From an uncultured Thermoleophilia bacterium (GTDB lineage: Bacteria > Actinomycetota > Thermoleophilia > UBA2241): a DNA stretch of 64,000 bases. Shown here piece by piece: positions 1 to 64,000 of this stretch. The first letter of the stretch is position 1. Every line of letters starts with the position of its first letter. The DNA lies in assembly GCA_963699725.1 (NCBI GenBank), contig CAVOVA010000027.1:170066-234065 (forward strand). The letters run 5' to 3'. Position numbers and translations under genes: made by a program. The notes beneath the pieces are model-generated. The model was not told the DNA's origin. It worked only from the letters and a program-made list of their open reading frames with translations, and did not search any database.

Positions 1-2
1 TC

Positions 3-230
3 GTGCCGGGCGCCGAGGTGATCTGCGGGCACTATGCCGGCTTCACCGACTCGGGGTACTTCCGGTCCTTCTTCCCCGGCGCAGTCGCCTACGGCTTCTG
101 CCCGTTCCGCGCCGAGAGTGGGGCGGCGATCATGCCGCGCTTCCATGGCGTCGACGAGCGTATAACCGTGGATGACCTCGTCCTCCAAACACGGTTCTCG
201 GAGGCCCTCGCAGTCGATCTGCTCTCCTGA
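3..230 (+). CDS. C-terminal fragment of M20/M25/M40 family metallopeptidase (5'-truncated by window edge)
   Basis: GFTDSGYFR...YGF.P...HGVDERI resembles the M20 C-terminal metal-ligand motif (HxxDE). Confidence 0.65.
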   Translation: MPGAEVICGHYAGFTDSGYFRSFFPGAVAYGFCPFRAESGAAIMPRFHGVDERITVDDLVLQTRFSEALAVDLLS

Positions 231-317
231 CCGGGCGTCAGGCGGCATCGCAAGGGGCTGGGAACGGCGCCGCTCGCCCACGACGGCGTCGGCAGAGTCC
301 TATCCCCGTTGCCGCAC

Positions 318-1157
318 TCAGCGGCCGCCCCAGAGCTCGGCGGCGCTCAGTCCCAGCTCCCGCTCGACCTCCAGGCGGTAGGCGACGACCGCGCGCGCGG
401 TCGCGGGTCCGGGAGCCTCGTCGAAGACGCGGTCCTCGACGACCGCGACCGCCTGGATCTCACGCGCCGAGCCGGCCAGGAACGCCTCCTTGGCGTCGAG
501 CGCCTCCTCGACGCGACACGGACGCTCGATCACGTCCAGATGCCTCATCACGATGCGACGCGTGATGGAATCCAGGATCCCCTCGCTCAGCGGCGGCGTG
601 CACAGATCGCCCTCCGGCGTCACCCAGAAGAACGCCGCCTGCTGCACCTCCATCACGCGGCCGTCCGGCGTCGTGAGCAGAGCCTCCTGGAAGCCGCGCT
701 CCCCAGCCATCCGCTTGGCCACCATGTTGCCCGCGTACGAGAGGCTTTTTGCCCCGAGCAGCACCATCCGCACCGTGTCGGGCACGAGCGCCAGCCGCGC
801 CGGCGGCCAGTCGAGGTACGGCTCGAGAATGACGATGCGTCTGCCGCCGCGCGTCAGTACGATGCGCAGGTCGGTGAAGACGGGGCCCGCCCAGGCGAGA
901 AGCGCGGCGATCTCGCTCTCGAGCAGCTCGCGCTGATACGGCAGGCGAAGCGTCGCGCAGGAACGCGCCAGTCGGTCGAGGTGCTCGCCGAGCGCGAACG
1001 GCCGGCCCGCATAGCAGCGCAGGTACTCGAAGGCTCCGTCGCCGCGCAGCAGGCCGTCGTCGTACATGGGGACGGTCGCCTCGCGCGCGTCGCACAGCAC
1101 CCCGTCGATGGAGGCTGCCTTCTCCGGCGCACGGCCTGCGCCGTGCGCGAGCCCCAT
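318..1157 (-). CDS. PLP-dependent aminotransferase class IV (D-amino-acid/branched-chain/PabC-like)
   Basis: RGDGAFE..., HLDRL, AKSLSY, L.SITR motifs; ATG at 1157 overlaps upstream TGA (TGATG). Confidence 0.8.
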   Translation of the reverse strand: MGLAHGAGRAPEKAASIDGVLCDAREATVPMYDDGLLRGDGAFEYLRCYAGRPFALGEHLDRLARSCATLRLPYQRELLESEIAALLAWAGPVFTDLRIVLTRGGRRIVILEPYLDWPPARLALVPDTVRMVLLGAKSLSYAGNMVAKRMAGERGFQEALLTTPDGRVMEVQQAAFFWVTPEGDLCTPPLSEGILDSITRRIVMRHLDVIERPCRVEEALDAKEAFLAGSAREIQAVAVVEDRVFDEAPGPATARAVVAYRLEVERELGLSAAELWGGR

Positions 1158-3196
1158 CACACCCTCTCCAAACGTACCTCGACCGACTTCATCAGCGGAA
1201 AGCCGCTGATCGGGTCGAAGCGGTCGTCGTGGGTGATGAGGTTCACGTTGGCGTCGTTCCAGCCGTGCGTGATCTGGAGCGTCCTCGTCGGGATCTCGTT
1301 GGCGGCCATCACCTTCGCGGGGATCTCGAGAGCGCCGATCCGCGACGTGACACGGACGAGGTCCCCGTCCTCGACCCGGAGAGCGGCGGCATCGACGGGG
1401 TTGATCTCCACTTCCGGACCCGGGATCGCCGTGAGGAACCGGGGGATGTTGCGGAACCGGCTGTGCAAGTACAGCAGCTTGCGCGCCCCCGTGATGAGCA
1501 CGAACGGGTACTCCTCGTCCGCCGCCGTCCTGTACGAGGGACTCCGGTACACGGGCAGTTCGTCGTAGCCCATGTCCTTCAGGTACTCCGACGCGAACTC
1601 GACCTTGCCCGATGGCGTGGCGAAGCCGTCCTCCTCCCAGCGTCGCGGTCGCGCCGGGCTGTACTCCACCCCTTCGGGGTGCGCAGCCAACTGCTCGAGC
1701 GTGACGCCGGTCGGCTCGAGGAGCCACCGGTTGAGGGCGGTCTCGTCCTCCCAGGGGAAGTAGTCGCCGATGCCGAGGCGCCAGGCCAGATCGTGCCAGA
1801 AGTCGTATTCGCCCTGGACGTCCGGCCACGACACGACCTCGCGCGTGACGCCGACGATCTGGTGCTTGGCATGCGCGTGCAACTCGGTCCGCTCGAGAAA
1901 GGAGGCCGCCGGCAGGACGTAGTCGGCCAGGGCGGCCGTCTCGCTCATGAAGAGATCGCGCACGACGAGCAGATCGAGAGCCTTCAGCGCCTCGACGACT
2001 CTGGCGCTGTTGGGATTCGTCGAGGCCGGATTCGCTCCGGTGGCGATCATCGCCCGGAGGGGATACGGATCGTCGCGGAGGATCGCCTCGATCGCGGTCA
2101 TCGTGTGGCATTCCTGGCGCAGGTCGTAGAGCACCGGGAAGCGATCGGCTCCGAGAGGCCCGAGGTGCCGAAGCGGCGCTTCCTCGTACAAGGTCAGTTC
2201 GCGCAGCGGGACCCCGTCCTTGAAGAACGTGCCGCCCTCCCGGTCCAGCGTGCCGAGCAGCCCATCGAGCATCGCGACCGCGCGGATGTTGTTGACGCCG
2301 TTCTCGTGGTGCTCGAGGCCGTTGCCGACGTAGGCGGCGACGCGGGGAGCGGCGGCCCCCATGGCCCGCGCGATGGCGCGCACGGTCTTCGCGGGCACGC
2401 CGGTCTCCGTCTCCACCGCGTCGGGCGTGAAGGTCTTCGCGTACTCCGCGACCTTGCCGAACCCCAGCGTGTAGCGCTCGACGAAGTCCATGTCGCAGGC
2501 GCCGTCTTCGATCAGTTGGCGGACCAGCCCCCAGGCAAGGGCGCCGTCGGTGCCGGGACGCAGGGCGGCGTGGATGTCGGCGCGCCGCGTGATCGCCGAG
2601 AGCCGCGGGTCGACGACCACGAGGGTCGCACCCTTGCGGCGCGCGGCGGTGATGTACTGCGTCATGTTCGGGTGCGCATAGGGAGGGTTCGCTCCCCACA
2701 AGACGACGCAGCCGGCATTCTCCAGATCGGGGATCGGCCACGCCCCATCCACGAGCTTGAAGCCGAAGTAGCGCGCCGCGTAGCACATGGAATCGTTCGA
2801 GAGATAGTTGGGACTCCCGAAGGCGTGGATGAAGCGACGCGCCAGATTCTCCTGCTGGCCGAAGCCGATCGCCTCGCCCTTCCAGACGCTCACGCTGCGG
2901 CGTCCGTGTCGCTCGGCGATCTCCACCACCCGGGCGGCGATCTCGTCGAGCGCCTGCTCGAGCGGGATCTCCTGCCACCCGTCCGCGGTCCGCTTCAGTG
3001 GCGCGAGGATGCGGTCCGGGTGATAGACCATGTCGGCCGCGGCGCGAGCCTTCACGCAGAGCCGTCCGCGATTCCAGAGATGGTCGCGGTTCCCGACGAT
3101 GTCGACGATGCGTCCGCCTTCCAGCGTCACGTCGATCCCGCAACGGTCGTCGCACATCCGGCAGAGCGTCTGCTGAATCTCGCGGCCGTCGGTCAT
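1157..3196 (-). CDS. Molybdopterin (bis-MGD) oxidoreductase catalytic subunit, no Tat signal
   Basis: N-terminal CRMCDDRC...C 4Fe-4S motif, WGANP, VVDPR, RPGTD, ADYVLPA..E, C-terminal MGD-binding domain. Confidence 0.9.
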   Translation of the reverse strand: MTDGREIQQTLCRMCDDRCGIDVTLEGGRIVDIVGNRDHLWNRGRLCVKARAAADMVYHPDRILAPLKRTADGWQEIPLEQALDEIAARVVEIAERHGRRSVSVWKGEAIGFGQQENLARRFIHAFGSPNYLSNDSMCYAARYFGFKLVDGAWPIPDLENAGCVVLWGANPPYAHPNMTQYITAARRKGATLVVVDPRLSAITRRADIHAALRPGTDGALAWGLVRQLIEDGACDMDFVERYTLGFGKVAEYAKTFTPDAVETETGVPAKTVRAIARAMGAAAPRVAAYVGNGLEHHENGVNNIRAVAMLDGLLGTLDREGGTFFKDGVPLRELTLYEEAPLRHLGPLGADRFPVLYDLRQECHTMTAIEAILRDDPYPLRAMIATGANPASTNPNSARVVEALKALDLLVVRDLFMSETAALADYVLPAASFLERTELHAHAKHQIVGVTREVVSWPDVQGEYDFWHDLAWRLGIGDYFPWEDETALNRWLLEPTGVTLEQLAAHPEGVEYSPARPRRWEEDGFATPSGKVEFASEYLKDMGYDELPVYRSPSYRTAADEEYPFVLITGARKLLYLHSRFRNIPRFLTAIPGPEVEINPVDAAALRVEDGDLVRVTSRIGALEIPAKVMAANEIPTRTLQITHGWNDANVNLITHDDRFDPISGFPLMKSVEVRLERV

Positions 3197-3682
3197 CTAC
3201 TCGTCTCCCTTGTCCAGGTGGAGCACCCGCCGGAGCCGGGCATCGAGCGCCTCCCGGCGGAAGTCGAAGGCCTCGTCCTCCTCGACGAACTGGAGCGCCC
3301 CCGAGATGCAGGTGCGGACACAGGCGGGGTCGCCCCCGCAGAGGTCGCACTTGCGGCTGACGCCCTCGTCCCCATCGTAGTGGATGTTCCCGCTGGGGCA
3401 GGCGAGCAGGCACATCTTGCAGCCCGCGCAGCGGGTCGCGTCGATCTCGATGGCCCCCGTCTCCGGGTCGCGGCTGATGGCCGCCGCCGGACAGACCTCG
3501 AGGCACCACGCCTCGCCACAGTGCATGCAGGTCAGCGGCACGCACGCGCGTTCCTGGGCGTAGAAGTTCACGCGGATGTGGGAGGCGCTCCGCGCGAAGT
3601 CGCCGCTCTGACGGAACGCGCATGCATACTCGCAGTTCCGGCAGGCGACGCAGGCGTCTGGGTCTGCGACTACGATGCGCAC
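3197..3682 (-). CDS. 4Fe-4S dicluster electron-transfer subunit (DmsB/CooF-like)
   Basis: Four Cys clusters: CVACRNCEYAC, CMHCGEAWCLEVCP, CAGCKMCLLACP, CDLCGGDPACVRTC; GTG start at 3682 after GAAGGAGAGG. Confidence 0.88.
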   Translation of the reverse strand: MRIVVADPDACVACRNCEYACAFRQSGDFARSASHIRVNFYAQERACVPLTCMHCGEAWCLEVCPAAAISRDPETGAIEIDATRCAGCKMCLLACPSGNIHYDGDEGVSRKCDLCGGDPACVRTCISGALQFVEEDEAFDFRREALDARLRRVLHLDKGDE

Positions 3683-4965
3683 AGGGTCCTCTCCTTCGCT
3701 GGTCCGGGGTCGCAGGCAGTGCGGATCTCGCCGCGGCCCGCGAGCCGCTCGTCCGTATCTCTCCCCGCGAGAAAGGCAGCCAAGTCCTTCAGCGGCCGCC
3801 GGTGACGCACAAAGGGTCGCAGCCGGCCGAGAAGCGCGGCTCCCTCGGGGTCTCCCAGCGAGATGGCGCCGACCGGCACCCCGGCGTTGGTGACCAGCTT
3901 GAGGTAGCGGATCCCCGGCAGGTCGCGCCTCTCGCAGACGTCGTCGCCGTCCGCCTCCACGAAGCGGCCGAGCGACGCGACCGTGAGGCCGAACATCTCG
4001 GTCACGTTCATGCTCAGGCTCCCACCGTATGCCGCTCCGGCCCCCGCCAGATTGGCGCCGGCCACCCTGCCCTGTTCCACAGCCGTGGGCCACAGTGCAT
4101 GGATCTCCCGCGGCCCGCCGGCCGCGGTGGGGCCCCTGGTGACGTCGCCGGCGGCGAACACGCCGCCGATGGTCGTCTCCATGGTCGCGACCACCGGGAC
4201 ACCCGGCAATCCGGGCTCGAGGCACTCGGGGAGCAGCTGGTCGTTCGGGCGCGCACCGGTGGCCGCGATGACGGCGTCGACGACGAACGGGTCGAGGCCG
4301 AGGGCGGAGATGTGGGCCTTGCCGTCCTGGTCTGTCTCTATGCCGTCGGTGCGGGTTCCGGTGTGAACCTCCACCCCGCACGCCGTGATGCCCTCGTGCA
4401 GGATCCGCGCGGCCGCACCATCGAGCACCCGTGGCAGGACCTGTCCGAGCAGCTCCACCACCGTCACCGCGACGCCGCGCTGCCGGGCGGCCCACGCGGC
4501 CTGCAGGGCGACGAAACCAGACCCCAGCACGAGGGCACGGGCGCCGGGACGAAGCAGCGGGTCCAGCCGGACCGCGTCGTCGAGGGTCCACAGATGATGG
4601 ACGCTCGGGCCGTCGAGGCCGGGGATCGGAGGTCTCGCGGGGCTGGACCCCGTCGCGAGCAGCAGCCGGTCGAAGCCGAGCGTCCTTCGACCGGCCAGCC
4701 TGAGCCTGCGCCGCGCGACGTCGATCTCTTCCACGCGGGTCCCGAACAGGGTCTCCGCGCGGAGGCGCGCGTAGTCTTCCGCCCGGCGGATGAAGAGCCC
4801 ATCGTAGGCGAGCTTCCTCCGCAGGTAGTACGGCAGGAGCACACGCGAGTACGCCGGGCCCGCCTCGTCGGAGATGAGCGTGACCGGCGAGTCCTGGTCG
4901 CGTTCACGGAAGCTCTCGAGCGCGCTCAAGGCGGCAGCGCTGTTGCCGATGATGGCGACCCGCAC
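3670..4965 (-). CDS. FAD/NAD(P)-dependent oxidoreductase (NirB/rubredoxin-reductase-like)
   Basis: IIGNSAA, LLATGS, GSGFVA, FAAGD motifs. Confidence 0.88.
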   Translation of the reverse strand: MRVAIIGNSAAALSALESFRERDQDSPVTLISDEAGPAYSRVLLPYYLRRKLAYDGLFIRRAEDYARLRAETLFGTRVEEIDVARRRLRLAGRRTLGFDRLLLATGSSPARPPIPGLDGPSVHHLWTLDDAVRLDPLLRPGARALVLGSGFVALQAAWAARQRGVAVTVVELLGQVLPRVLDGAAARILHEGITACGVEVHTGTRTDGIETDQDGKAHISALGLDPFVVDAVIAATGARPNDQLLPECLEPGLPGVPVVATMETTIGGVFAAGDVTRGPTAAGGPREIHALWPTAVEQGRVAGANLAGAGAAYGGSLSMNVTEMFGLTVASLGRFVEADGDDVCERRDLPGIRYLKLVTNAGVPVGAISLGDPEGAALLGRLRPFVRHRRPLKDLAAFLAGRDTDERLAGRGEIRTACDPGPAKERTLCAS

Positions 4966-4985
4966 GAGAGGCCCTCTCCCGCCTA

Positions 4986-5141
4986 GTCCGCCGCGCGCTG
5001 GGCCCTTGCGGGCCGCGCGGCGCTCAATAGTCTGCGTGCATTGTCCGCCGCGCGCTGGGCCCTTGCGGGCCGCGCGGCGCTCAATAGTTCTGCGTGCATT
5101 AGTCCGCCGCGCGCTGGGCCCTTGCGGGCCGCGCGGCGCTC
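4986..5141. repeat. Three tandem copies of a 40-bp palindromic intergenic repeat (REP-like)
   Basis: gtccgccgcgcgctgggcccttgcgggccgcgcggcgctc at 4986-5025, 5043-5082 and 5102-5141, with near-identical 17/19-bp linkers. Confidence 0.92.
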
Positions 5142-5154
5142 CAGGACACTGCGT

Positions 5155-6633
5155 TCATTCGCGCACCGCCGATGCGAAGCCGGCGATGAGCCTGTCCGCC
5201 GCCGCGGCGACCTCGGGCGGCAGCGGCGGCGCCTCATTCTCGGCAAGCAGCCGGATCGCCTTCTCCCGAGCCCTGGCCGCCAGGTCCGGGCTCCCCGCGG
5301 CCAGCCAGTTCTCACGGCCCTGCCGGTTGAGGATGCTCGGCTGCCAGCGAACGTCGCGCATGTGGCGGCGGGTGTGCTTGCTCCCCATGAAGTGACCGCC
5401 CGGACCAGCCTGAGCGATCGTCTCGACGGCCAGGCTGTCACGATCGACGGGGACGCCGCCGAGCAGGCGCCTGTTCATGGCGATGAACTCATCGACGACC
5501 ACGATCTCCTCCAGGGAGCAGGTCAACCCGAAGTCGAGATACCCGACGTCGTGGGCCAGGTTGGAGCCGGCCTGCATGGCAAGGAACGTGATCTGTGTGG
5601 CCTCCATGCCGGCCTGGGCGTCGAGCACGTGGCTGTCGCTCGTGCCGGCGTTGCCCCAGTTGGGGATGTCGAGCCACTTGGCCATCTCCACGGCGCACAT
5701 GTAGCCGGTCAGGTAGCCCAGATCGTTGTAGCTAGACTGGGCGGTCGCGATGTCGAGGACGGCGGAGCCGATGCCGAAGAGGAACGGGGCGCCGGGGCTG
5801 CGCAACTGATGCATCACCAGGCCGAACAGACATTCGGCCACTCCCTGGGCGGTGTGGCCCGCGACCGTGATCGGCGCCGTTGCGCCGGCGAGCGGCGCCG
5901 GCGAGTAGATGGACGGCACGCCCGTATCGGCGCACAGCAGGAGCTTCTCGATGCTGTCGACCGGATGGATGAGCGGGCTGATCGGTTCGTTGTAGACGAC
6001 GAAGTACGGCTTCCGGCGCAGTTGCCCGGCCCCGCCGCGAAGCTCGCGGGCGATGTCGATCATCACTCCGAGATCGCTGCCGTTCTCGGCCGTCATGACC
6101 AGCGGCTTGGTGCTGCTCTCCATCATCGCCTGGAAGCTCAGCAGGTACGCCTGGTGGGGGTCCTTGTCGGTGGGATGAGCCGAGCTCATGATGAAGTCCA
6201 GGTTCGGGAGCGCGTCGCAGAGGCGGGCGGCGCGACGGACGTCCTCGAGCACGCTCGGCCGGTGTTCACCGGTTTCGAGATCGTACGTGGACATGAGGTC
6301 CGACCCGGTGCCGAAGTAGCTGTTGTAGCCTCCGAGCTCCATGGCCAGCCCCCCGGTGCGGTCGTACACGTCGACCACGGAGGGCACGGAGAGACGCGCC
6401 TGCTCGACGAGGTGGCGCGGCAGCTGCACCCGGTCATCCGCGGTCAGCGTGCAACCGGCCTCCAGAAGCATGGCCTTCGCCTCGTCGTGATGAACCTGCA
6501 TCCCGACCTTGCCGAGGATGTCGAGCGCGGCCACGTAGATGTCGCGCTTGCCGGCCTCGGTCAGGAACTGAAGGCGGCCGACCTGCGATGCATTCCTGAG
6601 ATCCTTCACGCCCTGTTCTCCCGTCTGGCTCAT
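5155..6633 (-). CDS. MttB-superfamily methyltransferase (non-pyrrolysine) #1
   Basis: YFGTGS, LCDALPNLDF, EPISPL, GATAPITVAG, D.QAG.E, HDVGYL; ATG 6633 after GGAGGGG. Confidence 0.9.
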   Translation of the reverse strand: MSQTGEQGVKDLRNASQVGRLQFLTEAGKRDIYVAALDILGKVGMQVHHDEAKAMLLEAGCTLTADDRVQLPRHLVEQARLSVPSVVDVYDRTGGLAMELGGYNSYFGTGSDLMSTYDLETGEHRPSVLEDVRRAARLCDALPNLDFIMSSAHPTDKDPHQAYLLSFQAMMESSTKPLVMTAENGSDLGVMIDIARELRGGAGQLRRKPYFVVYNEPISPLIHPVDSIEKLLLCADTGVPSIYSPAPLAGATAPITVAGHTAQGVAECLFGLVMHQLRSPGAPFLFGIGSAVLDIATAQSSYNDLGYLTGYMCAVEMAKWLDIPNWGNAGTSDSHVLDAQAGMEATQITFLAMQAGSNLAHDVGYLDFGLTCSLEEIVVVDEFIAMNRRLLGGVPVDRDSLAVETIAQAGPGGHFMGSKHTRRHMRDVRWQPSILNRQGRENWLAAGSPDLAARAREKAIRLLAENEAPPLPPEVAAAADRLIAGFASAVRE

Positions 6634-6667
6634 CGCCCCTCCGGTCGCGGCGCGCGATCTGGGCCGG

Positions 6668-7774
6668 TCACGCCGAGGGTCGCGGCTCGAGCGAGCGCAG
6701 GCGCTCGAGGAAGAAGTCCATCTCCTCGCGGGTGCCCATGCTGACACGGGCCCACCCAGGGCAGCCGAGCCCGTTGCCGTCGCGCACGATGACCCCCATG
6801 GCCATCAGCGCTTCGCACACCCTCTCCTGCGGCACGCGCAAGCCCTCGATGGAGACGAGCACGAAGTTCGTCTGGCTCGGCACCACCTTGCGGCCCATGC
6901 TCACGAGAGCGTTCTGCAGGTACTCACGCGTCTCGATGACCATTTGGCGTCGCTCGAGCACCTGATCCTGGTGCTTGAGCGCTTCCAGCGCCGCGACCTG
7001 CGCCAGCCGATTGACGTTGAACGGCTGGCGCACCTTGTCGAGCGCATCTCTGACCGCCGCCGGGCACACCCCATACGCGACGCGGAGGCCGGCGAGACCG
7101 TAGACCTTCGAGAACGTGCGGAACACGCAGACATTGGGCTTCTCGGCCTGGATCTTCAGGGTGTCCTGCCAGTCGCCGGCGGCAACGAACTCGTTGTAGG
7201 CCTCGTCGATCACCACGAGGACGTCTTCGGGCAGCCTGTCGATGAAGCTCGCGATCTCGGCCGCCGGCAGGTAATTTCCGGTCGGGTTGTTGGGATTGCA
7301 GACGATGACCAGCTTGGTGCGTGAAGTGACTGCGGCGGCCATCGCGTCGAGATCGTGGCCGAAATCGGGCAGCAGCGGGATCATGACGGCCCTGGCGTCA
7401 CGTCGGGCGCAGATGCCCTCGTACAGCATGAACGACGGATCGGCGAAGACGACTTCGTCGCCGTGGTCGAGCAGCGTGTCGCCGAGGAGCTCGAGCAGGT
7501 CGTCCATGCCGTTGCCCACGGCGATCTCCTCGATGGGCCGCCCAAAGCGGTCGGCGAGCGCGTGGCGCAGGTCCAGACAGTCGCCGTCGGGATACCGGTT
7601 CACCTCATCGAACGCGGCTGCCACGGCCGCCCTCACCTCGGCGAACGGCGGTAGCGGGAACTCGTTGGAGGCGAGCTTGACCACCTCTTCCAGCCCGTAC
7701 TCACGCATGACGTTCTCGATCGGGGTGCCGGGGGCGTAGGGCTCGATGCCCTCGATGGCCGGGAGGAATCTCAT
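6668..7774 (-). CDS. hisC: Histidinol-phosphate/aromatic aminotransferase (HisC-like)
   Basis: KLASNE, RYPD, CNPNNPTG, DEAY, RTFSKVYGLAGLR. Confidence 0.82.
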   Translation of the reverse strand: MRFLPAIEGIEPYAPGTPIENVMREYGLEEVVKLASNEFPLPPFAEVRAAVAAAFDEVNRYPDGDCLDLRHALADRFGRPIEEIAVGNGMDDLLELLGDTLLDHGDEVVFADPSFMLYEGICARRDARAVMIPLLPDFGHDLDAMAAAVTSRTKLVIVCNPNNPTGNYLPAAEIASFIDRLPEDVLVVIDEAYNEFVAAGDWQDTLKIQAEKPNVCVFRTFSKVYGLAGLRVAYGVCPAAVRDALDKVRQPFNVNRLAQVAALEALKHQDQVLERRQMVIETREYLQNALVSMGRKVVPSQTNFVLVSIEGLRVPQERVCEALMAMGVIVRDGNGLGCPGWARVSMGTREEMDFFLERLRSLEPRPSA

Positions 7775-8094
7775 CGAGCCGCCCCGCTGCTCGCGCCGCT
7801 CATCCTGCACACCTTCGCCAGCAGGTCGCGGTCGAGGCTGCTCAGCTCCATCAAGGCTCCCTTCTCACGCACCAGCACGCAGGTGAACGGCCGGCGCGAT
7901 TCTCGGCGTGCGCGCGATACCGAGCGACCCCGGACGCCACGGAAGTACGCACGCTCATCATGAACGGTAGCTTCGACGGGTCAAGTTGCCCCAGGAGGGG
8001 TCTCGTATGCTGGACGGGAATGGGCCGGGGTCGAGCGGCTCTGAGCATGCCGGCGGCGCGGGCAGCAACCGGATCCCGCCGACGCGAGCGCTGG

Positions 8095-8733
8095 TCAGTC
8101 GATGCCGAGAGCGCCCGCGATCACCGCCGCCGCCGCGGCGGCGGCGTCACGTGCGAGCTCGACCTCCGTCCGGCTCTCGCGGCGAACGTCGCGAACGGCA
8201 TCGCCGTCCGGCAGCGTCGACAGGTTGATCTCCACGTTCAGCAGCGCCCCCTCGGCGCTCGCTCGCGCGAGATGGACGGCCACGCCCAGGTCGCTGACGG
8301 CTCCGGGGTTGGCGCGGCCCGCAAGCTGCAAGGCGAGCTCCAACGTCTCTCGCGCCGCCGCCAGAGTCTGCAGCGGCACGGCGGCGGCGCCGAGCGTGGC
8401 TCCGGTCAGCGCCTCGGCGCGCGCGGCGCGCTGCGTTTCCTCGGCCTTCGGCATGCGTACGGCCGCCATGACCGCGTCGAATGCAGCCGTGTCCTCATCC
8501 ACGAGCTCAAGGAGGCGACCGCGCAGCCGCTCACTCTGGGCGAGGGCCTCGTCGATCTCGCCGGCAGTCGCAAGGATGTCGTCCCTGCCGAGGCTCAGAT
8601 GACAGACCATGGCCACGAGCCCCGCAGCGACACTGCCGGCAAGAGCCGCGGCGCTGCCGCCGCCAGGCGCCGGCGAGGCCGAGGCCACTTCAGCACCGAA
8701 CGCGCTGACGGTCAGATCGACCAGCGTTCCCAT
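8095..8733 (-). CDS. Formiminotetrahydrofolate cyclodeaminase (FTCD C-terminal family)
   Basis: SPAPGGGSAAAL, D.DT.AF, SD.GV, NVEINL. Confidence 0.88.
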   Translation of the reverse strand: MGTLVDLTVSAFGAEVASASPAPGGGSAAALAGSVAAGLVAMVCHLSLGRDDILATAGEIDEALAQSERLRGRLLELVDEDTAAFDAVMAAVRMPKAEETQRAARAEALTGATLGAAAVPLQTLAAARETLELALQLAGRANPGAVSDLGVAVHLARASAEGALLNVEINLSTLPDGDAVRDVRRESRTEVELARDAAAAAAAVIAGALGID

Positions 8734-8759
8734 TCCTGCTCCTTCACCCGTCATGTCGC

Positions 8760-10133
8760 TCAACTGCTCCGCCGGTCGTCTACGCGATGGCAGGCGGTCT
8801 TTCCCTGGCCCACGGTGTCGCGCGGCAGCGCGTACGGCGCGTGAAGCTCGATCGCGGGCGTCACGCCGACCGTCGTCTTGACTTCCTGCACGAACGCCTG
8901 GGCAAGATCCGCTTGCGCTTCGTCGCTCATTTCGGCGAGGCCCCGGATCTCGACCTGCAGGGTGAGCCGGTCGAGGTTGGAGACGTTCTCCACGACCATG
9001 CAGAAGTTGCTGCCGAACTCGTCGTAGCGCACGAGTACCTCTTCGATCTGACTGGGGAAGACGATCAGACCGCCGACGGAGACGGCGTCGTCGCTGCGCC
9101 CGGTGATGCGGCCGATCCTGGGGTGGCTGCGGCCGCACGCGCACGGCTCCCAGGTTAGCGAGCTGATGTCGTGACTGCGGTAGCGGATCATCGCCGTGGA
9201 GTCGCTGGTCAGCGTGGTCCAGACGAGCTCGCCGGGGGCGCCGTCGGCGACCGGCTCGAGCGTCTGCGGGTCGACGCATTCCACGAGCAGGTGGTCCGAC
9301 CACACGTGCATGCCCTGCTTCACGGGGCACTCGGCGGCCATGCCCGGCCCGAGGAACTCGCCCATGCCGTACTCGTTGAAGACGTCGACCCCCATCGCGG
9401 CGGCGAGCCGCTCACGGCCGGACTCCGGCCATGGCTCGGCGCCGAAGAGGCCCACGCGCAGGCTGGAGTCCGTGGCGAGATCGATGCCACGCTCGAGCGC
9501 CTTCTCGGAGAGGTAGAGGCCGTAGGACGGCGTCGTGCAGAGCGCGGTGACGCCGAGGTCGACGATAAGGTCGATGAGCAGCTCCTGGCGGCCGATGCCG
9601 GCGGGCACGACGCCGATGCCGGCGTGCTGGGCGCCGTACTGGAGGCCGACGCTGGTCGGCAGTCCGTAGCCGAAGCAGTTCTGCAGCAGGTCGCCCGGGC
9701 GCAGGCCGATCATCCACATGGTGCGCGCGTTGCGCTCGAACCAGCGGTCCATGTCCTGGCGGGACGCCCAGATGGGCGTGGGCTTGCCGGTGGTGCCGGA
9801 GGTGCTGTGGACCTCGATGATGTTGTCCAGTCCGCAGGTGCGCAGTCCGTCGGGGTAGTGGTCGCGCAGCGTCGTCTTGTCGATGAAGGGGAGGCGGCGG
9901 ACGTCGTCCAGAGACCGGATGTCCGCAGGCGAGGCGCCTGCCGCCGAGCAGAGGTCCCGATAGGCGGCGCTGTTGGCGTACGAGTGATCGACGACGGCCT
10001 GGAGGCGCTCGAGCTGGAGCGCCCGCAGGGCGCCGGGGTCGAGCGTCTCGCAGTACGGCTCGAAGTACTCGCGCTCCTCATCCGCGGCGTAGTGCGATCC
10101 TGCGGCCGCGCCGCCGGGACAGGTCGTGCTCAT
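8760..10133 (-). CDS. Phenylacetate-CoA ligase-like (PaaK family) aryl/heteroaryl-acetate CoA ligase
   Basis: HSTSGTTGKP, GAEPW, IRYR..D, GR.DD, FPSQIE. Confidence 0.85.
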   Translation of the reverse strand: MSTTCPGGAAAGSHYAADEEREYFEPYCETLDPGALRALQLERLQAVVDHSYANSAAYRDLCSAAGASPADIRSLDDVRRLPFIDKTTLRDHYPDGLRTCGLDNIIEVHSTSGTTGKPTPIWASRQDMDRWFERNARTMWMIGLRPGDLLQNCFGYGLPTSVGLQYGAQHAGIGVVPAGIGRQELLIDLIVDLGVTALCTTPSYGLYLSEKALERGIDLATDSSLRVGLFGAEPWPESGRERLAAAMGVDVFNEYGMGEFLGPGMAAECPVKQGMHVWSDHLLVECVDPQTLEPVADGAPGELVWTTLTSDSTAMIRYRSHDISSLTWEPCACGRSHPRIGRITGRSDDAVSVGGLIVFPSQIEEVLVRYDEFGSNFCMVVENVSNLDRLTLQVEIRGLAEMSDEAQADLAQAFVQEVKTTVGVTPAIELHAPYALPRDTVGQGKTACHRVDDRRSS

Positions 10134-10765
10134 GCCCCGGCCTCGCGGCCGGCGGCGAAGGCGGCGAAGTTGAGGTCCTTCCACTTGGGCGGCACGTTGC
10201 GCACGATCGCCTCCTGCCACGTCTCGAGGGCGAAGGGCAGGTGCGTGGAGAGCGCCCCGACGAGGACGATGCCGGCCACCTTGAGGTCACCGACCTCGAG
10301 GGCGATGCCGTTGCCGTCGACGACGATCACGCTGCGTTCCCCGCCGTCCCCGAGGCGATCGAGCGCGTCGAACGGGTAGCTCATGTCGCCCTGCGCGGCG
10401 AGCGGCGGCACGATCTGCTGCGTGTTGACGATGGCGACCCCGCCGGGGACGACCGACGGCGCCGCCCGAAGACCCTCCGCCGACTCGAACGCCAGCAGGT
10501 AGTCGACCTCGCCGGGGCTGATGCTCGGCGCGACCACGGTCTCGCCGATGCGGATGTGCGAGCTCACGCTGCCGCCGCGCTGGCTCATGCCGCGGGTCTC
10601 ACTGAGCTTGACCTCGAGGCCGCCGTGCAGCAGCGCCGTGTCGGCGATGACGGCGGCGGCCACGATCACGCCTTGGCCGCCGACGCCGACGACCATGATG
10701 TCGTCCACGACGCCGCCGGCGTAATGCCGGGCGGCGGCGTCCTGGGTCCTCGTCGCAGCGCTCAT
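10130..10765 (-). CDS. iorB: Indolepyruvate:ferredoxin oxidoreductase beta subunit
   Basis: GVGGQG, GMSQRGGSVSSH; coupled to iorA by ATGA overlap. Confidence 0.9.
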   Translation of the reverse strand: MSAATRTQDAAARHYAGGVVDDIMVVGVGGQGVIVAAAVIADTALLHGGLEVKLSETRGMSQRGGSVSSHIRIGETVVAPSISPGEVDYLLAFESAEGLRAAPSVVPGGVAIVNTQQIVPPLAAQGDMSYPFDALDRLGDGGERSVIVVDGNGIALEVGDLKVAGIVLVGALSTHLPFALETWQEAIVRNVPPKWKDLNFAAFAAGREAGA

Positions 10766-12624
10766 GCCACACCTGCCTTCGCCTTCGAGATGGCCCCCGG
10801 TTTGCAGAGCTGCTCGCACAGCGAGCAGCCGGTGCAGGTCCCCTCGTCGATCCGCACCTTGTGGCGGCCCTTGTACTCGGCCTCCACGTGCGAGAGCGAC
10901 GGGCAGCCGAGCTTCAGGCACTGCTGGCAGGCGTTGCAGACGTCCTCGTCGACCGTGAACGCCTCGCCGCCGATCTTGGCCGGGAAAAGCATGCACGGGC
11001 GGTCGGTGATGAGGACCGCCGGGCCCTCGAAGGCCAGCCCGGCCTTCAGCGCCTTGAGACACGCGTCGTAGTCGTAGGGGTCGACGGTCTCGATGTGCTC
11101 GACCCCCAGGGCCATGCAGATGCCGACGAGGTCGACCGGCGTGGTCTCGGCGCCGGCCAGCGTGCGCTCGTTGCCGGGGTTGGTCTGACCACCGGTCATC
11201 GCCGTGATCCGGTTGTCCTGGATGAGCAGCGTCATGTTGGTGCGCTGGTGGACGGCGTTGAGCAGGCCGGTGAGGCCAGAGTGGAGGAAGGTCGAGTCGC
11301 CGATCACGGCGATCGAGCCCTTCTCGCTGCCGCCGGCGCGCATGAAGCCCTGCTCCATCGGGATGCTGGCGCCCATCTCGACGGCCGAGTGCATGTGACT
11401 GAACGGCGGCAGCGTCGTCAGGTCGTAGCAGCCGATGTCGCCGTGCACGTCGAGGTTGAGCTTCTTCATCGCCGTGGCCATCCCGCGATGCGGGCAGCCG
11501 GTGCAGAGCACGGGCGGCCGCGGGATGACGGAGCCGTCTTCCGCGGGCTTGTCCTCCGCCCAGCGGGGGAGGTCGAGGCCGGCGGCGTGGAAGCCCCGGC
11601 CCACCCGCACGGCGGTCAGCTCGCCCCACTGCGGGAACCACTGCTTGCCCTCGCAGGCGATGCCGGCCGCCAGGATCTGCTCCTCGAGGAACGGCTCCAG
11701 CTCCTCGACGACGAACAGCCGGTCGACGGTCTGCGCGAACGCGCGGATCGCCTCGACGGGCAGCGGATGGATCATGCCGAGCTTGAGGAAGGCGGCGCCC
11801 GGCAGCGCCTCCCTGGCGCTGAGGTACGCCGCCCCGGCGGAGACCACGCCGATCCTCGCCGAGCCGCCGCCCTGCAGCGGCGCCGGGCCGGCAGCCGGCA
11901 CGATGCGCGCCAGGTCGCCCGAGGCCGCGCTCGCCTCGGCGAACGCCTTCAGGCGCTCGACGCGCTCGAGGAGGCCACGGTGCAGCGGCCGCGAGAACTT
12001 GGGCAACAGGCAGTACTTCTCGGTCTTGCGGTCCGGAGGCCGCCGCTCGGGCGCCGGACGCGTGAGAGCGGCCGGGTCGTCTCCGCCGCCGTCCGCGATC
12101 TCGCCGTCGAAGCGCACGATGCTCTTCTGGTGCGCCGTCTGGATGCTCAGGCGCACCATCACCGGAACGTCGAACTCCTCGCTGATGGTGAAGGCGCGCT
12201 TGGCGTACTCGTAGCACTCCTGGCTGTCCGCCGGCTCGAGCATCGGCATGCTGCTGATGCGACCGAAGTAGCGGTCGTCCTGCTCGGTCATGCCGCTGGC
12301 CATGCCGGGGTCGCCGGCGAGGCAGACGACCAGCCCGCCGTTGACGCCCGTGTAGACCGAGCTGATCAGCGGGTCGGCGGCGACGCTGCCGCCCGCGCTC
12401 TTCATCGCCGTGAGGGCGCGCGCGCCGCCCATGGCAGCCCCGAACGCCACCTCGTAGGCGACCTTCTCGTTGGTCGACCACTCGGCGTACACGCCGTCGT
12501 AGCGGGCCAGGTTGGTGACGATCTCAGTGCTGGGGGTGCCCGGGTACGCGGCGGCGATCTGCACGCCGGCCTCCCAAGCCCCCCGGGCGACCGCCTCGTT
12601 GCCGAGCATCAAGTGGGTGTCCAT
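10762..12624 (-). CDS. iorA: Indolepyruvate:ferredoxin oxidoreductase alpha subunit
   Basis: LGNEAVARGA, YPGTPSTE, NEKVA, LCTGCPHR, GDIGCY, GDSTF.HSG, C-terminal 2x4Fe-4S. Confidence 0.92.
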   Translation of the reverse strand: MDTHLMLGNEAVARGAWEAGVQIAAAYPGTPSTEIVTNLARYDGVYAEWSTNEKVAYEVAFGAAMGGARALTAMKSAGGSVAADPLISSVYTGVNGGLVVCLAGDPGMASGMTEQDDRYFGRISSMPMLEPADSQECYEYAKRAFTISEEFDVPVMVRLSIQTAHQKSIVRFDGEIADGGGDDPAALTRPAPERRPPDRKTEKYCLLPKFSRPLHRGLLERVERLKAFAEASAASGDLARIVPAAGPAPLQGGGSARIGVVSAGAAYLSAREALPGAAFLKLGMIHPLPVEAIRAFAQTVDRLFVVEELEPFLEEQILAAGIACEGKQWFPQWGELTAVRVGRGFHAAGLDLPRWAEDKPAEDGSVIPRPPVLCTGCPHRGMATAMKKLNLDVHGDIGCYDLTTLPPFSHMHSAVEMGASIPMEQGFMRAGGSEKGSIAVIGDSTFLHSGLTGLLNAVHQRTNMTLLIQDNRITAMTGGQTNPGNERTLAGAETTPVDLVGICMALGVEHIETVDPYDYDACLKALKAGLAFEGPAVLITDRPCMLFPAKIGGEAFTVDEDVCNACQQCLKLGCPSLSHVEAEYKGRHKVRIDEGTCTGCSLCEQLCKPGAISKAKAGVA

Positions 12625-12795
12625 CAGGTTCCTCCGCCGATGTGGAGTGGCCCGCCCACGATACGCAGACGCGACTCTGAGGTGCAAGCCGATGGACGGC
12701 CTGTCCCGGGACATGGACGGCAAGCCGGACGCCGGAGCGTGGGGCCCGCCGTCGGGTACACTGAGTGCGCCACGCTCACGCCTCGGAGGAACCAC

Positions 12796-14205
12796 ATGAC
12801 CGACTATCCGCTGCGCGCCGCCGCGCTGGACGAAGACGGGTGCGCCGCGCTGCACGATGCCACGCTTCAACTCCTCGAGCACACCGGTGTCGAGGTCCAG
12901 CACGATGAAGCGCTGGCGCTGCTCGAGAAGGCCGGCGCGCGAGTGGACGGCGCCCGCGTCAGGATGCCGCGCGCGCTCGTGGACGACGCGCTCTTCGCCG
13001 CGCCCCGGAACGTCGCGCTCGCCTCCCGCGCAGATGATGACGGGATCGCCCTGGAGAGCGGCCGGACCTACTACGGTACGGGCTCCGACTGCCTGTACGC
13101 CCTGGGACCGGACCGCCGTGACCGGCGCCCGGTCTCGCTCGACGACGTCGAGGAGATGGCGGCGTTGCAGCAGAAGCTGGATTCCATCGACTTCGTCATG
13201 TCCATGGCGCACCCGCACGAGCTGGACGCCGAGTTCGCCCCGGTCGCACAGTTCGCGGCCATGCTGCGCGGCACCACGAAGCCGCTGATCATGGTCCCTG
13301 AGGCGGGCACCGACATCGCCCTGTTCAAAGAGATGGCCGCCGCCTGCGGCGGCGCGGACAGCTGGGCCGTGTACGCCATGCCGACGCCGCCGCTCGTCCA
13401 CGGTCGCCACTCAGCTGAGCGTCTCCTGCGCTGCGCGGAGCAGGACGTCCCGATGGTCTACGCGGGAGCGTACCTGCAGGGCGCCACCGCCCCGGCGTCC
13501 CGCGCCGGCTGCCTCCTGCTCACCAACGTCGAGATGCTGAGCGGTCTCGTCATCGCCGAGCTCGCCAAGCCGGGCGCGCCGTTCGTGTACGGCGTGACGC
13601 AGGGAGCGATGAACGCACGTTCCGCCCACGTGCTGTACTGCGCGCCGGAGGCGATGGCGGACCAGCAGGCCTCCGCCGATCTCGCCGCCTGGTACGACCT
13701 GCCGACCTTCGGCTACGGCGGCTGCTCGGACTCCCTCATGCTGGACGAGCAGTGGGCGTTCGAGGCCGGGATGACACTGATCACCGCGGCGCTCTCGGGC
13801 GTGACCCTGCTGCACGACCTCGGCTACGTGGCCTCCGGCACCGCCTCCTCCTACGAATCGGTCGTGCTCATGGACGAGCTCGTCCGCTGGGTGAAGGCGT
13901 ACCTCCGGGGCGTGACCGTCGACGAGACGGCCCTCGCCGCGGCGGAGATCGCCGAGGTCGGGCCGGGGGGGACCCACCTGGCGCGCAAGTACACGCGGCG
14001 GCACGTGCGCGACTATCTGCAGCCGGACCTGGTCTCCCAGGACCAGTACGACGGCTGGGCGGCCGCCGGCAGCACCTCGCTGCTCGAGCGCGCGGCCGCG
14101 CGGTCGCGCGAATTGCGCGAGGGCGAGCGCGCCTACGCGCCGGCGCCGGACGCGCTGCGCGAGCTCGACACGCTCGTCGAGCGGGCGCGCGCCGGCGGAG
14201 TCTGA
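12796..14205 (+). CDS. MttB-superfamily methyltransferase (non-Pyl) #2
   Basis: YYGTGSDC, IDFVMSM, GATAPAS, LLHDLGY; ATG 12796 after GGAGGA. Confidence 0.9.
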   Translation: MTDYPLRAAALDEDGCAALHDATLQLLEHTGVEVQHDEALALLEKAGARVDGARVRMPRALVDDALFAAPRNVALASRADDDGIALESGRTYYGTGSDCLYALGPDRRDRRPVSLDDVEEMAALQQKLDSIDFVMSMAHPHELDAEFAPVAQFAAMLRGTTKPLIMVPEAGTDIALFKEMAAACGGADSWAVYAMPTPPLVHGRHSAERLLRCAEQDVPMVYAGAYLQGATAPASRAGCLLLTNVEMLSGLVIAELAKPGAPFVYGVTQGAMNARSAHVLYCAPEAMADQQASADLAAWYDLPTFGYGGCSDSLMLDEQWAFEAGMTLITAALSGVTLLHDLGYVASGTASSYESVVLMDELVRWVKAYLRGVTVDETALAAAEIAEVGPGGTHLARKYTRRHVRDYLQPDLVSQDQYDGWAAAGSTSLLERAAARSRELREGERAYAPAPDALRELDTLVERARAGGV

Positions 14206-14259
14206 CGGCGCGCTGGTCGCACGGGAGAGCTGAGCGACGGAGGGTGGGAAAGGGATACG

Positions 14260-15429
14260 ATGCGGCCTCGTCAGTTCGACGTCCGTTCGCTGCGGATGCC
14301 CGGAGCCGCCAAGGTCCTGAGGCAGGCGGCCCGGAAGACGTCAGGCGACCTCACCACACCGGTGAAGGGCCCGGTCGCCCGCGCTGACGCGCGCCGTACC
14401 GGCTACGCCCTGGCGCGCGCCGGCGCCTGGGGCCCCACCCTGCAGCGGGAGATCGAGACCTCGCAGCGCAAGGAGCCCCTCGCGGCCGCACTCGGCTCCG
14501 TCAACGACGTCTTCTCGACGGTCCGGGACGGCGCAGTGAACCCGCGGACCGCGCCTCTGCCCGACCCTGCCGCCCTCAGCGCGCACATCAGGCACGCGGC
14601 GCGCTTCCTCAAGGCCGACCTCGCCGGCATCTGCGAGCTGCCCCAGTGGGCCATCTACGCGCGCGACTGGAAGCGCGACCCGGTCGTCTGCGACCACCGC
14701 TACGCGATCGTCCTCGTCTCGGAGTGGGACTACGACTCTATGGACGCGTCGACCGGCGACGACTGGATCTCGCTGGCCGAGAGCAACGTCGCCTACAATC
14801 AGTCGGCGCTGGTCGCCTGCACCCTGGCGGAGTACATCCGCGACCTTGGCTATCCCGCCCGCGCGCACTTCCAGGGGACGTTCGACCCGCCCTGCTACGA
14901 CGTGGTCGTCACGCCGCTGCTGCTGCTCGCCGGCCTCGGCGAGCTCAGCCGGCCCGGCTGGGCGCTCAACCCAGTGCTGGGCGGACGCTTCAAGGCCTCG
15001 GTCGTGACCACAGACCTGCCCCTCACACCCGATGAGCCCATCGACTTCGGCCTCCAGGCATTCTGCCGCGTCTGCAAGCGCTGCGCCCGGGAGTGCCCGT
15101 CAGGCGCCATCTCGGACGCGGACGCGCCGGTGCCGCACAACGGCTATCTGGCCTACGAGTTCGACCCCGAGCGCTGCGGCAAGTACCGGATCATGAACCG
15201 CGGCGGCGCCTGGTGCGGCCGCTGCGTCAAGGTCTGCCCGTGGAACAAACCGGAAGGCCTTGTCCACGACCTCGTGCGCCTGGCGGCCGCAAGGGCGCCT
15301 CGCATCGACCCGCTCTGGGTCACGCTCGACGAGTGGCTCGGCTACGGCCGGCCGCGGCCAGAGCGGCAATGGTGGCTCGGCCTGGAGCGCACCGACGAAG
15401 GATTCCGGATGGCCGGGAGCGACGGCTGA
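14260..15429 (+). CDS. Reductive dehalogenase-like cobalamin/2x4Fe-4S protein, no Tat leader
   Basis: ADLAGIC, LGYPARAH, AGLGELSR, TTDLPL.PD.PIDFG, FCRVCKRCARECP, C...CGRCVKVCPWNKP. Confidence 0.82.
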   Translation: MRPRQFDVRSLRMPGAAKVLRQAARKTSGDLTTPVKGPVARADARRTGYALARAGAWGPTLQREIETSQRKEPLAAALGSVNDVFSTVRDGAVNPRTAPLPDPAALSAHIRHAARFLKADLAGICELPQWAIYARDWKRDPVVCDHRYAIVLVSEWDYDSMDASTGDDWISLAESNVAYNQSALVACTLAEYIRDLGYPARAHFQGTFDPPCYDVVVTPLLLLAGLGELSRPGWALNPVLGGRFKASVVTTDLPLTPDEPIDFGLQAFCRVCKRCARECPSGAISDADAPVPHNGYLAYEFDPERCGKYRIMNRGGAWCGRCVKVCPWNKPEGLVHDLVRLAAARAPRIDPLWVTLDEWLGYGRPRPERQWWLGLERTDEGFRMAGSDG

Positions 15430-15473
15430 AAGCGGCTTACGAGGGGCCGGACGGAACTGCCGCGGCGGACGGA

Positions 15474-16877
15474 TCAGGTCCGGCAGTACGTGTCGAGCTG
15501 GCGCCGGGTCACGGCGTCGAGGTCGTCCGGCGGCTCGTGCGCGGCCAGCAACTCGGGGACGCGGCGGGCGGCGACAGCGACGGCGTCCTCGCCGCCCGCC
15601 GCGCGCCAGCGCTCGAAGGGCCCGGGAGCGTAGAGCGGCGCGCGCTCGAAGTCCCGCGCGTGCCGCCGCGTGTGCGCCTGGCCGAGGTAGCCGCCGCCGG
15701 GGCCGACGGCCGCGATCACGCCTTCCGCCAGCTCGTCCTCGCCCACCGGTACGGCGGCGAGCGTTGCGCGCAACGCCTCGACGAGCTCGGCGTCGATCAC
15801 GTACTTCTCGAGTGAGAGTGCGTTGAGCGAGCTCAGCATGCCGGCGGCCTGGAAGAGGAAGTGGCCTCCGGCGAGCGCCGCGGCCGAGAGCCCAGCCGCA
15901 GACTCGGCCATGGCCTGGGCGTCCACGGCGTGAGCATCGGTGGCGGCCGCACCGGCGCGCACTGGGAGCCCGCAGCGACGTGCGAGGCCGGCCGTCGCAC
16001 CGGCCAGGCGGGCGAACTCCGGCGTGCCGAAGTGCGCCGCCCCCGTTCGCAACGAGGCCATGGCCGAGATGCCGCCGTACACGAAGGGGGAACCCTCTCG
16101 CGCCGCTTGGGCGAGCACGAGCGAGGCAAGCACCTCCGCGTGCTGGACCACGAGCACACCGCCGAGCGTGGCGGGCCCGCTGGTGCCGCCCATCACGCAC
16201 GCGGTGACGCACGTGGGCTGGCCGAGCCGCGCCCAGCGCATGAGGATCCTCGCCGTCTCGCCCGAGATCTGCAGCGGAGAGGTCGTGTTGAGGATGATGA
16301 GGGCGCGCGGCCGTTCGTGCCAGGCCGCGCCGAAAAGGATCTCGTTGATGCGCTCCGCGTCGTCGATGTCTGCGTCGACGCTCGCGACCCACTCGATCGC
16401 CTTGTCGCTCGCGATGAGGCGAGCGTGTGTGCCACGCCGCGTCCTGACCTCCTCGGGGAGGTCAAGAGGCTCCATGCAGTCGCTGTTGAAGTCGATCGCC
16501 GGCAGCTGGTGGCCAAGACGGGCCGTCGCCTCCAGATCGGCAAGCGTGCCTGGGCGCATGATGCGACCCTCGATCACGTAGGCAGCGCCCGACCCCGAGG
16601 CGAAGACGCGGCCGCCGGCGCCGCCGAGCGGCAGTCCGAGCTCGGGACGGCGACCGGCAAGCACGAACGAAGAGGGCGCGGCGGCCAGCGCCGCCTGCAC
16701 CGCGCCGGCTTCCAGGTAGACGCGCCGGCCGTCGCAGCGGGCGCCGCGAGAGCGGAGCAGGGCGACGGCCTCGTCGTCCTGGACGAGTACGCCGGTCGTC
16801 TCGAGCACGCGGAGCGCGCTCTCATGGACCGCGGCGACCGAGGCCGCATCCGGGAACTCCGTACCTCCCACGCTCAT
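15474..16877 (-). CDS. MttB-superfamily methyltransferase (non-Pyl) #3
   Basis: NTTSPL, GGTSGPATLGG, FGTPE, DAQA..ES, VGPGG.YL. Confidence 0.87.
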   Translation of the reverse strand: MSVGGTEFPDAASVAAVHESALRVLETTGVLVQDDEAVALLRSRGARCDGRRVYLEAGAVQAALAAAPSSFVLAGRRPELGLPLGGAGGRVFASGSGAAYVIEGRIMRPGTLADLEATARLGHQLPAIDFNSDCMEPLDLPEEVRTRRGTHARLIASDKAIEWVASVDADIDDAERINEILFGAAWHERPRALIILNTTSPLQISGETARILMRWARLGQPTCVTACVMGGTSGPATLGGVLVVQHAEVLASLVLAQAAREGSPFVYGGISAMASLRTGAAHFGTPEFARLAGATAGLARRCGLPVRAGAAATDAHAVDAQAMAESAAGLSAAALAGGHFLFQAAGMLSSLNALSLEKYVIDAELVEALRATLAAVPVGEDELAEGVIAAVGPGGGYLGQAHTRRHARDFERAPLYAPGPFERWRAAGGEDAVAVAARRVPELLAAHEPPDDLDAVTRRQLDTYCRT

Positions 16878-16879
16878 CG

Positions 16880-18328
16880 TCAGCCGCCCGGTACGAACCC
16901 GTCGACCAGCGCGTCGATGCGCGCCGCCACCTCTGCGGGGAGCGGCGCGGGCTCGTGGGTCTCGAGCAGCCTGAGAGCTTTGCGGCGGGCTTTCTCCTTC
17001 AGGTCGAGTCCGCCTTCCTCCTGCCAGCGCACGCGGCTTTGGCGGTTGATGATCGTCGGACGCCACTGGGCTTTGCGGAAGTGCTTCGCGGTGTGGCGGG
17101 CGGTGAGGAAGTCGCCGCCGGGACCGACGCCGCGGACCACGTCGACGGCCAGCGTCTCGGGCGTCACCTCGACGCCGGCGAAGAGCTTGCGGTTGAGGGA
17201 GAGGTACTCGTCGGTCAGCACGATCAGCTCCAGGGAGCCGGTCATCCCGTAGTCCAGATACCCGATGTCGTGGTTCAGATTGGACCCGATGGCGAGGCTC
17301 AGGAAGGTAAGCTCCGCCGCCTCCATACCCGCCTGCGCGTCGATCACCTGGGCGTCGGTGGTGCCCGCATAGCCCCAGTTGGGCAGGTCGAGCCAGCGCG
17401 CCATCTCGACGGCGCAGATGTAGCCCATGAGATACTCGGGAGCGTTGTAGGCAGACTGCATCGTCCCCATGTCGAGTACCCCCGGACCGATGCCGAACAG
17501 GAACGGCGCGCCGGGCTTGCGCAGTTGGTGAACGACGAGCCCCAGCAACGACTCGGCTGAGCTCTGCGCGATGTGGCCGGCGACGGTGATCGGCGCCGTG
17601 CCGCCCGCCAGCGGCGCCGGCGAGTAGATCGCCGGAATGCCGTGGTCGGCGCACAAGAGGAGCTTGTCGATGCTCTCGACCGGGTGGCTGAGTGGGCTGA
17701 CCGGCTCGAGGTACATGGTGAAGTACGGCTTCGCGACCAATTCCTCGGGCCCGCCACGCACCAGCGCGGCGATCTCGGCCATCACGCCGAGGTCGCCAGC
17801 GTTCTCGGCGACGACGACCAGCGGCTTGGTGGTGTTCGCGACCATGGCGCGGAAGCTCTCGAGCAGGGCGGCGTGCGGGTCGCCCTCGCCTGGATGTGCG
17901 TACGCCATGACGAAGTCGATGTTCGGCAGCGCGTCGCAGAGGCGAGCGGCCATGACCCCGTCCGCCAGGACGGTCGGCCGGTGCTCGCCGGTGTCGACAT
18001 CGTAGACGCTGGTGACCGCCGACCCGTTGCCGAAGTACGTCTCGTAGCGGCCCAGGCTCATGGCCGGCTGGCCAGATCGGTCGTAGACGGCGATCACCGG
18101 CGGCGCCGTGCTCCGCGCCGTCTCCACTAGCTCGGGCGGGATCTTGACGAGGTCCGGCTCGGTCACCTCGCAGCCGGCGGCGCGGAGCAGTTCGAGCGCC
18201 TCGGGATGGTGCACGCGCTGGCCGATGGTGGCCATGATCTCCAGGGCGGCCTCGTAGATGGCCGCCTTGTCGGCCTCACTCAGATACGTGAATCTCGGCT
18301 GCGACTGACGCATTGCAGGGGTAGACAC
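16880..18328 (-). CDS. MttB-superfamily methyltransferase (non-Pyl) #4
   Basis: Close paralog of #1: LCDALPNIDF, EPVSPL, DAQAGME, HDIGYLD. Confidence 0.9.
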   Translation of the reverse strand: MSTPAMRQSQPRFTYLSEADKAAIYEAALEIMATIGQRVHHPEALELLRAAGCEVTEPDLVKIPPELVETARSTAPPVIAVYDRSGQPAMSLGRYETYFGNGSAVTSVYDVDTGEHRPTVLADGVMAARLCDALPNIDFVMAYAHPGEGDPHAALLESFRAMVANTTKPLVVVAENAGDLGVMAEIAALVRGGPEELVAKPYFTMYLEPVSPLSHPVESIDKLLLCADHGIPAIYSPAPLAGGTAPITVAGHIAQSSAESLLGLVVHQLRKPGAPFLFGIGPGVLDMGTMQSAYNAPEYLMGYICAVEMARWLDLPNWGYAGTTDAQVIDAQAGMEAAELTFLSLAIGSNLNHDIGYLDYGMTGSLELIVLTDEYLSLNRKLFAGVEVTPETLAVDVVRGVGPGGDFLTARHTAKHFRKAQWRPTIINRQSRVRWQEEGGLDLKEKARRKALRLLETHEPAPLPAEVAARIDALVDGFVPGG

Positions 18329-18634
18329 GGTTGCATCCTCCCGGGGCGACGTTCCTCATCGTGCGCGGTCAACCCTGACGCGGAATCGACCCGACATCAA
18401 GCCGGGCCGGGCAACCCACTGCCATGCGAACTGCGCGTTGCCACGGCTCACCGGGGCCAGCTATGCTGGCCCTCGGCGGCGGCGTCAGCGATGCATCGAG
18501 GATCCGCGCGAGAAGCACCGGGCCTCCCGCTCTACGCGCCGACAGACGCCGCCTCGCCTTGAGACAGCGGCGGACGCCGCGCGACCTTCGAGTCCGCGAC
18601 ACGGCTGCCCGTGGTCCTTCGGAAGGAGACGCTC

Positions 18635-20158
18635 GTGACCATCATCCTGGACGGCTCGTCGCTCAGCGTCGAGAAGCTCGTGCGCATCGCCCGCGAAGGC
18701 GAGCAGGTGGAACTCGACCCGGCCGCGCTCGAACGCATCAGGGCCTGCCGCGCGATGCTCGAGGAGAAGATCGCGGCGCGCGAGATCATGTACGGCACCA
18801 ACACCGGCATCGGCGAGTTCAGCGAGATCATCCTCGACGATGACCAGGTGCAGCAGTTCCAGCGTTTCCTCGTCTACAACCACGCCGCCGGCATCGGCGA
18901 GCCGGCCCCGATCGAGGTCGTGCGCGCCGCCATGGCGGCGCGCGTCAACGTCCACGCGCACGGCAACTCGGGCAACCGGCCCGAGATCACGCAGGCGCTG
19001 GTGGAGCTGCTCAACAAGGGCGTCACCCCCGTGATGAGCTCCAAGGGCTCGGTGGGCGCTTGTGGCGACCTTGCCCCCATGGCCCAGATGGCGCTCGTCA
19101 TGATGGGCGAGGGCGAGTCCTTCTATGAGGGCGAGCGCATGCCGAGCAAGGACGCCCTGGAGCGCGCCGGCATCCCGATCCCGGGGCTGGAGGCGCGCGA
19201 CGGCCTCGCCACCATCAACGGCTCCAACGTCCTCACGGGGATGAGCGCCCTCCTCTGCTACGACGCCGACCGCTGGCTGCGCCAGGCCGAGATCGCCGCG
19301 GCGATGAGCCTCGAGGCGCTCCTCGCCAACCTCAAGCCATACGGCAGCAAGCTGCACGAGTTGCGCGGCTTCCCCGGCGCCGTGCGCAGCGCCGCGGCCG
19401 TCCGCGCCTGCATCCAGGAGAGCGACCTGGCCACCGGCAAGATCAAGACCAAGGTCCAGGACGCCTACTCCATGCGCTCCACGCCGCAGGTGATCGGCGC
19501 CGCCCACGACGCGCTCAGATGGGCCAAGAGCCAGGTCGAGATCGAGCTGAACGGCGTCGGCGACAACCCCATCTGGGTGCCGGAGGAGAAGCTGACGCTG
19601 ACCGGCGCCAACTTCCAGGGCACGCCGGTCAGCCTGCCGATGGAGATGGTCGGCCAGGCGATCACGATGGTCAGCGTACTCAGCGAGCGCCGGCTCAATC
19701 GCCTCGAGAACCCCGCCACGAGTCAGGGCTTGCCCGACTTCCTCACGCCGAAGCCCGGCTTCTACAGCGGTCTCATGCTCAGCCAGTACACCGCCGACAT
19801 GCTCATCACGGAGCAGCGCATCCTGTCGGCGCCGGCGAGCACGATGAGCATCCCTGCGGCGGCCGACCAGGAAGACTTCGTCTCCATGGGCATGAACACC
19901 GCCCTCAAGAACCGGCAGATCCTCGAGAACGCCTACGGCGTGCTCGGCATCGAGTTCATGGCCGCGGCGCAGGCGCTCGATTTCCGCGAGTTCACGCCCG
20001 GCACGGGCGTGCGCGCCGCCAAGGCGGTCGTCCGCAAGCACGTCGACCACCTCGACATCGACCGGCCCCTCTACCCGGACCACGATGCGATGGCCGCACT
20101 GGTCAAGTCGGGCGAGATCCTCGACGCGGTCGAGGCGGAGGTCGGGCCGCTGGGCTGA
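18635..20158 (+). CDS. hutH: Histidine/aromatic amino-acid ammonia-lyase (HAL family)
   Basis: YGTNTG.G, NHAAGIG, GSVGACGDLAP (MIO triad site), QDAYS.R..PQV.G, DNP, QEDFVSMG; GTG after AAGGAG. Confidence 0.85.
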   Translation: MTIILDGSSLSVEKLVRIAREGEQVELDPAALERIRACRAMLEEKIAAREIMYGTNTGIGEFSEIILDDDQVQQFQRFLVYNHAAGIGEPAPIEVVRAAMAARVNVHAHGNSGNRPEITQALVELLNKGVTPVMSSKGSVGACGDLAPMAQMALVMMGEGESFYEGERMPSKDALERAGIPIPGLEARDGLATINGSNVLTGMSALLCYDADRWLRQAEIAAAMSLEALLANLKPYGSKLHELRGFPGAVRSAAAVRACIQESDLATGKIKTKVQDAYSMRSTPQVIGAAHDALRWAKSQVEIELNGVGDNPIWVPEEKLTLTGANFQGTPVSLPMEMVGQAITMVSVLSERRLNRLENPATSQGLPDFLTPKPGFYSGLMLSQYTADMLITEQRILSAPASTMSIPAAADQEDFVSMGMNTALKNRQILENAYGVLGIEFMAAAQALDFREFTPGTGVRAAKAVVRKHVDHLDIDRPLYPDHDAMAALVKSGEILDAVEAEVGPLG

Positions 20159-20185
20159 GGTGGCGGGCGGCGAGAAGAGGGAGGA

Positions 20186-20262
<77 letters not shown>

Positions 20263-20321
20263 GCGGAACCGGGAGTCTAGCACACGGCGTACGGCCCGGC
20301 AAAGCGCCCCGCTCCGGGGCG

Positions 20322-21599
20322 TCAGGCTGCGCCGGATCCGTCTTCGCCGCGCTCCCGGGCGCGGCGCGCCGAGTAGCCGGTCCGTCCGGCCCAGACGGCG
20401 TAGTCGAGCAGGGCGCGGCCGAACCACGGCCTGCCCGGCAGGCCGTGCACGCCGCGCACCATCGGCGCCGCGAGCGCGTCGTCGTAGGCTTCGAGGATGC
20501 TGTCCGTGATGCGCGTCCAGGAGAGCTCGGCGGCGGCGGCGCTCCCGGCGGCGGTCAGCCGCCGCCGCTCCTCGCCGTCGTTCAACAGGTCGAACAGCGC
20601 GTCGGCCAGCGCGACGGGGTCGCCGGGCGGCGATAGCCGCCCGGCTTGGCCGTCGCGCAGCACCGCCCGGTAGCCCGGGAGGTCCGAAGCGACCACCGGC
20701 ACGCCGGCCGCCATCGCCTCTGCCAGCACGATGCCGAAGCTCTCGGCGGCGAGCGACGGCGCGCAGACCACCTCCGCCTGCGCCAGCTGCGCCACCTTCT
20801 CGTCGTCGTCGACCCATCCCAGAGCCTCCACTCCCGCCATGTCGACGATGATCTGGCTGCCGTTGCGCTCCGTCTCGATCAGTTGCCTGCGCGTGGCGCC
20901 CGCGACCACGAGCGTCGCGTGCGGTGCGCGCTCGCGCAGGAGCGTGAACGCCTGGAGGAGAACGCCGAGCCCCTTCCGGCGCTCGGCGCGTCCGATGAAG
21001 AGGATGCGGCCCTCGACCTTGGGCGCCCCCACGGCAACCGCGTACTTCTCCACCGTCACGCCGTTGGGGATGATCCGGAAGTCCTCCGGGAAGAGGCTCG
21101 CCGGGAACTCGCGGGCCGCCTCGGAGACCGCGACGCACACATCGATGTGCTTCATCGCGCTGCGCCCCACCCACTGCGCGTGCTCGTAGCCGAAGGAGGA
21201 CTCGAGTGCGGCGTGGAACGTCGCCACGACCGGCGATGCTGCCAGGAACAGGGCCGCCAGGCTCACCGACGGCACTCCCGGCTCGTGGATGTGCAGCACG
21301 TCGAAGCGCCCGATGCGCAGGGCCCGATCCATGCGCATCACCACTCGGGGATTGACGCTGATGTAGGCGAGCGAGCCGTTGGACGGCAAGGGCACCGCCG
21401 TGCCCATCGGGATGAAGCGCTCGGTCATCGGATGGCGACGGCTGTCGACCGCGCGCCGCGCCGGTGTGATGGCCCCCACCGGCGCGATGATCCAAGGCTC
21501 GTGGCCGCGCTCCTCGAGCTCCGCCGCGAGATGCTCGATGTGATGGTTCACACCGCCGGGGACGGTCCATGAGTACGGAGATACGAGCCCTACGCGCAT
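20322..21599 (-). CDS. GT4 glycosyltransferase, PimA-like (phosphatidylinositol mannosyltransferase)
   Basis: SPYSW.VPGGV, P.NGS, HIHEP, RKG, ESFGIVL.EAMAAG. Confidence 0.8.
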   Translation of the reverse strand: MRVGLVSPYSWTVPGGVNHHIEHLAAELEERGHEPWIIAPVGAITPARRAVDSRRHPMTERFIPMGTAVPLPSNGSLAYISVNPRVVMRMDRALRIGRFDVLHIHEPGVPSVSLAALFLAASPVVATFHAALESSFGYEHAQWVGRSAMKHIDVCVAVSEAAREFPASLFPEDFRIIPNGVTVEKYAVAVGAPKVEGRILFIGRAERRKGLGVLLQAFTLLRERAPHATLVVAGATRRQLIETERNGSQIIVDMAGVEALGWVDDDEKVAQLAQAEVVCAPSLAAESFGIVLAEAMAAGVPVVASDLPGYRAVLRDGQAGRLSPPGDPVALADALFDLLNDGEERRRLTAAGSAAAAELSWTRITDSILEAYDDALAAPMVRGVHGLPGRPWFGRALLDYAVWAGRTGYSARRARERGEDGSGAA

Positions 21600-21606
21600 C
21601 GCCGGA

Positions 21607-22248
21607 TCAGCCCCGGCGCTCGTCGCGGTCGAGCCAGAAGCGATTCCACACGACCTCGGGGGACTCCGGCAGACCTGCACCGGGCGAGCCCTTGAGGCGA
21701 GCGGCGAAGATCACGGTGATCAGGGCGAGCGGTCCGAGCGCGCGCCGGGGACTGCGATGCAACGCGAGGCTGATGAGCGGCAGCGAGAGCGCTGTGATGC
21801 TCACTGCCTGTGCGTGACGATGCACCAGGCTGCCGCCGACCAGCGGTACACAGGCGACCGTCATCATCGCCGGATCCATGGCGAAGGCGGCGCCGAGGGC
21901 GCAGGCGGCGCCGCGCCCGCGGACGACGGCGATGTGCCCGCACATCGCGGAGATACCGACCGCGGCGGTGGCGCCGTCGCCGGAGCCGTCCAGCCTCGCG
22001 GCCATCGCCGGCACGTATGCCTTGAGAGCGTCCAGCGCAAGCACCCCGGCGCCTGCCTGCCAGCCGACGCTGCGGGCGACGTTGGACGAGCCCGGCTTGC
22101 CGTCGCCGAGATCGTCGAGCTGCTCGCCGGTGACCGCGCGCGTGACCAGCCGGCCGGTCGGGATGGTGCCGGCGGCGAAGGATGCGGCCATCCACGCGAG
22201 TGAGCGCGCCGCTCCCCAGCGGCGGCGGCGCGTACCTCGTCCGCTCAC
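21607..22248 (-). CDS. Glycerol-3-phosphate acyltransferase PlsY-like membrane protein
   Basis: G.IP.G, GDGKPGSSNV.R, D.LK, GH...RG.G.A motifs; start uncertain (GTG 22248 or ATG 22191). Confidence 0.7.
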   Translation of the reverse strand: MSGRGTRRRRWGAARSLAWMAASFAAGTIPTGRLVTRAVTGEQLDDLGDGKPGSSNVARSVGWQAGAGVLALDALKAYVPAMAARLDGSGDGATAAVGISAMCGHIAVVRGRGAACALGAAFAMDPAMMTVACVPLVGGSLVHRHAQAVSITALSLPLISLALHRSPRRALGPLALITVIFAARLKGSPGAGLPESPEVVWNRFWLDRDERRG

Positions 22249-23426
22249 CGGGCGGCCGCCCTGTGCAGCAGTTCGCGGTAGCGCTCGCCCACGACCGCCG
22301 GCGTGTGGCGTGCCAGCGCGAGCTCGCGTCCCCTGACGCCCATCTCCCGACGCTGGTCGGGCGAGCGCCGCAGGATCGACGCCAGCGCGGCGGCGATCTG
22401 CTGGCAAGAATGACCGTCGACGACGAGGCCGGTCTCGCCCTGGATGACCGCCTCCGGCGCGCCGCCGGAATTCCCGGCGATCACCGGCAACCCGGTGAGC
22501 GCGGCCTCCGCGAAGACGATGCCGAAGCCCTCGACCTCGAGGCCGCCCCAGCGGCTGCGGCACGGAGACGCGAAGATGTCGGCGGCCCGCAGCCACTCCA
22601 TCATCGCGGGGTCGGCGAGCGCGCCCGTGAGGTGCACGCGTTCGCCCACCCCGCGCTTCTGTGCGCGATCGTAGAGGCCCGTGGCCAGGCGCCCCTCGCC
22701 GATGAGCACGAGGTGCAGGCGAGGGAACTCGCTGCGGAGGAGGGCCAGGGCGTCGATGAGCTTGTCCTGGCCCTTGCGCGGTATGAGCCGGCCGACACAG
22801 ACGACGAGCTGGCCGTCGATGCCGTGGCGCGTACGCAGCGCCCGCGCCTCGTCGCCGGCAGCGGGCACGAAGTCGTCGACCGACAGCGGCGGACGCAGCA
22901 CCTCCGCGGGCACCCGGCCGTCGGTCTGCTTGCGCGCCGCCGCCGCGGTGTACTCGCTCACGGTGAGCAGCATCGAAGCGTTGCCGAGTACGTGGCGAAG
23001 CAGGTTGCCCACCCCCGGGACCACACCCGGCAGCGTGACCTCGGCCCCGCCGAGGAACACGACGTAGGGCAGCCCGTGCCGCTGACGGAGCCGCGGTCCG
23101 AGAAGGCCGGCCGGCAGCGGATGGCCGAGCTGGATGAGCTCCGCTCCTTCGCGCTCGGCCATCTGCTCCACCGTGTGCAGCATGGCGTTCGTCGGCCACA
23201 GCACGGAGGTAGAGGCGCGCACGACCGTGTACGGGTGCGTCGCGTCGAAGGCGGCGGCGTCGATGTGCGCCGGCGCGAGGATCGCGACCTCGGAGGGGTC
23301 GAGCGTGCGGATCACGCCCCAGTAGTACGACTGGGCGCCGCCGATCCGGGGTGGGAAGTCATTGGTGACGAAAAGCGTGCGCGGCGCTCGCTCGGCTGTC
23401 GTGCTGGCTGCCAGGTCTCCCTCCAC
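22245..23426 (-). CDS. GT4 glycosyltransferase, PimB-like
   Basis: TNDFPPR.GG.QSY, RL.PRKGQD, EGFGIVF.EA...G.PV.AG.SGGAPE. Confidence 0.82.
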   Translation of the reverse strand: MEGDLAASTTAERAPRTLFVTNDFPPRIGGAQSYYWGVIRTLDPSEVAILAPAHIDAAAFDATHPYTVVRASTSVLWPTNAMLHTVEQMAEREGAELIQLGHPLPAGLLGPRLRQRHGLPYVVFLGGAEVTLPGVVPGVGNLLRHVLGNASMLLTVSEYTAAAARKQTDGRVPAEVLRPPLSVDDFVPAAGDEARALRTRHGIDGQLVVCVGRLIPRKGQDKLIDALALLRSEFPRLHLVLIGEGRLATGLYDRAQKRGVGERVHLTGALADPAMMEWLRAADIFASPCRSRWGGLEVEGFGIVFAEAALTGLPVIAGNSGGAPEAVIQGETGLVVDGHSCQQIAAALASILRRSPDQRREMGVRGRELALARHTPAVVGERYRELLHRAAAR

Positions 23427-23572
23427 TGTCGTCGCACGGCCCCCGCCGGGGACGAGTCCGATTCACTCTACCATGACCACCGGGGACTCGACCCGACACC
23501 GGCCGGCGGCCCCGGCTGGGCTCGGCGGGCCGCTCGTCCTTCTCCTGCGCGACGCACGTCGCGGCGGCAACG

Positions 23573-24316
23573 TCATGAGGGAGCGGCCGGGAGCGTGAGC
23601 GACGCCGTCAAGCCCTTGCCGCCCTCACTCGCGAGCGCTACGGTCCCACCGTTGCGCGCGGCGAGCTCCCGGCAGACCCAGAGACCGGCGCCGAGGCCGG
23701 GCACGCCCAGGCTCCTGGCCAGCTCCCCGCGGAACCCGAACTCGAAGGCCCGGGGCAGCTCCTCCGGAGTGATCCCCGGGCCGGAGTCGGCGACCTGGAT
23801 GACGACGGTTCCGGGCTCGTCGCCGGGCCGGATGTGCACACCGATGCTGCCGGTGCCCGGCGCGTAGGCCGCGGCGTTGCGGACGAGGTCGGCGACGATC
23901 TGGCGCACGTCGTCACGGTCGGCCCACGCGCGCAAGGGCGGCTGCGGCCCGAAGTCGACGGTGACCGGCGGTCCGCCGTCATCGTCGACTCTGCGTACGA
24001 GGAGGATCTCCTCCACCACGTCCTCAAGTGCCACGACGGCCGGCAGCGCCGGCGCCACCGAGCAGTCGGTCCAGCCGCTGGCGGTCGCTGCGGTGATCAG
24101 GCCTTCGAGACGCGCGACGTTGCGGTCCAGCGTCTCGAGGTACCCCCGCTGCTTCGGGCTGAGCTCGCCGGCGCCGCCGTCGAGCAGCAGCGAGAGCAAG
24201 GGGTAGATCACCGCGAGCGGGGCGCGGAGCTCGTGTCGCACGTGCGACTGACGCTCGCGCGCGGCCCCGATCGCGGCCTCCAGCGCGTCGCGGTCGGCGG
24301 CCGGCGACCCGGTCAT
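23573..24316 (-). CDS. Histidine kinase (HisKA + HATPase_c) without input domain
   Basis: HELRAPL H-box, NA..Y, DSGPGI, G.GL. Confidence 0.8.
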   Translation of the reverse strand: MTGSPAADRDALEAAIGAARERQSHVRHELRAPLAVIYPLLSLLLDGGAGELSPKQRGYLETLDRNVARLEGLITAATASGWTDCSVAPALPAVVALEDVVEEILLVRRVDDDGGPPVTVDFGPQPPLRAWADRDDVRQIVADLVRNAAAYAPGTGSIGVHIRPGDEPGTVVIQVADSGPGITPEELPRAFEFGFRGELARSLGVPGLGAGLWVCRELAARNGGTVALASEGGKGLTASLTLPAAPS

Positions 24317-24496
24317 GCTCTCTCCCCTGGCGTCATGCCTGTACCTTATCCCAGCGGGAATCGTGCCGGCACCGGTACTTCCGCCCAGACATCTGGTCAT
24401 GCCGAGTCGACTTCATGAGCTGGGGCGCGACCGGCGACCGACCCGAGAGACCCCGTCCCCAGCGACGCTGCGTTCGTCTGGATGACTCCCCCGGCC

Positions 24497-25054
24497 TCAG
24501 TCCACGGTGGAGGCGGCCGCCGCGTAGATCAGCGACGCCCTCCCGTCCGCGTCGGAGAAGGTGAGGCTGCCGTCGTTCACCTCGTACGCGGTCGCTCCCG
24601 CGAGCAACTCGAGGTACGTGGTCTCGGCGCGCATGTCCGGCTCGGGGCCCGCCATCATCGTGCTCGCCATCTCGCCGACGCTGAAGGTCCCGTCGGACCC
24701 GGCCTCATACGAACCGCCGTAGGTGTTGACTGCCGAAGTGCCACCGATCCGCCCGTCGGCGAACTCGGCTGTGATGGTGAAGTCGGCGGGATCTTGAGTG
24801 TCGTCCGACCAGCCCGTCAGCCGCCAGGAGGTGCCCTCCAGCGACGGGGTGTCGTCAGGTTCGCCGCCCGAGCCGCAGCCGGCGCCGAAGGCGACGAGCA
24901 TCGCGGCCGCAAGCCAGACGGCGAGCAGAAGGGAGAGGGAATGATGGGCGGCTCGCCCTGCGGCGGCCGCCGACACTCGCTTCGGCCCTATCGCCTGGCT
25001 CCTCTCGTCGACGACATCTGCTGGGACGACGACCGGGCGACGAACGGGGTTCAC
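24497..25054 (-). CDS. META-domain (HslJ-like) lipoprotein
   Basis: Lipobox-like GAGC, L.GTSW.L, GGTSAVNTY, STMMAG; start uncertain. Confidence 0.72.
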   Translation of the reverse strand: MNPVRRPVVVPADVVDERSQAIGPKRVSAAAAGRAAHHSLSLLLAVWLAAAMLVAFGAGCGSGGEPDDTPSLEGTSWRLTGWSDDTQDPADFTITAEFADGRIGGTSAVNTYGGSYEAGSDGTFSVGEMASTMMAGPEPDMRAETTYLELLAGATAYEVNDGSLTFSDADGRASLIYAAAASTVD

Positions 25055-25078
25055 GCCCGCGACGGTGACTGGTCCACG

Positions 25079-25153
25079 TGGTGGGCGATGCTGGATTTGA
25101 ACCAGCGACCCCCTGCTTGTAAGGCAGGTGCTCTACCCCTGAGCTAATCGCCC
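25079..25153 (-). tRNA. tRNA-Val (TAC)
   Basis: GGGCGATTAGCTCAGGGGTAGAGCACCTGCCTTACAAGCAGG...GGTTCAAATCC...CGCCCACCA. Confidence 0.95.
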
Positions 25154-25266
25154 GCACGCGGCCTAGTATACGACGGCCGCGTCCGCCGGCCCGCCTGCGC
25201 CGTCGCCCTGGCCGGCCCGCCCGGCCTGCGGACGTCGACCTCGCTGCGTACGGCGCCGTACGCCGA

Positions 25267-25299
25267 AGGGGCGGGAGGCCCTTCCGGCCTCCCGCCCCT
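25267..25299 (-). terminator. GC-rich stem-loop downstream of pilin cluster
   Basis: aggggcgggaggcc-cttcc-ggcctcccgcccct, perfect 14-bp stem; no strong U-tract. Confidence 0.6.
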
Positions 25300-25323
25300 C
25301 AGAATCAGGATGTGTTGACTGCG

Positions 25324-26475
25324 CTACTGCGGCCGCACCTCGCGCCACGTGTTGCGCACCCGGCGACACATCGACGGGAAGCGCTCGTCAAGGTTCGCGA
25401 TGCATTTGTCGTTGTAGAGGATGTTCGGCGTACCCCTCATGTCTTCGTCGGTGTTGGCGATCACCATCCCGTGGATGTCGCCGGTGCCGTGCGACGTGTT
25501 CATCGGCCCTTCGCAGTACATCACGCCGTAGTACTGGGCGGTGCCGCCCCAGGAGAGGGTGCTGCCCCCAAGAACCATGAGGATGCCCGGATTGTCTTCG
25601 CTGTTGAGGACCGTGTTGCCCTGGACCTTGAGCTCGATCACGCTCGGCGGCTCGATCACCGTGAGGCCACTCAAGCCGCCCGTCGGGCTCCAGACGGCGT
25701 TCGCGGGGCTCGCCTCGGCAGCGGCCAGGGACGTGAAGTAGCGGCCGTTGGCCTGTGCCGTCGTGGTGAGAGCATCGACGAGTGTCTGGGGGAAGACCTG
25801 GTCCAGCGGCGTGATGGCCGCGCCGGTCAGCTGCGCGATGCCGCCGGCCGTGACATCAGTCTCTTCGATCGTGCCGCCCACGTGGACCGTCGTGGTGATG
25901 CCGGTGGGCGGCGGCACCTCGACCTTGATCTTCGGGTTGTTGCCGCCCCCGTTGCTGTACAGGTCTCCGCCGGCCCACAGCGGGATGCCCCGCGGCAGCG
26001 CCATCTTGAAGTAGCTGCGCTCGACTTGGCTGATGACGCGCGTCGCGCGCGATCCCACGTTCGATTGAGACACCATCCAGAGCTTGCCGTCGTCATCGGC
26101 GTCCCAGTGCACCGAGGTGTCGCTCGGGTCGTCGTACCAAGTGACGCTGATGAACTGCCCGCTCGACGGGTCGGGGAACTCGCTGGTGGGGAAGCGCCCG
26201 CGAAACGTCGTCGCGTCGAACGTGGGTATCCCCGTCGAGGACACCGGCCACTGGTTGCTGAGAAGGGCCATGCCGGCGTCGAGACCCGCCTCACACACCG
26301 TGAACGACTTGACGTGCTGCCGGGTGTCCGCGGTGTTGTGCTGCACGTTTGCGATGAACACGACGAGGGTCGCCGCTGAGATCGCGAGGGCGGCGACCAC
26401 GCCGATGATGAGGACCAGGCCCGCACCCCGCTCGGGGATGCGATCGTGGCTCCTCTCTTCAGTCCCCGTGCTCAC
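25324..26475 (-). CDS. PilX-like minor pilin / pilus assembly protein
   Basis: ERG|AGLVLII hydrophobic N-terminus lacking Glu5, EAGL, C-terminal WRE. Confidence 0.7.
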   Translation of the reverse strand: MSTGTEERSHDRIPERGAGLVLIIGVVAALAISAATLVVFIANVQHNTADTRQHVKSFTVCEAGLDAGMALLSNQWPVSSTGIPTFDATTFRGRFPTSEFPDPSSGQFISVTWYDDPSDTSVHWDADDDGKLWMVSQSNVGSRATRVISQVERSYFKMALPRGIPLWAGGDLYSNGGGNNPKIKVEVPPPTGITTTVHVGGTIEETDVTAGGIAQLTGAAITPLDQVFPQTLVDALTTTAQANGRYFTSLAAAEASPANAVWSPTGGLSGLTVIEPPSVIELKVQGNTVLNSEDNPGILMVLGGSTLSWGGTAQYYGVMYCEGPMNTSHGTGDIHGMVIANTDEDMRGTPNILYNDKCIANLDERFPSMCRRVRNTWREVRPQ

Positions 26476-26515
26476 CGCTCACCTCCGTCGTGGGGCATGC
26501 CCATCCGCCCCATCG

Positions 26516-27262
26516 CTATCTCGTGTTGCGCAGTTGCGCCGTCGTACGCACGTGCCAGTACACCGGCGACTTGCCGGGGTTCAGGTCGACCAGGAGGTTG
26601 AACTCGACCGCCCTGATCTGGGCGCGGTTCTGCGTGCCGCGCACGTCGTGCGCGTGCACCAGGCTGCCGCTGGAGTCGTAGTAGATGTAGCTGAACAGTT
26701 CCGTCGGGTTCGCCGTGGTCGGCGTGCTCAGGTTGACCACGTCCTCGATCATGAGTTGCGCGCCCTCCCCGGCCTCGGGCGTGCCCAGAGGGCCCTCGAG
26801 CGACATGTTCACGCCCGCGATGGCGCCCGAGCCGTCGGCATCACTGAACCGCCAGAGTTGGCCGTTGCCATACAGGCGGTACATGACCAGCCGGGGTGGC
26901 GTGGTCACGTCGTCGTTGCCGGACTTGTTGAAGGTCGTGTAGACGACGATGTAGTACGGACGAGCCCGGACGATGGACACCTCGCTCACGGTCGCCGGCG
27001 GCTGCTCCGCGTCGCGGACCTCGCGCTCCATCCGGTCCAGCGCCTGCCGGGCGAAGTCGCTCGCCGTCCCCCGCCTCACCGTGTTGGCGTACGAGCCCGA
27101 GAGGGCGACCCAGCTGAGGATGATCATCGCCGAGATGACGAGGCTGATGCTCATGGCCACGAGCAACTCGACGAGCGTCATGCCGCGCTGATCCCTCGCG
27201 CGCCGAGTGCACCTGCTCCCGCCCATCTCACGCTGTATGACGCTCATGTCGGCTCCCGCCAC
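26516..27262 (-). CDS. PilW-like prepilin-type protein
   Basis: QRG|MTLVELLVAM class III signal, C-terminal LRN; start uncertain. Confidence 0.78.
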   Translation of the reverse strand: MAGADMSVIQREMGGSRCTRRARDQRGMTLVELLVAMSISLVISAMIILSWVALSGSYANTVRRGTASDFARQALDRMEREVRDAEQPPATVSEVSIVRARPYYIVVYTTFNKSGNDDVTTPPRLVMYRLYGNGQLWRFSDADGSGAIAGVNMSLEGPLGTPEAGEGAQLMIEDVVNLSTPTTANPTELFSYIYYDSSGSLVHAHDVRGTQNRAQIRAVEFNLLVDLNPGKSPVYWHVRTTAQLRNTR

Positions 27263-27263
27263 A

Positions 27264-28982
27264 TCATGGGTAACTCGCGGTGCCGTTGCCGGCGCTCGCG
27301 TTCACGGCCAGGGTCTTCAGGAAGATGCTGGGCCACGAGGACGTCGCGGAGAAATAGACGTTGTAGACGCCGCCCGGCAGGTTGGACCAGGTGACGCTCT
27401 TGTTCTTCTTCACCCTCTCGCCCGAGGCCGGCCGTGTGGGGGATGCCGCGCCGTCGGTCGCGTACCAGGTGAGCAGCCCGGCGTTCTGCACCCACACGAA
27501 CACGTCTGATGAGCTGTTGTTGGTGACGTCGATGCTCCGGTAGATGATCGGTACGGTGGTCACGGGGCCGGCGCCGGCATTCGCCGACGCGTTGCCGGCG
27601 AGGTCGACCGCCCGGACCTGGTAGTACCAGGTAGTGGCCCAGCCGGCGGCGGTGTCGTCGTAGAAGACGTCGCCGTAGCCACCCTGCAGCGTGGTCCACG
27701 AGCCCGGCGCGCCGGTGGGACTGCGCTCGATGATGTAGCCCGCCAGCCCGGAGGCCGGGGTGCCGCCGTCGACAGACGCCGTCCAGCTGAGGTGGACCGT
27801 TGGCTGCGCCGGGTCGGCGGAGGCGAGCAGCGGCGCCGGCGCGCTCGGAGCGACGCTGTCGCCCGTGATGTTGGGCGTCGCCGGGACCGCGTCCGTCGGC
27901 GGCCCGACGAGGCCCTCGCTGTCGACGGTCCTCACCTTGTAGTAGTACGTAGTACCGTTGCTGACCGCATTGTCCGTGTAGAACACAGACGTCTCGTCGG
28001 CGAGCTTGGCGAAGTTGACGCCGTCAACGGACCGCCAGACCTCGTAGTGATGGACGTCGCCGGCGGACGGCGTGACCCAGCCGAGCGCGACGACGCCGTC
28101 GCCGACGGAGGTGACGTTCAGGCCCGTGGGGGGCGGGGGAGCGTGGCTTTCGTACTTCAGGGCGATGCTCACGGGCATGCCCTGCGTGCGCGATCCGAAG
28201 CCGGCCACCGCCACCGCCTGGAAGATGTAGACGCCATCGGGCGCTGAGGAATTATCCCACTCGAACGAGTAGTGACCGCTGTCGAGCGCGCTCACCGGGG
28301 CGGTGACTTTCTGGGAGACGACCGCGGTGCCGTTCAGCGGGGTGACCGTGAACTCCACGTAGCCGCGGTCCTCCTCGGCGGCGGCCTGGTTCATGCTCAG
28401 GATGTCCTCGTTTGCCAGGTAGGCGTCAAGGACCACCGGTCCTGAGATGATGCTCCAGCTGCCGCTCGTCTCCTTGATGATGGCGTCGGGGCCGACTTCG
28501 AAGCGGACGATCCGCGGGCCCGCATATTGCTTGGAGACCATCGTACTGAGCACCACGGGCTTGACCGGCTTGGGGTTGCCCGTCCACGCCACCGTGATCG
28601 TCACCTGCTTGTAGGATTCGGCGCCGTCGGTAGAACCGACGGGCAGAAGGTCGACCTGATAGGCGACCGTGTAGTCGCGCGTGCCCCCGCCGCCGGTGGC
28701 CCACGCTACCGTGGTGCCGAACTGAGCGTTGGGGATGGTGTCGTTGGTCAGGCCAGCCTGAGTGATCACGTCGTAGTCGAGCCCACGGACCTTCTCGAGC
28801 TTGTCCTGGGCAAGACCGAGCGCGGCGTTACGCTGCTGTTCTCCGGAGGCGACCTGCTGCGCTCCGACGAAGACGGGGACGAGCGCCGCGAACGCGATGC
28901 CCGCGATGATGATGGTGACCAGCAGCTCCACGAAACTGAAGCCGGCGGTGCGGTCACAGGCTTGTCTGCAGTGCCTGCTCAT
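27264..28982 (-). CDS. Prepilin-type (PilV-like) protein with C-terminal fibronectin-III domains
   Basis: AG|FSFVELLV signal; two FN3-like repeats (W...Y.V.RS...YYY.VR.VD). Confidence 0.78.
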   Translation of the reverse strand: MSRHCRQACDRTAGFSFVELLVTIIIAGIAFAALVPVFVGAQQVASGEQQRNAALGLAQDKLEKVRGLDYDVITQAGLTNDTIPNAQFGTTVAWATGGGGTRDYTVAYQVDLLPVGSTDGAESYKQVTITVAWTGNPKPVKPVVLSTMVSKQYAGPRIVRFEVGPDAIIKETSGSWSIISGPVVLDAYLANEDILSMNQAAAEEDRGYVEFTVTPLNGTAVVSQKVTAPVSALDSGHYSFEWDNSSAPDGVYIFQAVAVAGFGSRTQGMPVSIALKYESHAPPPPTGLNVTSVGDGVVALGWVTPSAGDVHHYEVWRSVDGVNFAKLADETSVFYTDNAVSNGTTYYYKVRTVDSEGLVGPPTDAVPATPNITGDSVAPSAPAPLLASADPAQPTVHLSWTASVDGGTPASGLAGYIIERSPTGAPGSWTTLQGGYGDVFYDDTAAGWATTWYYQVRAVDLAGNASANAGAGPVTTVPIIYRSIDVTNNSSSDVFVWVQNAGLLTWYATDGAASPTRPASGERVKKNKSVTWSNLPGGVYNVYFSATSSWPSIFLKTLAVNASAGNGTASYP

Positions 28983-29391
28983 GTACCCTGCCTCCGGATT
29001 GCGGGTAGTCCTCTAGTCGCTGTATCGGCGAGGGGACGACGAAACGTGAGCGCTTTCTGTCCGTCGTCGTGGCCCCAGGGAACTCGCGCGCTTAACGGTT
29101 CGCCCACCCCGGCTGCGAACCTGCGAGTCAGTCCCCCGCGTACCCGTCGCGACGTATGGACCGCCATCTTGCCACCTCTCAGCGGTGACGAAAGCCTCGG
29201 GACGTGCGCCCCGCGTCGCCAGAGCGCGTGTTGTCAGAGCTGGCGACGCTTGTTCACGGCCCATTTCGAGCCCTTCCGCGCGTGCCGGTAGTCGGCGCGT
29301 GCGTACCACAGTCTGCCTCGTGAGCCGGAGCGCGGGAAGAGAACGTTTGTCTACTTGGGGCCGCCGGCGGCCGCAGGCGGCCCGGCCGCTA

Positions 29392-32349
29392 CTATTGCTG
29401 GAGTCGCTGGAGGTCCGCCAGGGCCTGCTCGAGCGCATCAATACGGCGGCCGTACTCGGCGAAGTCGCCGGCCTTGAGAGCGTCCTGGGCGGCCTGGAAC
29501 TCGGTGTTCGCGCGCGCGACGAGGTCGCGGGCTTCAACGCTCAGGCCGCCGCCCGTCTGCCCGCCGCCGGGAGCGGGGGTCTCGCCCGTGTCCGCCGGGG
29601 TGCCGCCGGAGGCGCTGCCGGTGTCGAACGACTCGCCGAAGGCGGCGATCAGCGCCTCGCCGAGCGTCGGCCGCATGGCCACGACCTGCACGGCGTTGTC
29701 CTCGCTGCCCGCCAGCTCGGGGGCGCGGTAGAAGACGATCACGCGCTTGAGCTGCGGCAGCTGAGTCTGGTCGCTCTGCAGATAGAGCGGCTGCACATAG
29801 AGCAGCGAGTCCTCGATCGGCACCACGAGCAGGTTGCCGAGGATCACCTGTGAGCCCTGCTGCCCCCAGAGCGTGCGCTGCGCGGAGATCTCCGGGTCCT
29901 GGTTGATCGCCGACTCGACCTGGTTGGGGCCGTAGACCGTGGTGCTCCGCGAGAACAGGATGTTGAGCCGGCTGCCGTACTGAGGCTCGTCGCTGCGCGC
30001 GGCCAACCAGCTGATCATGTTCTTCCTGCCGTTGGGCACGAAGGGGAGCATCTGCAGGAACTCCTCATCCTGCTCGCCCGGCAGCCGCATGATCACGTAG
30101 TAGGAATCCATGCGGCCCATCTCGGTGGTCGACACGTTCTCGGGGATCGCCCACTGGTCACCCTTGTTGTAGAGGATCTCCGGTCCGTCGACGTGATAGG
30201 TCGTCCAGGTCTCGGCCTGGATGTTGAAGAGAGCCTCGGGATAGCGCACGTGATCGAGCAGGCTCTTGGGCACCTCGCTGCGCGGAACGAACAGATCGGG
30301 GTAGATGGAGCGCCACGCCGCGAGCAGGGGGTCGTCCTCATCCCAGACGTAGAAGACCATGGAGCCGTTGTAGGCGTCGATGACGATCTTCACCGAGTTG
30401 CGCAGGTAGTTCAGGTCTCCCTGCGGCGTCGCATAGGGATAGCGGTCGGTGACGGTGTAGGCGTCCTGGATCCACCACAGGCGACCGTCGGCGATCACCA
30501 TGTACGGATCGGGGTCCAGCTCGAGGAAGGGCGCCGTCGCCTGCACCCGCTCGCGGATGTTGTTGCGGAAGATCAGGCGGCTGTCGCCCTCGAGCGCCGA
30601 CGTCGTGAAGAACTTGATGGTGCCGTACTTGACGGAGAACGCGAGGCGGTTGAGGACCGGGGAGATGGGCACCCCGCCGCTGCCCGAGTAGCCGTCGGTG
30701 TAGACGTCGCCGTCCGCCGCCGGATAGTCGAACTCGGCTTCCGTCGTGTTGACCAGAGTGTAGTCGGTGCCGCGCTCGCCGTAGTAGATGCGCGGCTGCT
30801 CGATCTCGAGTCCGGGCGCGCTCACCGGCGGCACGTCCTGGACCAGGAAGTCCGGTGAGCCGTCGGCCGTCACCTGGTTGACGGCGCTCATGGCGACGCC
30901 GAAGCCGTGGGTGTAGGTGATGTGCTGGTTCACCCAGGTCTGGGCCTGCGACGGCAGGCCCTCGATGTTGAGCTCGCGCGCCGAGAGCATGGTCTGGCGG
31001 TAGACATCGTTCACCGTGTACCTGTCCACGTCGGCGTCGAGGAAGATGTAGTACGGCCGCAGCTCCTGGAGCTGACGATAGCTGGTGACCAGCGTACTGG
31101 GGTCCCACAGGCGGATGTTGCGCAGCGTCGGCTGGTTGTCCTCGAGCTTCTGCGGCGTGAGCACCTCCTTGGGGGCCAGCGCCTTCTGCTCGATGCCCAC
31201 GAGGTCGTAGGCCTGCTTGGTGGCCTCGAGGTTGCGCGCGATGTACTCCCGCTCCTTGCTGAGCTGATTCGGGTTCACGACAAGCGACTGGTAGGCGGCC
31301 GGGACGACGCCGCGCAGGAGCACGAGCACGACGACCCAGACGGCGATGGTGAGCGGCCACCACTGGTGGCGCCGCCACATGTTCCACACCAGCACGGCGG
31401 CGAGCAGCAACGCGACCGCCATGGTGACGTAGGTCAGAGGGAGCCGGACATGGACGTCGGTGTAGGCGGCGCCGTAGATGGCCCCCGCCGTGGAATACAG
31501 CAGGTCCCAGCCCTTGAAGAGCTGGCCGACGGCGACGACGACGAAGATGGCCGCGAGCAGGCCGGAGAGGTGAGCGACGGCGCGGCCGCCGAGCTTGATG
31601 TCGAACTCCGGGAGCTGTGGCGCGGCGGCGCGCTGGGCGCGGGTGAACGGCGAGGCTTGTCCGGCCTCTCCGGCGTCGCCTGCACCACCGCCTCCGGCGC
31701 CGCCGGAGGCACCGCGCCCGGGCTTCTGTTTGAGCTCGATGCCGCCCATGATGAGGTGGACGACGGCGGTGAGGACGAGCGCGGCGATGAGGGCGGCCAG
31801 CGCGAAGTCGAGGACGCTCCGCCACATCGGCATCGAGAACACGTAGAACGAGACGTCGCGGCCGAAGACCGGGTCCTTCTCACCGAACGGGGCCTGATTG
31901 AAATAGAGCAGGAAGCGTTGCCAGGTGCCCGAGGCGGCGACGCCGGCCATGAAGGCGACGATGACGCAGACGACCGCCGCGCCGATGCCGACCCACCGGC
32001 GCACGGCCGGGCTGCGCGGCTCGAGCAGCGTCCCGTCAACGTCGGCGCGAAAGTCCGGCGCCAGCCGCCGCGCCAGTTCGACGTTGACCCAGATGATGAC
32101 GAAGAAGGCGACAAAGGCGACGACGCCCACCAGGAGCCGCGCCCAGATTCCCGTCCAGAAGACGCTGCGGAAGCCGACCTCACCGAACCAGAGCCAGTCC
32201 ACGTAGAGGCCGAGCAGGCGGCTGCCGAAGGCCAGGACGAGGACGACGATGGCGACGACGACCGCGAGGATGACCCGTCGTCGCGTCTGCCGGTCGCGGC
32301 GTTTTGGCGCTGGCTTCTTCTTCGGGCGGAGCGGGCGGACGTTGTCCAT
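29392..32349 (-). CDS. UPF0182 family membrane protein
   Basis: DWLWF.E.GF, DP.F..D..FY.F, NIRLWD, DVDRY, YTHG.G, NY.RNSVK..IDAY.G. Confidence 0.9.
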   Translation of the reverse strand: MDNVRPLRPKKKPAPKRRDRQTRRRVILAVVVAIVVLVLAFGSRLLGLYVDWLWFGEVGFRSVFWTGIWARLLVGVVAFVAFFVIIWVNVELARRLAPDFRADVDGTLLEPRSPAVRRWVGIGAAVVCVIVAFMAGVAASGTWQRFLLYFNQAPFGEKDPVFGRDVSFYVFSMPMWRSVLDFALAALIAALVLTAVVHLIMGGIELKQKPGRGASGGAGGGGAGDAGEAGQASPFTRAQRAAAPQLPEFDIKLGGRAVAHLSGLLAAIFVVVAVGQLFKGWDLLYSTAGAIYGAAYTDVHVRLPLTYVTMAVALLLAAVLVWNMWRRHQWWPLTIAVWVVVLVLLRGVVPAAYQSLVVNPNQLSKEREYIARNLEATKQAYDLVGIEQKALAPKEVLTPQKLEDNQPTLRNIRLWDPSTLVTSYRQLQELRPYYIFLDADVDRYTVNDVYRQTMLSARELNIEGLPSQAQTWVNQHITYTHGFGVAMSAVNQVTADGSPDFLVQDVPPVSAPGLEIEQPRIYYGERGTDYTLVNTTEAEFDYPAADGDVYTDGYSGSGGVPISPVLNRLAFSVKYGTIKFFTTSALEGDSRLIFRNNIRERVQATAPFLELDPDPYMVIADGRLWWIQDAYTVTDRYPYATPQGDLNYLRNSVKIVIDAYNGSMVFYVWDEDDPLLAAWRSIYPDLFVPRSEVPKSLLDHVRYPEALFNIQAETWTTYHVDGPEILYNKGDQWAIPENVSTTEMGRMDSYYVIMRLPGEQDEEFLQMLPFVPNGRKNMISWLAARSDEPQYGSRLNILFSRSTTVYGPNQVESAINQDPEISAQRTLWGQQGSQVILGNLLVVPIEDSLLYVQPLYLQSDQTQLPQLKRVIVFYRAPELAGSEDNAVQVVAMRPTLGEALIAAFGESFDTGSASGGTPADTGETPAPGGGQTGGGLSVEARDLVARANTEFQAAQDALKAGDFAEYGRRIDALEQALADLQRLQQ

Positions 32350-32402
32350 GCCTGCAGTATGGCAGATTCCCGGCGTCGGGAGCCAGCCAGGACGGACGCG
32401 GC

Positions 32403-35400
32403 CTAGTTGTGCTCGGCCTTGTCGGCGCGGAGCATCGCCGCAAACCGCTGGACCATCTTCGGGTCCAGCTCGTGCGCCGCGCGGTCGCGCAGATCGGCGA
32501 CGCTGTCGCCGTTGTGCGCGGTCGGGTCGAACCGGCGGCAGACGGCGAAGGCGCGGGCGACGCGAGGAATCTCGCTCCCGCGCCGTCCCTCCGGATAGCC
32601 GGCGCCGTCCCATCGCTCATTGCCGTACACGAGCGCCTCGACGGCGTTCTGCCGTACTTCGTTGGGCTCGGCGTCGGCGTCGGTGCCGGAGCCCAGGATC
32701 ACCTGCACCTCGTCGTGCACCGTCGCACCCGTCTCGTGGACCGCCAGGGCGGTGATCAGACCAGCCGTCTCGGCTTCGCTCAGCCCGATGAAATCGGCGA
32801 AGCGGCGGCCAACGGCCGCGAGGCGACCCTCGAACTCGGCCATCGCGCCGGCGACCGCGTCCGTGTACAGGCAGACGCGGTTGCGGCCGGTCCCCTTGGC
32901 ATGCAGCAGCGCCGCGTCCGCGGCGCCCAGCACACCGTCGCTGTCTTTGGCCGACTCGGGGTAGGCCGAGATGCCGATCGACATCGTCACGTGCAGGTCG
33001 GGATGGCCGGGATCGAGCGCGGCGACCGAGACGCGGACGCGCTCGGCCAGTGTCTTGGCCTCTTCCAGGGTGGTCCGGGGCAGGATCATGGCGAACTCCT
33101 CGCCGCCGTAGCGGGCGAGATAGTCCGACTCGCGGGAGCAGCTGCGCAGCACACCTGAGACCGCGCGCAGTACGTCGTCGCCCTTCTGGTGGCCGATGGT
33201 GTCGTTGACCGCCTTGAAGTGGTCGAGGTCCATCATCAGCAGGCAGAAGTGGTCGCCATACCGGCCGGCGCGCCTGACCTCAGCCTTGAGCGACTCGTGG
33301 AAGTGGCGGTGGTTGTGGATGCCGGTGAGGCCGTCGCTGATCGCCTGCCGCTCCATCTCCTCGTAGGTGCGCGCGTTCTGGATGGCGATCGCCGCCAGGT
33401 TGGCGAACAGGATCGCCGGCTCCAGCTCGTGCTGCTCGAAGGTGCGGCCGCCGAGGCGGTCGAGACAGAGCACGCCCGTGACCTTGCCGAGGACGTTGAG
33501 CGGCACGATGATGCTGGCCTGCGGCTCGTCCTCCTCTGTGCCGGGGATCTGCACGATGCGCGGATCGTGCAGCATGTCGTTCACCAGCTGGGCCTCGTTG
33601 TGGCGCACGACCCAGCCGCTGACGCCCTCGTCGATGGACATGCGGAACTGCTCCATCTGCTCGGCGTTGAGGTCGCGCGAGTAGATGCACACCAGCTCGC
33701 GCGACACCTCGTCGAGCAGGCGGATGTCCATGGCGTCGTAGTCGACGATGTCCTTGAGCATGGTGGTGATGCGCGAGAAGACCTCGTGCTGGTCGAGCGA
33801 GGTCAGCAGCATCGTGCTGATGTCCATGAGCTGATGCTGCATCTCCAGCTGGTTCTCGAGCTGCGCCGACGTGTGCTCGAGCTCGTCGTACCGGCGGGCA
33901 TTGGATATGGCCAGGGCGGCCAGGTTGGCGAACAGCCGTGCCGGCTCGAGCTCGCGCTGCTCGAACGTCCTGCCGCCCAGCCGGTCCATGGTCATGACGC
34001 CGATCACCTCGTCGCCCACCGAGAGCGGCAAGAGGATACACGCCTGCTGCTCCTCCCATTCGGTACCGGGGATGTGCACGGCGCGGGGATCCCTGTCCAT
34101 GGCGTTGATCAGCTGGGGCTCGTCGTGGCGCACGACCCAGCCGCTGATGCCCTCGTCCATCGAGATCGCGAAGTCGAAGATCTCCTGCCCGTCCTGCTCG
34201 TTGCGAGCATAGATGGCCACGAGCTGCCGGCGCTCCGCATCCACCAGGCGGACGTCCATCGTGTCGTAGTCGACGATCTGCTTCAACGTGTCGGCGATGT
34301 GCTCGAGGACTTCGTTCTGCTCGAGCGACGAGAGCACGGCGCCGCTGGCGCTCAGCAATTCGTGGCTGAGCGCGAGCTGCTCCTCGAGACGCTTCGACGC
34401 CCGCTCCGCCTCCTCGTACTGCCGGGCGTTGTGGATGGCGATGGCGGCGAGGTTGGTGAACAGGGTGACGGGCTCGAGCTCGTGCTCGGAGAAGGTGCGC
34501 TCGCCCAGCCGGTCGAGCGCGAGCACGCCGATCACCGTCTCGCCCAGCGTCAAGGGCGCGATGATGCTCGCCCGCGCCTCCTCCTCCGCGCCGGGCACGG
34601 GCGTGCCGCGCGGGTCGTTCGTCATGTCGTTGACCAGCTGGGCCTCGTTGTGACGCACGACCCAGCCGCTGACGCCCTCGTCGACGGAGCTGCGCCGGCA
34701 TTGCGCCTGCTCCTGGTCCTGGCCGTAGGCGTAGCACCTGTCGAGCTCACCGGTCTCCGCGTCGACCAGCCGGATCTCGAGTTCGTCGTAGTCGACGATC
34801 TCCTTGAGCAGTGTCGCGACGCGGGCGAAGACCTCGTGCGGCTCGAGCGTCGCAAGGAGCGCGCCGCTGAGCTCGAGGATCGCGTGGCGCAAGGCCAGCT
34901 GCGCCTGCAGCTGCGCCGATGCCTCCTCCAGCGCCTCGTACTGGCGCGCGTTCTCGATCGCGACCGCCGCGTGCGTGGCGAACACCTCGAGCGACTTGAC
35001 GATATCGAGCGTAGGCAGCGCCCGGTCTGTGGGATCGTAGAGGTCCAGCACGCCCATCAGCTGGTGGTCCTTGTCGTACAGCGGGACGAAGAGGTCGTCG
35101 TTCTTCTGCCACTCGTCCTCGCGGCGCGGCCCGAGGTCCAGTTCCGGCAGGTAGTAGAGCTGCTCCTCGGTCCACGCGTGGCGGCGGTGGTCGATGAAGA
35201 AGGACGAGCCGATCTGGTGCTTCTCGAGGAAGAGCTGGTCCCAGATGCGCTGCGGGACCGGGCGCTCGAAGAGCACGCGGTCAAAGTCGGGGAACTCGCC
35301 GACGGTGGCATGCACGGCGAAGTCGCCGCCGGCCTCGCGCAAGTAGACGCTCGCCTCGCGGAAACCGAAGGTCTCGCTCAGCGCCGTGGCGATGACGTGG

Positions 35401-35513
35401 ACGATCGCGTCGAGTGTGAGGCTCGACTGCAGCTGGTTCGCCAGCCGGATGAGGCCCCGCAGGAGCTCGAGTTCTCCCCGCTCGGCCTTGCGATTCTTGG
35501 TGTGGAACGCCAT
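32403..35513 (-). CDS. Multi-GAF diguanylate cyclase with degenerate C-terminal HD-GYP remnant
   Basis: Four GAF-like units, D.LTG..N, DLDHFK..ND..GH..GD, RESD I-site, YGGEEF; ERWDG.GYP.G tail. Confidence 0.88.
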   Translation of the reverse strand: MAFHTKNRKAERGELELLRGLIRLANQLQSSLTLDAIVHVIATALSETFGFREASVYLREAGGDFAVHATVGEFPDFDRVLFERPVPQRIWDQLFLEKHQIGSSFFIDHRRHAWTEEQLYYLPELDLGPRREDEWQKNDDLFVPLYDKDHQLMGVLDLYDPTDRALPTLDIVKSLEVFATHAAVAIENARQYEALEEASAQLQAQLALRHAILELSGALLATLEPHEVFARVATLLKEIVDYDELEIRLVDAETGELDRCYAYGQDQEQAQCRRSSVDEGVSGWVVRHNEAQLVNDMTNDPRGTPVPGAEEEARASIIAPLTLGETVIGVLALDRLGERTFSEHELEPVTLFTNLAAIAIHNARQYEEAERASKRLEEQLALSHELLSASGAVLSSLEQNEVLEHIADTLKQIVDYDTMDVRLVDAERRQLVAIYARNEQDGQEIFDFAISMDEGISGWVVRHDEPQLINAMDRDPRAVHIPGTEWEEQQACILLPLSVGDEVIGVMTMDRLGGRTFEQRELEPARLFANLAALAISNARRYDELEHTSAQLENQLEMQHQLMDISTMLLTSLDQHEVFSRITTMLKDIVDYDAMDIRLLDEVSRELVCIYSRDLNAEQMEQFRMSIDEGVSGWVVRHNEAQLVNDMLHDPRIVQIPGTEEDEPQASIIVPLNVLGKVTGVLCLDRLGGRTFEQHELEPAILFANLAAIAIQNARTYEEMERQAISDGLTGIHNHRHFHESLKAEVRRAGRYGDHFCLLMMDLDHFKAVNDTIGHQKGDDVLRAVSGVLRSCSRESDYLARYGGEEFAMILPRTTLEEAKTLAERVRVSVAALDPGHPDLHVTMSIGISAYPESAKDSDGVLGAADAALLHAKGTGRNRVCLYTDAVAGAMAEFEGRLAAVGRRFADFIGLSEAETAGLITALAVHETGATVHDEVQVILGSGTDADAEPNEVRQNAVEALVYGNERWDGAGYPEGRRGSEIPRVARAFAVCRRFDPTAHNGDSVADLRDRAAHELDPKMVQRFAAMLRADKAEHN

Positions 35514-35722
35514 GGGCTCCCCCGCTGGCCACGGCCGGTTCGAAGGGTACCCTTTAGTGTACGCCCGCAGGGGTGCCCGCGACATGGCCGGCGCTCGCCT
35601 CGCCTACGACCATCGTGTCGGCAGAGTCCGCGGATTGCTTGAGGGGGAACAAACACCCGGGCCGGAGCCCGGCAAGGCGACGTGGGGGCGGACCGCCGAT
35701 GGCCCGCCCGGATCGTCCGGTC

Positions 35723-36550
35723 TCAGCCCGCGTACTCGCCGAGCTTGAGGATCTGCCGCGCCTCGTCGGGGGTCGCGCAGGGGCGGTCCCACTCGTGCGC
35801 GAGGCGCGCGACGCGGCCGACGAGCTCGGCGTTCTCCTTCGCGAGCACGCCCTTGTGCAGGAAGATGTTGTCCTCGAACCCGAGACGCACGTTGCCGCCC
35901 AGGGCGAGCGCGGTCATCGTGACCGGCATGTGCCAGCGGCCGATGCCGGTGCAGGTCCAGGTCGACCCCTCGGGGATGCGGTCGACCAGGAACACGAGGT
36001 TCCTCGGCTCGCCGCTCATGCTGCCGGGCACGCCGAGAACGAAGTCCCAGTGCAGCAACGGGCCGGCCGGGCCGTGCTTCTTCACCAGCTTGAGCGCGTT
36101 GTCGATCTGCCCGGCCTCGAAGATCTCGAACTCGGGCCGGACGCCTTTCGTCTGCATGCGCTGGTAGAACTCGCTCATCAGCGCCGTGTCGTTGAAGAAG
36201 ACCTCGTCGCCGAAGTTGGAGGTACCCGTCGTGAGCGAAGCCATCTCCGGGCCCAGCTCCAGCGGCTGCAACCGCTCGTCGGCGGTCATGCCCATGGCAC
36301 CGCCGGTGCTCGTCTGGATGATGATGTCGGTGCGCTCGCGGATCGCCTCGATCGCCGCCGCGAAGACCTCCTCGGCCTGCGTCGGGTTGGCCTCGGCGTC
36401 GCGCACGTGCAGGTGGTACATCGCGGCGCCGGCCTCGCGGCAGCGCGCCGCGTCGGCGCCGATCTCCGCCGCGGTCACCGGCAGTCCCGGCTGAGCATCC
36501 CTCGTGGTCTCGGCGCCGACGCCGGCCACGGTGATGATGAGCTTCTCCAT
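35723..36550 (-). CDS. kce: 3-keto-5-aminohexanoate cleavage enzyme (BKACE family)
   Basis: GAETTR.AQP.LP, HLHVR, STGGA, NFGD, GFEDN; adjacent to kat. Confidence 0.85.
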   Translation of the reverse strand: MEKLIITVAGVGAETTRDAQPGLPVTAAEIGADAARCREAGAAMYHLHVRDAEANPTQAEEVFAAAIEAIRERTDIIIQTSTGGAMGMTADERLQPLELGPEMASLTTGTSNFGDEVFFNDTALMSEFYQRMQTKGVRPEFEIFEAGQIDNALKLVKKHGPAGPLLHWDFVLGVPGSMSGEPRNLVFLVDRIPEGSTWTCTGIGRWHMPVTMTALALGGNVRLGFEDNIFLHKGVLAKENAELVGRVARLAHEWDRPCATPDEARQILKLGEYAG

Positions 36551-36578
36551 CGTCTCCCCCTACTCCGTCGCCGGCCCG

Positions 36579-37847
36579 TTACTTCGAGTACGGGAACTGC
36601 TGGTTCACGAACGCCAGGCTCTCCTCCACCACTTCCAGCGCCCGGCTCAGGTCGCGCTCGGTGTGGCGGTAGCAGATGTACCAGTGGTGATACGGCTGCA
36701 CGAAGAGGCCGCGGCGGATGCACTGCGTGTAGAACTCCGTGCGCCGCTCCCGGTAGTGGTCGTCCACCGGGTCGAAGGTGAGGAACGGCATCGGCGGGAT
36801 GCCGCTCTTGGTCACCGGCACGCCGGAGGCGTCGACGATCTCGCCGAGGGCGTCGAGGAAGCGCGTGCCGCGCTCCCAGATCGCGTCCTGCACCTTCTCG
36901 CGCTCGAGGATCTCGAGGCACTTCATGCTGGCGGCCATCTCCAGGCTGTTGGGGAAATAGGTTGAGCTGAGGAAGGCGTCCTTGACGTAGACCTCCATGA
37001 ACTCGCGCTTGCCGACCAGCGCGGCGATCGAGTAGCCGTTGGCCATCGCCTTGCCGACCGTCGTGAGGTCGGGAGTCACCCCGTAGCGCTCGCTGGCGCC
37101 GCCCATGGCGACGCGGAAGCCGGTGCGGATCTCGTCGAAGGTGACGATGGCGCCGTTCCTGTGCGCCAGGTCGATGACCGCCTGCAGGTAGCCGTCCGGC
37201 GGCACGATGAGCGGCTTGGCCATCGGGTGGCCGACCGGGGTGATGATGACGCCGGCGACCTCGCCCGGGTTCTCGGCGAAGACGCGCTCGAGGTCGCGGA
37301 GGTCGCCGTACTCGAACTCCTTGGTGAGGTCGGTCACGGCCTGCGGGACGCCGCCGTGATGCTCGACGCACCAGTCGCCCCAGCCGTGGTAGCCGCAGCG
37401 GGCGATCTTGTCGCGGCCGGTATAGGCGCGCATGGCGCGCACGGCCGCGTTGGTGGCGTCCGAGCCGGTCTTGACGAGGATGGTCTGCTCACCGCAGGGC
37501 ATGATGTCGGCGAGCCGCTCCTCCAGGTCGTTCTGGAGCGGCTGCACGAGGCTGAAGCAGAAGCCCTTGTCCATCTGCGCCCTGGCGGCGTCGTTGATCT
37601 CGTCCTCGACGTAGCCGAGGATGATCGGCCCGTAGGCGCAGAGCATGTCGATGTACTCGTTGCCGTCGACGTCGACGATGTGGCCGCCATGGCCGTGGGT
37701 GATGAAGACGGGATACTCGCCGACGACGAAGTTGTAGGCGCGGCGGATGCCGCCGACGCCGCCGGGCGTGAGACGCTGGGCGTCCTCGAGCATGGACATG
37801 GACTTGATGAGATTGAGCTTGGGGGCGTTCTCGACGGGTTTCGTCAT
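36579..37847 (-). CDS. kat: Class III aminotransferase, 3-aminobutyryl-CoA aminotransferase (Kat)-like
   Basis: GGV.GIRR.YNFV.GEYP, YHGW.DWCVE, GKAMANGY, QPYHH.YICYRHT match my recollection of Cloacimonas Kat; next to kce. Confidence 0.75.
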   Translation of the reverse strand: MTKPVENAPKLNLIKSMSMLEDAQRLTPGGVGGIRRAYNFVVGEYPVFITHGHGGHIVDVDGNEYIDMLCAYGPIILGYVEDEINDAARAQMDKGFCFSLVQPLQNDLEERLADIMPCGEQTILVKTGSDATNAAVRAMRAYTGRDKIARCGYHGWGDWCVEHHGGVPQAVTDLTKEFEYGDLRDLERVFAENPGEVAGVIITPVGHPMAKPLIVPPDGYLQAVIDLAHRNGAIVTFDEIRTGFRVAMGGASERYGVTPDLTTVGKAMANGYSIAALVGKREFMEVYVKDAFLSSTYFPNSLEMAASMKCLEILEREKVQDAIWERGTRFLDALGEIVDASGVPVTKSGIPPMPFLTFDPVDDHYRERRTEFYTQCIRRGLFVQPYHHWYICYRHTERDLSRALEVVEESLAFVNQQFPYSK

Positions 37848-38370
37848 CTGGGCTCCTTTCGGCCGGATGAGAAGAGGCGGACGGCGACGGGCCCGCGAGC
37901 GGTCGGCGGTTCCGAATCGTCAGCCTGAAGATTCACGGTAGGCGGGTGCGACGGCCCGGTCTCACCCCGGGTCTGGCCAGAGTCGGCTGTACATGAGGAG
38001 GATGGTCACGCTGGGCTCCCTCCCGAGCCGGTGGGCTCTCGGGCGACGTCCGCCTCGAGCCCGCGAGCCGGCAGCGGCGTCCGTCCCCGAGCCCGCCGCC
38101 AGAGCGTACCGGATACGCCGCGCCTTGGCATCCCCCACGCGTTCGCGCGCGGAACAAGCCGGGCCCGACCTCTCGCCAGGATGTCCCGCCGCGGTCCAGC
38201 AGCGAGCGCGTGCCCAGCCCCAGCCCAGCCGGACTCGATCGCTGATGCCTCCTGTGTTCGGGCACCGGTGCGCGAACGTGTCCGGGCCCGCGTGTGGACT
38301 CCGTGCGGCGGATCGAGCACCCCGGATAGCCGACTGCGGGTCCGCCGTGGCGCACCCGGCCCGCGGTCAC

Positions 38371-39285
38371 TCAAGGCGCAAGCTCCAGCGACGTCGCGCC
38401 CTCTTCCTCGTGCTCGCCGAGCAGCACTACCAGCAGACCGGCGATGACGATGAGGGCGCCGCCGATCACCGTCCAGATCGAGATCCCCTGGCCGAGAAGA
38501 AGCAGCGCGTACAGCGGCGCCGAGACCGGCTCGAGGTAGCCAAGGATGGAGCTGTGCTGGACCTTGATCAGGCCCATGCCGTGCGTCCACATCAGGTAGG
38601 CGACCGCCGTGCACAGGACGCCGAGCGTGACACCGGCGACCAGATCGCGGGCGGTGAGGTGGTAGCCGGCGGCGACCGTCTGCCACAGCGCCAGCGGCAG
38701 GAGGATGAGCGTGTCGAGCCAGACCTCGGTGAAGACGATAGTCACTGCGGAGACGCGCCTGGTGAGGTCCTTGACCACGAGCTGGAAGGCGGCGTAGCCA
38801 AAGCCTGCGAGGATGCCCGCCGTGACTCCCCAGGCGGAGAGCCGGACGCCCTCGCCGAGCAGAGGCGGCGTCAGGATCACGGCCAGTCCGACGAGGGCGA
38901 TCGCCAGCGCGGGGTAGACGATGCCCTCGGTCCGGGTGCGAAACACGCGCGGCGCGATCAGCGCCACCCAGACCGGCGCGAGGAACTGCAGGAACATGCC
39001 GATGGCGACGCTGGTCCCGCGGATGGCGGCGAAGAAGAGCAGGAGCATGAAGGCGTCGATCGCGGCCATCAGCAGGAGGCGCGGCCAGACAGAACGGGCG
39101 GCGACACCGGCGAGCGGCCGGCGGCGGGCGAAGACCACGCCGAGCACGAGTCCTGCCGTCGCAAACCGCAAGACCAGCAGGGCGCTCTCCGGCGCCGGCG
39201 CCCATTCCACGAGAGCGCCGATGAGCCCCATGATGAGGAAGGAGCCCGCGACGAGCAGGTAGCCGCGCACGGCGCGACTCTTCAT
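38371..39285 (-). CDS. EamA/DMT family transporter (6th of tandem array)
   Basis: About 10 TM helices, VQHSSILGYLEPV. Confidence 0.88.
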   Translation of the reverse strand: MKSRAVRGYLLVAGSFLIMGLIGALVEWAPAPESALLVLRFATAGLVLGVVFARRRPLAGVAARSVWPRLLLMAAIDAFMLLLFFAAIRGTSVAIGMFLQFLAPVWVALIAPRVFRTRTEGIVYPALAIALVGLAVILTPPLLGEGVRLSAWGVTAGILAGFGYAAFQLVVKDLTRRVSAVTIVFTEVWLDTLILLPLALWQTVAAGYHLTARDLVAGVTLGVLCTAVAYLMWTHGMGLIKVQHSSILGYLEPVSAPLYALLLLGQGISIWTVIGGALIVIAGLLVVLLGEHEEEGATSLELAP

Positions 39286-39298
39286 CGGACGCGCGGCG

Positions 39299-40231
39299 TC
39301 ACAGCGGCTCCGGCTCGGCAGCCGCGGCGACCGAGGCCTCGCCCTCGCCGCGCCCGAAGATCACCACCAGCAGACCGGCGCCGAGAATGAGCGCGCCGCC
39401 GATGACGGTCCAGGCGGTCGGCAGCTGCCCTACCAGGAAGACGGCGTACAGCGGCCCTGCCACGGGCTCGATGTAGCCGAGGATGGTGACGTGCTCAACG
39501 CGCACGCGCTTCGTGCCCTCGATCCAGAGCGTGTACGCGATGGCCGTACAGAACACGCCCATGACGACGGCCGCGATCCAGATGCGGTCGTCCGGCTGAT
39601 ACCCCGTACTGCCGAGCTGCCAGAGCGCCAGCGGCAGGACCAGCAGGGCGTCCCCGCCGGCCTCCGCCGTCGAGATGGTCGACGGAGAGACGATCTTCGT
39701 CAGCCCCTTCACCGAGACCGCGTACGTCGCGTAGCCGAAACCGGTGAAGAGGGCGGCCAGCAGCCCGGCGAAGGAGAGCGTGACCTCCTCGCCGACGAGA
39801 TCGGGGACGAGGATCACGGTCAGGCCGGCGAGAGCGAGGGCGAGTGCGGGCCACACGATCGGCTCGCGCGGCGACTTGAAGAGGCGGGGCGCCGCCAGCG
39901 CCACCCAGACCGGCATCAGGAAGAGCAGGAACATGGCGATGGCGACGGTCGTGTGGCGCACAGCGTAGAAGAAGAGAAGCAGGGTCAGCGACGACATCGC
40001 CGCCATGAGGATGAGCCGCCAGGCGGCGCCCGGACGGCGCCAGTCGGCGATCATCGGGCGCCGCAGAAAGACGGCGCCGAGCGCCAGCGCCGCGAACGCC
40101 ATGCGCAGGAAGAGGATGATCGCCTCGGGCGCGTCGGCCCACGCGACCAGCGGCGCGCTGCCGGCCATGCCAAGGTACGAGATCAGGACGATCGCATAGC
40201 CGAGCAGGTCGCGACGCGGAGCGACGCTCAC
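39299..40231 (-). CDS. EamA/DMT family transporter (5th)
   Basis: VRVEHVTILGYIEPV; GTG overlaps upstream TGA. Confidence 0.86.
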   Translation of the reverse strand: MSVAPRRDLLGYAIVLISYLGMAGSAPLVAWADAPEAIILFLRMAFAALALGAVFLRRPMIADWRRPGAAWRLILMAAMSSLTLLLFFYAVRHTTVAIAMFLLFLMPVWVALAAPRLFKSPREPIVWPALALALAGLTVILVPDLVGEEVTLSFAGLLAALFTGFGYATYAVSVKGLTKIVSPSTISTAEAGGDALLVLPLALWQLGSTGYQPDDRIWIAAVVMGVFCTAIAYTLWIEGTKRVRVEHVTILGYIEPVAGPLYAVFLVGQLPTAWTVIGGALILGAGLLVVIFGRGEGEASVAAAAEPEPL

Positions 40232-41172
40232 AGCGGCGGCTCCAGACTCGGCTCGCCGCTGCCGAAAGCCACGACCAGCGCGCCCGCGATCAGGATGAGC
40301 GCGCCGCCGGCGATCGTCCAGGCGGCGATGCCCTGCCCGAGAAAGACGAACGCATAGATCGGCGCCGCGACGGGCGTGATCAGCCCCAGGATGGAACTGT
40401 GCTGCACGCGGATGCGCGCCACGCCGTCCACCCACATCGTGTACGCGAGCGCTGTGGAGACAAGACCCATGGCCAAAGCCGTCACCCAGTCGCGAGAGGT
40501 GAGCCCTTGACCCGAGTCCGCCAACTGCCAGAAGGCGAGCGGCAAGAGGAAGGCCGCGTCGAGGACGCTCTGGACGATGACCAGTGTCACGCTCGAGACC
40601 TGGCGGGTCAGCTGTTTCACGAACAGCTGGAAGAAGGCGTAGGACCACCCGGCCGCAAGACACGCGGCCAGACCGAGGACCGACAGGCTCACGGCGTCGT
40701 CGGCGAACGAGGGCAACAGAATGAGTGCCATGCCGGCGCCGGCGATCACCAGGGCAAAGTACACGAGACGCTCCGTGGCCGCGTGCAGGAAGCGCGGCGC
40801 GATGAGCGCCACCCAGACCGGCTGCAGGAAGAGAAAGAACGTGGCGATGGCCACGCCGACTGTGCGGACGGCAAAGAAGTAGGCGATCACGGAGAACGCG
40901 TCGAGCGCCCCCATCACGAGCAGGCGCTGCCAGTTCCCGGGCTTGAAGACACCGGCGAGAGGCTGTCGGCGGGCGAAGACCACAAGGAGGACCAGCGCCG
41001 CGAGGGCGAAGCGGATCACCATCAGCACGCTCGCCGGTGCGTCGGCCCAGGTCACCAGCGTCGCGCTGAGACCGAAGAGGAGGTAGGAGCCGATGACGAG
41101 CGCATAGCCGGCGGGATCACGGCCGCTCGGCGACGGCGTGGAGGCCGTGGTCCGGCAAGCTCCATCGCTCAT
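40228..41172 (-). CDS. EamA/DMT family transporter (4th)
   Basis: IRVQHSSILGLITPV; ATGA overlap. Confidence 0.86.
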   Translation of the reverse strand: MSDGACRTTASTPSPSGRDPAGYALVIGSYLLFGLSATLVTWADAPASVLMVIRFALAALVLLVVFARRQPLAGVFKPGNWQRLLVMGALDAFSVIAYFFAVRTVGVAIATFFLFLQPVWVALIAPRFLHAATERLVYFALVIAGAGMALILLPSFADDAVSLSVLGLAACLAAGWSYAFFQLFVKQLTRQVSSVTLVIVQSVLDAAFLLPLAFWQLADSGQGLTSRDWVTALAMGLVSTALAYTMWVDGVARIRVQHSSILGLITPVAAPIYAFVFLGQGIAAWTIAGGALILIAGALVVAFGSGEPSLEPPL

Positions 41173-42071
41173 ACGGGAGGCTCCAGCTCGAGATCCCCCT
41201 GCCCGCGCAACACCACGAGGATGCCGGCGGCCAGGATGAGAGCGCCACCGGCCACCGTCCACGCGGTGATGCTCTGGCCCAGGAAGACGAGGGCGTAGAT
41301 GGGTGCCGCCACCGGCGTCAGGAAACCGAGCACCGCGCTGTGCTGGACGCGCACCCAGCGCATACCCTCCATCCACAGCGTGTACCCCACCGCCGTGACC
41401 ACAAGCCCCAGCAGGAGAGCGACGATCAGGTCACGACTCGTGAGCCTGTAGCCGGTGCCCAGAGTCTGCCAGAGCGCCAGCGGCAGCAGGAAGAGTCCGT
41501 CCAGCGCGCACTCGGCAAGAACCATGGAGATGCTCTCCATGCGCCGGGTCAGTCCTTTCGTCACGAGCGCGAACCCGGCGTACGCGAGGCCGCAGGCGAA
41601 TCCGGCCACGAGGCCGAGGACCGAGACGTGGACGTTGTCTCCGAGCACCGCGGGGACCAGCAGGATCGCCAGCCCACAGAGGGCGAGGCCGATGGCGACG
41701 AAGACGAAGCGTTGCGTGGAGCTACCCAGGAGACGCGGTGCGAGCAGCGCGATCCACACTGGCTGGATGAAGAGGAAGAAGGTGCCGATGGCCACGCCGG
41801 TCTCCCGGACGGCGACGAAGAAGAGCAGCAGCGCCGCGGCGTCGAGAGCGCCCATGAGCAAGAGCCGCGGCCAGAGGCCGCGGTCCAGCAGGCTGGCGAG
41901 GCGCCGCCGCCGCCCGAAGACGGCGCCGATGGCGAGGGTGGCGATGACGAACCGCAGGACGAGGAGCACGCTTCCTGGCGCCGTCGCCCAAGTCACGAGC
42001 GTGCCCGACAGACCGATGAGCAGGTAGGAGGCCGCCACCATGGCGTACGCCCGTGCCGTGCGGCCGCTCAT
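41169..42071 (-). CDS. EamA/DMT family transporter (3rd)
   Basis: VRVQHSAVLGFLTPV; ATGA overlap. Confidence 0.86.
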   Translation of the reverse strand: MSGRTARAYAMVAASYLLIGLSGTLVTWATAPGSVLLVLRFVIATLAIGAVFGRRRRLASLLDRGLWPRLLLMGALDAAALLLFFVAVRETGVAIGTFFLFIQPVWIALLAPRLLGSSTQRFVFVAIGLALCGLAILLVPAVLGDNVHVSVLGLVAGFACGLAYAGFALVTKGLTRRMESISMVLAECALDGLFLLPLALWQTLGTGYRLTSRDLIVALLLGLVVTAVGYTLWMEGMRWVRVQHSAVLGFLTPVAAPIYALVFLGQSITAWTVAGGALILAAGILVVLRGQGDLELEPPV

Positions 42072-43030
42072 CCCAGCGGCTCCAGCTCGGGCTCTCCGCG
42101 GGCGTAGAGCACCACCAGGATGCCCGCGGCGACGATCAGCGCCCCGCCGGCGAACGTCCACCCGCTCGGCCGCTGGCCGAGCAGAACGAGCGCGTAGAGC
42201 GGGGCGCTCACCGGCTCGACGTAGGCGATGATGCCCGCGTGCTGGACGCGGATGTAGCGCAGACCGTGCATGAAGAGACTGAAGCTGAAGGCGGTGGTAA
42301 GGAGGCCGAGCAGGGCCGCCATCAACAGGTCGACGCCCGCGTACCGGTACCGGGCGGCGCTCACCGCGAGCAGTCCGGGGGCGAGCATCACCGCGGCGGT
42401 GAACGCGCTCTGCGTGAACACCACCGCCGTGCTGCGCACGTGCAGGCCGCGCAGACTCTTGGCGAAGAGCAGGTACACGGCGTACATCGCGCCGGCCCCC
42501 AAGGCGCAGACCAGCCCGGCGGGCGAGAGCCTCACGCCCTCCAGCAGCAGACCAGGTGCGAGGATCAGCGCCATGCCCGAGAGGCCCACCGCGAGGGCCA
42601 CGTAGACGATGCGCTCGGTCTTCTCCTTCAGGATCAGCGGCGCGATGAAGGCAAGGTACACAGGCGCAAGGTAACTCAGGAAGATCGCCACGGCCACACC
42701 CGTGTAGCGGATGGCGAGGAAGTACAGGATCAGGTTCAGCGCCAGCGCGACGCTGATCCCCAGCATGCGGACGGGCGCGCCCGGCGTACGCAGGTCGCGC
42801 CAGCTGCCGGTGGCGAGCACGACGATGCCGAGCGCGGCGGCCGCGAACGCCATGCGCAGGCAGAGGAGCATCGTCGCCGGCATGTCGGCGTAGGTGACCA
42901 TGACGCCGATGGAGCCGTTGGCGAGGCTGGCGAGGCCGACCTCGAGGTAGCCGCGGAGGCGCTCCGGAGGCTCGGTGGCGGCGGTCGTGGCACCCTCGAT
43001 GCCGTCGGGAGCGGGCCGGGCAATGGTCAT
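42068..43030 (-). CDS. EamA/DMT family transporter (2nd)
   Basis: IRVQHAGIIAYVEPV. Confidence 0.87.
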   Translation of the reverse strand: MTIARPAPDGIEGATTAATEPPERLRGYLEVGLASLANGSIGVMVTYADMPATMLLCLRMAFAAAALGIVVLATGSWRDLRTPGAPVRMLGISVALALNLILYFLAIRYTGVAVAIFLSYLAPVYLAFIAPLILKEKTERIVYVALAVGLSGMALILAPGLLLEGVRLSPAGLVCALGAGAMYAVYLLFAKSLRGLHVRSTAVVFTQSAFTAAVMLAPGLLAVSAARYRYAGVDLLMAALLGLLTTAFSFSLFMHGLRYIRVQHAGIIAYVEPVSAPLYALVLLGQRPSGWTFAGGALIVAAGILVVLYARGEPELEPLG

Positions 43031-43234
43031 GTGTACGCATCCGGCACCACGGGTGGTGCCGGATGCGGTGCCGGCAGAGGCGCCAACCCTGTCACCGACA
43101 CCATGGCCCCGCGGCGCAAAGGCCTGGAGGTCCAGCTGCAGCCCTGACGGTGCGCGTGGGTGCGGCGGTGGCCGGAGCTGCCCGTCCCGCGCAGACCACG
43201 GGCAACGCGCCCCGGTGAGGTGCGCGCGCCGCCG

Positions 43235-44155
43235 TCACGTCAGCGGCTCCACAAGCGGCTCCGCCTCGCCCTTGCCGAAGACGATCACGAGGATGCCGGC
43301 GGCCACGATGAGGGCGCCGCCGGCGTATGTCGTCCACGGCGGCTTCTCGCCGATGAGCAGAAACGCCCACAGCGGCGACGTGACCGGCTCCAGGTACCCG
43401 ATGATGCCGGCGTGCTCCACGCGCACGAAGCGGATGCCGTCCGTGAAGAGACTGAAGCAGAGCGCCGTGTAGATCAGGCCGCTGATCACGACGATCCACA
43501 CGTCAGTCGCCGTCAGCCGGTAGTCGGTGGTCAGCGTCTCCCAGACGGCGAGCGGCGTGAGCAGCACCACGCTGCCAAGACAGAAGAACAGCGCGAACGT
43601 CGAGCCGCGCACGCCCGTTCCCATGCTCTTGATGAGCATCATCGCCGTCGCGAACATCAGCCCCGCGAGCAGCCCGAAGATGACGCCGGGGATGCTCGTG
43701 GCGCCCTCGCCGAGGGCCAGTCCGGGCAGGACGAGGAGCGCCATGCCGCCGACGGCGATGGCCACCGCGACGAGGTCCATGCCCTGGCGCCGTGTACGCA
43801 GCAGCCACGGCGCCAGGAGCGCCACCCAGACCGGCGCCATGTACTCGAGCGAGACTCCGACGGTGACGTTGGCCAAGCGGACGGAGGCGAAGTAGAAGAC
43901 CAGCTCGAGCGCGACGACGAGGCCCACTACGACCATCCGGCGGAAGTGCCCCGAGCTGCGGACCTCCTGCACTCCGCCCGTCGCCAGGAAGAGGATCCCG
44001 AGGGCGATCCCGGCCAGCGCCATTCGCAGGACGATCAGCAGCCCGGCCGGCATCGTGGCAATCTGGATGGTCGTCGCCGAGGTGCCGAGGATCAGCGACG
44101 CGACGCCGATCTCGGCGTAGCCGCGAAGCCGCCGATCAGGGCGGGGTGCGCTCAA
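43235..44155 (-). CDS. EamA/DMT family transporter (1st)
   Basis: VRVEHAGIIGYLEPV; TTG start at 44155 after GAGGGGGG preferred over GTG 44188. Confidence 0.85.
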   Translation of the reverse strand: MSAPRPDRRLRGYAEIGVASLILGTSATTIQIATMPAGLLIVLRMALAGIALGILFLATGGVQEVRSSGHFRRMVVVGLVVALELVFYFASVRLANVTVGVSLEYMAPVWVALLAPWLLRTRRQGMDLVAVAIAVGGMALLVLPGLALGEGATSIPGVIFGLLAGLMFATAMMLIKSMGTGVRGSTFALFFCLGSVVLLTPLAVWETLTTDYRLTATDVWIVVISGLIYTALCFSLFTDGIRFVRVEHAGIIGYLEPVTSPLWAFLLIGEKPPWTTYAGGALIVAAGILVIVFGKGEAEPLVEPLT

Positions 44156-44183
44156 ATCCCCCCTCGCCGATTCAGGGATGCCT

Positions 44184-44222
44184 CTCACTGAGGGGTGCGG
44201 CGCCGCCGCACCCCTCAGTGAG
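44184..44222. terminator. Perfect 18-bp inverted repeat between RACE gene and EamA array
   Basis: ctcactgaggggtgcggc-gcc-gccgcacccctcagtgag. Confidence 0.6.
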
Positions 44223-44235
44223 CCCGCTGCGTGGC

Positions 44236-46023
44236 TCAGTCGCCGGCGAAGCCGAGGCGACCGGCGAAGACATCCAGGAAGCGCTTGTCGGTGGCGAGGT
44301 CGAGGAACTCGATGCGATCGCGCAGCCGCGCCATGCGGCGTCTCGCGCGCACGTCGATGAGGGCCATCTGGGCGCCTACGCCGGCGGCGTTGCCGACGAA
44401 CGCGACGCGTCGCGTCGCGACCGGCGGGAACAGGCCGAGGTACTGCGCCGCAGCCAGATCCAGGTAGTTGCCGAAGGCTCCGGCGATGTACACGGTGTCG
44501 AGCTCCTCGAGCGAGACGCCGAGGCCGTCCATGAGCAGCTCCCAGCCGGAGTGGATGGCGCCCTTGGCGAGCTGCAGGCTGCGCACGTCGTGCTGGGTGA
44601 ACACGATGTTGCCGTGCGGGCCGGTGGTGAGCAGGAACTCGCTGCCTTCCTCGCCTTTGCTCACCCGCGGGTGGTCCTTCTGCATACGGCCGCTCTTGTC
44701 GATGACGCCGGCGTGGATGAGTCCGGCGAGCAGGTCCACGACGCCCGAGCCGCAGATGCCGATGGGTTCGGCGCCGGCGATGGTCACGATCTCGACCGGG
44801 TCGCCCTCGGGCGTGATCTTCACGCGCTCGATGGCGCCGGCCACGGCCTTCATGCCGTTGCGGATCTGGTACCCCTCGAAGGCGGGGCCGGAGGCGCAGC
44901 TGGTCACGGTGACGCGGCCGTCGTGGGCGAGCGCGATCTCGGTATTGGTGCCGATGTCGATCGCCATCGACGGCCGCTTCTTGTTCGCGAGATGCGTCGC
45001 GGACACCACGGCGAGCGCGTCGGAGCCGACGAACCCCGCGATTGGCGGCGGGAAGTGCACGCCCCCGTCGGGGTTCATGTTGATGCCGAGCTCACTCGCG
45101 CGCAGCGTGAGCGGCTCGGCCGCAGCCGGAGCGAATGGCGCCTGGCCCAGTCCCACCGGCGACAGGCCCAGGGCGAGGTGATGCATCGCCGTGTTGCCGA
45201 CCACGGTCATGTCGCAGACGTGGTTGGGGTGGACCTCCTGGCGCTCGTACAGCGCGGCCAGGTTCGCGTTGATGCCCTCGCGCACGGCGGCCGCGAGCGT
45301 CGCCGTGTCGTTGTGCTGTGATGCGTGCGCGATACGGCTGATGACGTCCTCGCCGTAGCGCATCTGTGGGTTCTCTACGGCCTCCTGGTCGATGAGCGTG
45401 CCGAGATTCAGGTCGAAGAGGTAGGCGATGACCTTGGACGTGCCGATGTCGACGGCGACGCCGTAGAGCTCGCGCTCGCGCTCGCCCGGGTGCACATCGA
45501 TGACGCGCTTGCCGTAGCACGTCGCGGTGACCTTCCACTTGCCGTCGCGCAGCTTGGCCGGCAGGCACTCGAGGACGTGCAGCGGCACGTCGACGCCGCC
45601 GAGGCCGTCGTCGAAGCGCTCCAGGTCGGAGCGCTTGTCGACCAGCGTCGGCGGCTCCAGCTGTACGGAGACCGTGCGCACCGCCGGGCGGGAGGCGCCG
45701 TGCGTCAGCTTCGAGGTCGTCAGGATGCGGCGCTGGCCAGCGGTGCCGCGCACCTCGATGCTGACGCGCGCCGAGCGCGGATATGCCTGGCAGGCCAGGC
45801 GCCAGCCCTCGGCGCGCAGCTTCTCGGGGATGCGCTTGATCTCGCGCTCGGTCGGCGCCGTGAGCTCACCCGAGCCGAGGCGCATGAGGCACTTGCCGCA
45901 GGTGCCGCGGCCCGCGCAGTCCGTGGGGATGTCGATCTGGGCGCGCACGAGGCCGTCGAGCAGGTTCTCCTGCTCGTCCACGGTGAGCGTGAGTCCGATG
46001 GGCTCGACGAAGACTTTCGGCAC
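44236..46023 (-). CDS. ASKHA-domain/2Fe-2S reductive activator of corrinoid enzymes (RACE/RACo-type)
   Basis: CAGRGTCGKC...RLACQ ferredoxin; DIGTS, NPQ..YG.DVISR, DIGTNTE, GPAFEG, GICGSG, AGAFG. Confidence 0.9.
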   Translation of the reverse strand: MPKVFVEPIGLTLTVDEQENLLDGLVRAQIDIPTDCAGRGTCGKCLMRLGSGELTAPTEREIKRIPEKLRAEGWRLACQAYPRSARVSIEVRGTAGQRRILTTSKLTHGASRPAVRTVSVQLEPPTLVDKRSDLERFDDGLGGVDVPLHVLECLPAKLRDGKWKVTATCYGKRVIDVHPGERERELYGVAVDIGTSKVIAYLFDLNLGTLIDQEAVENPQMRYGEDVISRIAHASQHNDTATLAAAVREGINANLAALYERQEVHPNHVCDMTVVGNTAMHHLALGLSPVGLGQAPFAPAAAEPLTLRASELGINMNPDGGVHFPPPIAGFVGSDALAVVSATHLANKKRPSMAIDIGTNTEIALAHDGRVTVTSCASGPAFEGYQIRNGMKAVAGAIERVKITPEGDPVEIVTIAGAEPIGICGSGVVDLLAGLIHAGVIDKSGRMQKDHPRVSKGEEGSEFLLTTGPHGNIVFTQHDVRSLQLAKGAIHSGWELLMDGLGVSLEELDTVYIAGAFGNYLDLAAAQYLGLFPPVATRRVAFVGNAAGVGAQMALIDVRARRRMARLRDRIEFLDLATDKRFLDVFAGRLGFAGD

Positions 46024-46082
46024 GATCTCTCCTTGCGTTCCGTAAGTACAGGCGAGCGGGTCCTACCCCCTCGACTCCCTCC

Positions 46083-47378
46083 TCAGACCTTGACCGGCCC
46101 GAAGATGTCGGCCATGCGGTTCTTGCGGTCGACCACCTTCTGCATGCGTGCGTCCCACACCTCGCTGAGCGTCGGGCCGTGGCTCTCGTCGAACATCCCG
46201 GCCACGCCGAGGCGCTCGCGATCGGGCTCGCAGTCCTCGCAATGACACTGGCCCTCGACGTAGTCGTCGGGCTCCGTGTACTTGCTGATCACGCCCTCGT
46301 AGTTGCGCAGGATGATCTTGCCCGGCGCCTGGCTGATGACGTAGTTGGGGAACACCGGCGTCTTCCCGCCGCCGCCGATGGCGTCGATGATGTAGGTGGG
46401 CACGCCGAAGCCGGTGGTGTGACCACGCAGGCTCTCGTAGATCTCGATGCCCTTGGCGACGCTGGTGCGGAAGTGCGCCGTGCCCTGGGCGAGGTCGCAC
46501 TGGTAGTAGTAGTAGGGCTTGACGCGATACTCGAGCAGCCGGTGGGAGAGCTTCTTCATCACCGCGGCGCAGTCGTTGATGCCGCGCAGCAGCACCGTCT
46601 GGTTGCCCATGGGGATGCCGGCGTCGTTCAGGCGATCGCAGGCGAGCTTGCTCTCGGGGGTGAACTCCTGCGGGTGGTTGAAGTGGGTGTTGAAGTACAG
46701 CGGCTGGTACTTGCTCAGCATCGCCACGAGCTCGGGGGTGATGCGCTGCGGGCAGACGACCGGCATGCGCGAGCCGATGCGGATGATCTCCACGTGGTCG
46801 ATCGCGTGCACGCGCTCGAGGATGCTCTCGAGCTGCCCGTCGGAGAGCACCAGCGGGTCGCCGCCGCTGATCAGTACGTCGCGGACCTCGGTGGCGCGCT
46901 CGAGGTACTCGATGGCGTGGTCGATCTCGGCCCGGGCGACGATGTCCTCGGTGCCGCCGACCAGGCGGCGGCGCGTGCAGTGGCGGCAGTACATGCTGCA
47001 CATCTCGGTGACCACGAAGAGCACCCGGTCCGGGTAGCGGTGGGTGATGCGCGGCGTCGGCGAGTCGAAGTCCTCGGAGACGGCGTCCTCGAGGTCTTCG
47101 GCGTGGAACACGAGCTCGGGCGGCGTCGGCACGCCCTGCATGCGCACCGGGTCAGTGGGGTCGTCCGGGTCCATGAGCGACGCGTAGTAGGGCGTGACGG
47201 ACACGCGGAACTTGCCCATGCAGGCGTCGAGGTCACGGCGCTGCGGCTCGGTGAGGTTGAGCACGCCGGCGAAGTCGTCGGTGGTGGTGAGGCGGTTGCG
47301 GAGCTGCCAGCGGTAGTCGTCCCAGTCGGCGTCGCTGACGTCTCTGAAGCGCGGTATGTCCTTGCGGTCTCTGATCAT
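46083..47378 (-). CDS. kamA: Lysine 2,3-aminomutase (radical SAM, PLP)
   Basis: HRYPDRVL, CSMYCRHCTRRR, SGGDPL, HFNHP.E, YYYQCD, GGGGK, C-terminal CHCEDC. Confidence 0.9.
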   Translation of the reverse strand: MIRDRKDIPRFRDVSDADWDDYRWQLRNRLTTTDDFAGVLNLTEPQRRDLDACMGKFRVSVTPYYASLMDPDDPTDPVRMQGVPTPPELVFHAEDLEDAVSEDFDSPTPRITHRYPDRVLFVVTEMCSMYCRHCTRRRLVGGTEDIVARAEIDHAIEYLERATEVRDVLISGGDPLVLSDGQLESILERVHAIDHVEIIRIGSRMPVVCPQRITPELVAMLSKYQPLYFNTHFNHPQEFTPESKLACDRLNDAGIPMGNQTVLLRGINDCAAVMKKLSHRLLEYRVKPYYYYQCDLAQGTAHFRTSVAKGIEIYESLRGHTTGFGVPTYIIDAIGGGGKTPVFPNYVISQAPGKIILRNYEGVISKYTEPDDYVEGQCHCEDCEPDRERLGVAGMFDESHGPTLSEVWDARMQKVVDRKNRMADIFGPVKV

Positions 47379-47501
47379 CGAGCTGCTCCTTCTCCGCGAG
47401 GCCCCTGACCCTCACGGCTCATTCCTTCACTGGCGACGGCGGACTGAAGCGCCGGCGTTGATGCCCTGGTGCCCGCGCCGATGCACGGGTGCGTACGCAT
47501 G

Positions 47502-48905
47502 TTACAGCCCCGACTCGGCGACGATACGCTGGAGCGTGCCGCGGACCTCGTCGCCGAGCGGCACGGCGGTGTGTTCGGCGACGAGCCGGCCCGCGAGGAT
47601 GGTCGCCTTCGCGTAGGCGCCCTCCCGGCCGGAGGCGATCCACGCGTCCCACATGCTGCGGTCGAGCAGACGCGGACGCCACACGTCTTTCATGTGCCGG
47701 CGCGTGTGGCGCTGGCCAAGGTAGTTGCCGCCGATGCCTACCTGATTGATCGCGTCGAGGGCGATGGTCTCGTCCTCGACCTCGATGCCGGAGGCGATCC
47801 TCGCGTTCCAGCTGAAGATCTCGGAGTCCATGACCAGCTGCTGTGGGCTGAACGCGTCGCCGGCGCCGAGGGTACCGGCTCCGCTGGTCACGTCGGCGCC
47901 CGCGGCGGTCGTGCTGAGCGTGGCGAAGGCGCCTTGGGTGCAGGCCTGCCAATCGGGCTCGTGGCTCACGGTACGCTGACCGCCGGCGACGACCGGCAGG
48001 CCCACCAGGGCCGCGAGCTGAGCGGCGGCGAGCAGGAATAGCGCGGCCGACGGGCCCGCGGCCGGCAAGCCGGCGGCGGCGGGGTCGGCGGCGTAGAAGA
48101 ACGGCGCGCCGGGGGCCGCGGCCTGTACGGCCGCGCACCCGGCGAGCACGCCGGCGTGGTGACGGATCAGGGCGGCGCCGAGGCCGGCGGCAATCGGTGC
48201 GCCCGCATCGTCCCCTGGCGATTTGACCAGTCCGACTGGCAGGCCGGCGCAGGCGAAGGCGAGCGCCGCATCCAGCGCGTCGGCGCCGCCGCAGAGCGAG
48301 AGCGGCGGGCGGCTGCGGGCGGCTGCGGCCGAGCCGGCGACGGCCGCGGTCATCGCGACGGCCGCGTCGGCTTCGGCGGCCGACGTCAGGCCCGAGGCCA
48401 TCACATGCTTGCTGGTGCCGGTCAGGCAGCGCGCGAGCTCGCCGAGCGGAGTCTCGCCGGCAGCGTGCACCGGCGGACCCGCGACGACGGCCACCTCGGG
48501 CAGCGCGTCGGCGAGGCGTACGGCAGCGTCGAGGTCTGCTGCGGTCGCCGGGACGGGGTCGTCGCCGGCGAGCGGGCGTACCCGCGAGGGCACGCCGGCG
48601 GGGCCGGCGGTCGCGATCCCGGCGGCCAGCCAGATCCGACCGGCACCGACGCGCACATCGTGCTCCGGCGCGCGCCCGGCGAGCACGAAGCTTGGGGGCG
48701 CCGACTGAGCCGCGGCCTCGGCCGCGGCGGCCTCGGCGCCGAGCAGCTCGAGCGCGGCCGCGTGCACGCGCGCCACGTCGTCATCGCTCAGCACGCGCAG
48801 GGCGAGGCGCGCTCGGGTCGTCAGGATGGAGCGCGCCCGCGGCAGCGCCTGCGGCGCGCCGCCGGCGGCGCCCGCCGCACTCGCGACGTTCGACGGCTCG
48901 GTCAC
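47502..48905 (-). CDS. Divergent, Ala-rich MttB-superfamily protein #5
   Basis: RVH.AALE, LADALP, EPDWQA, QLVMD.E, YLGQRHTR; internal deletions. Confidence 0.72.
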   Translation of the reverse strand: MTEPSNVASAAGAAGGAPQALPRARSILTTRARLALRVLSDDDVARVHAAALELLGAEAAAAEAAAQSAPPSFVLAGRAPEHDVRVGAGRIWLAAGIATAGPAGVPSRVRPLAGDDPVPATAADLDAAVRLADALPEVAVVAGPPVHAAGETPLGELARCLTGTSKHVMASGLTSAAEADAAVAMTAAVAGSAAAARSRPPLSLCGGADALDAALAFACAGLPVGLVKSPGDDAGAPIAAGLGAALIRHHAGVLAGCAAVQAAAPGAPFFYAADPAAAGLPAAGPSAALFLLAAAQLAALVGLPVVAGGQRTVSHEPDWQACTQGAFATLSTTAAGADVTSGAGTLGAGDAFSPQQLVMDSEIFSWNARIASGIEVEDETIALDAINQVGIGGNYLGQRHTRRHMKDVWRPRLLDRSMWDAWIASGREGAYAKATILAGRLVAEHTAVPLGDEVRGTLQRIVAESGL

Positions 48906-50338
48906 CTTCTGCTCCCCTCTGCCTCGGCAAGCACAGCCTGCAGCCGGTCGCGGATCGAGTCTTCAAGTGCGAACGCGCGCGGCTCGTCGCGCAGCTCCTG
49001 CGTGCGCGCGGCCACGCGCTCCCTGAGCGTGGTCGCCCCGGCGGCGGCCCAGCGGTCGTGCGTCGCGCGGTCGAAGAGGCGCGGCGCCCACGTCTCGCGG
49101 TGGTGCTGACGCGTGTAGCCCCGGCCAAGGTGACTGCCGCCTGGACCGACGGCGTCGATCTCATTGAGCGCCAGCGCCTCGTCGTCGACGCCCACCTCGA
49201 CCAGCAGCGCGCGGGCATAGCTCACCAGCTCGTCACCGAGGACCACCGTCTGGTAGCTGCTCTGCATGCCGCTCTCGAGGTAGCCGACGTCGTGGAGCAG
49301 CGTGGCGCGGCTGAGCGCGCCGAGCACCGCCGTGATGCCGGCCTCGGCGGCCCACTGCTCGTCGAACGTCTTGGCGTCGGCGACGGCGGCGTAGGCGAAG
49401 CTCGGCAGCCCGTAGAAGCGGGCCAGGTCCGTTGCCGCGGCGTTGCCGAGGAAGTGCTCGGGCGCGCCGTACACGTCGACGGCGGTGCGCATGTCGAACG
49501 CACCGCAGCCGACACCGTACACAAAGGGCGCCCCTGGCCGTGTCAGCTGGTGGACGACCAGGCCGCTCAGCGTCTCGGCGTTGCCGATCACGATGGTCGC
49601 GGTCATCGAGGCCGGCGCCGTGGTGCCGGCGGCCGGCGCCGGCGCGTAGATCAGCGGGACATCGAGCTCGGCGCAGGCGCAGACCTTGTCGAGCGCCTCG
49701 TCGCTGTGGATCAACGGCGGGTTGGGCATCGCGTAGCAGCCGAAGCTGCGCGCCTCGCCGCACATGGCGGCCATGTCCTTCATGCGGCGCAGGGACACGG
49801 CGTCGTGCGCCGTCGTCAGCAGCGGCTTGCGCGTGCCGGCCAGCATGGCGGCGAACTGGGCCAGGTCGCCGATCTCCGCCGCCACGTCGCTCGGCAGTCC
49901 CATGCTCATGACGAAGTCGAGGTTGGGGAGCTTCTCCGCGAGTGCGGCCATTCCCTCGACGTCGGCGGTCGTGCTCCGCCGGCGCTCGCCGCTGTCGGGG
50001 TCGGTGACGTAGACGCAATCCGACCCCGTGCCGAAGTAGCTGTTACCGTCCTCGAGTTCGAGACCGCCGAGCTCACCGCGGCGCGCGTGGCCCTCGCCGC
50101 CGGACGCGCCGCGCTCCCTGAGCTTGAAGTGGCGCGGCGCGCTCTGCAGGGCGGCGTCGACCAGTGTGGCCGGGATGCGGGCGCGCGTCCCTTCGACGCA
50201 CGCGCCAGCCTGCGCCAGTTGCTCGCGGGCGCGGGCGTGACGGACCTCCACGCCGGTCTCCTCGAGCAGCGCGAGTGTCGCCTCGTGGACGCGCCAGCAG
50301 GCGGCGTCGTCCCACACGGTGAGGCGGGCGGCGGGCAT
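48902..50338 (-). CDS. MttB-superfamily methyltransferase (non-Pyl) #6
   Basis: YFGTGSDC, LDFVMSMGLP, GTTAPAS, LLHDVGYLE. Confidence 0.9.
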   Translation of the reverse strand: MPAARLTVWDDAACWRVHEATLALLEETGVEVRHARAREQLAQAGACVEGTRARIPATLVDAALQSAPRHFKLRERGASGGEGHARRGELGGLELEDGNSYFGTGSDCVYVTDPDSGERRRSTTADVEGMAALAEKLPNLDFVMSMGLPSDVAAEIGDLAQFAAMLAGTRKPLLTTAHDAVSLRRMKDMAAMCGEARSFGCYAMPNPPLIHSDEALDKVCACAELDVPLIYAPAPAAGTTAPASMTATIVIGNAETLSGLVVHQLTRPGAPFVYGVGCGAFDMRTAVDVYGAPEHFLGNAAATDLARFYGLPSFAYAAVADAKTFDEQWAAEAGITAVLGALSRATLLHDVGYLESGMQSSYQTVVLGDELVSYARALLVEVGVDDEALALNEIDAVGPGGSHLGRGYTRQHHRETWAPRLFDRATHDRWAAAGATTLRERVAARTQELRDEPRAFALEDSIRDRLQAVLAEAEGSRR

Positions 50339-50400
50339 CAGCGAATCCTGGCGGTCACGGGCGTCCTCGAGGCGGTCATCTGCGCTTCTGGCCGGGGCCG

Positions 50401-51867
50401 TCAGGCCCCCGCCAGCTCCTTGTCGGCGCGCGCGACGATCGCGCGCAGCTCGTTTGCGACGTCCTCCGAGAGCGGCTCGGGCTGATAGCTCGCCAGGATG
50501 TCGTCGGCGATCTCCGTGGCCTTCTCCAAGGCGCCCTTCTTGCCCTCCCGCAGCCAGTTGTCGTACGGCGTGCGGTCCCACACGGTCGGGCGCCAGATCT
50601 CCTTCATGTGCTGCCGGGTGTGCTTCTGGGCGAGGTAGGTGCCGTTCGGCCCGACCTTCTTGATCAGGTCGAGCGCCAGCGTCTCGTCATCGACCACGAT
50701 GCCGCCGGCAACCTTCTGGATGATGCCGTAGATCTCGATCTCCATCACCATGTGCGGGTAGCTGAGGATCTTGGAGCCGTTGAGCAGGCCGGCGCCGTTC
50801 ATCATATCGGCGCTGGTCATCACACTGGCGAAGGTGCTGAGCGAGTCGTCGATCGCGGCCTGCCAGTCGGGCTCCTTGGCCCCGGTGGCCATGGTGCCCA
50901 TCGCCATCGGCACGCCGTAGAAGTGAGCGAGCTGGGTGGACGCGCCTGCAAGGAGGTAGTCCTCGGGCGAGCCGCCGGTGTACCCGCCGGTCTTGAGGTC
51001 GATCACGCTCGGAGCGCCGGCGAAGAAGGCCGGCACGCCCGGGTAGGCCAGCTCGAGGAGGACGACGCCGCTGAGCGCCTCGGCGTTCTGGACGACGAGA
51101 TTGCCGGCCAGCGTCGCCGGGCCGGTCCCGGCCGCGAGCGGCATAGGCATGAAGCCGCTGGCCAGCCCATGCTCGGCGGCTACGAGGTTGGCCTCGAGGT
51201 TGGGACCGTCGTGCGCCAGCGGGTCCACTGCACACTGCATGAAGCTGAGTATCGGACGCTCGCGCAACGCATCCGTTCCGCCGGCGATCGTGGCCGCCAT
51301 CTCGACCAGGTAGCGGGCGGGCTTCTCGCCGACCGTGGTCACCGTCTGGAAGTGCTTGCTGGTGTTGGTGAACACGGCCTCGGCGTCGTGCAGCGCCTTG
51401 GTCGCGGGAGGAACGTCCTGACTGGTGACCACAGGGCCCCAGTAATAGCTGATGCTGGGCAGCGCGTCGACGAAGCGAGCGCTGGTCGCCGCGTCGGCCT
51501 TGGTACTCGGCCGCTTCTCGCCCTTCTTGTGGTCCCAGACGAAGACGCCGGAGCCGTCGTTGCTGAGGTAGCTGTGCTTGCCGTCGACGAGCATGTCGCA
51601 GGCGGGGTCGCGGCCGGCGAGCACGTAGCTGTCCGGCACCTGCGAGACGGCCTCCATGACGACCGCGCGAGGGAGCTTGGCGACCTGCGTCGCGCGGTCG
51701 ATCTCACACCCGTTCTGCTCGAGGACGTCGAGGGCGCGTTCGCTCGGGAACCGGATGCCGACCGTCTCGAGGACGTCGAGCGTGGCCTCGTGAATGCGCT
51801 CGAGCTCGCTTGGGTTGAGCACGTCCCACCTGAGACGGGGGGCGATGGGATTGATTCGGGTGGTCAT
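50401..51867 (-). CDS. MttB-superfamily methyltransferase (non-Pyl) #7
   Basis: NTSKH, GTGPATLAG, DL.TG, EPDWQA, VGP.G.YL. Confidence 0.9.
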   Translation of the reverse strand: MTTRINPIAPRLRWDVLNPSELERIHEATLDVLETVGIRFPSERALDVLEQNGCEIDRATQVAKLPRAVVMEAVSQVPDSYVLAGRDPACDMLVDGKHSYLSNDGSGVFVWDHKKGEKRPSTKADAATSARFVDALPSISYYWGPVVTSQDVPPATKALHDAEAVFTNTSKHFQTVTTVGEKPARYLVEMAATIAGGTDALRERPILSFMQCAVDPLAHDGPNLEANLVAAEHGLASGFMPMPLAAGTGPATLAGNLVVQNAEALSGVVLLELAYPGVPAFFAGAPSVIDLKTGGYTGGSPEDYLLAGASTQLAHFYGVPMAMGTMATGAKEPDWQAAIDDSLSTFASVMTSADMMNGAGLLNGSKILSYPHMVMEIEIYGIIQKVAGGIVVDDETLALDLIKKVGPNGTYLAQKHTRQHMKEIWRPTVWDRTPYDNWLREGKKGALEKATEIADDILASYQPEPLSEDVANELRAIVARADKELAGA

Positions 51868-52038
51868 TGCGGCAGCCTCGAAGGGGTCCGACGACGGCGG
51901 GTCAGGTTGGAGCCGGCAGCGGGCGGGCAGTCGCGGTGTTGCTCAGGAGGAGCCCGTCCGCGGAAGCGGAGGGCCTAGAGACCGCAGGCGCGGTTGATCG
52001 TGCTGATGCTGATGCTGGGAACGGCGGGCACGGGTCGG

Positions 52039-52051
52039 AGTCTACCACCGG
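52039..52051 (-). promoter_or_regulatory. Putative extended -10 promoter upstream of mttB #7
   Basis: CCGGTGGTAGACT on minus strand, with TTGTCG 16 bp upstream of TAGACT. Confidence 0.45.
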
Positions 52052-52150
52052 CCTCGCGCGCGACAAAACGCAGCGGGTTGCCGCGCGGTGCAGCGGTTTT
52101 TCAGTCGACGGAGCGGGCGGCGCAGCGCCCACCCGCCCCGTCGGCGAAGG

Positions 52151-52732
52151 TCAGCTCGGGTCGAGGCCGAGCCGCTCGGCCATCGAGCGCCCGAGCGCCC
52201 GGGCCTGGGCCATGAGCTCCGCGTCATCCGCCGCCGACCCGGGCTTGTCGGCACACCCGCCGAGGGCCACCACGGGCAGCTCTTCGGGGTTCGACAGCGC
52301 CACGAAGCGGCGCATGGCCGCCAAGGTGTCGTCCGCGCTGGACTCCGCGGCGACGGCGATCAGGCCCACGACTTTCGGGGCCAGCCACTCCTCGTGGTAG
52401 TAGCGGGTGGCGTTGCGGTCCATGAACGTCTTCATCTGCCCCGAGACGTTCTCGTAGTAGATCGGCGTCGCAAGGATGAGGCCGTCGGCCGCGTACACTT
52501 GCTCGAGGACGCCGGGCATGTCGTCGTCGTGGGGGCAGGACTGCCGCTCGCCGCAGTTCTCGTGGCCGTCGCAGGCGTTGATGCGCACCTCGGAGAGCAC
52601 GATCCGCGTGCAGTCGCAGCCGCTGAGCTGGAGCTCCTCGAGGGCGGCGTCGACCAAGGTCGCGGTATTGCCGCCTCGCCTGGGGCTGCCGATCACGGCG
52701 ACGACCTTCAGACGGGCTTCAGGAGCGCTCAT
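52151..52732 (-). CDS. Iron-sulfur flavoprotein / flavodoxin family
   Basis: GSPRRGGNT, C..H..C.....C...DDM, TP.Y...VSGQMK.F.DR; RBS GGAGG. Confidence 0.85.
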   Translation of the reverse strand: MSAPEARLKVVAVIGSPRRGGNTATLVDAALEELQLSGCDCTRIVLSEVRINACDGHENCGERQSCPHDDDMPGVLEQVYAADGLILATPIYYENVSGQMKTFMDRNATRYYHEEWLAPKVVGLIAVAAESSADDTLAAMRRFVALSNPEELPVVALGGCADKPGSAADDAELMAQARALGRSMAERLGLDPS

Positions 52733-52782
52733 GTCAATGCCTCCGGATGTAGGTGACGTGGCTTGGACGACGTGGCTCCGGC

Positions 52783-54195
52783 CTAGTCTGTCAGACCGGC
52801 GTGATCGCGAAAGCGCTGGACGCAGTTTATCGGCAGGTCGAGCAGCTCCGCGATCCTGAACTTGGCCTCCATGGCGCTGGACTGGGTGGGGTAGCTGATC
52901 TCGAAGGTCGTGATGCGCCCCAGCTGCCGCTCCCTGCGCACGTCTTCCATTGCGATGGGGTCGGAGAGATCGAAGGGACTGACTCCGAGACGCTCTGCAA
53001 CGTACGCCTTGGCATCGCCGATCCGCATCCCCCGAGTGATCTGCATGCGCGCCACCAGATCTCCAGCAGCGCGCATCCCGCACATCCCCGAGGCGGTCGC
53101 GTGGGCACACGGCATCCCGAGAGGGTCGCCGCCGCCGACCTACAAGCCGTCCAGCCGCAGGATGTCGACGGTGGCTCGCGAGGCGCGCGCGACCGCATCC
53201 AGCGGCAGGTAGCTGGTGATGGGGACGGCGCCGACGCCCATGCCGATGTTCATGTGCACGGGGATCTCGGCCACTTCCATGCACGGCTTGACCACCGTCA
53301 GCGCGCGCGCGATGTTCCACGCCCCCGAGCGGCGCGTGTTCACGGTGACGGCCGGCCCGTAGATGGTCGCTCCTGCCCGGCGAACGAGCTCCATCTGCCC
53401 ACGGGGCCAGAGGCCGGCCAGGCGTACGCCGTCGTACTCGAGCCGGCCGTGCATCCCGAGGACGAACTCGCCGGCCATGCCGACCTGGATGCCCATGTCG
53501 GGGTGGGCCGCCCGGATCCGCTCGATGGCGAGAAGGGTGGCCAGGAAATCGCCGTCTCCGGCGGCGCCGGCGGTGTCGAAATCGATGCCGTCGGCGCCGG
53601 CCTCCCACAAGGCGTCGGCGGTCTTCACCATGTCCTCGACAGCGTGCCCTACCGCCTCTTCCTGGGCCGCCCGCGCCTCGTCCACGCGCGCCAGCGGGAG
53701 CAGCTCCGACCAGTTGGGCGCCGGACCGTCGGGCCTCGAGTACAGCCCCAGGTTGGGCATCGCCCCGTACATCACCGGCACCGTCAGGACCGCCTGCGCG
53801 TCTTTCATGCTCTGGGCTTCGAACGGCAGGATCGTCCGGATGGCCTTGAACGAGTAGTCGACGTGCCCGAGCTCCACAGAGTCGGCGCCGAACATCTGCT
53901 CGTAGATGAGCAGGTCCTGGGTGCGCGTCCCGACCGTCTTGGAGCCGGAGCCGTCGTACGTGAGCACGACCTCGTCGCCGATGTCGACGGCGGAGAACTT
54001 GGCCGGCGACGCCCAGATCTCCAGGAGGTGATCGAGCTCGTCCTCGGCCAGCGGCGGCACCTTGGCTCGGCCCGCGGCCGCCAGGGTGCCCTCCTCGAGC
54101 TCGGCGCGGAGCTCGCTCCGGGTCATCCGCGTGAGCGAACCATCGCCCATGCGGGTGGGGTAGTGCGTCTCCATCTTGCGGCTCTCCCTCGTCAC
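52783..54195 (-). CDS. mtbB: Dimethylamine:corrinoid methyltransferase with in-frame amber (pyrrolysine) at 53140-53142
   Basis: TRMGDG N-terminus, GAMPNLGLY..PDGP, FDT.GAAGDGD; ...LRLDGL[TAG]VGGGDPLGMP..H..ASGM.G.RAAGDLVARMQ continues in frame to 52783. Confidence 0.9.
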
Positions 54196-55631
54196 TGGGT
54201 AGTAGCGCCCGCGGCGCGCGCGTAGCGCTCGAACGTGCCGCGCGCCTCGCGGCGGGCATCGTCGGGAATCGGTGTGGGCACGTGCGCGGCGAGCACGGCT
54301 TCGGCGCGCTCCAGCGCGTCGCTCACGAGAGACCGCCCAGCGAACTCGGACAGGCTCCCGCGCTGGAAGACCGACGGACGCCAGATCTCGCCGCGGCGTG
54401 AGCCCTCGCGGGAGCTCCGCCGACCGAGGAAGTGGCCTCCGGGGCCTACCGCGGCGATGTCGTCGAGCAGCGTCGACGCGTCGTCCACCGCCGGCAACCG
54501 GAGGAGCCGGCGCAGGGACCCGATGGTGTCACAGTCGAGCATGACCTTGGCGGTCGAGATGGCCTGGACCGAGTCCACGAGCCCGACGGCCACGAGCATG
54601 TCGGCCCCGGCGAGGACGGTCGCCATTCCGGTGATGGCGCCCTCGGCGCCGGCCTGGAAGTTGGCCGCCTTGGCATCCGAACTGATCCCCGAGCCCATGC
54701 TGGGGAGCCCGAGGTGCTTGCTCATGGAGAGGCACACCATGTCGAGCAGCGCGACCTCCGGGGCCCCGCACAGGTAGCCGCCGGTGCGCAGGTCGGTCGC
54801 GCCACCGGTGGCTGCGACCGTCAACGCGCAGCCGGGCACCGCGGTCTGGAAGATGACGATCCCGGCGAGGAACTCCGCGATCCCGGTCACGGCCGAGCCC
54901 AGGATGCTCATCGGACTGGTCGATCCCATCAGCGGCAGCGGATGGACGTTGATCGACACCCCATGACGCGCCAGCTCGATCGCGGCGTCGAGCTTGTCGC
55001 TCTCGAACTGCAGCGGCGACACGGGGCAGTGCAGGGAGGAGTAGATGGGTCGCTCGGAGAGCGGCGCGCCCGCGATGGCCTCGAGCATCTCCAGCAGTGG
55101 CGGCACCTGCTCCGGCGAGTGCGCGACGATGCTCTGGACGTGCTTCGAGGTCGACTCCAGGGCGATCAGGTCGGTCTCGAGGCCGCCCGTGAGATCGTCG
55201 AAGCGGGGGTTCGTGAGCGTTGTCCAGACGAAGTCGATCTCGGACAGGGCGTCGAAGAGGCCGAAGTAGTACTCGAGATCGGCTTGGGTGGCCCCGCGCA
55301 CCTCGCCGGTCGCGTCGTCCATGACCATCGTCGCCATGCCGTCGGTGGTGCAGGCGAGCGGCGAGCCGTCGCCGACGACGAGGTCGCGCGCCGGGTCGCG
55401 CCCGGCCATGCGGATCTGGCGCGGCGTCTGTGCGAGGCAGCTCTCCACAAGCGCCGGCGGAAGCTTGGCGACCCGGCGCTCCCGGTGGACCTCCGCCCCC
55501 GCCGCGGCGAGCAGGCGAAGGACGCTCTCCGAGCCGACACCCACGCCAATGTGCTCGAGGACGTGCAGCACGCGCTGGTACAGCGCGTCCTTCTCGGCCG
55601 CCGAGAGGCAGTCGACCCGCGGCGCGGTCAC
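54192..55631 (-). CDS. MttB-superfamily methyltransferase (non-Pyl) #8
   Basis: TSKH, CPVSPL, GSTSP, GAPE, SSDAK...QAG.E; GTGA overlaps at both ends. Confidence 0.88.
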   Translation of the reverse strand: MTAPRVDCLSAAEKDALYQRVLHVLEHIGVGVGSESVLRLLAAAGAEVHRERRVAKLPPALVESCLAQTPRQIRMAGRDPARDLVVGDGSPLACTTDGMATMVMDDATGEVRGATQADLEYYFGLFDALSEIDFVWTTLTNPRFDDLTGGLETDLIALESTSKHVQSIVAHSPEQVPPLLEMLEAIAGAPLSERPIYSSLHCPVSPLQFESDKLDAAIELARHGVSINVHPLPLMGSTSPMSILGSAVTGIAEFLAGIVIFQTAVPGCALTVAATGGATDLRTGGYLCGAPEVALLDMVCLSMSKHLGLPSMGSGISSDAKAANFQAGAEGAITGMATVLAGADMLVAVGLVDSVQAISTAKVMLDCDTIGSLRRLLRLPAVDDASTLLDDIAAVGPGGHFLGRRSSREGSRRGEIWRPSVFQRGSLSEFAGRSLVSDALERAEAVLAAHVPTPIPDDARREARGTFERYARAAGATTQ

Positions 55632-57100
55632 TCCCGCGCCGCCGCGTCGCGGTCCGCCGCGTCGACGATGGCGCGGATCTCGCGCACCACGTCGTCCGGC
55701 AGCGGCTCCGGCATGTGCGTGGCGAGAATGCGGCGCGCCTCCTCCAGCGAGCGCTGATGCAGATCCTTGCCGCCCGCGGCGGCCCAGTCCTCTCGCACCC
55801 TGCGGTCGATCAGCTTGGGCTGGGACTGACAGCGCATGAACTTGAGCGTGGAGTCCAGGCTGAGGAAGTCCCCGAAGGGGCCCACCTGAGCGATGTCGTC
55901 CACGCCGAGCAACTCGTCGTCCATCGGGACGCCCCCGACCGCGTGCTTGATCATCCGAGCGAACTCGTTGTCCATGACGAGCTGGCCGAAATCGAACGCG
56001 ACACCCGACTCGATCATCCCCGCGCCGTAGATCAGGTTGGCACCTGCCAACGCCGGCAGCAGCGCGGTCAGCGTCTTCTCGTGACCGGTCTGAGCGTCGA
56101 AGAGCTTGGAGTCGCCCTACAACCCGGCGACGTAGCTCGGCAGGCGATACCGCCGCGCGATGGCGGCGACGGCGGCGCTGATCACGCCGCACTCCGGCGA
56201 GCCGACAGAGGCGGCGGCGAGGCGCAGGTCCATGGCCGTCGTCGAGCTGCCGTAGAGCACCGGAGCGCCGGGACTGGCGAGCTGCGCGAGCGTGATCCCG
56301 GCCAGCACCTCGGCGTTGTGGACGACGAGGGTGCCGGCGAGGTTGACGGGGGCCGACCCGCCCGACATCGCCATCGAGAGGACCAGACAGGGTACGCCGG
56401 CCCGGGCGGCCGAGACGATGGCCTCGGAACACTCCTTCGGCAGCCGCAGCGGGCTGACGGGGCAGACGCCGATCATCACGATCGGGCGCCGCCGCAAGGC
56501 CTCCCGGCCGCCCACCGCGGCGGCGGCGATGTCGAGGATCACCTCCGTCTCCCACCTGGAGAGTGGACCGGCGCAGATGTGCTTGGAGGTGTTGAGCACC
56601 GCCGCCTCGTAGCTGTGGATCGTCGCCGTCGCGGTGGGCATGTCGTGGGCTCCGACGGCGATCTCGTAGGCGTCCAGCTCATCCAGGTAGTCGGCCAGTC
56701 GCGCGGTGTCGGCGACGTCCTGCTTGGTCGGCTCGCGCATCTCGCCGGTCTCGAGGTCGGCGATCTTCAGGCCCTCGCCGAACGTGGTGAAGCCGACGCG
56801 ACCGGCGTCGAGCATGATGTCGTCCCTGGGGCTGCGGCCGGCGGCGAAGACGCGCTCCGGTGACGAATCGATGGCCGCCTCGACCAGCCGGGGCGGGATC
56901 CTCACTACGCCGGTCGCACGATCGACGATCGCGCCCCCGGCCTCGAAGATGTCCGTCGCCTCACGGTCGTCGGAGAACACGCCGGTCTGCTCGAGGACCT
57001 CCAACGTGGCGAGGTGCAGGTCCCTGAACTCGTCCTCGGTGAAGGCATTCAGGCTGAAGCCTCCACTGCGCGTTCGCCCTGAATGGGCACGTCGTTTCAA
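55628..57100 (-). CDS. mttB: Trimethylamine:corrinoid methyltransferase with in-frame amber (pyrrolysine) at 56117-56119
   Basis: ...LPSYVAGL[TAG]GDSKLFDAQTGHEKTLTALLPALAGANLIYGAGM... continuous frame; TTG start after GGAGGAGG. Confidence 0.92.
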
Positions 57101-57117
57101 CGACCCTCCTCCCCGGT

Positions 57118-57163
57118 GATTTCGCTATCTGTACGTATAGCAAGCGAATCTGGTCCGCGTCAA
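57118..57163 (-). promoter_or_regulatory. Putative mttB promoter with overlapping inverted repeat (operator candidate)
   Basis: TTGACG-18 bp-TATACG on minus strand; gctat-N8-atagc palindrome at 57124-57141. Confidence 0.45.
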
Positions 57164-57187
57164 GCACCCCGTGGTACTCTCGGCAGG

Positions 57188-57865
57188 ATGGCCCGATCGA
57201 GACCGACAACCAGGCCGGCGACGAGCGCCGGACCGCGTCCCAACAAGCGTCAGCTGAGCGCTGCCGCGTCGAAGGAGAAGCTGATCGAGGCCACGATCCT
57301 CTGCATGGCCAACTACGGCCCCGCCGGCGTATCGATAGAGAAGATCACCGACGCCGCCGGGGTCTCCCGGGGTCTCGTCCGGCACCACTTCGGCAGCAAG
57401 CGGCGGCTCCTCCTCGAGGCGTTCCAGCGGCTGGCCGACGAGCAGCGGACGGCGTTCGGCGGCGACCTGGCCACGGACGGCGATCCGACGGCGGCGCTGC
57501 GCGCCGCCGTCGCCACGTCGTTCCGCGATGAGCTGGCGGCGCCCGAGCGCTCCCATGCGTGGTTCGGGTTCTGGCAGGCGGCTCTCGGGGACCCGGACCT
57601 GAGAGAGATCAACGAGCGCGTCTACGCGGAGGAGCGCGAGCGGTACAGCGAGCTGTTCAGCGAGGCGGCGCGGCAACAAGGCCTGGACATCGATTCCCGC
57701 GAGGCCGGGACCGGGCTCGTCGCCCTGGCCGACGGGGCCTGGAGCGAGCTGCTGATGGCGGCGGCGGACTTCAGCGTCGACGACGCGCTCGCGCTCTGCG
57801 ACCACTACATCGACATGATCCTGGAGCGGGGCCGCGCGGACCGGGGGCGACCCGCGGGCACCTAG
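57188..57865 (+). CDS. TetR family regulator, BetI-like
   Basis: LI.AT..., I...AGVS.GLV.HHFGSK HTH; W..FW..A and DG.W typical of BetI-type C-domain; divergent from Pyl-mttB. Confidence 0.85.
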   Translation: MARSRPTTRPATSAGPRPNKRQLSAAASKEKLIEATILCMANYGPAGVSIEKITDAAGVSRGLVRHHFGSKRRLLLEAFQRLADEQRTAFGGDLATDGDPTAALRAAVATSFRDELAAPERSHAWFGFWQAALGDPDLREINERVYAEERERYSELFSEAARQQGLDIDSREAGTGLVALADGAWSELLMAAADFSVDDALALCDHYIDMILERGRADRGRPAGT

Positions 57866-57891
57866 GTCGTCCCGGCGCGGGCGCCTGCCGG

Positions 57892-59304
57892 TCAGACTCC
57901 CGGCCGCCCGACCTCCACCTCCGCGAGGATCCGATCGAGGCCGGCCTTCACGTCGTCGGGCAGCTCGAAGGCGCGCGGCGGGGAGCGCAGCTCGGAGACC
58001 CGCGCCCGCAGGCGGTCGAGCAGCGTCTGCGATCCATCGGTCTCCCATGCGTCGTGACGGGTCGTGTCGAAGAGGTCGCTCTGCCAGATCTGGCGGAAGT
58101 GCCCGCGCGTGTAGGTCCGGGCCAGGTGACTTCCGCCCGGCCCCACCGCCTTGATCTCGGCCAGCGCCAGCGCCTCATCGTCCACGGCCAGCGGCGCCAT
58201 GAACGCCTTCGCCCAGCCGAGCAGGTGGTCGCCGAGGACGATCGACTCGTAGCTGCTCTGGAGGCCGCACTCGAGGTAGCCGACGTCGTGCAGCAGCGTC
58301 CCTCGCGAGAGCTTGCCGAGTATCGCCGTGAGCGCGGTCTCGGCGCTCCACTGTTCGTCCAGCACCTTGCTGTCCGTATGCGCCGCGTAGGCGAAGCTGG
58401 GAAGGTCATACCAGCGCGCGAGGTCGGTCTGGGCCTGATGGCCGCGGAAGACGTCGGCGGACGAGTACACCTCGTTCATCGTACGCATGTTCATGGCGCC
58501 GACGCCGACGCCCCAGACGAAGGGCGCGCCGGGCCTCGCGGCCTGGCTGAGCACGAGCCCGGCGAGCACCTCGGCGTTGGCAATCACGATCACCGAAGCG
58601 ATGCTCGCCGGCGCCGTGGTGCCGGCGTTCGGCGCCGGCGCCCAGATGAGCGGGACGCCGAGCCCGGCGCAGGCGACGACCTTGCTGGCGCCGTCCTCGT
58701 CGAAGAGCAACGGCGGCACCGGCATCGCGTAGATGGCGAAGCTGTCGGCCTCGCCGGCCAGCGCCGCCATCTCCTGCATCCTGCCGAGGACGTGGCCGTC
58801 ACGCGGGGCGACGAGGAGGGGCTTGCGCGTGCCGCGCAGCATGGCGTCGACCTGGACGAGGTCGTCGATCGCCTGTGGGGCGTCCTCGGGCAGGCCCATG
58901 CTCATCACGAAGTCGATGTTGGGCAGTACCTCGCAGAGCGCGGCCATGCCCTCGACGTCGGCGCGGCGCACGCGGCGGCGCTCGCCGCTCTCGGGATCGC
59001 GCACGTAGAGGCAGTCCGAGCCGGTGCCGCAGTAGCTGTGGGCGGCGTCGAGCACGAGCGGCTCGGAGTCGCCGCCGCGCGGCTTGATGGTCCAGTCGCG
59101 CGGCGCGGTCTCGAGGGCGGCCTCGACCAGCCCGGCGGGGATGCGCACGCGCGTCCCGTCCACCTGAGCGCCGGCCTTGGCGAAGAGCTCGGCGGCGGGC
59201 GCGTACCTGACCTCGATGCCGGTCTCGGCGAGCACCTCCAAGGTCGCCTCGTGGACGCGCCGGCAGGCGTCCTCGTCCCAGATCGTCAGGCGAGCTGCGT
59301 TCAT
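57892..59304 (-). CDS. MttB-superfamily methyltransferase (non-Pyl) #10
   Basis: Close paralog of #6: ARLT.WD..AC.RVHEATL, GTGSDC, LLHDVGYLE; RBS AAGGAGG. Confidence 0.9.
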   Translation of the reverse strand: MNAARLTIWDEDACRRVHEATLEVLAETGIEVRYAPAAELFAKAGAQVDGTRVRIPAGLVEAALETAPRDWTIKPRGGDSEPLVLDAAHSYCGTGSDCLYVRDPESGERRRVRRADVEGMAALCEVLPNIDFVMSMGLPEDAPQAIDDLVQVDAMLRGTRKPLLVAPRDGHVLGRMQEMAALAGEADSFAIYAMPVPPLLFDEDGASKVVACAGLGVPLIWAPAPNAGTTAPASIASVIVIANAEVLAGLVLSQAARPGAPFVWGVGVGAMNMRTMNEVYSSADVFRGHQAQTDLARWYDLPSFAYAAHTDSKVLDEQWSAETALTAILGKLSRGTLLHDVGYLECGLQSSYESIVLGDHLLGWAKAFMAPLAVDDEALALAEIKAVGPGGSHLARTYTRGHFRQIWQSDLFDTTRHDAWETDGSQTLLDRLRARVSELRSPPRAFELPDDVKAGLDRILAEVEVGRPGV

Positions 59305-59430
59305 GTCGCCCCCCTCCTTCGCTGTCGTGATGGCGGGCCTGCCGTGGCAGACCGAGTGGCGCTCGGCGATGGCGCCGCGCTCTCGTCGCACGGCCGGACG
59401 GGCCGCAGCCGTCGGCTCGAGCGGGCCGTG

Positions 59431-59443
59431 ACTCTACCACCGG
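59431..59443 (-). promoter_or_regulatory. Putative extended -10 promoter upstream of mttB #10
   Basis: CCGGTGGTAGAGT, 12/13 identical to the element at 52039-52051. Confidence 0.4.
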
Positions 59444-59606
59444 ATGCACGGTCACGCCGCCGGCGGCGGCGGCGGGCATCGCCGGCGCACGGCGATGTCC
59501 CGCAACGGTCGGCCACGCTGGAACGAGACGAGGGTGCGACAGCCGCCAGCCTGGCCTGGCACGAACGGCTCCTGCGGACGTCGTGGTCCTCGCGCAACGA
59601 GGAGCA

Positions 59607-60245
59607 TCAGGCCTGTGGCTTCTCCCTGAGGTAGGTGAGCACCATGTCCTCCCAGAGGCGGTAGGCGCCCTTGTGGTCGAACTGCTCCCGGTCGGCGGCG
59701 TACTGCACGGCCAGGCCCTCGACGATGGCGACGCTGAGCGCCGCGAGCTTGTCGAGGTCTGTAGCCCCGCCGGCGCGGCCGCGGATGCCGCCGACAGCGC
59801 GACCGGCCGCGAGCGTCTGGCGGTCGAGCTCCCGCGACTTCGCGTAGTTCGCGGCGAGGTCCTCGCGCAAGCGATCGTCGCGCATGATGTGCGGCAGGAG
59901 CTCGTAGAAGGCGCAGAACCCGCGCCAATCCGCCGAGATCTGCCGCTGTTCGTCGATCAGCGTCCGCACGCGCTCCTCGGGCTTCTCGATGCCCTCGAGA
60001 TGCTCGCGGAGCGCCCTGTCCTCGTTGTCCATCAGCGAATCGATGATCGCGTCGACGAGGCCCTGCTTGCTTCCGAAGTAGTACGCGACGAGAGCCCGGT
60101 ATTCTCCCGACTCCTCTTCGATCGCCTGGAGAGTGAGTTTCGAGTAGCCCCTCTCCGAAAGGATCTTCTTCGCGGCGTCGAGGATGCGGAGTGCCGTCGG
60201 CGACGTGGCGATGTCCCTGCCCTGCTGTCGCACCCGCACTGCCAC
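59607..60245 (-). CDS. TetR family regulator
   Basis: RILDAA...LV.YYFGSK..L; GTG after GGAGG; divergent from aguA. Confidence 0.85.
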   Translation of the reverse strand: MAVRVRQQGRDIATSPTALRILDAAKKILSERGYSKLTLQAIEEESGEYRALVAYYFGSKQGLVDAIIDSLMDNEDRALREHLEGIEKPEERVRTLIDEQRQISADWRGFCAFYELLPHIMRDDRLREDLAANYAKSRELDRQTLAAGRAVGGIRGRAGGATDLDKLAALSVAIVEGLAVQYAADREQFDHKGAYRLWEDMVLTYLREKPQA

Positions 60246-60287
60246 GTGCATCCTCCGATCGGACCCGATAGTGCTTGCGTGCGTGAC

Positions 60288-60307
60288 TTGATTGACCGTA
60301 CAATAAA
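60288..60307. promoter_or_regulatory. AT-rich palindromic TetR operator candidate
   Basis: ttgATTGaccgtaCAATaaa (ATTG-N6-CAAT) between divergent tetR and aguA. Confidence 0.55.
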
Positions 60308-60378
60308 CTCGTCTAGGACCGAATGCAAGGGCCCGCGGCCAGGTTCTCGGCCGCGCGGCCCCACGCGAAGGAGCCGTC

Positions 60379-61452
60379 ATGCCGTCAGCCGCCGATTCCA
60401 GTACCGAAGGCCGTCCGGGGCCGACCCCCTCAGCCCTGGGCTTCCACATGCCCGCTGAATGGGAGCCGCACGAGCGCTGCATCATGGGCTGGCCCACGGA
60501 GCTTCGCCGCGATTCGGTCTGGCACGAGCACTACCTGCTGGCCATGGCGAGCTACGCCGCGGTGGCTCACGCCGTCGCGCGGTTCGAGCCGGTACTCATG
60601 CTCGCGCGCCCAGGCGAGGGCGCGGTCGCGCGCAGCTACTGCGGGGGGGACATCGAGGTCGTCGAGCTGCCGATCGACGACTCGTGGCTGCGTGACAGCG
60701 GCCCGCTCTTCGTCACGAAAGCGGATGGCAAGCTCGCCGCGAGCGACTTCGTCTTCAACTCCTGGGGCGAGAAGTACCTGCCCTACGACAACGACGCCGC
60801 CATCGGCCGACGACTGGCCGACCACTTCGGCGTGGAGCGCTTCGCCGCCCCGATGGTCCTCGAGGGGGGCGGCATCACCGTCGACGGCGAGGGCACGCTG
60901 ATCACCACGGAGAGCTGCCTGCTGCACCCGTCCCGCAATCCCGGCCTCACCAGGGACGAGATGACGCAGGTCCTCAAGGACTACCTCGGCGTCGAGAAGG
61001 TCATCTGGCTCGTCTCGGGACTCGGGCTCGACGAGGACCCGGACACCGACGGGCACGTGGACGGCGTCGGCGCCTTCGTCGGGCCGGGCCGCGTCTTGCT
61101 CCACATGGTGCGCGATCCGCAGCACCCCGACTACGAGAACCTCCTCGAGAACCGTCGCCGCCTGGAGACGATCGACGCGCGCGGTCGCGAGCTCGAGGTG
61201 ATCGAGTTCGACGCGCGCAGCCGCCCGGTGCTCATCGGCGACACGCCGATCGTCGAGACGTACATCAACTCGTACTTCGCCAACGGCGCGCTGATCGTGC
61301 CGACCGGCGGGACCGGGGCGGACGACCTGGCCGCGCTCGACGCGCTGCGCGAGATCGTGCCCGATCGCGAGGTCGTCGGCGTGCCGTGCGCGGTCATCGG
61401 CTATGGCGGTGGCGGCATCCACTGCATCACCCAGCAGGTCCCGCGCACGTAG
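60379..61452 (+). CDS. aguA: Agmatine deiminase / peptidyl-arginine deiminase family
   Basis: MPAEWEPH, DSWLRD.GP, LEGG, DTDGHVD, GGGGIHCITQQ. Confidence 0.9.
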   Translation: MPSAADSSTEGRPGPTPSALGFHMPAEWEPHERCIMGWPTELRRDSVWHEHYLLAMASYAAVAHAVARFEPVLMLARPGEGAVARSYCGGDIEVVELPIDDSWLRDSGPLFVTKADGKLAASDFVFNSWGEKYLPYDNDAAIGRRLADHFGVERFAAPMVLEGGGITVDGEGTLITTESCLLHPSRNPGLTRDEMTQVLKDYLGVEKVIWLVSGLGLDEDPDTDGHVDGVGAFVGPGRVLLHMVRDPQHPDYENLLENRRRLETIDARGRELEVIEFDARSRPVLIGDTPIVETYINSYFANGALIVPTGGTGADDLAALDALREIVPDREVVGVPCAVIGYGGGGIHCITQQVPRT

Positions 61453-61526
61453 ACCCCTTCCGGCCGACCGCGAGGCGGCAGCCGCGCTGGACAAGCGACC
61501 CGCGGCGCGGTGATGCTTGCCGCACG

Positions 61527-62738
61527 ATGAACGTCCAGCACGTCTACGACGATGGTCTCTGCATGCAGTGCGGCACCTGTGAGGGCGTCTGCCCCACGGG
61601 GTCGGTCTCGCTGACCTGGGACCTGCGGGTGGGCTACCGTCTCCGCGTCGACGAGCAGTCCTGCACGGACTGCGGCCGTTGCCACGACGCGTGCCCGGGG
61701 CCCGGCCTCGACTTCTCGCCGGGCGCCTGGTGGCGCGAGCGCAACGAGGGCGCGCCGTTCGAGGACTTCCTCGGCCCCTGGCGCCGGCTTTGGTTCGGTT
61801 GGTCGGCGGACCCGCGGGTGCGGCACGTGGGCGCCTCGGGAGGCGTGGCCACGACGCTCATGCAGGCGGCGCTCGAGACCGGGGCCGTGGACGCCGTGGT
61901 GGCGGTACGGATGCGCGCGGCCAATCCCCTCGAGGCGGAGGGCGCGATCTGCCGGTCGCCCGAGGAGATCGCCGCCTGCCGAGGCTCCAAGTACACCGTG
62001 GTGGCGATCAACACCGTACTGCGGCGGATTCTGGAAGAGCCCGGCCGCTACGCCCTGGTCGGGCTGCCCTGCCATGTCCAGGGGCTGCGCCTGGCGCAGC
62101 GCCACTCCCGGCAGCTGCGCGAGCGCGTGGTGCTCACCCTCGGCATCTACTGCGGCCTCACCCAGGAGCCACGCGCGACCGCCGTACTCGCACGACAGGC
62201 GGGACTGGACCCAGCGGAGCTGAGCGACGTCTCCTACAGAGGTCCGGGCTGGCCGGGCGGCATGCATCTGTCCGACCGGCACGGCACGGTCCGCTGGCGG
62301 GAGTACCCCGACTACATCGACCGCGGGTTCCTGGCTCTCGTACCACCGCGCTGCCGCGTCTGCCCCGATGCACTGGCGGAGCTCGCGGACGTCTCCGTCG
62401 GCGACGCCTGGCTCGACCGGTTCACCGGTTCTGACGGCGTGAGCGACATCATCGCGCGCACGCCCGCCGGCGAGCGTCTGCTCGGGGATGCCGCCGGATC
62501 CCTCGTGCTTCAGACCGCGAGTCCCCGAGAGATGGTCGCGTCCCAGACGGAGACGTACCTCGTGAAGCGGGATGTGTGCCGCGGCAGGCTCTGGCTCCGC
62601 TCACTCGCCGGGCAGCCGGTGCCGGACTACCCGGGTCTCGAACTGTCGGCGTCGGCGAGCGATCGGCTGCGCGGCGTCGCCGACGCGGCGCAGGAGCGCC
62701 TGTTCCGCCTTCTCGTCGACAGGCGCCATCCCGACTGA
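61527..62738 (+). CDS. Coenzyme F420 hydrogenase/dehydrogenase beta-subunit (FrhB) family with N-terminal ferredoxin
   Basis: CMQCGTC...CP, CTDCGRC...CP, ASGG..T, GSKY, VGLPCH, C.VC.D, DVSVGDAW. Confidence 0.82.
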   Translation: MNVQHVYDDGLCMQCGTCEGVCPTGSVSLTWDLRVGYRLRVDEQSCTDCGRCHDACPGPGLDFSPGAWWRERNEGAPFEDFLGPWRRLWFGWSADPRVRHVGASGGVATTLMQAALETGAVDAVVAVRMRAANPLEAEGAICRSPEEIAACRGSKYTVVAINTVLRRILEEPGRYALVGLPCHVQGLRLAQRHSRQLRERVVLTLGIYCGLTQEPRATAVLARQAGLDPAELSDVSYRGPGWPGGMHLSDRHGTVRWREYPDYIDRGFLALVPPRCRVCPDALAELADVSVGDAWLDRFTGSDGVSDIIARTPAGERLLGDAAGSLVLQTASPREMVASQTETYLVKRDVCRGRLWLRSLAGQPVPDYPGLELSASASDRLRGVADAAQERLFRLLVDRRHPD

Positions 62739-62793
62739 TTCGACCGCGCCGACCTTTGACCGCGCGCGGCCGACCGGACCGCCGCGCCGCCGC

Positions 62794-64000
62794 TCAGTCC
62801 ATCTCGTCCCGGCGCCACAGGGTGACGCCCCTCGGCACCGAGATGTTGAGGCAGCGTCGCAGCGAGCGCGAGACCAGGTCGGGCCTCCGGCCCTCGTCCT
62901 CCATCACCTCGCAGCGCTCGATGGCGCTGCGCACGGCGCGGGCGCCTGCCGAGCGGATGGGCTCCGGCGGCAGGTAGGTCGGCGGCTCGGAGACGAGCGG
63001 CGACTGCGCGTAGTCGTCCTCGAGACCCAGGGCGAGCGAGGCCAAGGTGCGGCCGATGAGGTTGGAGGCCGAGACGCCGTTGCCGGAGTAGCCCAGGCCG
63101 TAGTGGACGTTGCGGTACTTGCCGAGGACGCCGACCCAGGGAATGCCGTGCTGGGTGCGGTCCAGGGGCCCGCCCCAGCGCCACTCGACCGCGAGCTCAC
63201 GCGTCGCCGGCAGCAACGCGTGCATGTCGGCGACGATCTCCTCGATCTCGCGGGCATCGTGGTAGTGAGCCGGGATGATGTGGCCGCCGTACCCGAGGCG
63301 GCCGCCGCCGCGACCGAAGACGACGCGGTCGTCGGAGGTGCGCTGCGCGTAGTGCACGGCGGTGCGCCCGTCCCCGAAAGGACGGCCGGCAGCCCAGCCG
63401 AGGCGGTCCAGCGCTTCGGCTGAGCTTGCCGTGGCGACGACATGCGAGGGGATGATGAAGACGGTGCGGCGCAGCTCGGGCACGAGCGCGAGCCGGGCGC
63501 CGGAGGCGAGGACGACCTGGTCCGCGGTCACGCTTCCGGACGGGGTCTTGACGACGGCGGGCAGGGTGCGCTGCAGACCGACCATCGGCGTGGCCTCGTA
63601 GATGCGCACGCCGGCCGCAACTGCCAGCCGGCGCAGGCCCTGGACGAGCAGCGCTGGCTGGACGCTGCCGGCCTGCAGAATGAGCACTCCGGCCTGCGCC
63701 GCGGGCGAGCCCGACATCGCGACGGCCTCGTCCTTGTCCAAGATGCGGAAGAAGTCGTCGTGACCCAGCTCGCGTGCCAGGAGCGCGGGCTCGAGGACGC
63801 CGTCGACCTGGGCCGGGGAGAGCGCCACGGTCAGGCCGCCCGCGAACGAGAGGTCGCAGTCGATGTCGCCGGCACGCACCGTGTCACGGATGTCGTCGAG
63901 GCTGCGCCGGGAGGCGTCGACGAGTCCCAGCGCGGCGTCCCGACCGAACCGGGAGACGAGCTTGGGTAGCACGTCGTCCCAGCCGTTCACCCAGCCGCCG
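62794..64000 (-). CDS. FAD-dependent oxidoreductase (DadA/PuuB-like), 5'-truncated by window edge
   Basis: GSVQP..L..GL, IYE.TP, W.GP.D, GYSGNGV. Confidence 0.8.
   Translation of the reverse strand, partial: GGWVNGWDDVLPKLVSRFGRDAALGLVDASRRSLDDIRDTVRAGDIDCDLSFAGGLTVALSPAQVDGVLEPALLARELGHDDFFRILDKDEAVAMSGSPAAQAGVLILQAGSVQPALLVQGLRRLAVAAGVRIYEATPMVGLQRTLPAVVKTPSGSVTADQVVLASGARLALVPELRRTVFIIPSHVVATASSAEALDRLGWAAGRPFGDGRTAVHYAQRTSDDRVVFGRGGGRLGYGGHIIPAHYHDAREIEEIVADMHALLPATRELAVEWRWGGPLDRTQHGIPWVGVLGKYRNVHYGLGYSGNGVSASNLIGRTLASLALGLEDDYAQSPLVSEPPTYLPPEPIRSAGARAVRSAIERCEVMEDEGRRPDLVSRSLRRCLNISVPRGVTLWRRDEMD

What the first reader, a model, noticed from the sequence alone, without database searches (positions are those of the whole stretch)
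55628..57100. Pyrrolysine-encoding trimethylamine methyltransferase in a probable actinobacterium
Seen: ORFs 56117-57100 and 55628-56050 are one 490-aa frame with TAG at codon 328: PSYVAGL*GDSKLFDAQTGHEKT. Established: this is the Pyl site of MttB (near residue 334 in Methanosarcina), and Pyl is known mainly from methanogens and scattered anaerobic bacteria. Inference: genetic-code expansion in a high-GC lineage where it may be unreported; I cannot confirm novelty without taxonomy.
Basis: partly seen in the sequence, partly recalled or inferred. Interest (0 to 1): 0.9.

Follow-up and report, generated by a model that had tools for sequence, protein, structure and literature searches.

The report
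Pyrrolysine trimethylamine methyltransferase in a Thermoleophilia genome
This is a genuine trimethylamine methyltransferase gene whose in-frame TAG encodes pyrrolysine, in an uncultured actinobacterium with the full pyrrolysine machinery; pyrrolysine use in Actinobacteria has been briefly reported, so it extends known biology.

Summary
Window 57100..55628 (minus strand) is one 490-codon frame with a single TAG at codon 328. It scores as Pyl-type MttB (TIGR02369, 686 bits against a cut-off of 525). The TAG aligns with the non-standard residue 334 of solved MttB 7xcl.

The TAG is kept in 79 of 80 related loci and in two other DNA assemblies. The genome carries pylB-pylC-pylD-pylT, pylSn and pylSc, each protein above its curated cut-off, on a contig that also holds a TAG-mttB. 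In total 19 methylamine methyltransferase genes each carry one TAG: 8 mttB, 10 mtbB and 1 mtmB. None of the 38 sub-cut-off MttB paralogues does.

Relatives are titled Thermoleophilia. PylSc occurs in 73 of 79 sampled genomes of the same family. TAG is still about 22% of stops and RF1 is present, so this is local recoding.

It is not unreported: one paper counts "two Actinobacteria" with PylRS, another describes Actinobacteriota MAGs expressing Pyl-mttB and Pyl-mtbB.

A synonymously constrained hairpin lies 66-86 nt 3' of the mttB UAG.

The parts
55628..57100 (-). mttB, Pyl-type trimethylamine:corrinoid methyltransferase. 490 codons, TTG start at 57100-57098, TGA stop at 55630-55628.
   Evidence: Pfam PF06253 scores 294 bits. 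NCBIfam TIGR02369 scores 686.2 bits against a cut-off of 525. PDB chains 7xcm/7xcl match at E 4e-124.
56117..56119 (-). In-frame TAG, codon 328, read as pyrrolysine.
   Evidence: Aligns with X334 of 7xcl_A. Conserved in 79 of 80 loci. Unchanged in DNA contigs of runs X1 and X2.
57105..57109 (-). Shine-Dalgarno GGAGG, 4 nt before the TTG start.
   Evidence: read directly from the sequence.
56020..56119 (-). Match to Rfam PYLIS_3 (RF02510), the 100 nt starting at the UAG. The match is driven by sequence, not structure.
   Evidence: 78.2 bits against a gathering score of 38. The model has only 8 pairs, and 4 positions are marked non-standard in the window.
56034..56054 (-). Conserved hairpin at nt +66 to +86 from the U of the UAG. 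A 6-bp stem GUUGGC/GCCAAC with loop AGGN, plus two outer pairs, inside the codons Ala-Leu-Ala-Gly-Ala-Asn.
   Evidence: Three of the four lowest synonymous-entropy codons among 215 columns lie here. 97% of cells are paired in 58 distinct sequences, 0 of 500 shuffles reach that, and slid controls give 14-50%.
54192..55631 (-). Non-Pyl MttB-family paralogue. Its GTG start overlaps the mttB TGA stop (GTGA), so it lies in the same operon.
   Evidence: TIGR02369 scores 288.8 bits, below the 525 cut-off, with no stop inside. The overlap is read.
52783..54174 (-). mtbB, Pyl-type dimethylamine methyltransferase. In-frame TAG at 53142-53140. The gene's own terminator is also a TAG (52785-52783), followed by 17 codons up to a TGA.
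   Evidence: TIGR02368 scores 458.3 bits against a cut-off of 369.1. Sequence read.
53043..53142 (-). Match to Rfam PYLIS_2 (RF02509), beginning at the mtbB UAG. It includes a hairpin at about +65 to +100.
   Evidence: 78.1 bits against a gathering score of 36. RNAalifold on 35 sequences shows third-position covariation at pairs 69-96, 72-93, 75-90 and 78-87.
52151..52732 (-). Small gene I read by eye as a flavodoxin-like reductase. No family was assigned. Its ATG overlaps the TGA that would end a read-through of mtbB.
   Evidence: NCBIfam found no family. The functional name is my own reading of the sequence, not a tool result.
57083..57865 (+). Divergently transcribed BetI/TetR-like regulator.
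   Evidence: TIGR03384 scores 99.5 bits, below its cut-off of 201.
57892..59391 (-). Non-Pyl MttB-family paralogue upstream of mttB.
   Evidence: TIGR02369 scores 291.8 bits, below 525, with no stop inside.
50401..51867 (-). Non-Pyl MttB-family paralogue.
   Evidence: 457.7 bits, below 525.
48902..50581 (-). Non-Pyl MttB-family paralogue. The true start is probably internal to this ORF.
   Evidence: 309.8 bits, below 525.
47502..48905 (-). Non-Pyl MttB-family paralogue.
   Evidence: 221.4 bits, below 525.
46083..47378 (-). Lysine 2,3-aminomutase (AblA/KamA family).
   Evidence: TIGR03820 scores 559.5 bits against a cut-off of 525.4.
44236..46023 (-). Corrinoid reductive activase, RamA/AcsV-like.
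   Evidence: NF040756 scores 399.5 bits and TIGR04270 scores 131.8 bits, both below their cut-offs.

Best explanation
The gene is a working mttB. The ribosome reads UAG codon 328 as pyrrolysine, using a dedicated tRNA-Pyl (anticodon CUA) charged by a split PylSn+PylSc synthetase. The pyrrolysine itself is made from lysine by PylB, PylC and PylD. All of these are encoded on another contig of the same genome. The full-length enzyme would use the pyrrolysine side chain to present trimethylamine to a Co(I) corrinoid protein and methylate it. A methyltransferase 2 would then pass the methyl group on, probably to tetrahydrofolate, and so into an acetyl-CoA-synthase (Wood-Ljungdahl type) route. UAG is not reassigned genome-wide: it remains a common stop codon and RF1 is present, so Pyl-tRNA must compete with termination at each UAG.

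Shown here: the gene's identity, the position of the codon, the conservation of the TAG, and the presence of the whole pyl set.

Inferred: that Pyl is actually inserted, that trimethylamine is the substrate, which corrinoid protein and methyltransferase 2 are the partners, and where the methyl group ends up.
For: (1) Family: TIGR02369 equivalog scores 686.2 bits against a cut-off of 525. Pfam MTTB covers residues 17-480.

(2) Site: one continuous alignment to solved MttB chains 7xcl/7xcm (E about 1e-123). Query residue 328 lies opposite chain residue 334, which is X in 7xcl and K in 7xcm.

(3) Conservation: TAG at the same site in 79 of 80 loci and in 22 of 22 matches in five same-genus genomes.

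(4) Clean partition inside the genome. All 8 MttB matches above the cut-off have exactly one TAG, and none of the 38 below it has any stop. All 10 MtbB matches have one TAG. One MtmB-family match (659 bits) has one TAG, and the other 4 (225-323 bits) have none.

(5) Machinery, as bits against cut-off: PylB 442/348, PylC 339/248, PylD 204/150, PylSn 127.5/51, PylSc 321/178. tRNA-Pyl (CUA) lies directly after pylD.

(6) The tRNA fold shows the tRNA-Pyl hallmarks listed in PMC1851642 (passage read): one base between the acceptor and D stems, a 5-nt D loop, a long anticodon stem and a short variable loop. Twelve distinct pylT sequences from 23 genomes show compensatory changes in 7 of 23 pairs and an invariant anticodon loop.

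(7) Physical linkage: contig C1 carries both the pyl cluster and a TAG-mttB. In 4 of 5 same-genus genomes, PylSc and a TAG-mttB lie on the same contig.

(8) Natural control: two 98%-complete same-genus genomes without PylSc or pylT (G007, G019) have only 2 MttB-family matches each, none with a TAG.

(9) Accessory genes: a RamA-like activase in the window. Genome-wide there are 14 corrinoid proteins, 3 URO-D-type and 3 pterin-binding proteins, and one acetyl-CoA synthase CdhC domain.

(10) Published metatranscriptomes report Actinobacteriota MAGs expressing Pyl-mttB and Pyl-mtbB (PMC10805028).
Against: There is no protein-level evidence for this genome.

No corrinoid protein gene lies in the window: 0 of the 14 genome matches fall inside it, so the partner is unassigned.

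The genome is a bin (87% complete, 4.7% contamination), and the pyl cluster sits on a different contig from the window.

Three relatives (G115 at 93% complete, G291 at 83%, G311 at 76%) have TAG-mttB genes but no PylSc match. In G115 no pylT match was found either. Either these assemblies have gaps, or TAG-mttB can persist without the machinery.

Rfam's general tRNA model does not reach its gathering score on pylT; the tRNA call rests on ARAGORN, the fold and covariation.

TAG ends about 22% of heuristically called genes (500 of 2263). It also ends 2 of the 19 Pyl genes themselves, including the neighbouring mtbB. How sense and stop UAGs are told apart is not explained.

The RNA-library contigs that cover the gene are 90-95% alike, so they come from relatives, and the tool warns that DNA may be present in such libraries.
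Confidence: 0.9

Rival explanations
1. Pseudogene or assembly error: the TAG is a recent nonsense mutation or a miscalled base, and the gene is dead.
For: Under the standard code the frame is interrupted. One related locus, L059, really is broken, with six other stops.
Against: TAG lies at the same codon in 79 of 80 loci that are 53-96% identical and in 22 of 22 matches in relatives. Two other DNA assemblies keep it. GC3 remains high on both sides of it. All 19 Pyl-type genes in the genome carry exactly one TAG, while none of the 38 non-Pyl paralogues has a stop.
Confidence: 0.01
2. The TAG terminates translation and the gene yields two polypeptides (327 aa, plus 140 aa from the TTG at 56050) that work as a split enzyme without pyrrolysine.
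For: the ORF listing finds a TTG start for the second piece. RF1 is present and TAG is a common stop, so some termination at this UAG is likely.
Against: The alignment to solved MttB runs without a gap across the site, and the 22 codons between the TAG and the TTG at 56050 are conserved coding sequence. A complete pyl gene set is kept under selection in 73 of 79 sampled genomes of the family. Relatives that lack it also lack TAG-mttB.
Confidence: 0.04
3. The bin is a mixture: the pyl cluster on contig C1 belongs to a different organism from the window's contig C27, so this organism cannot decode the TAG.
For: The genome is a 28-contig bin with 4.7% estimated contamination. The pyl genes and the window are on different contigs.
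Against: C1 itself carries a TAG-mttB, and its GC content (0.690) matches C27 (0.694). In same-genus genomes with long contigs, PylSc and TAG-mttB share a contig in 4 of 5 cases. The window is collinear at 89-92% nucleotide identity with L010, whose genome also has PylSc.
Confidence: 0.02
4. UAG is reassigned to pyrrolysine genome-wide, as recently reported for some archaea, rather than recoded at specific sites.
For: The genome has an unusually large number of Pyl genes, 19. The archaeal precedent is cited in PMC13695967 (passage read).
Against: A heuristic gene caller finds TAG ending 500 of 2263 ORFs, or 22%. RF1 scores above its cut-off, 487 bits against 423. Back-up stops close behind TAG are not enriched: 11% lie within 10 codons, against 16% after TGA. 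A scan of 316 TAG read-through candidates found no further family bridged across the TAG.
Confidence: 0.03

Closest known systems
Solved pyrrolysine-containing trimethylamine methyltransferase MttB (PDB 7xcl, 7xcm, 7xcn)
   Same: Full-length alignment, query residues 3-484 against chain residues 4-490, E about 1e-123. The query's TAG lies opposite the chain's non-standard residue 334, and the flanking motif PSYVAG-x-(Pyl)-xDxK is shared.
   Different: The two are roughly half identical by eye across the alignment. The host here is a 70% GC bacterium. The PDB listing gives no source organism, so I name none.
Bacterial Pyl systems with a split PylSn + PylSc synthetase (Desulfitobacterium hafniense, Acetohalobium arabaticum, Bilophila, the Olavius delta-1 symbiont)
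   Same: PylSn and PylSc are separate genes, there is a pylBCD operon and a pylT, and UAG is retained as a frequent stop codon. PMC9630628 says all bacterial PylRS are of this split type. The nearest non-actinobacterial MttB sequences are Desulfobacterota, including Olavius delta-1, at 53-60% identity.
   Different: The phylum is Actinomycetota. The genome has 19 Pyl genes, against the 8 reported for delta-1, which PMC1976440 called the largest number in a bacterium in 2007. I did not survey later counts. The gene order here is pylBCD-pylT, then pylSn, then a corrinoid protein, then pylSc on the opposite strand, spread over about 8 kb.
Actinobacteriota MAGs from Stordalen Mire reported to express Pyl-mttB and Pyl-mtbB (PMC10805028)
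   Same: The phylum and gene types are the same. MAGs with isolate names bog_752 and palsa_645 appear among my related loci (L042, L047, L048) at about 62% identity, with the TAG conserved.
   Different: That paper recognised the Pyl genes by their truncation at the amber codon. In the passages I searched it does not mention pylS or pylB (0 occurrences). Those loci are paralogue-level relatives of the window gene, not its orthologues.
Non-Pyl MttB superfamily (glycine betaine methyltransferase MtgB; PDB 2qne, 9yce)
   Same: Same Pfam family and fold class, matching at 229 bits. Thirty-eight such paralogues are in this genome and five flank the gene.
   Different: They have no UAG and score below the TIGR02369 cut-off. 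The gene in this finding scores above it and has the UAG.

Membership tests
Pyl-type MttB (NCBIfam TIGR02369, Pfam PF06253) | Whole-protein score above the curated equivalog cut-off. | tested here: met
   686.2 bits against 525. PF06253 scores 294.2 bits against 25.
Pyl-type MttB (NCBIfam TIGR02369, Pfam PF06253) | In-frame UAG at the position of the active-site pyrrolysine. | tested here: met
   Codon 328 aligns with X334 of 7xcl_A. The TAG is conserved in 79 of 80 loci.
Pyl-type MttB (NCBIfam TIGR02369, Pfam PF06253) | A cognate corrinoid protein (MttC) encoded beside the gene. | tested here: not met
   None of the 14 corrinoid-protein matches in the genome falls inside the window. One lies in the pyl cluster, scoring 217 bits against a cut-off of 215. 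This is a common arrangement, not a strict defining feature.
Pyl-type MttB (NCBIfam TIGR02369, Pfam PF06253) | Accessory proteins present in the genome: corrinoid protein, reductive activase and methyltransferase 2. | tested here: met
   A RamA/AcsV-like activase lies in the window. The genome has 14 corrinoid proteins, 3 URO-D-type proteins and 3 pterin-binding proteins.
Pyl-type MttB (NCBIfam TIGR02369, Pfam PF06253) | Trimethylamine-dependent methylation of the corrinoid protein. | not testable with these tools
   This needs an enzyme assay.
Pyrrolysine insertion system (pylT, pylS, pylBCD) | A tRNA with a CUA anticodon and tRNA-Pyl architecture. | tested here: met
   ARAGORN calls tRNA-Pyl at G000:C1:151964-152036. 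The fold is and the published hallmarks in PMC1851642. Covariation is seen across 12 distinct sequences. Rfam's general tRNA model misses it.
Pyrrolysine insertion system (pylT, pylS, pylBCD) | Pyrrolysyl-tRNA synthetase (PylSc, with PylSn in bacteria). | tested here: met
   PylSc scores 321.2 bits against 178.15 and PylSn 127.5 against 51.15.
Pyrrolysine insertion system (pylT, pylS, pylBCD) | The biosynthesis genes pylB, pylC and pylD. | tested here: met
   442.4 bits against 348.2, 338.6 against 248.3, and 203.7 against 150.05.
Pyrrolysine insertion system (pylT, pylS, pylBCD) | A pyrrolysine residue detected in the protein. | not testable with these tools
   This needs mass spectrometry.
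PYLIS cis-element (Rfam RF02510 for mttB) | Score above the gathering threshold. | tested here: met
   78.2 bits against 38, beginning exactly at the UAG.
PYLIS cis-element (Rfam RF02510 for mttB) | A conserved secondary structure that promotes Pyl insertion. | tested here: inconclusive
   The Rfam model has 8 pairs, and 4 positions are non-standard in the window. The single-sequence fold gives z = -1.79. The whole-region alifold is weak at -11.5 kcal/mol. A different, local hairpin at +66 to +86 is well conserved, but its function was not tested.
Genome-wide UAG-to-Pyl genetic code | UAG no longer used as a stop codon, and RF1 lost. | tested here: not met
   TAG ends 500 of 2263 called ORFs. 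RF1 scores 487 bits against 423.

The most novel reading that the evidence does not exclude
One family of Thermoleophilia is a large, essentially undescribed bacterial lineage that decodes pyrrolysine. It has inherited the pyl cassette vertically and has expanded Pyl-dependent methylamine methyltransferases further than any bacterium I found described: 19 Pyl genes and 61 methylamine-type methyltransferase genes in 3.2 Mb. Its mttB genes, and those of Desulfobacterota, carry a previously unrecognised hairpin 66-86 nt 3' of the UAG. It sits at the same distance as the known mtbB PYLIS hairpin and may help Pyl-tRNA win against RF1.
Probability: 0.25. Interest if true: 0.7.

Novelty: new member of a known kind. 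Interest (0 to 1): 0.5.

Why it matters
Pyrrolysine is the rarest natural expansion of the genetic code, and the known bacterial users are few. This analysis shows a whole family of soil, sediment and wetland actinobacteria carrying it, not a single stray transfer. PylSc is present in 73 of 79 sampled genomes of the family. It is absent from every other family in the class sample except one (9 of 61), and from all sampled genomes outside the class.

Standard annotation splits all 19 such genes, so pipelines undercount the capacity of these bacteria to consume methylamines. That matters for methane budgets, because they may compete with methylotrophic methanogens for trimethylamine and dimethylamine.

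A genome with 70% GC, 22% TAG stops, RF1 and 19 Pyl codons is also a good natural test case for an open question: how bacteria tell a sense UAG from a stop UAG. The conserved hairpins give that question something concrete to mutate.

Tried and rejected

Donor lineage. A quick maximum-likelihood tree of 89 rows (78 loci, 8 own Pyl-mttB and 3 own non-Pyl outgroups; L059 and L080 were left out because of frame problems) places the window gene in a fully supported clade of 12 rows, 10 of them titled Actinomycetota. The Desulfobacterota rows form one clade of 36. The root is weak (support 14). The sample is the best 80 of 172 matches to this one query, and it contains no archaeal or Firmicutes sequences. 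I therefore make no claim about a donor.

Further Pyl proteins. I tested 316 TAG read-through candidates from a heuristic ORF caller for a paralogue that bridges the TAG. Nine were bridged: 6 mttB, 1 mtmB, and 2 others. The two others read as adjacent genes in the same frame: a PilC-like gene followed by a sigma factor, and an HdrA-like gene followed by an Fe-S membrane protein with its own ATG. The method cannot find families that have no paralogue; it missed all 10 mtbB and 2 of the 8 mttB.

Avoidance of TAG stops. I saw no depletion (22% of stops) and no enrichment of close back-up stops. The Pyl genes end in TGA 15 times, TAA 2 times and TAG 2 times. That does not differ clearly from the background, and the gene caller is crude.

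Expression. RNA-library contigs from runs X17 and X18 cover parts of the gene at 90-95% likeness, and one (X18 record 22) bridges the TAG site. The table of differences was truncated, and the tool warns that such libraries can hold DNA. I do not count this as evidence of expression. Parts of the gene without contig cover mean nothing.

A PYLIS element across the whole 120 nt: the signal is weak.

The supplement of PMC9630628 may name the 'two Actinobacteria', and the supplement of PMC10805028 may list the Pyl-mttB MAGs. Either could show that this very genus has already been listed.
Full report
**The observation**

On the minus strand, window 57100..55628 is a single frame of 490 codons ending in TGA. 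It has one internal stop, a TAG at codon 328 (window 56119-56117), in the context PSYVAGL*GDSKLFDAQ. Third-position GC stays at 0.88-0.95 in the same phase on both sides of the TAG. A GGAGG sequence lies 4 nt before the TTG start.

**What the gene is**

- With the TAG read through, the product matches Pfam MTTB over residues 17-480 (294 bits).
- It passes NCBI's equivalog model for the pyrrolysine-type trimethylamine:corrinoid methyltransferase, TIGR02369, at 686.2 bits against a cut-off of 525.
- Against the Protein Data Bank it aligns end to end with the solved trimethylamine methyltransferase chains 7xcl and 7xcm (E about 1e-123).
- Query residue 328 lies opposite chain residue 334. That residue is printed as X, a non-standard residue, in 7xcl and as K in 7xcm. 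The TAG is therefore at the pyrrolysine site.

**The TAG is real and conserved**

- Of 80 related loci fetched from one-genome-per-species contigs (53-96% identity), 79 have TAG at the homologous codon. The exception, L059, is a broken copy with six other stops.
- In five same-genus genomes, all 22 matches have exactly one TAG.
- Contigs from two other DNA runs, from two studies, bridge the site and differ only at 56151.

**The machinery**

The window is G000:C27:170066-234065, in a 28-contig bin of 3.24 Mb that is 87% complete with 4.7% contamination. The pyl genes are on contig C1:

| Gene | Bits | Cut-off |
|---|---|---|
| pylB | 442 | 348 |
| pylC | 339 | 248 |
| pylD | 204 | 150 |
| pylSn | 127.5 | 51 |
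| corrinoid protein of the Pyl-methyltransferase type | 217 | 215 |
| pylSc (opposite strand) | 321 | 178 |

A tRNA with anticodon CUA lies 38 nt after pylD.

- The tRNA folds into a cloverleaf with one base between the acceptor and D stems, a 5-nt D loop, a long anticodon stem and a short variable loop. These are the features listed for tRNA-Pyl in PMC1851642 (introduction passage read).
- BLAST finds the tRNA in 22 of 25 sampled genomes of the same family and in none of the other families.
- The 12 distinct sequences show compensatory changes in 7 of 23 pairs, and the anticodon loop never varies.
- Against this, Rfam's general tRNA model does not reach its gathering score on it.

**Same organism?**

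- Contig C1 carries the pyl cluster and also a TAG-mttB at 70283-71686.
- GC content is 0.690 for C1 and 0.694 for C27.
- In 4 of 5 same-genus genomes with long contigs, PylSc and a TAG-mttB sit on the same contig.
- The window is collinear with locus L010 over 49623-63816 at 89-92% nucleotide identity. L010's genome also has PylSc.

A binning artefact is very unlikely.

**Scale in this genome**

| Family | Matches | With exactly one TAG | With no stop |
|---|---|---|---|
| MttB, above the 525-bit cut-off | 8 | 8 | 0 |
| MttB, below the cut-off | 38 | 0 | 38 |
| MtbB | 10 | 10 | 0 |
| MtmB family, 659 bits | 1 | 1 | 0 |
| MtmB family, 225-323 bits | 4 | 0 | 4 |

Source.

That makes 19 Pyl genes. 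The partition between Pyl-type genes with a TAG and non-Pyl genes without one has no exceptions.

The window alone holds 10 MttB-family genes. It also holds a second Pyl gene: mtbB at 54174..52783 (458 bits against 369), with its TAG at 53142-53140.

The mttB stop overlaps the GTG start of the next, non-Pyl paralogue (GTGA), so the genes form an operon. A RamA/AcsV-like activase, a lysine 2,3-aminomutase and a BetI-like regulator lie nearby. No corrinoid protein is in the window.

**Who it is**

Record titles of the nearest loci read 'uncultured Thermoleophilia bacterium'. Three of those genomes are the same ones that the genome search labels 'same genus', as shown by identical PylSc coordinates. 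Thermoleophilia is a class of the phylum Actinomycetota.

| Sample | Genomes with PylSc |
|---|---|
| Class sample, 401 genomes (E at most 1e-20) | 83, of which 81 are above the cut-off |
| Own family | 73 of 79 |
| One other family | 9 of 61 |
| Ten remaining families | 0 |
| Phylum sample, 401 genomes | 2, both in this class |

Source. All of these are samples, not censuses.

Two 98%-complete same-genus genomes of 1.7-1.8 Mb lack PylSc and pylT. Each has only two MttB-family genes, neither with a TAG. Three less complete relatives have TAG-mttB genes but no PylSc match. I cannot tell whether that reflects assembly gaps or real loss.

**How UAG is handled**

- A crude GC3-based ORF caller gives stops as TGA 1690, TAG 500 and TAA 73.
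- RF1 is present at 487 bits against a cut-off of 423.
- Close back-up stops are not enriched after TAG.
- Two of the 19 Pyl genes end in TAG. One is the window's mtbB; a read-through there would add 17 residues before a TGA that overlaps the next gene's ATG.

UAG therefore has two meanings here, as in other Pyl bacteria. It is not reassigned genome-wide as in the archaea mentioned in PMC13695967.

**RNA elements**

Rfam's PYLIS_3 and PYLIS_2 models match exactly from the two UAGs, at 78 bits each. The mttB model has only 8 pairs and the window breaks several of them. [quoted passage not shown]

A codon alignment of 86 Pyl-mttB sequences, 65 of them kept at under 90% nucleotide identity, has 215 columns with a conserved amino acid and degenerate codons. 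Mean synonymous entropy is 1.34 bits. Only four columns fall below 0.35:

- codon +24, Leu TTG, 61 of 65
- codon +25, Ala GCA, 64 of 64
- codon +27, Ala GCC, 63 of 63
- codon +36, Ile ATC, 52 of 52

The first three form a 6-bp hairpin, GUUGGC-AGGN-GCCAAC, at nt +66 to +86. In 58 distinct sequences, 97% of cells are paired. None of 500 shuffles reaches that, and slid controls give 14-50%. Two pairs covary, and both vary only at synonymous third positions.

In mtbB, the two most constrained of 163 columns are at +26 and +28. They lie in a hairpin at +65 to +100 with third-position covariation. The inner helix of that hairpin is the one in Rfam's PYLIS_2 consensus, so the mtbB element is already known.

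The mttB hairpin, at the same distance from the UAG, is not in Rfam's structure and not in the passages I read. At 66 nt it is too far downstream to touch a ribosome that is decoding the UAG. Its role is unknown, and other causes of synonymous constraint are not excluded.

**Novelty**

Pyl in Actinobacteria is already in print. PMC9630628 counts 'two Actinobacteria' among 81 bacterial genomes that encode PylRS, and PMC11764691 repeats this. PMC10805028 reports Actinobacteriota MAGs expressing Pyl-mttB and Pyl-mtbB. It recognised them by truncation at the amber codon, and pylS and pylB do not occur in its text.

Searches for pyrrolysine together with Thermoleophilia, Actinobacteriota, Actinomycetota or Bog-752 found nothing more specific. 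The Olavius delta-1 symbiont, with 8 Pyl proteins, was called the bacterial record in 2007. I did not survey later counts.

**Verdict**

The finding is a new, well-equipped member of a known kind. Two aspects may be new: the family-wide scale of the system and the mttB hairpin.

Noticed in passing
window 52783-54174 (-): A second Pyl gene, mtbB, lies two genes downstream of mttB, with its in-frame TAG at 53142-53140. Its own terminator is also a TAG (52785-52783), so one mRNA uses UAG both as sense and as stop. Read-through of the terminator would add 17 residues, up to a TGA that overlaps the next gene's ATG.
   Followed up: yes
window 56034-56054 (-); alignment A2 columns 66-86: A hairpin, GUUGGC-AGGN-GCCAAC, lies 66-86 nt 3' of the mttB UAG. 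Its synonymous sites are almost invariant across Actinomycetota and Desulfobacterota, and two pairs covary. It is not part of Rfam's PYLIS_3 structure. Its function is unknown.
   Followed up: yes
codon just before the Pyl UAG; G000 Pyl genes and loci L010-L089: The codon before the UAG is Leu TTG in 36 of 38 thinned mtbB rows that have Leu there, in 5 of 8 own mttB genes and in the one own mtbB-unrelated mtmB gene. TTG is a rare codon choice in a 70% GC genome. This may be a context effect on termination.
   Followed up: partly
G000, whole genome: The MttB family is greatly expanded: 46 genes in 3.24 Mb, 10 of them in this window. There are also 10 mtbB genes and 5 MtmB-family genes. Four of the MtmB-family genes lack the TAG, making them non-Pyl MtmB homologues.
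   Followed up: partly
G000:C4:13646-14803 and C4:29545-29642; C21:104561-104652: SelB scores above its cut-off (317 bits against 242), and ARAGORN calls two tRNA-Sec genes. The genome probably uses selenocysteine as well as pyrrolysine.
   Followed up: partly
G000:C21:24915-25379 and C21:31353-31976: An acetyl-CoA synthase (CdhC) domain and a nearby pterin-binding methyltransferase suggest a Wood-Ljungdahl-type route for the methyl groups.
   Followed up: partly
window 38881-38977 (-) and window 38001-44000: ARAGORN calls a 97-nt 'tRNA-Glu' that Rfam's tRNA model does not confirm. The same region has an unusually strong AT skew, +0.24 to +0.37. I cannot explain either.
   Followed up: no
genomes G115, G291, G311 (same family): These genomes have TAG-mttB genes (3, 2 and 1 above the cut-off) but no PylSc match. 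G115, which is 93% complete, also has no pylT match. Either the assemblies have gaps or the machinery was lost while the genes were retained.
   Followed up: partly
L016 (3.7-kb contig) and L059: L016 is titled Deltaproteobacteria, yet its mttB is 85% identical to the window gene and nests among Thermoleophilia. It also has a second TAG at codon 36. It is probably a mis-binned short contig. L059 is a 94%-identical copy interrupted over about 2.2 kb, with six stops.
   Followed up: no
window 46083-47378 (-): A lysine 2,3-aminomutase (AblA equivalog, 559 bits against 525) sits between the corrinoid activase and the MttB paralogues. Its link to methylamine metabolism is unclear.
   Followed up: no
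G000:C27:235379-236782 (+), 1.3 kb beyond the window's end: Another Pyl-type mttB (665 bits, one TAG) is followed by a partial corrinoid-protein match at 236839-237039.
   Followed up: no
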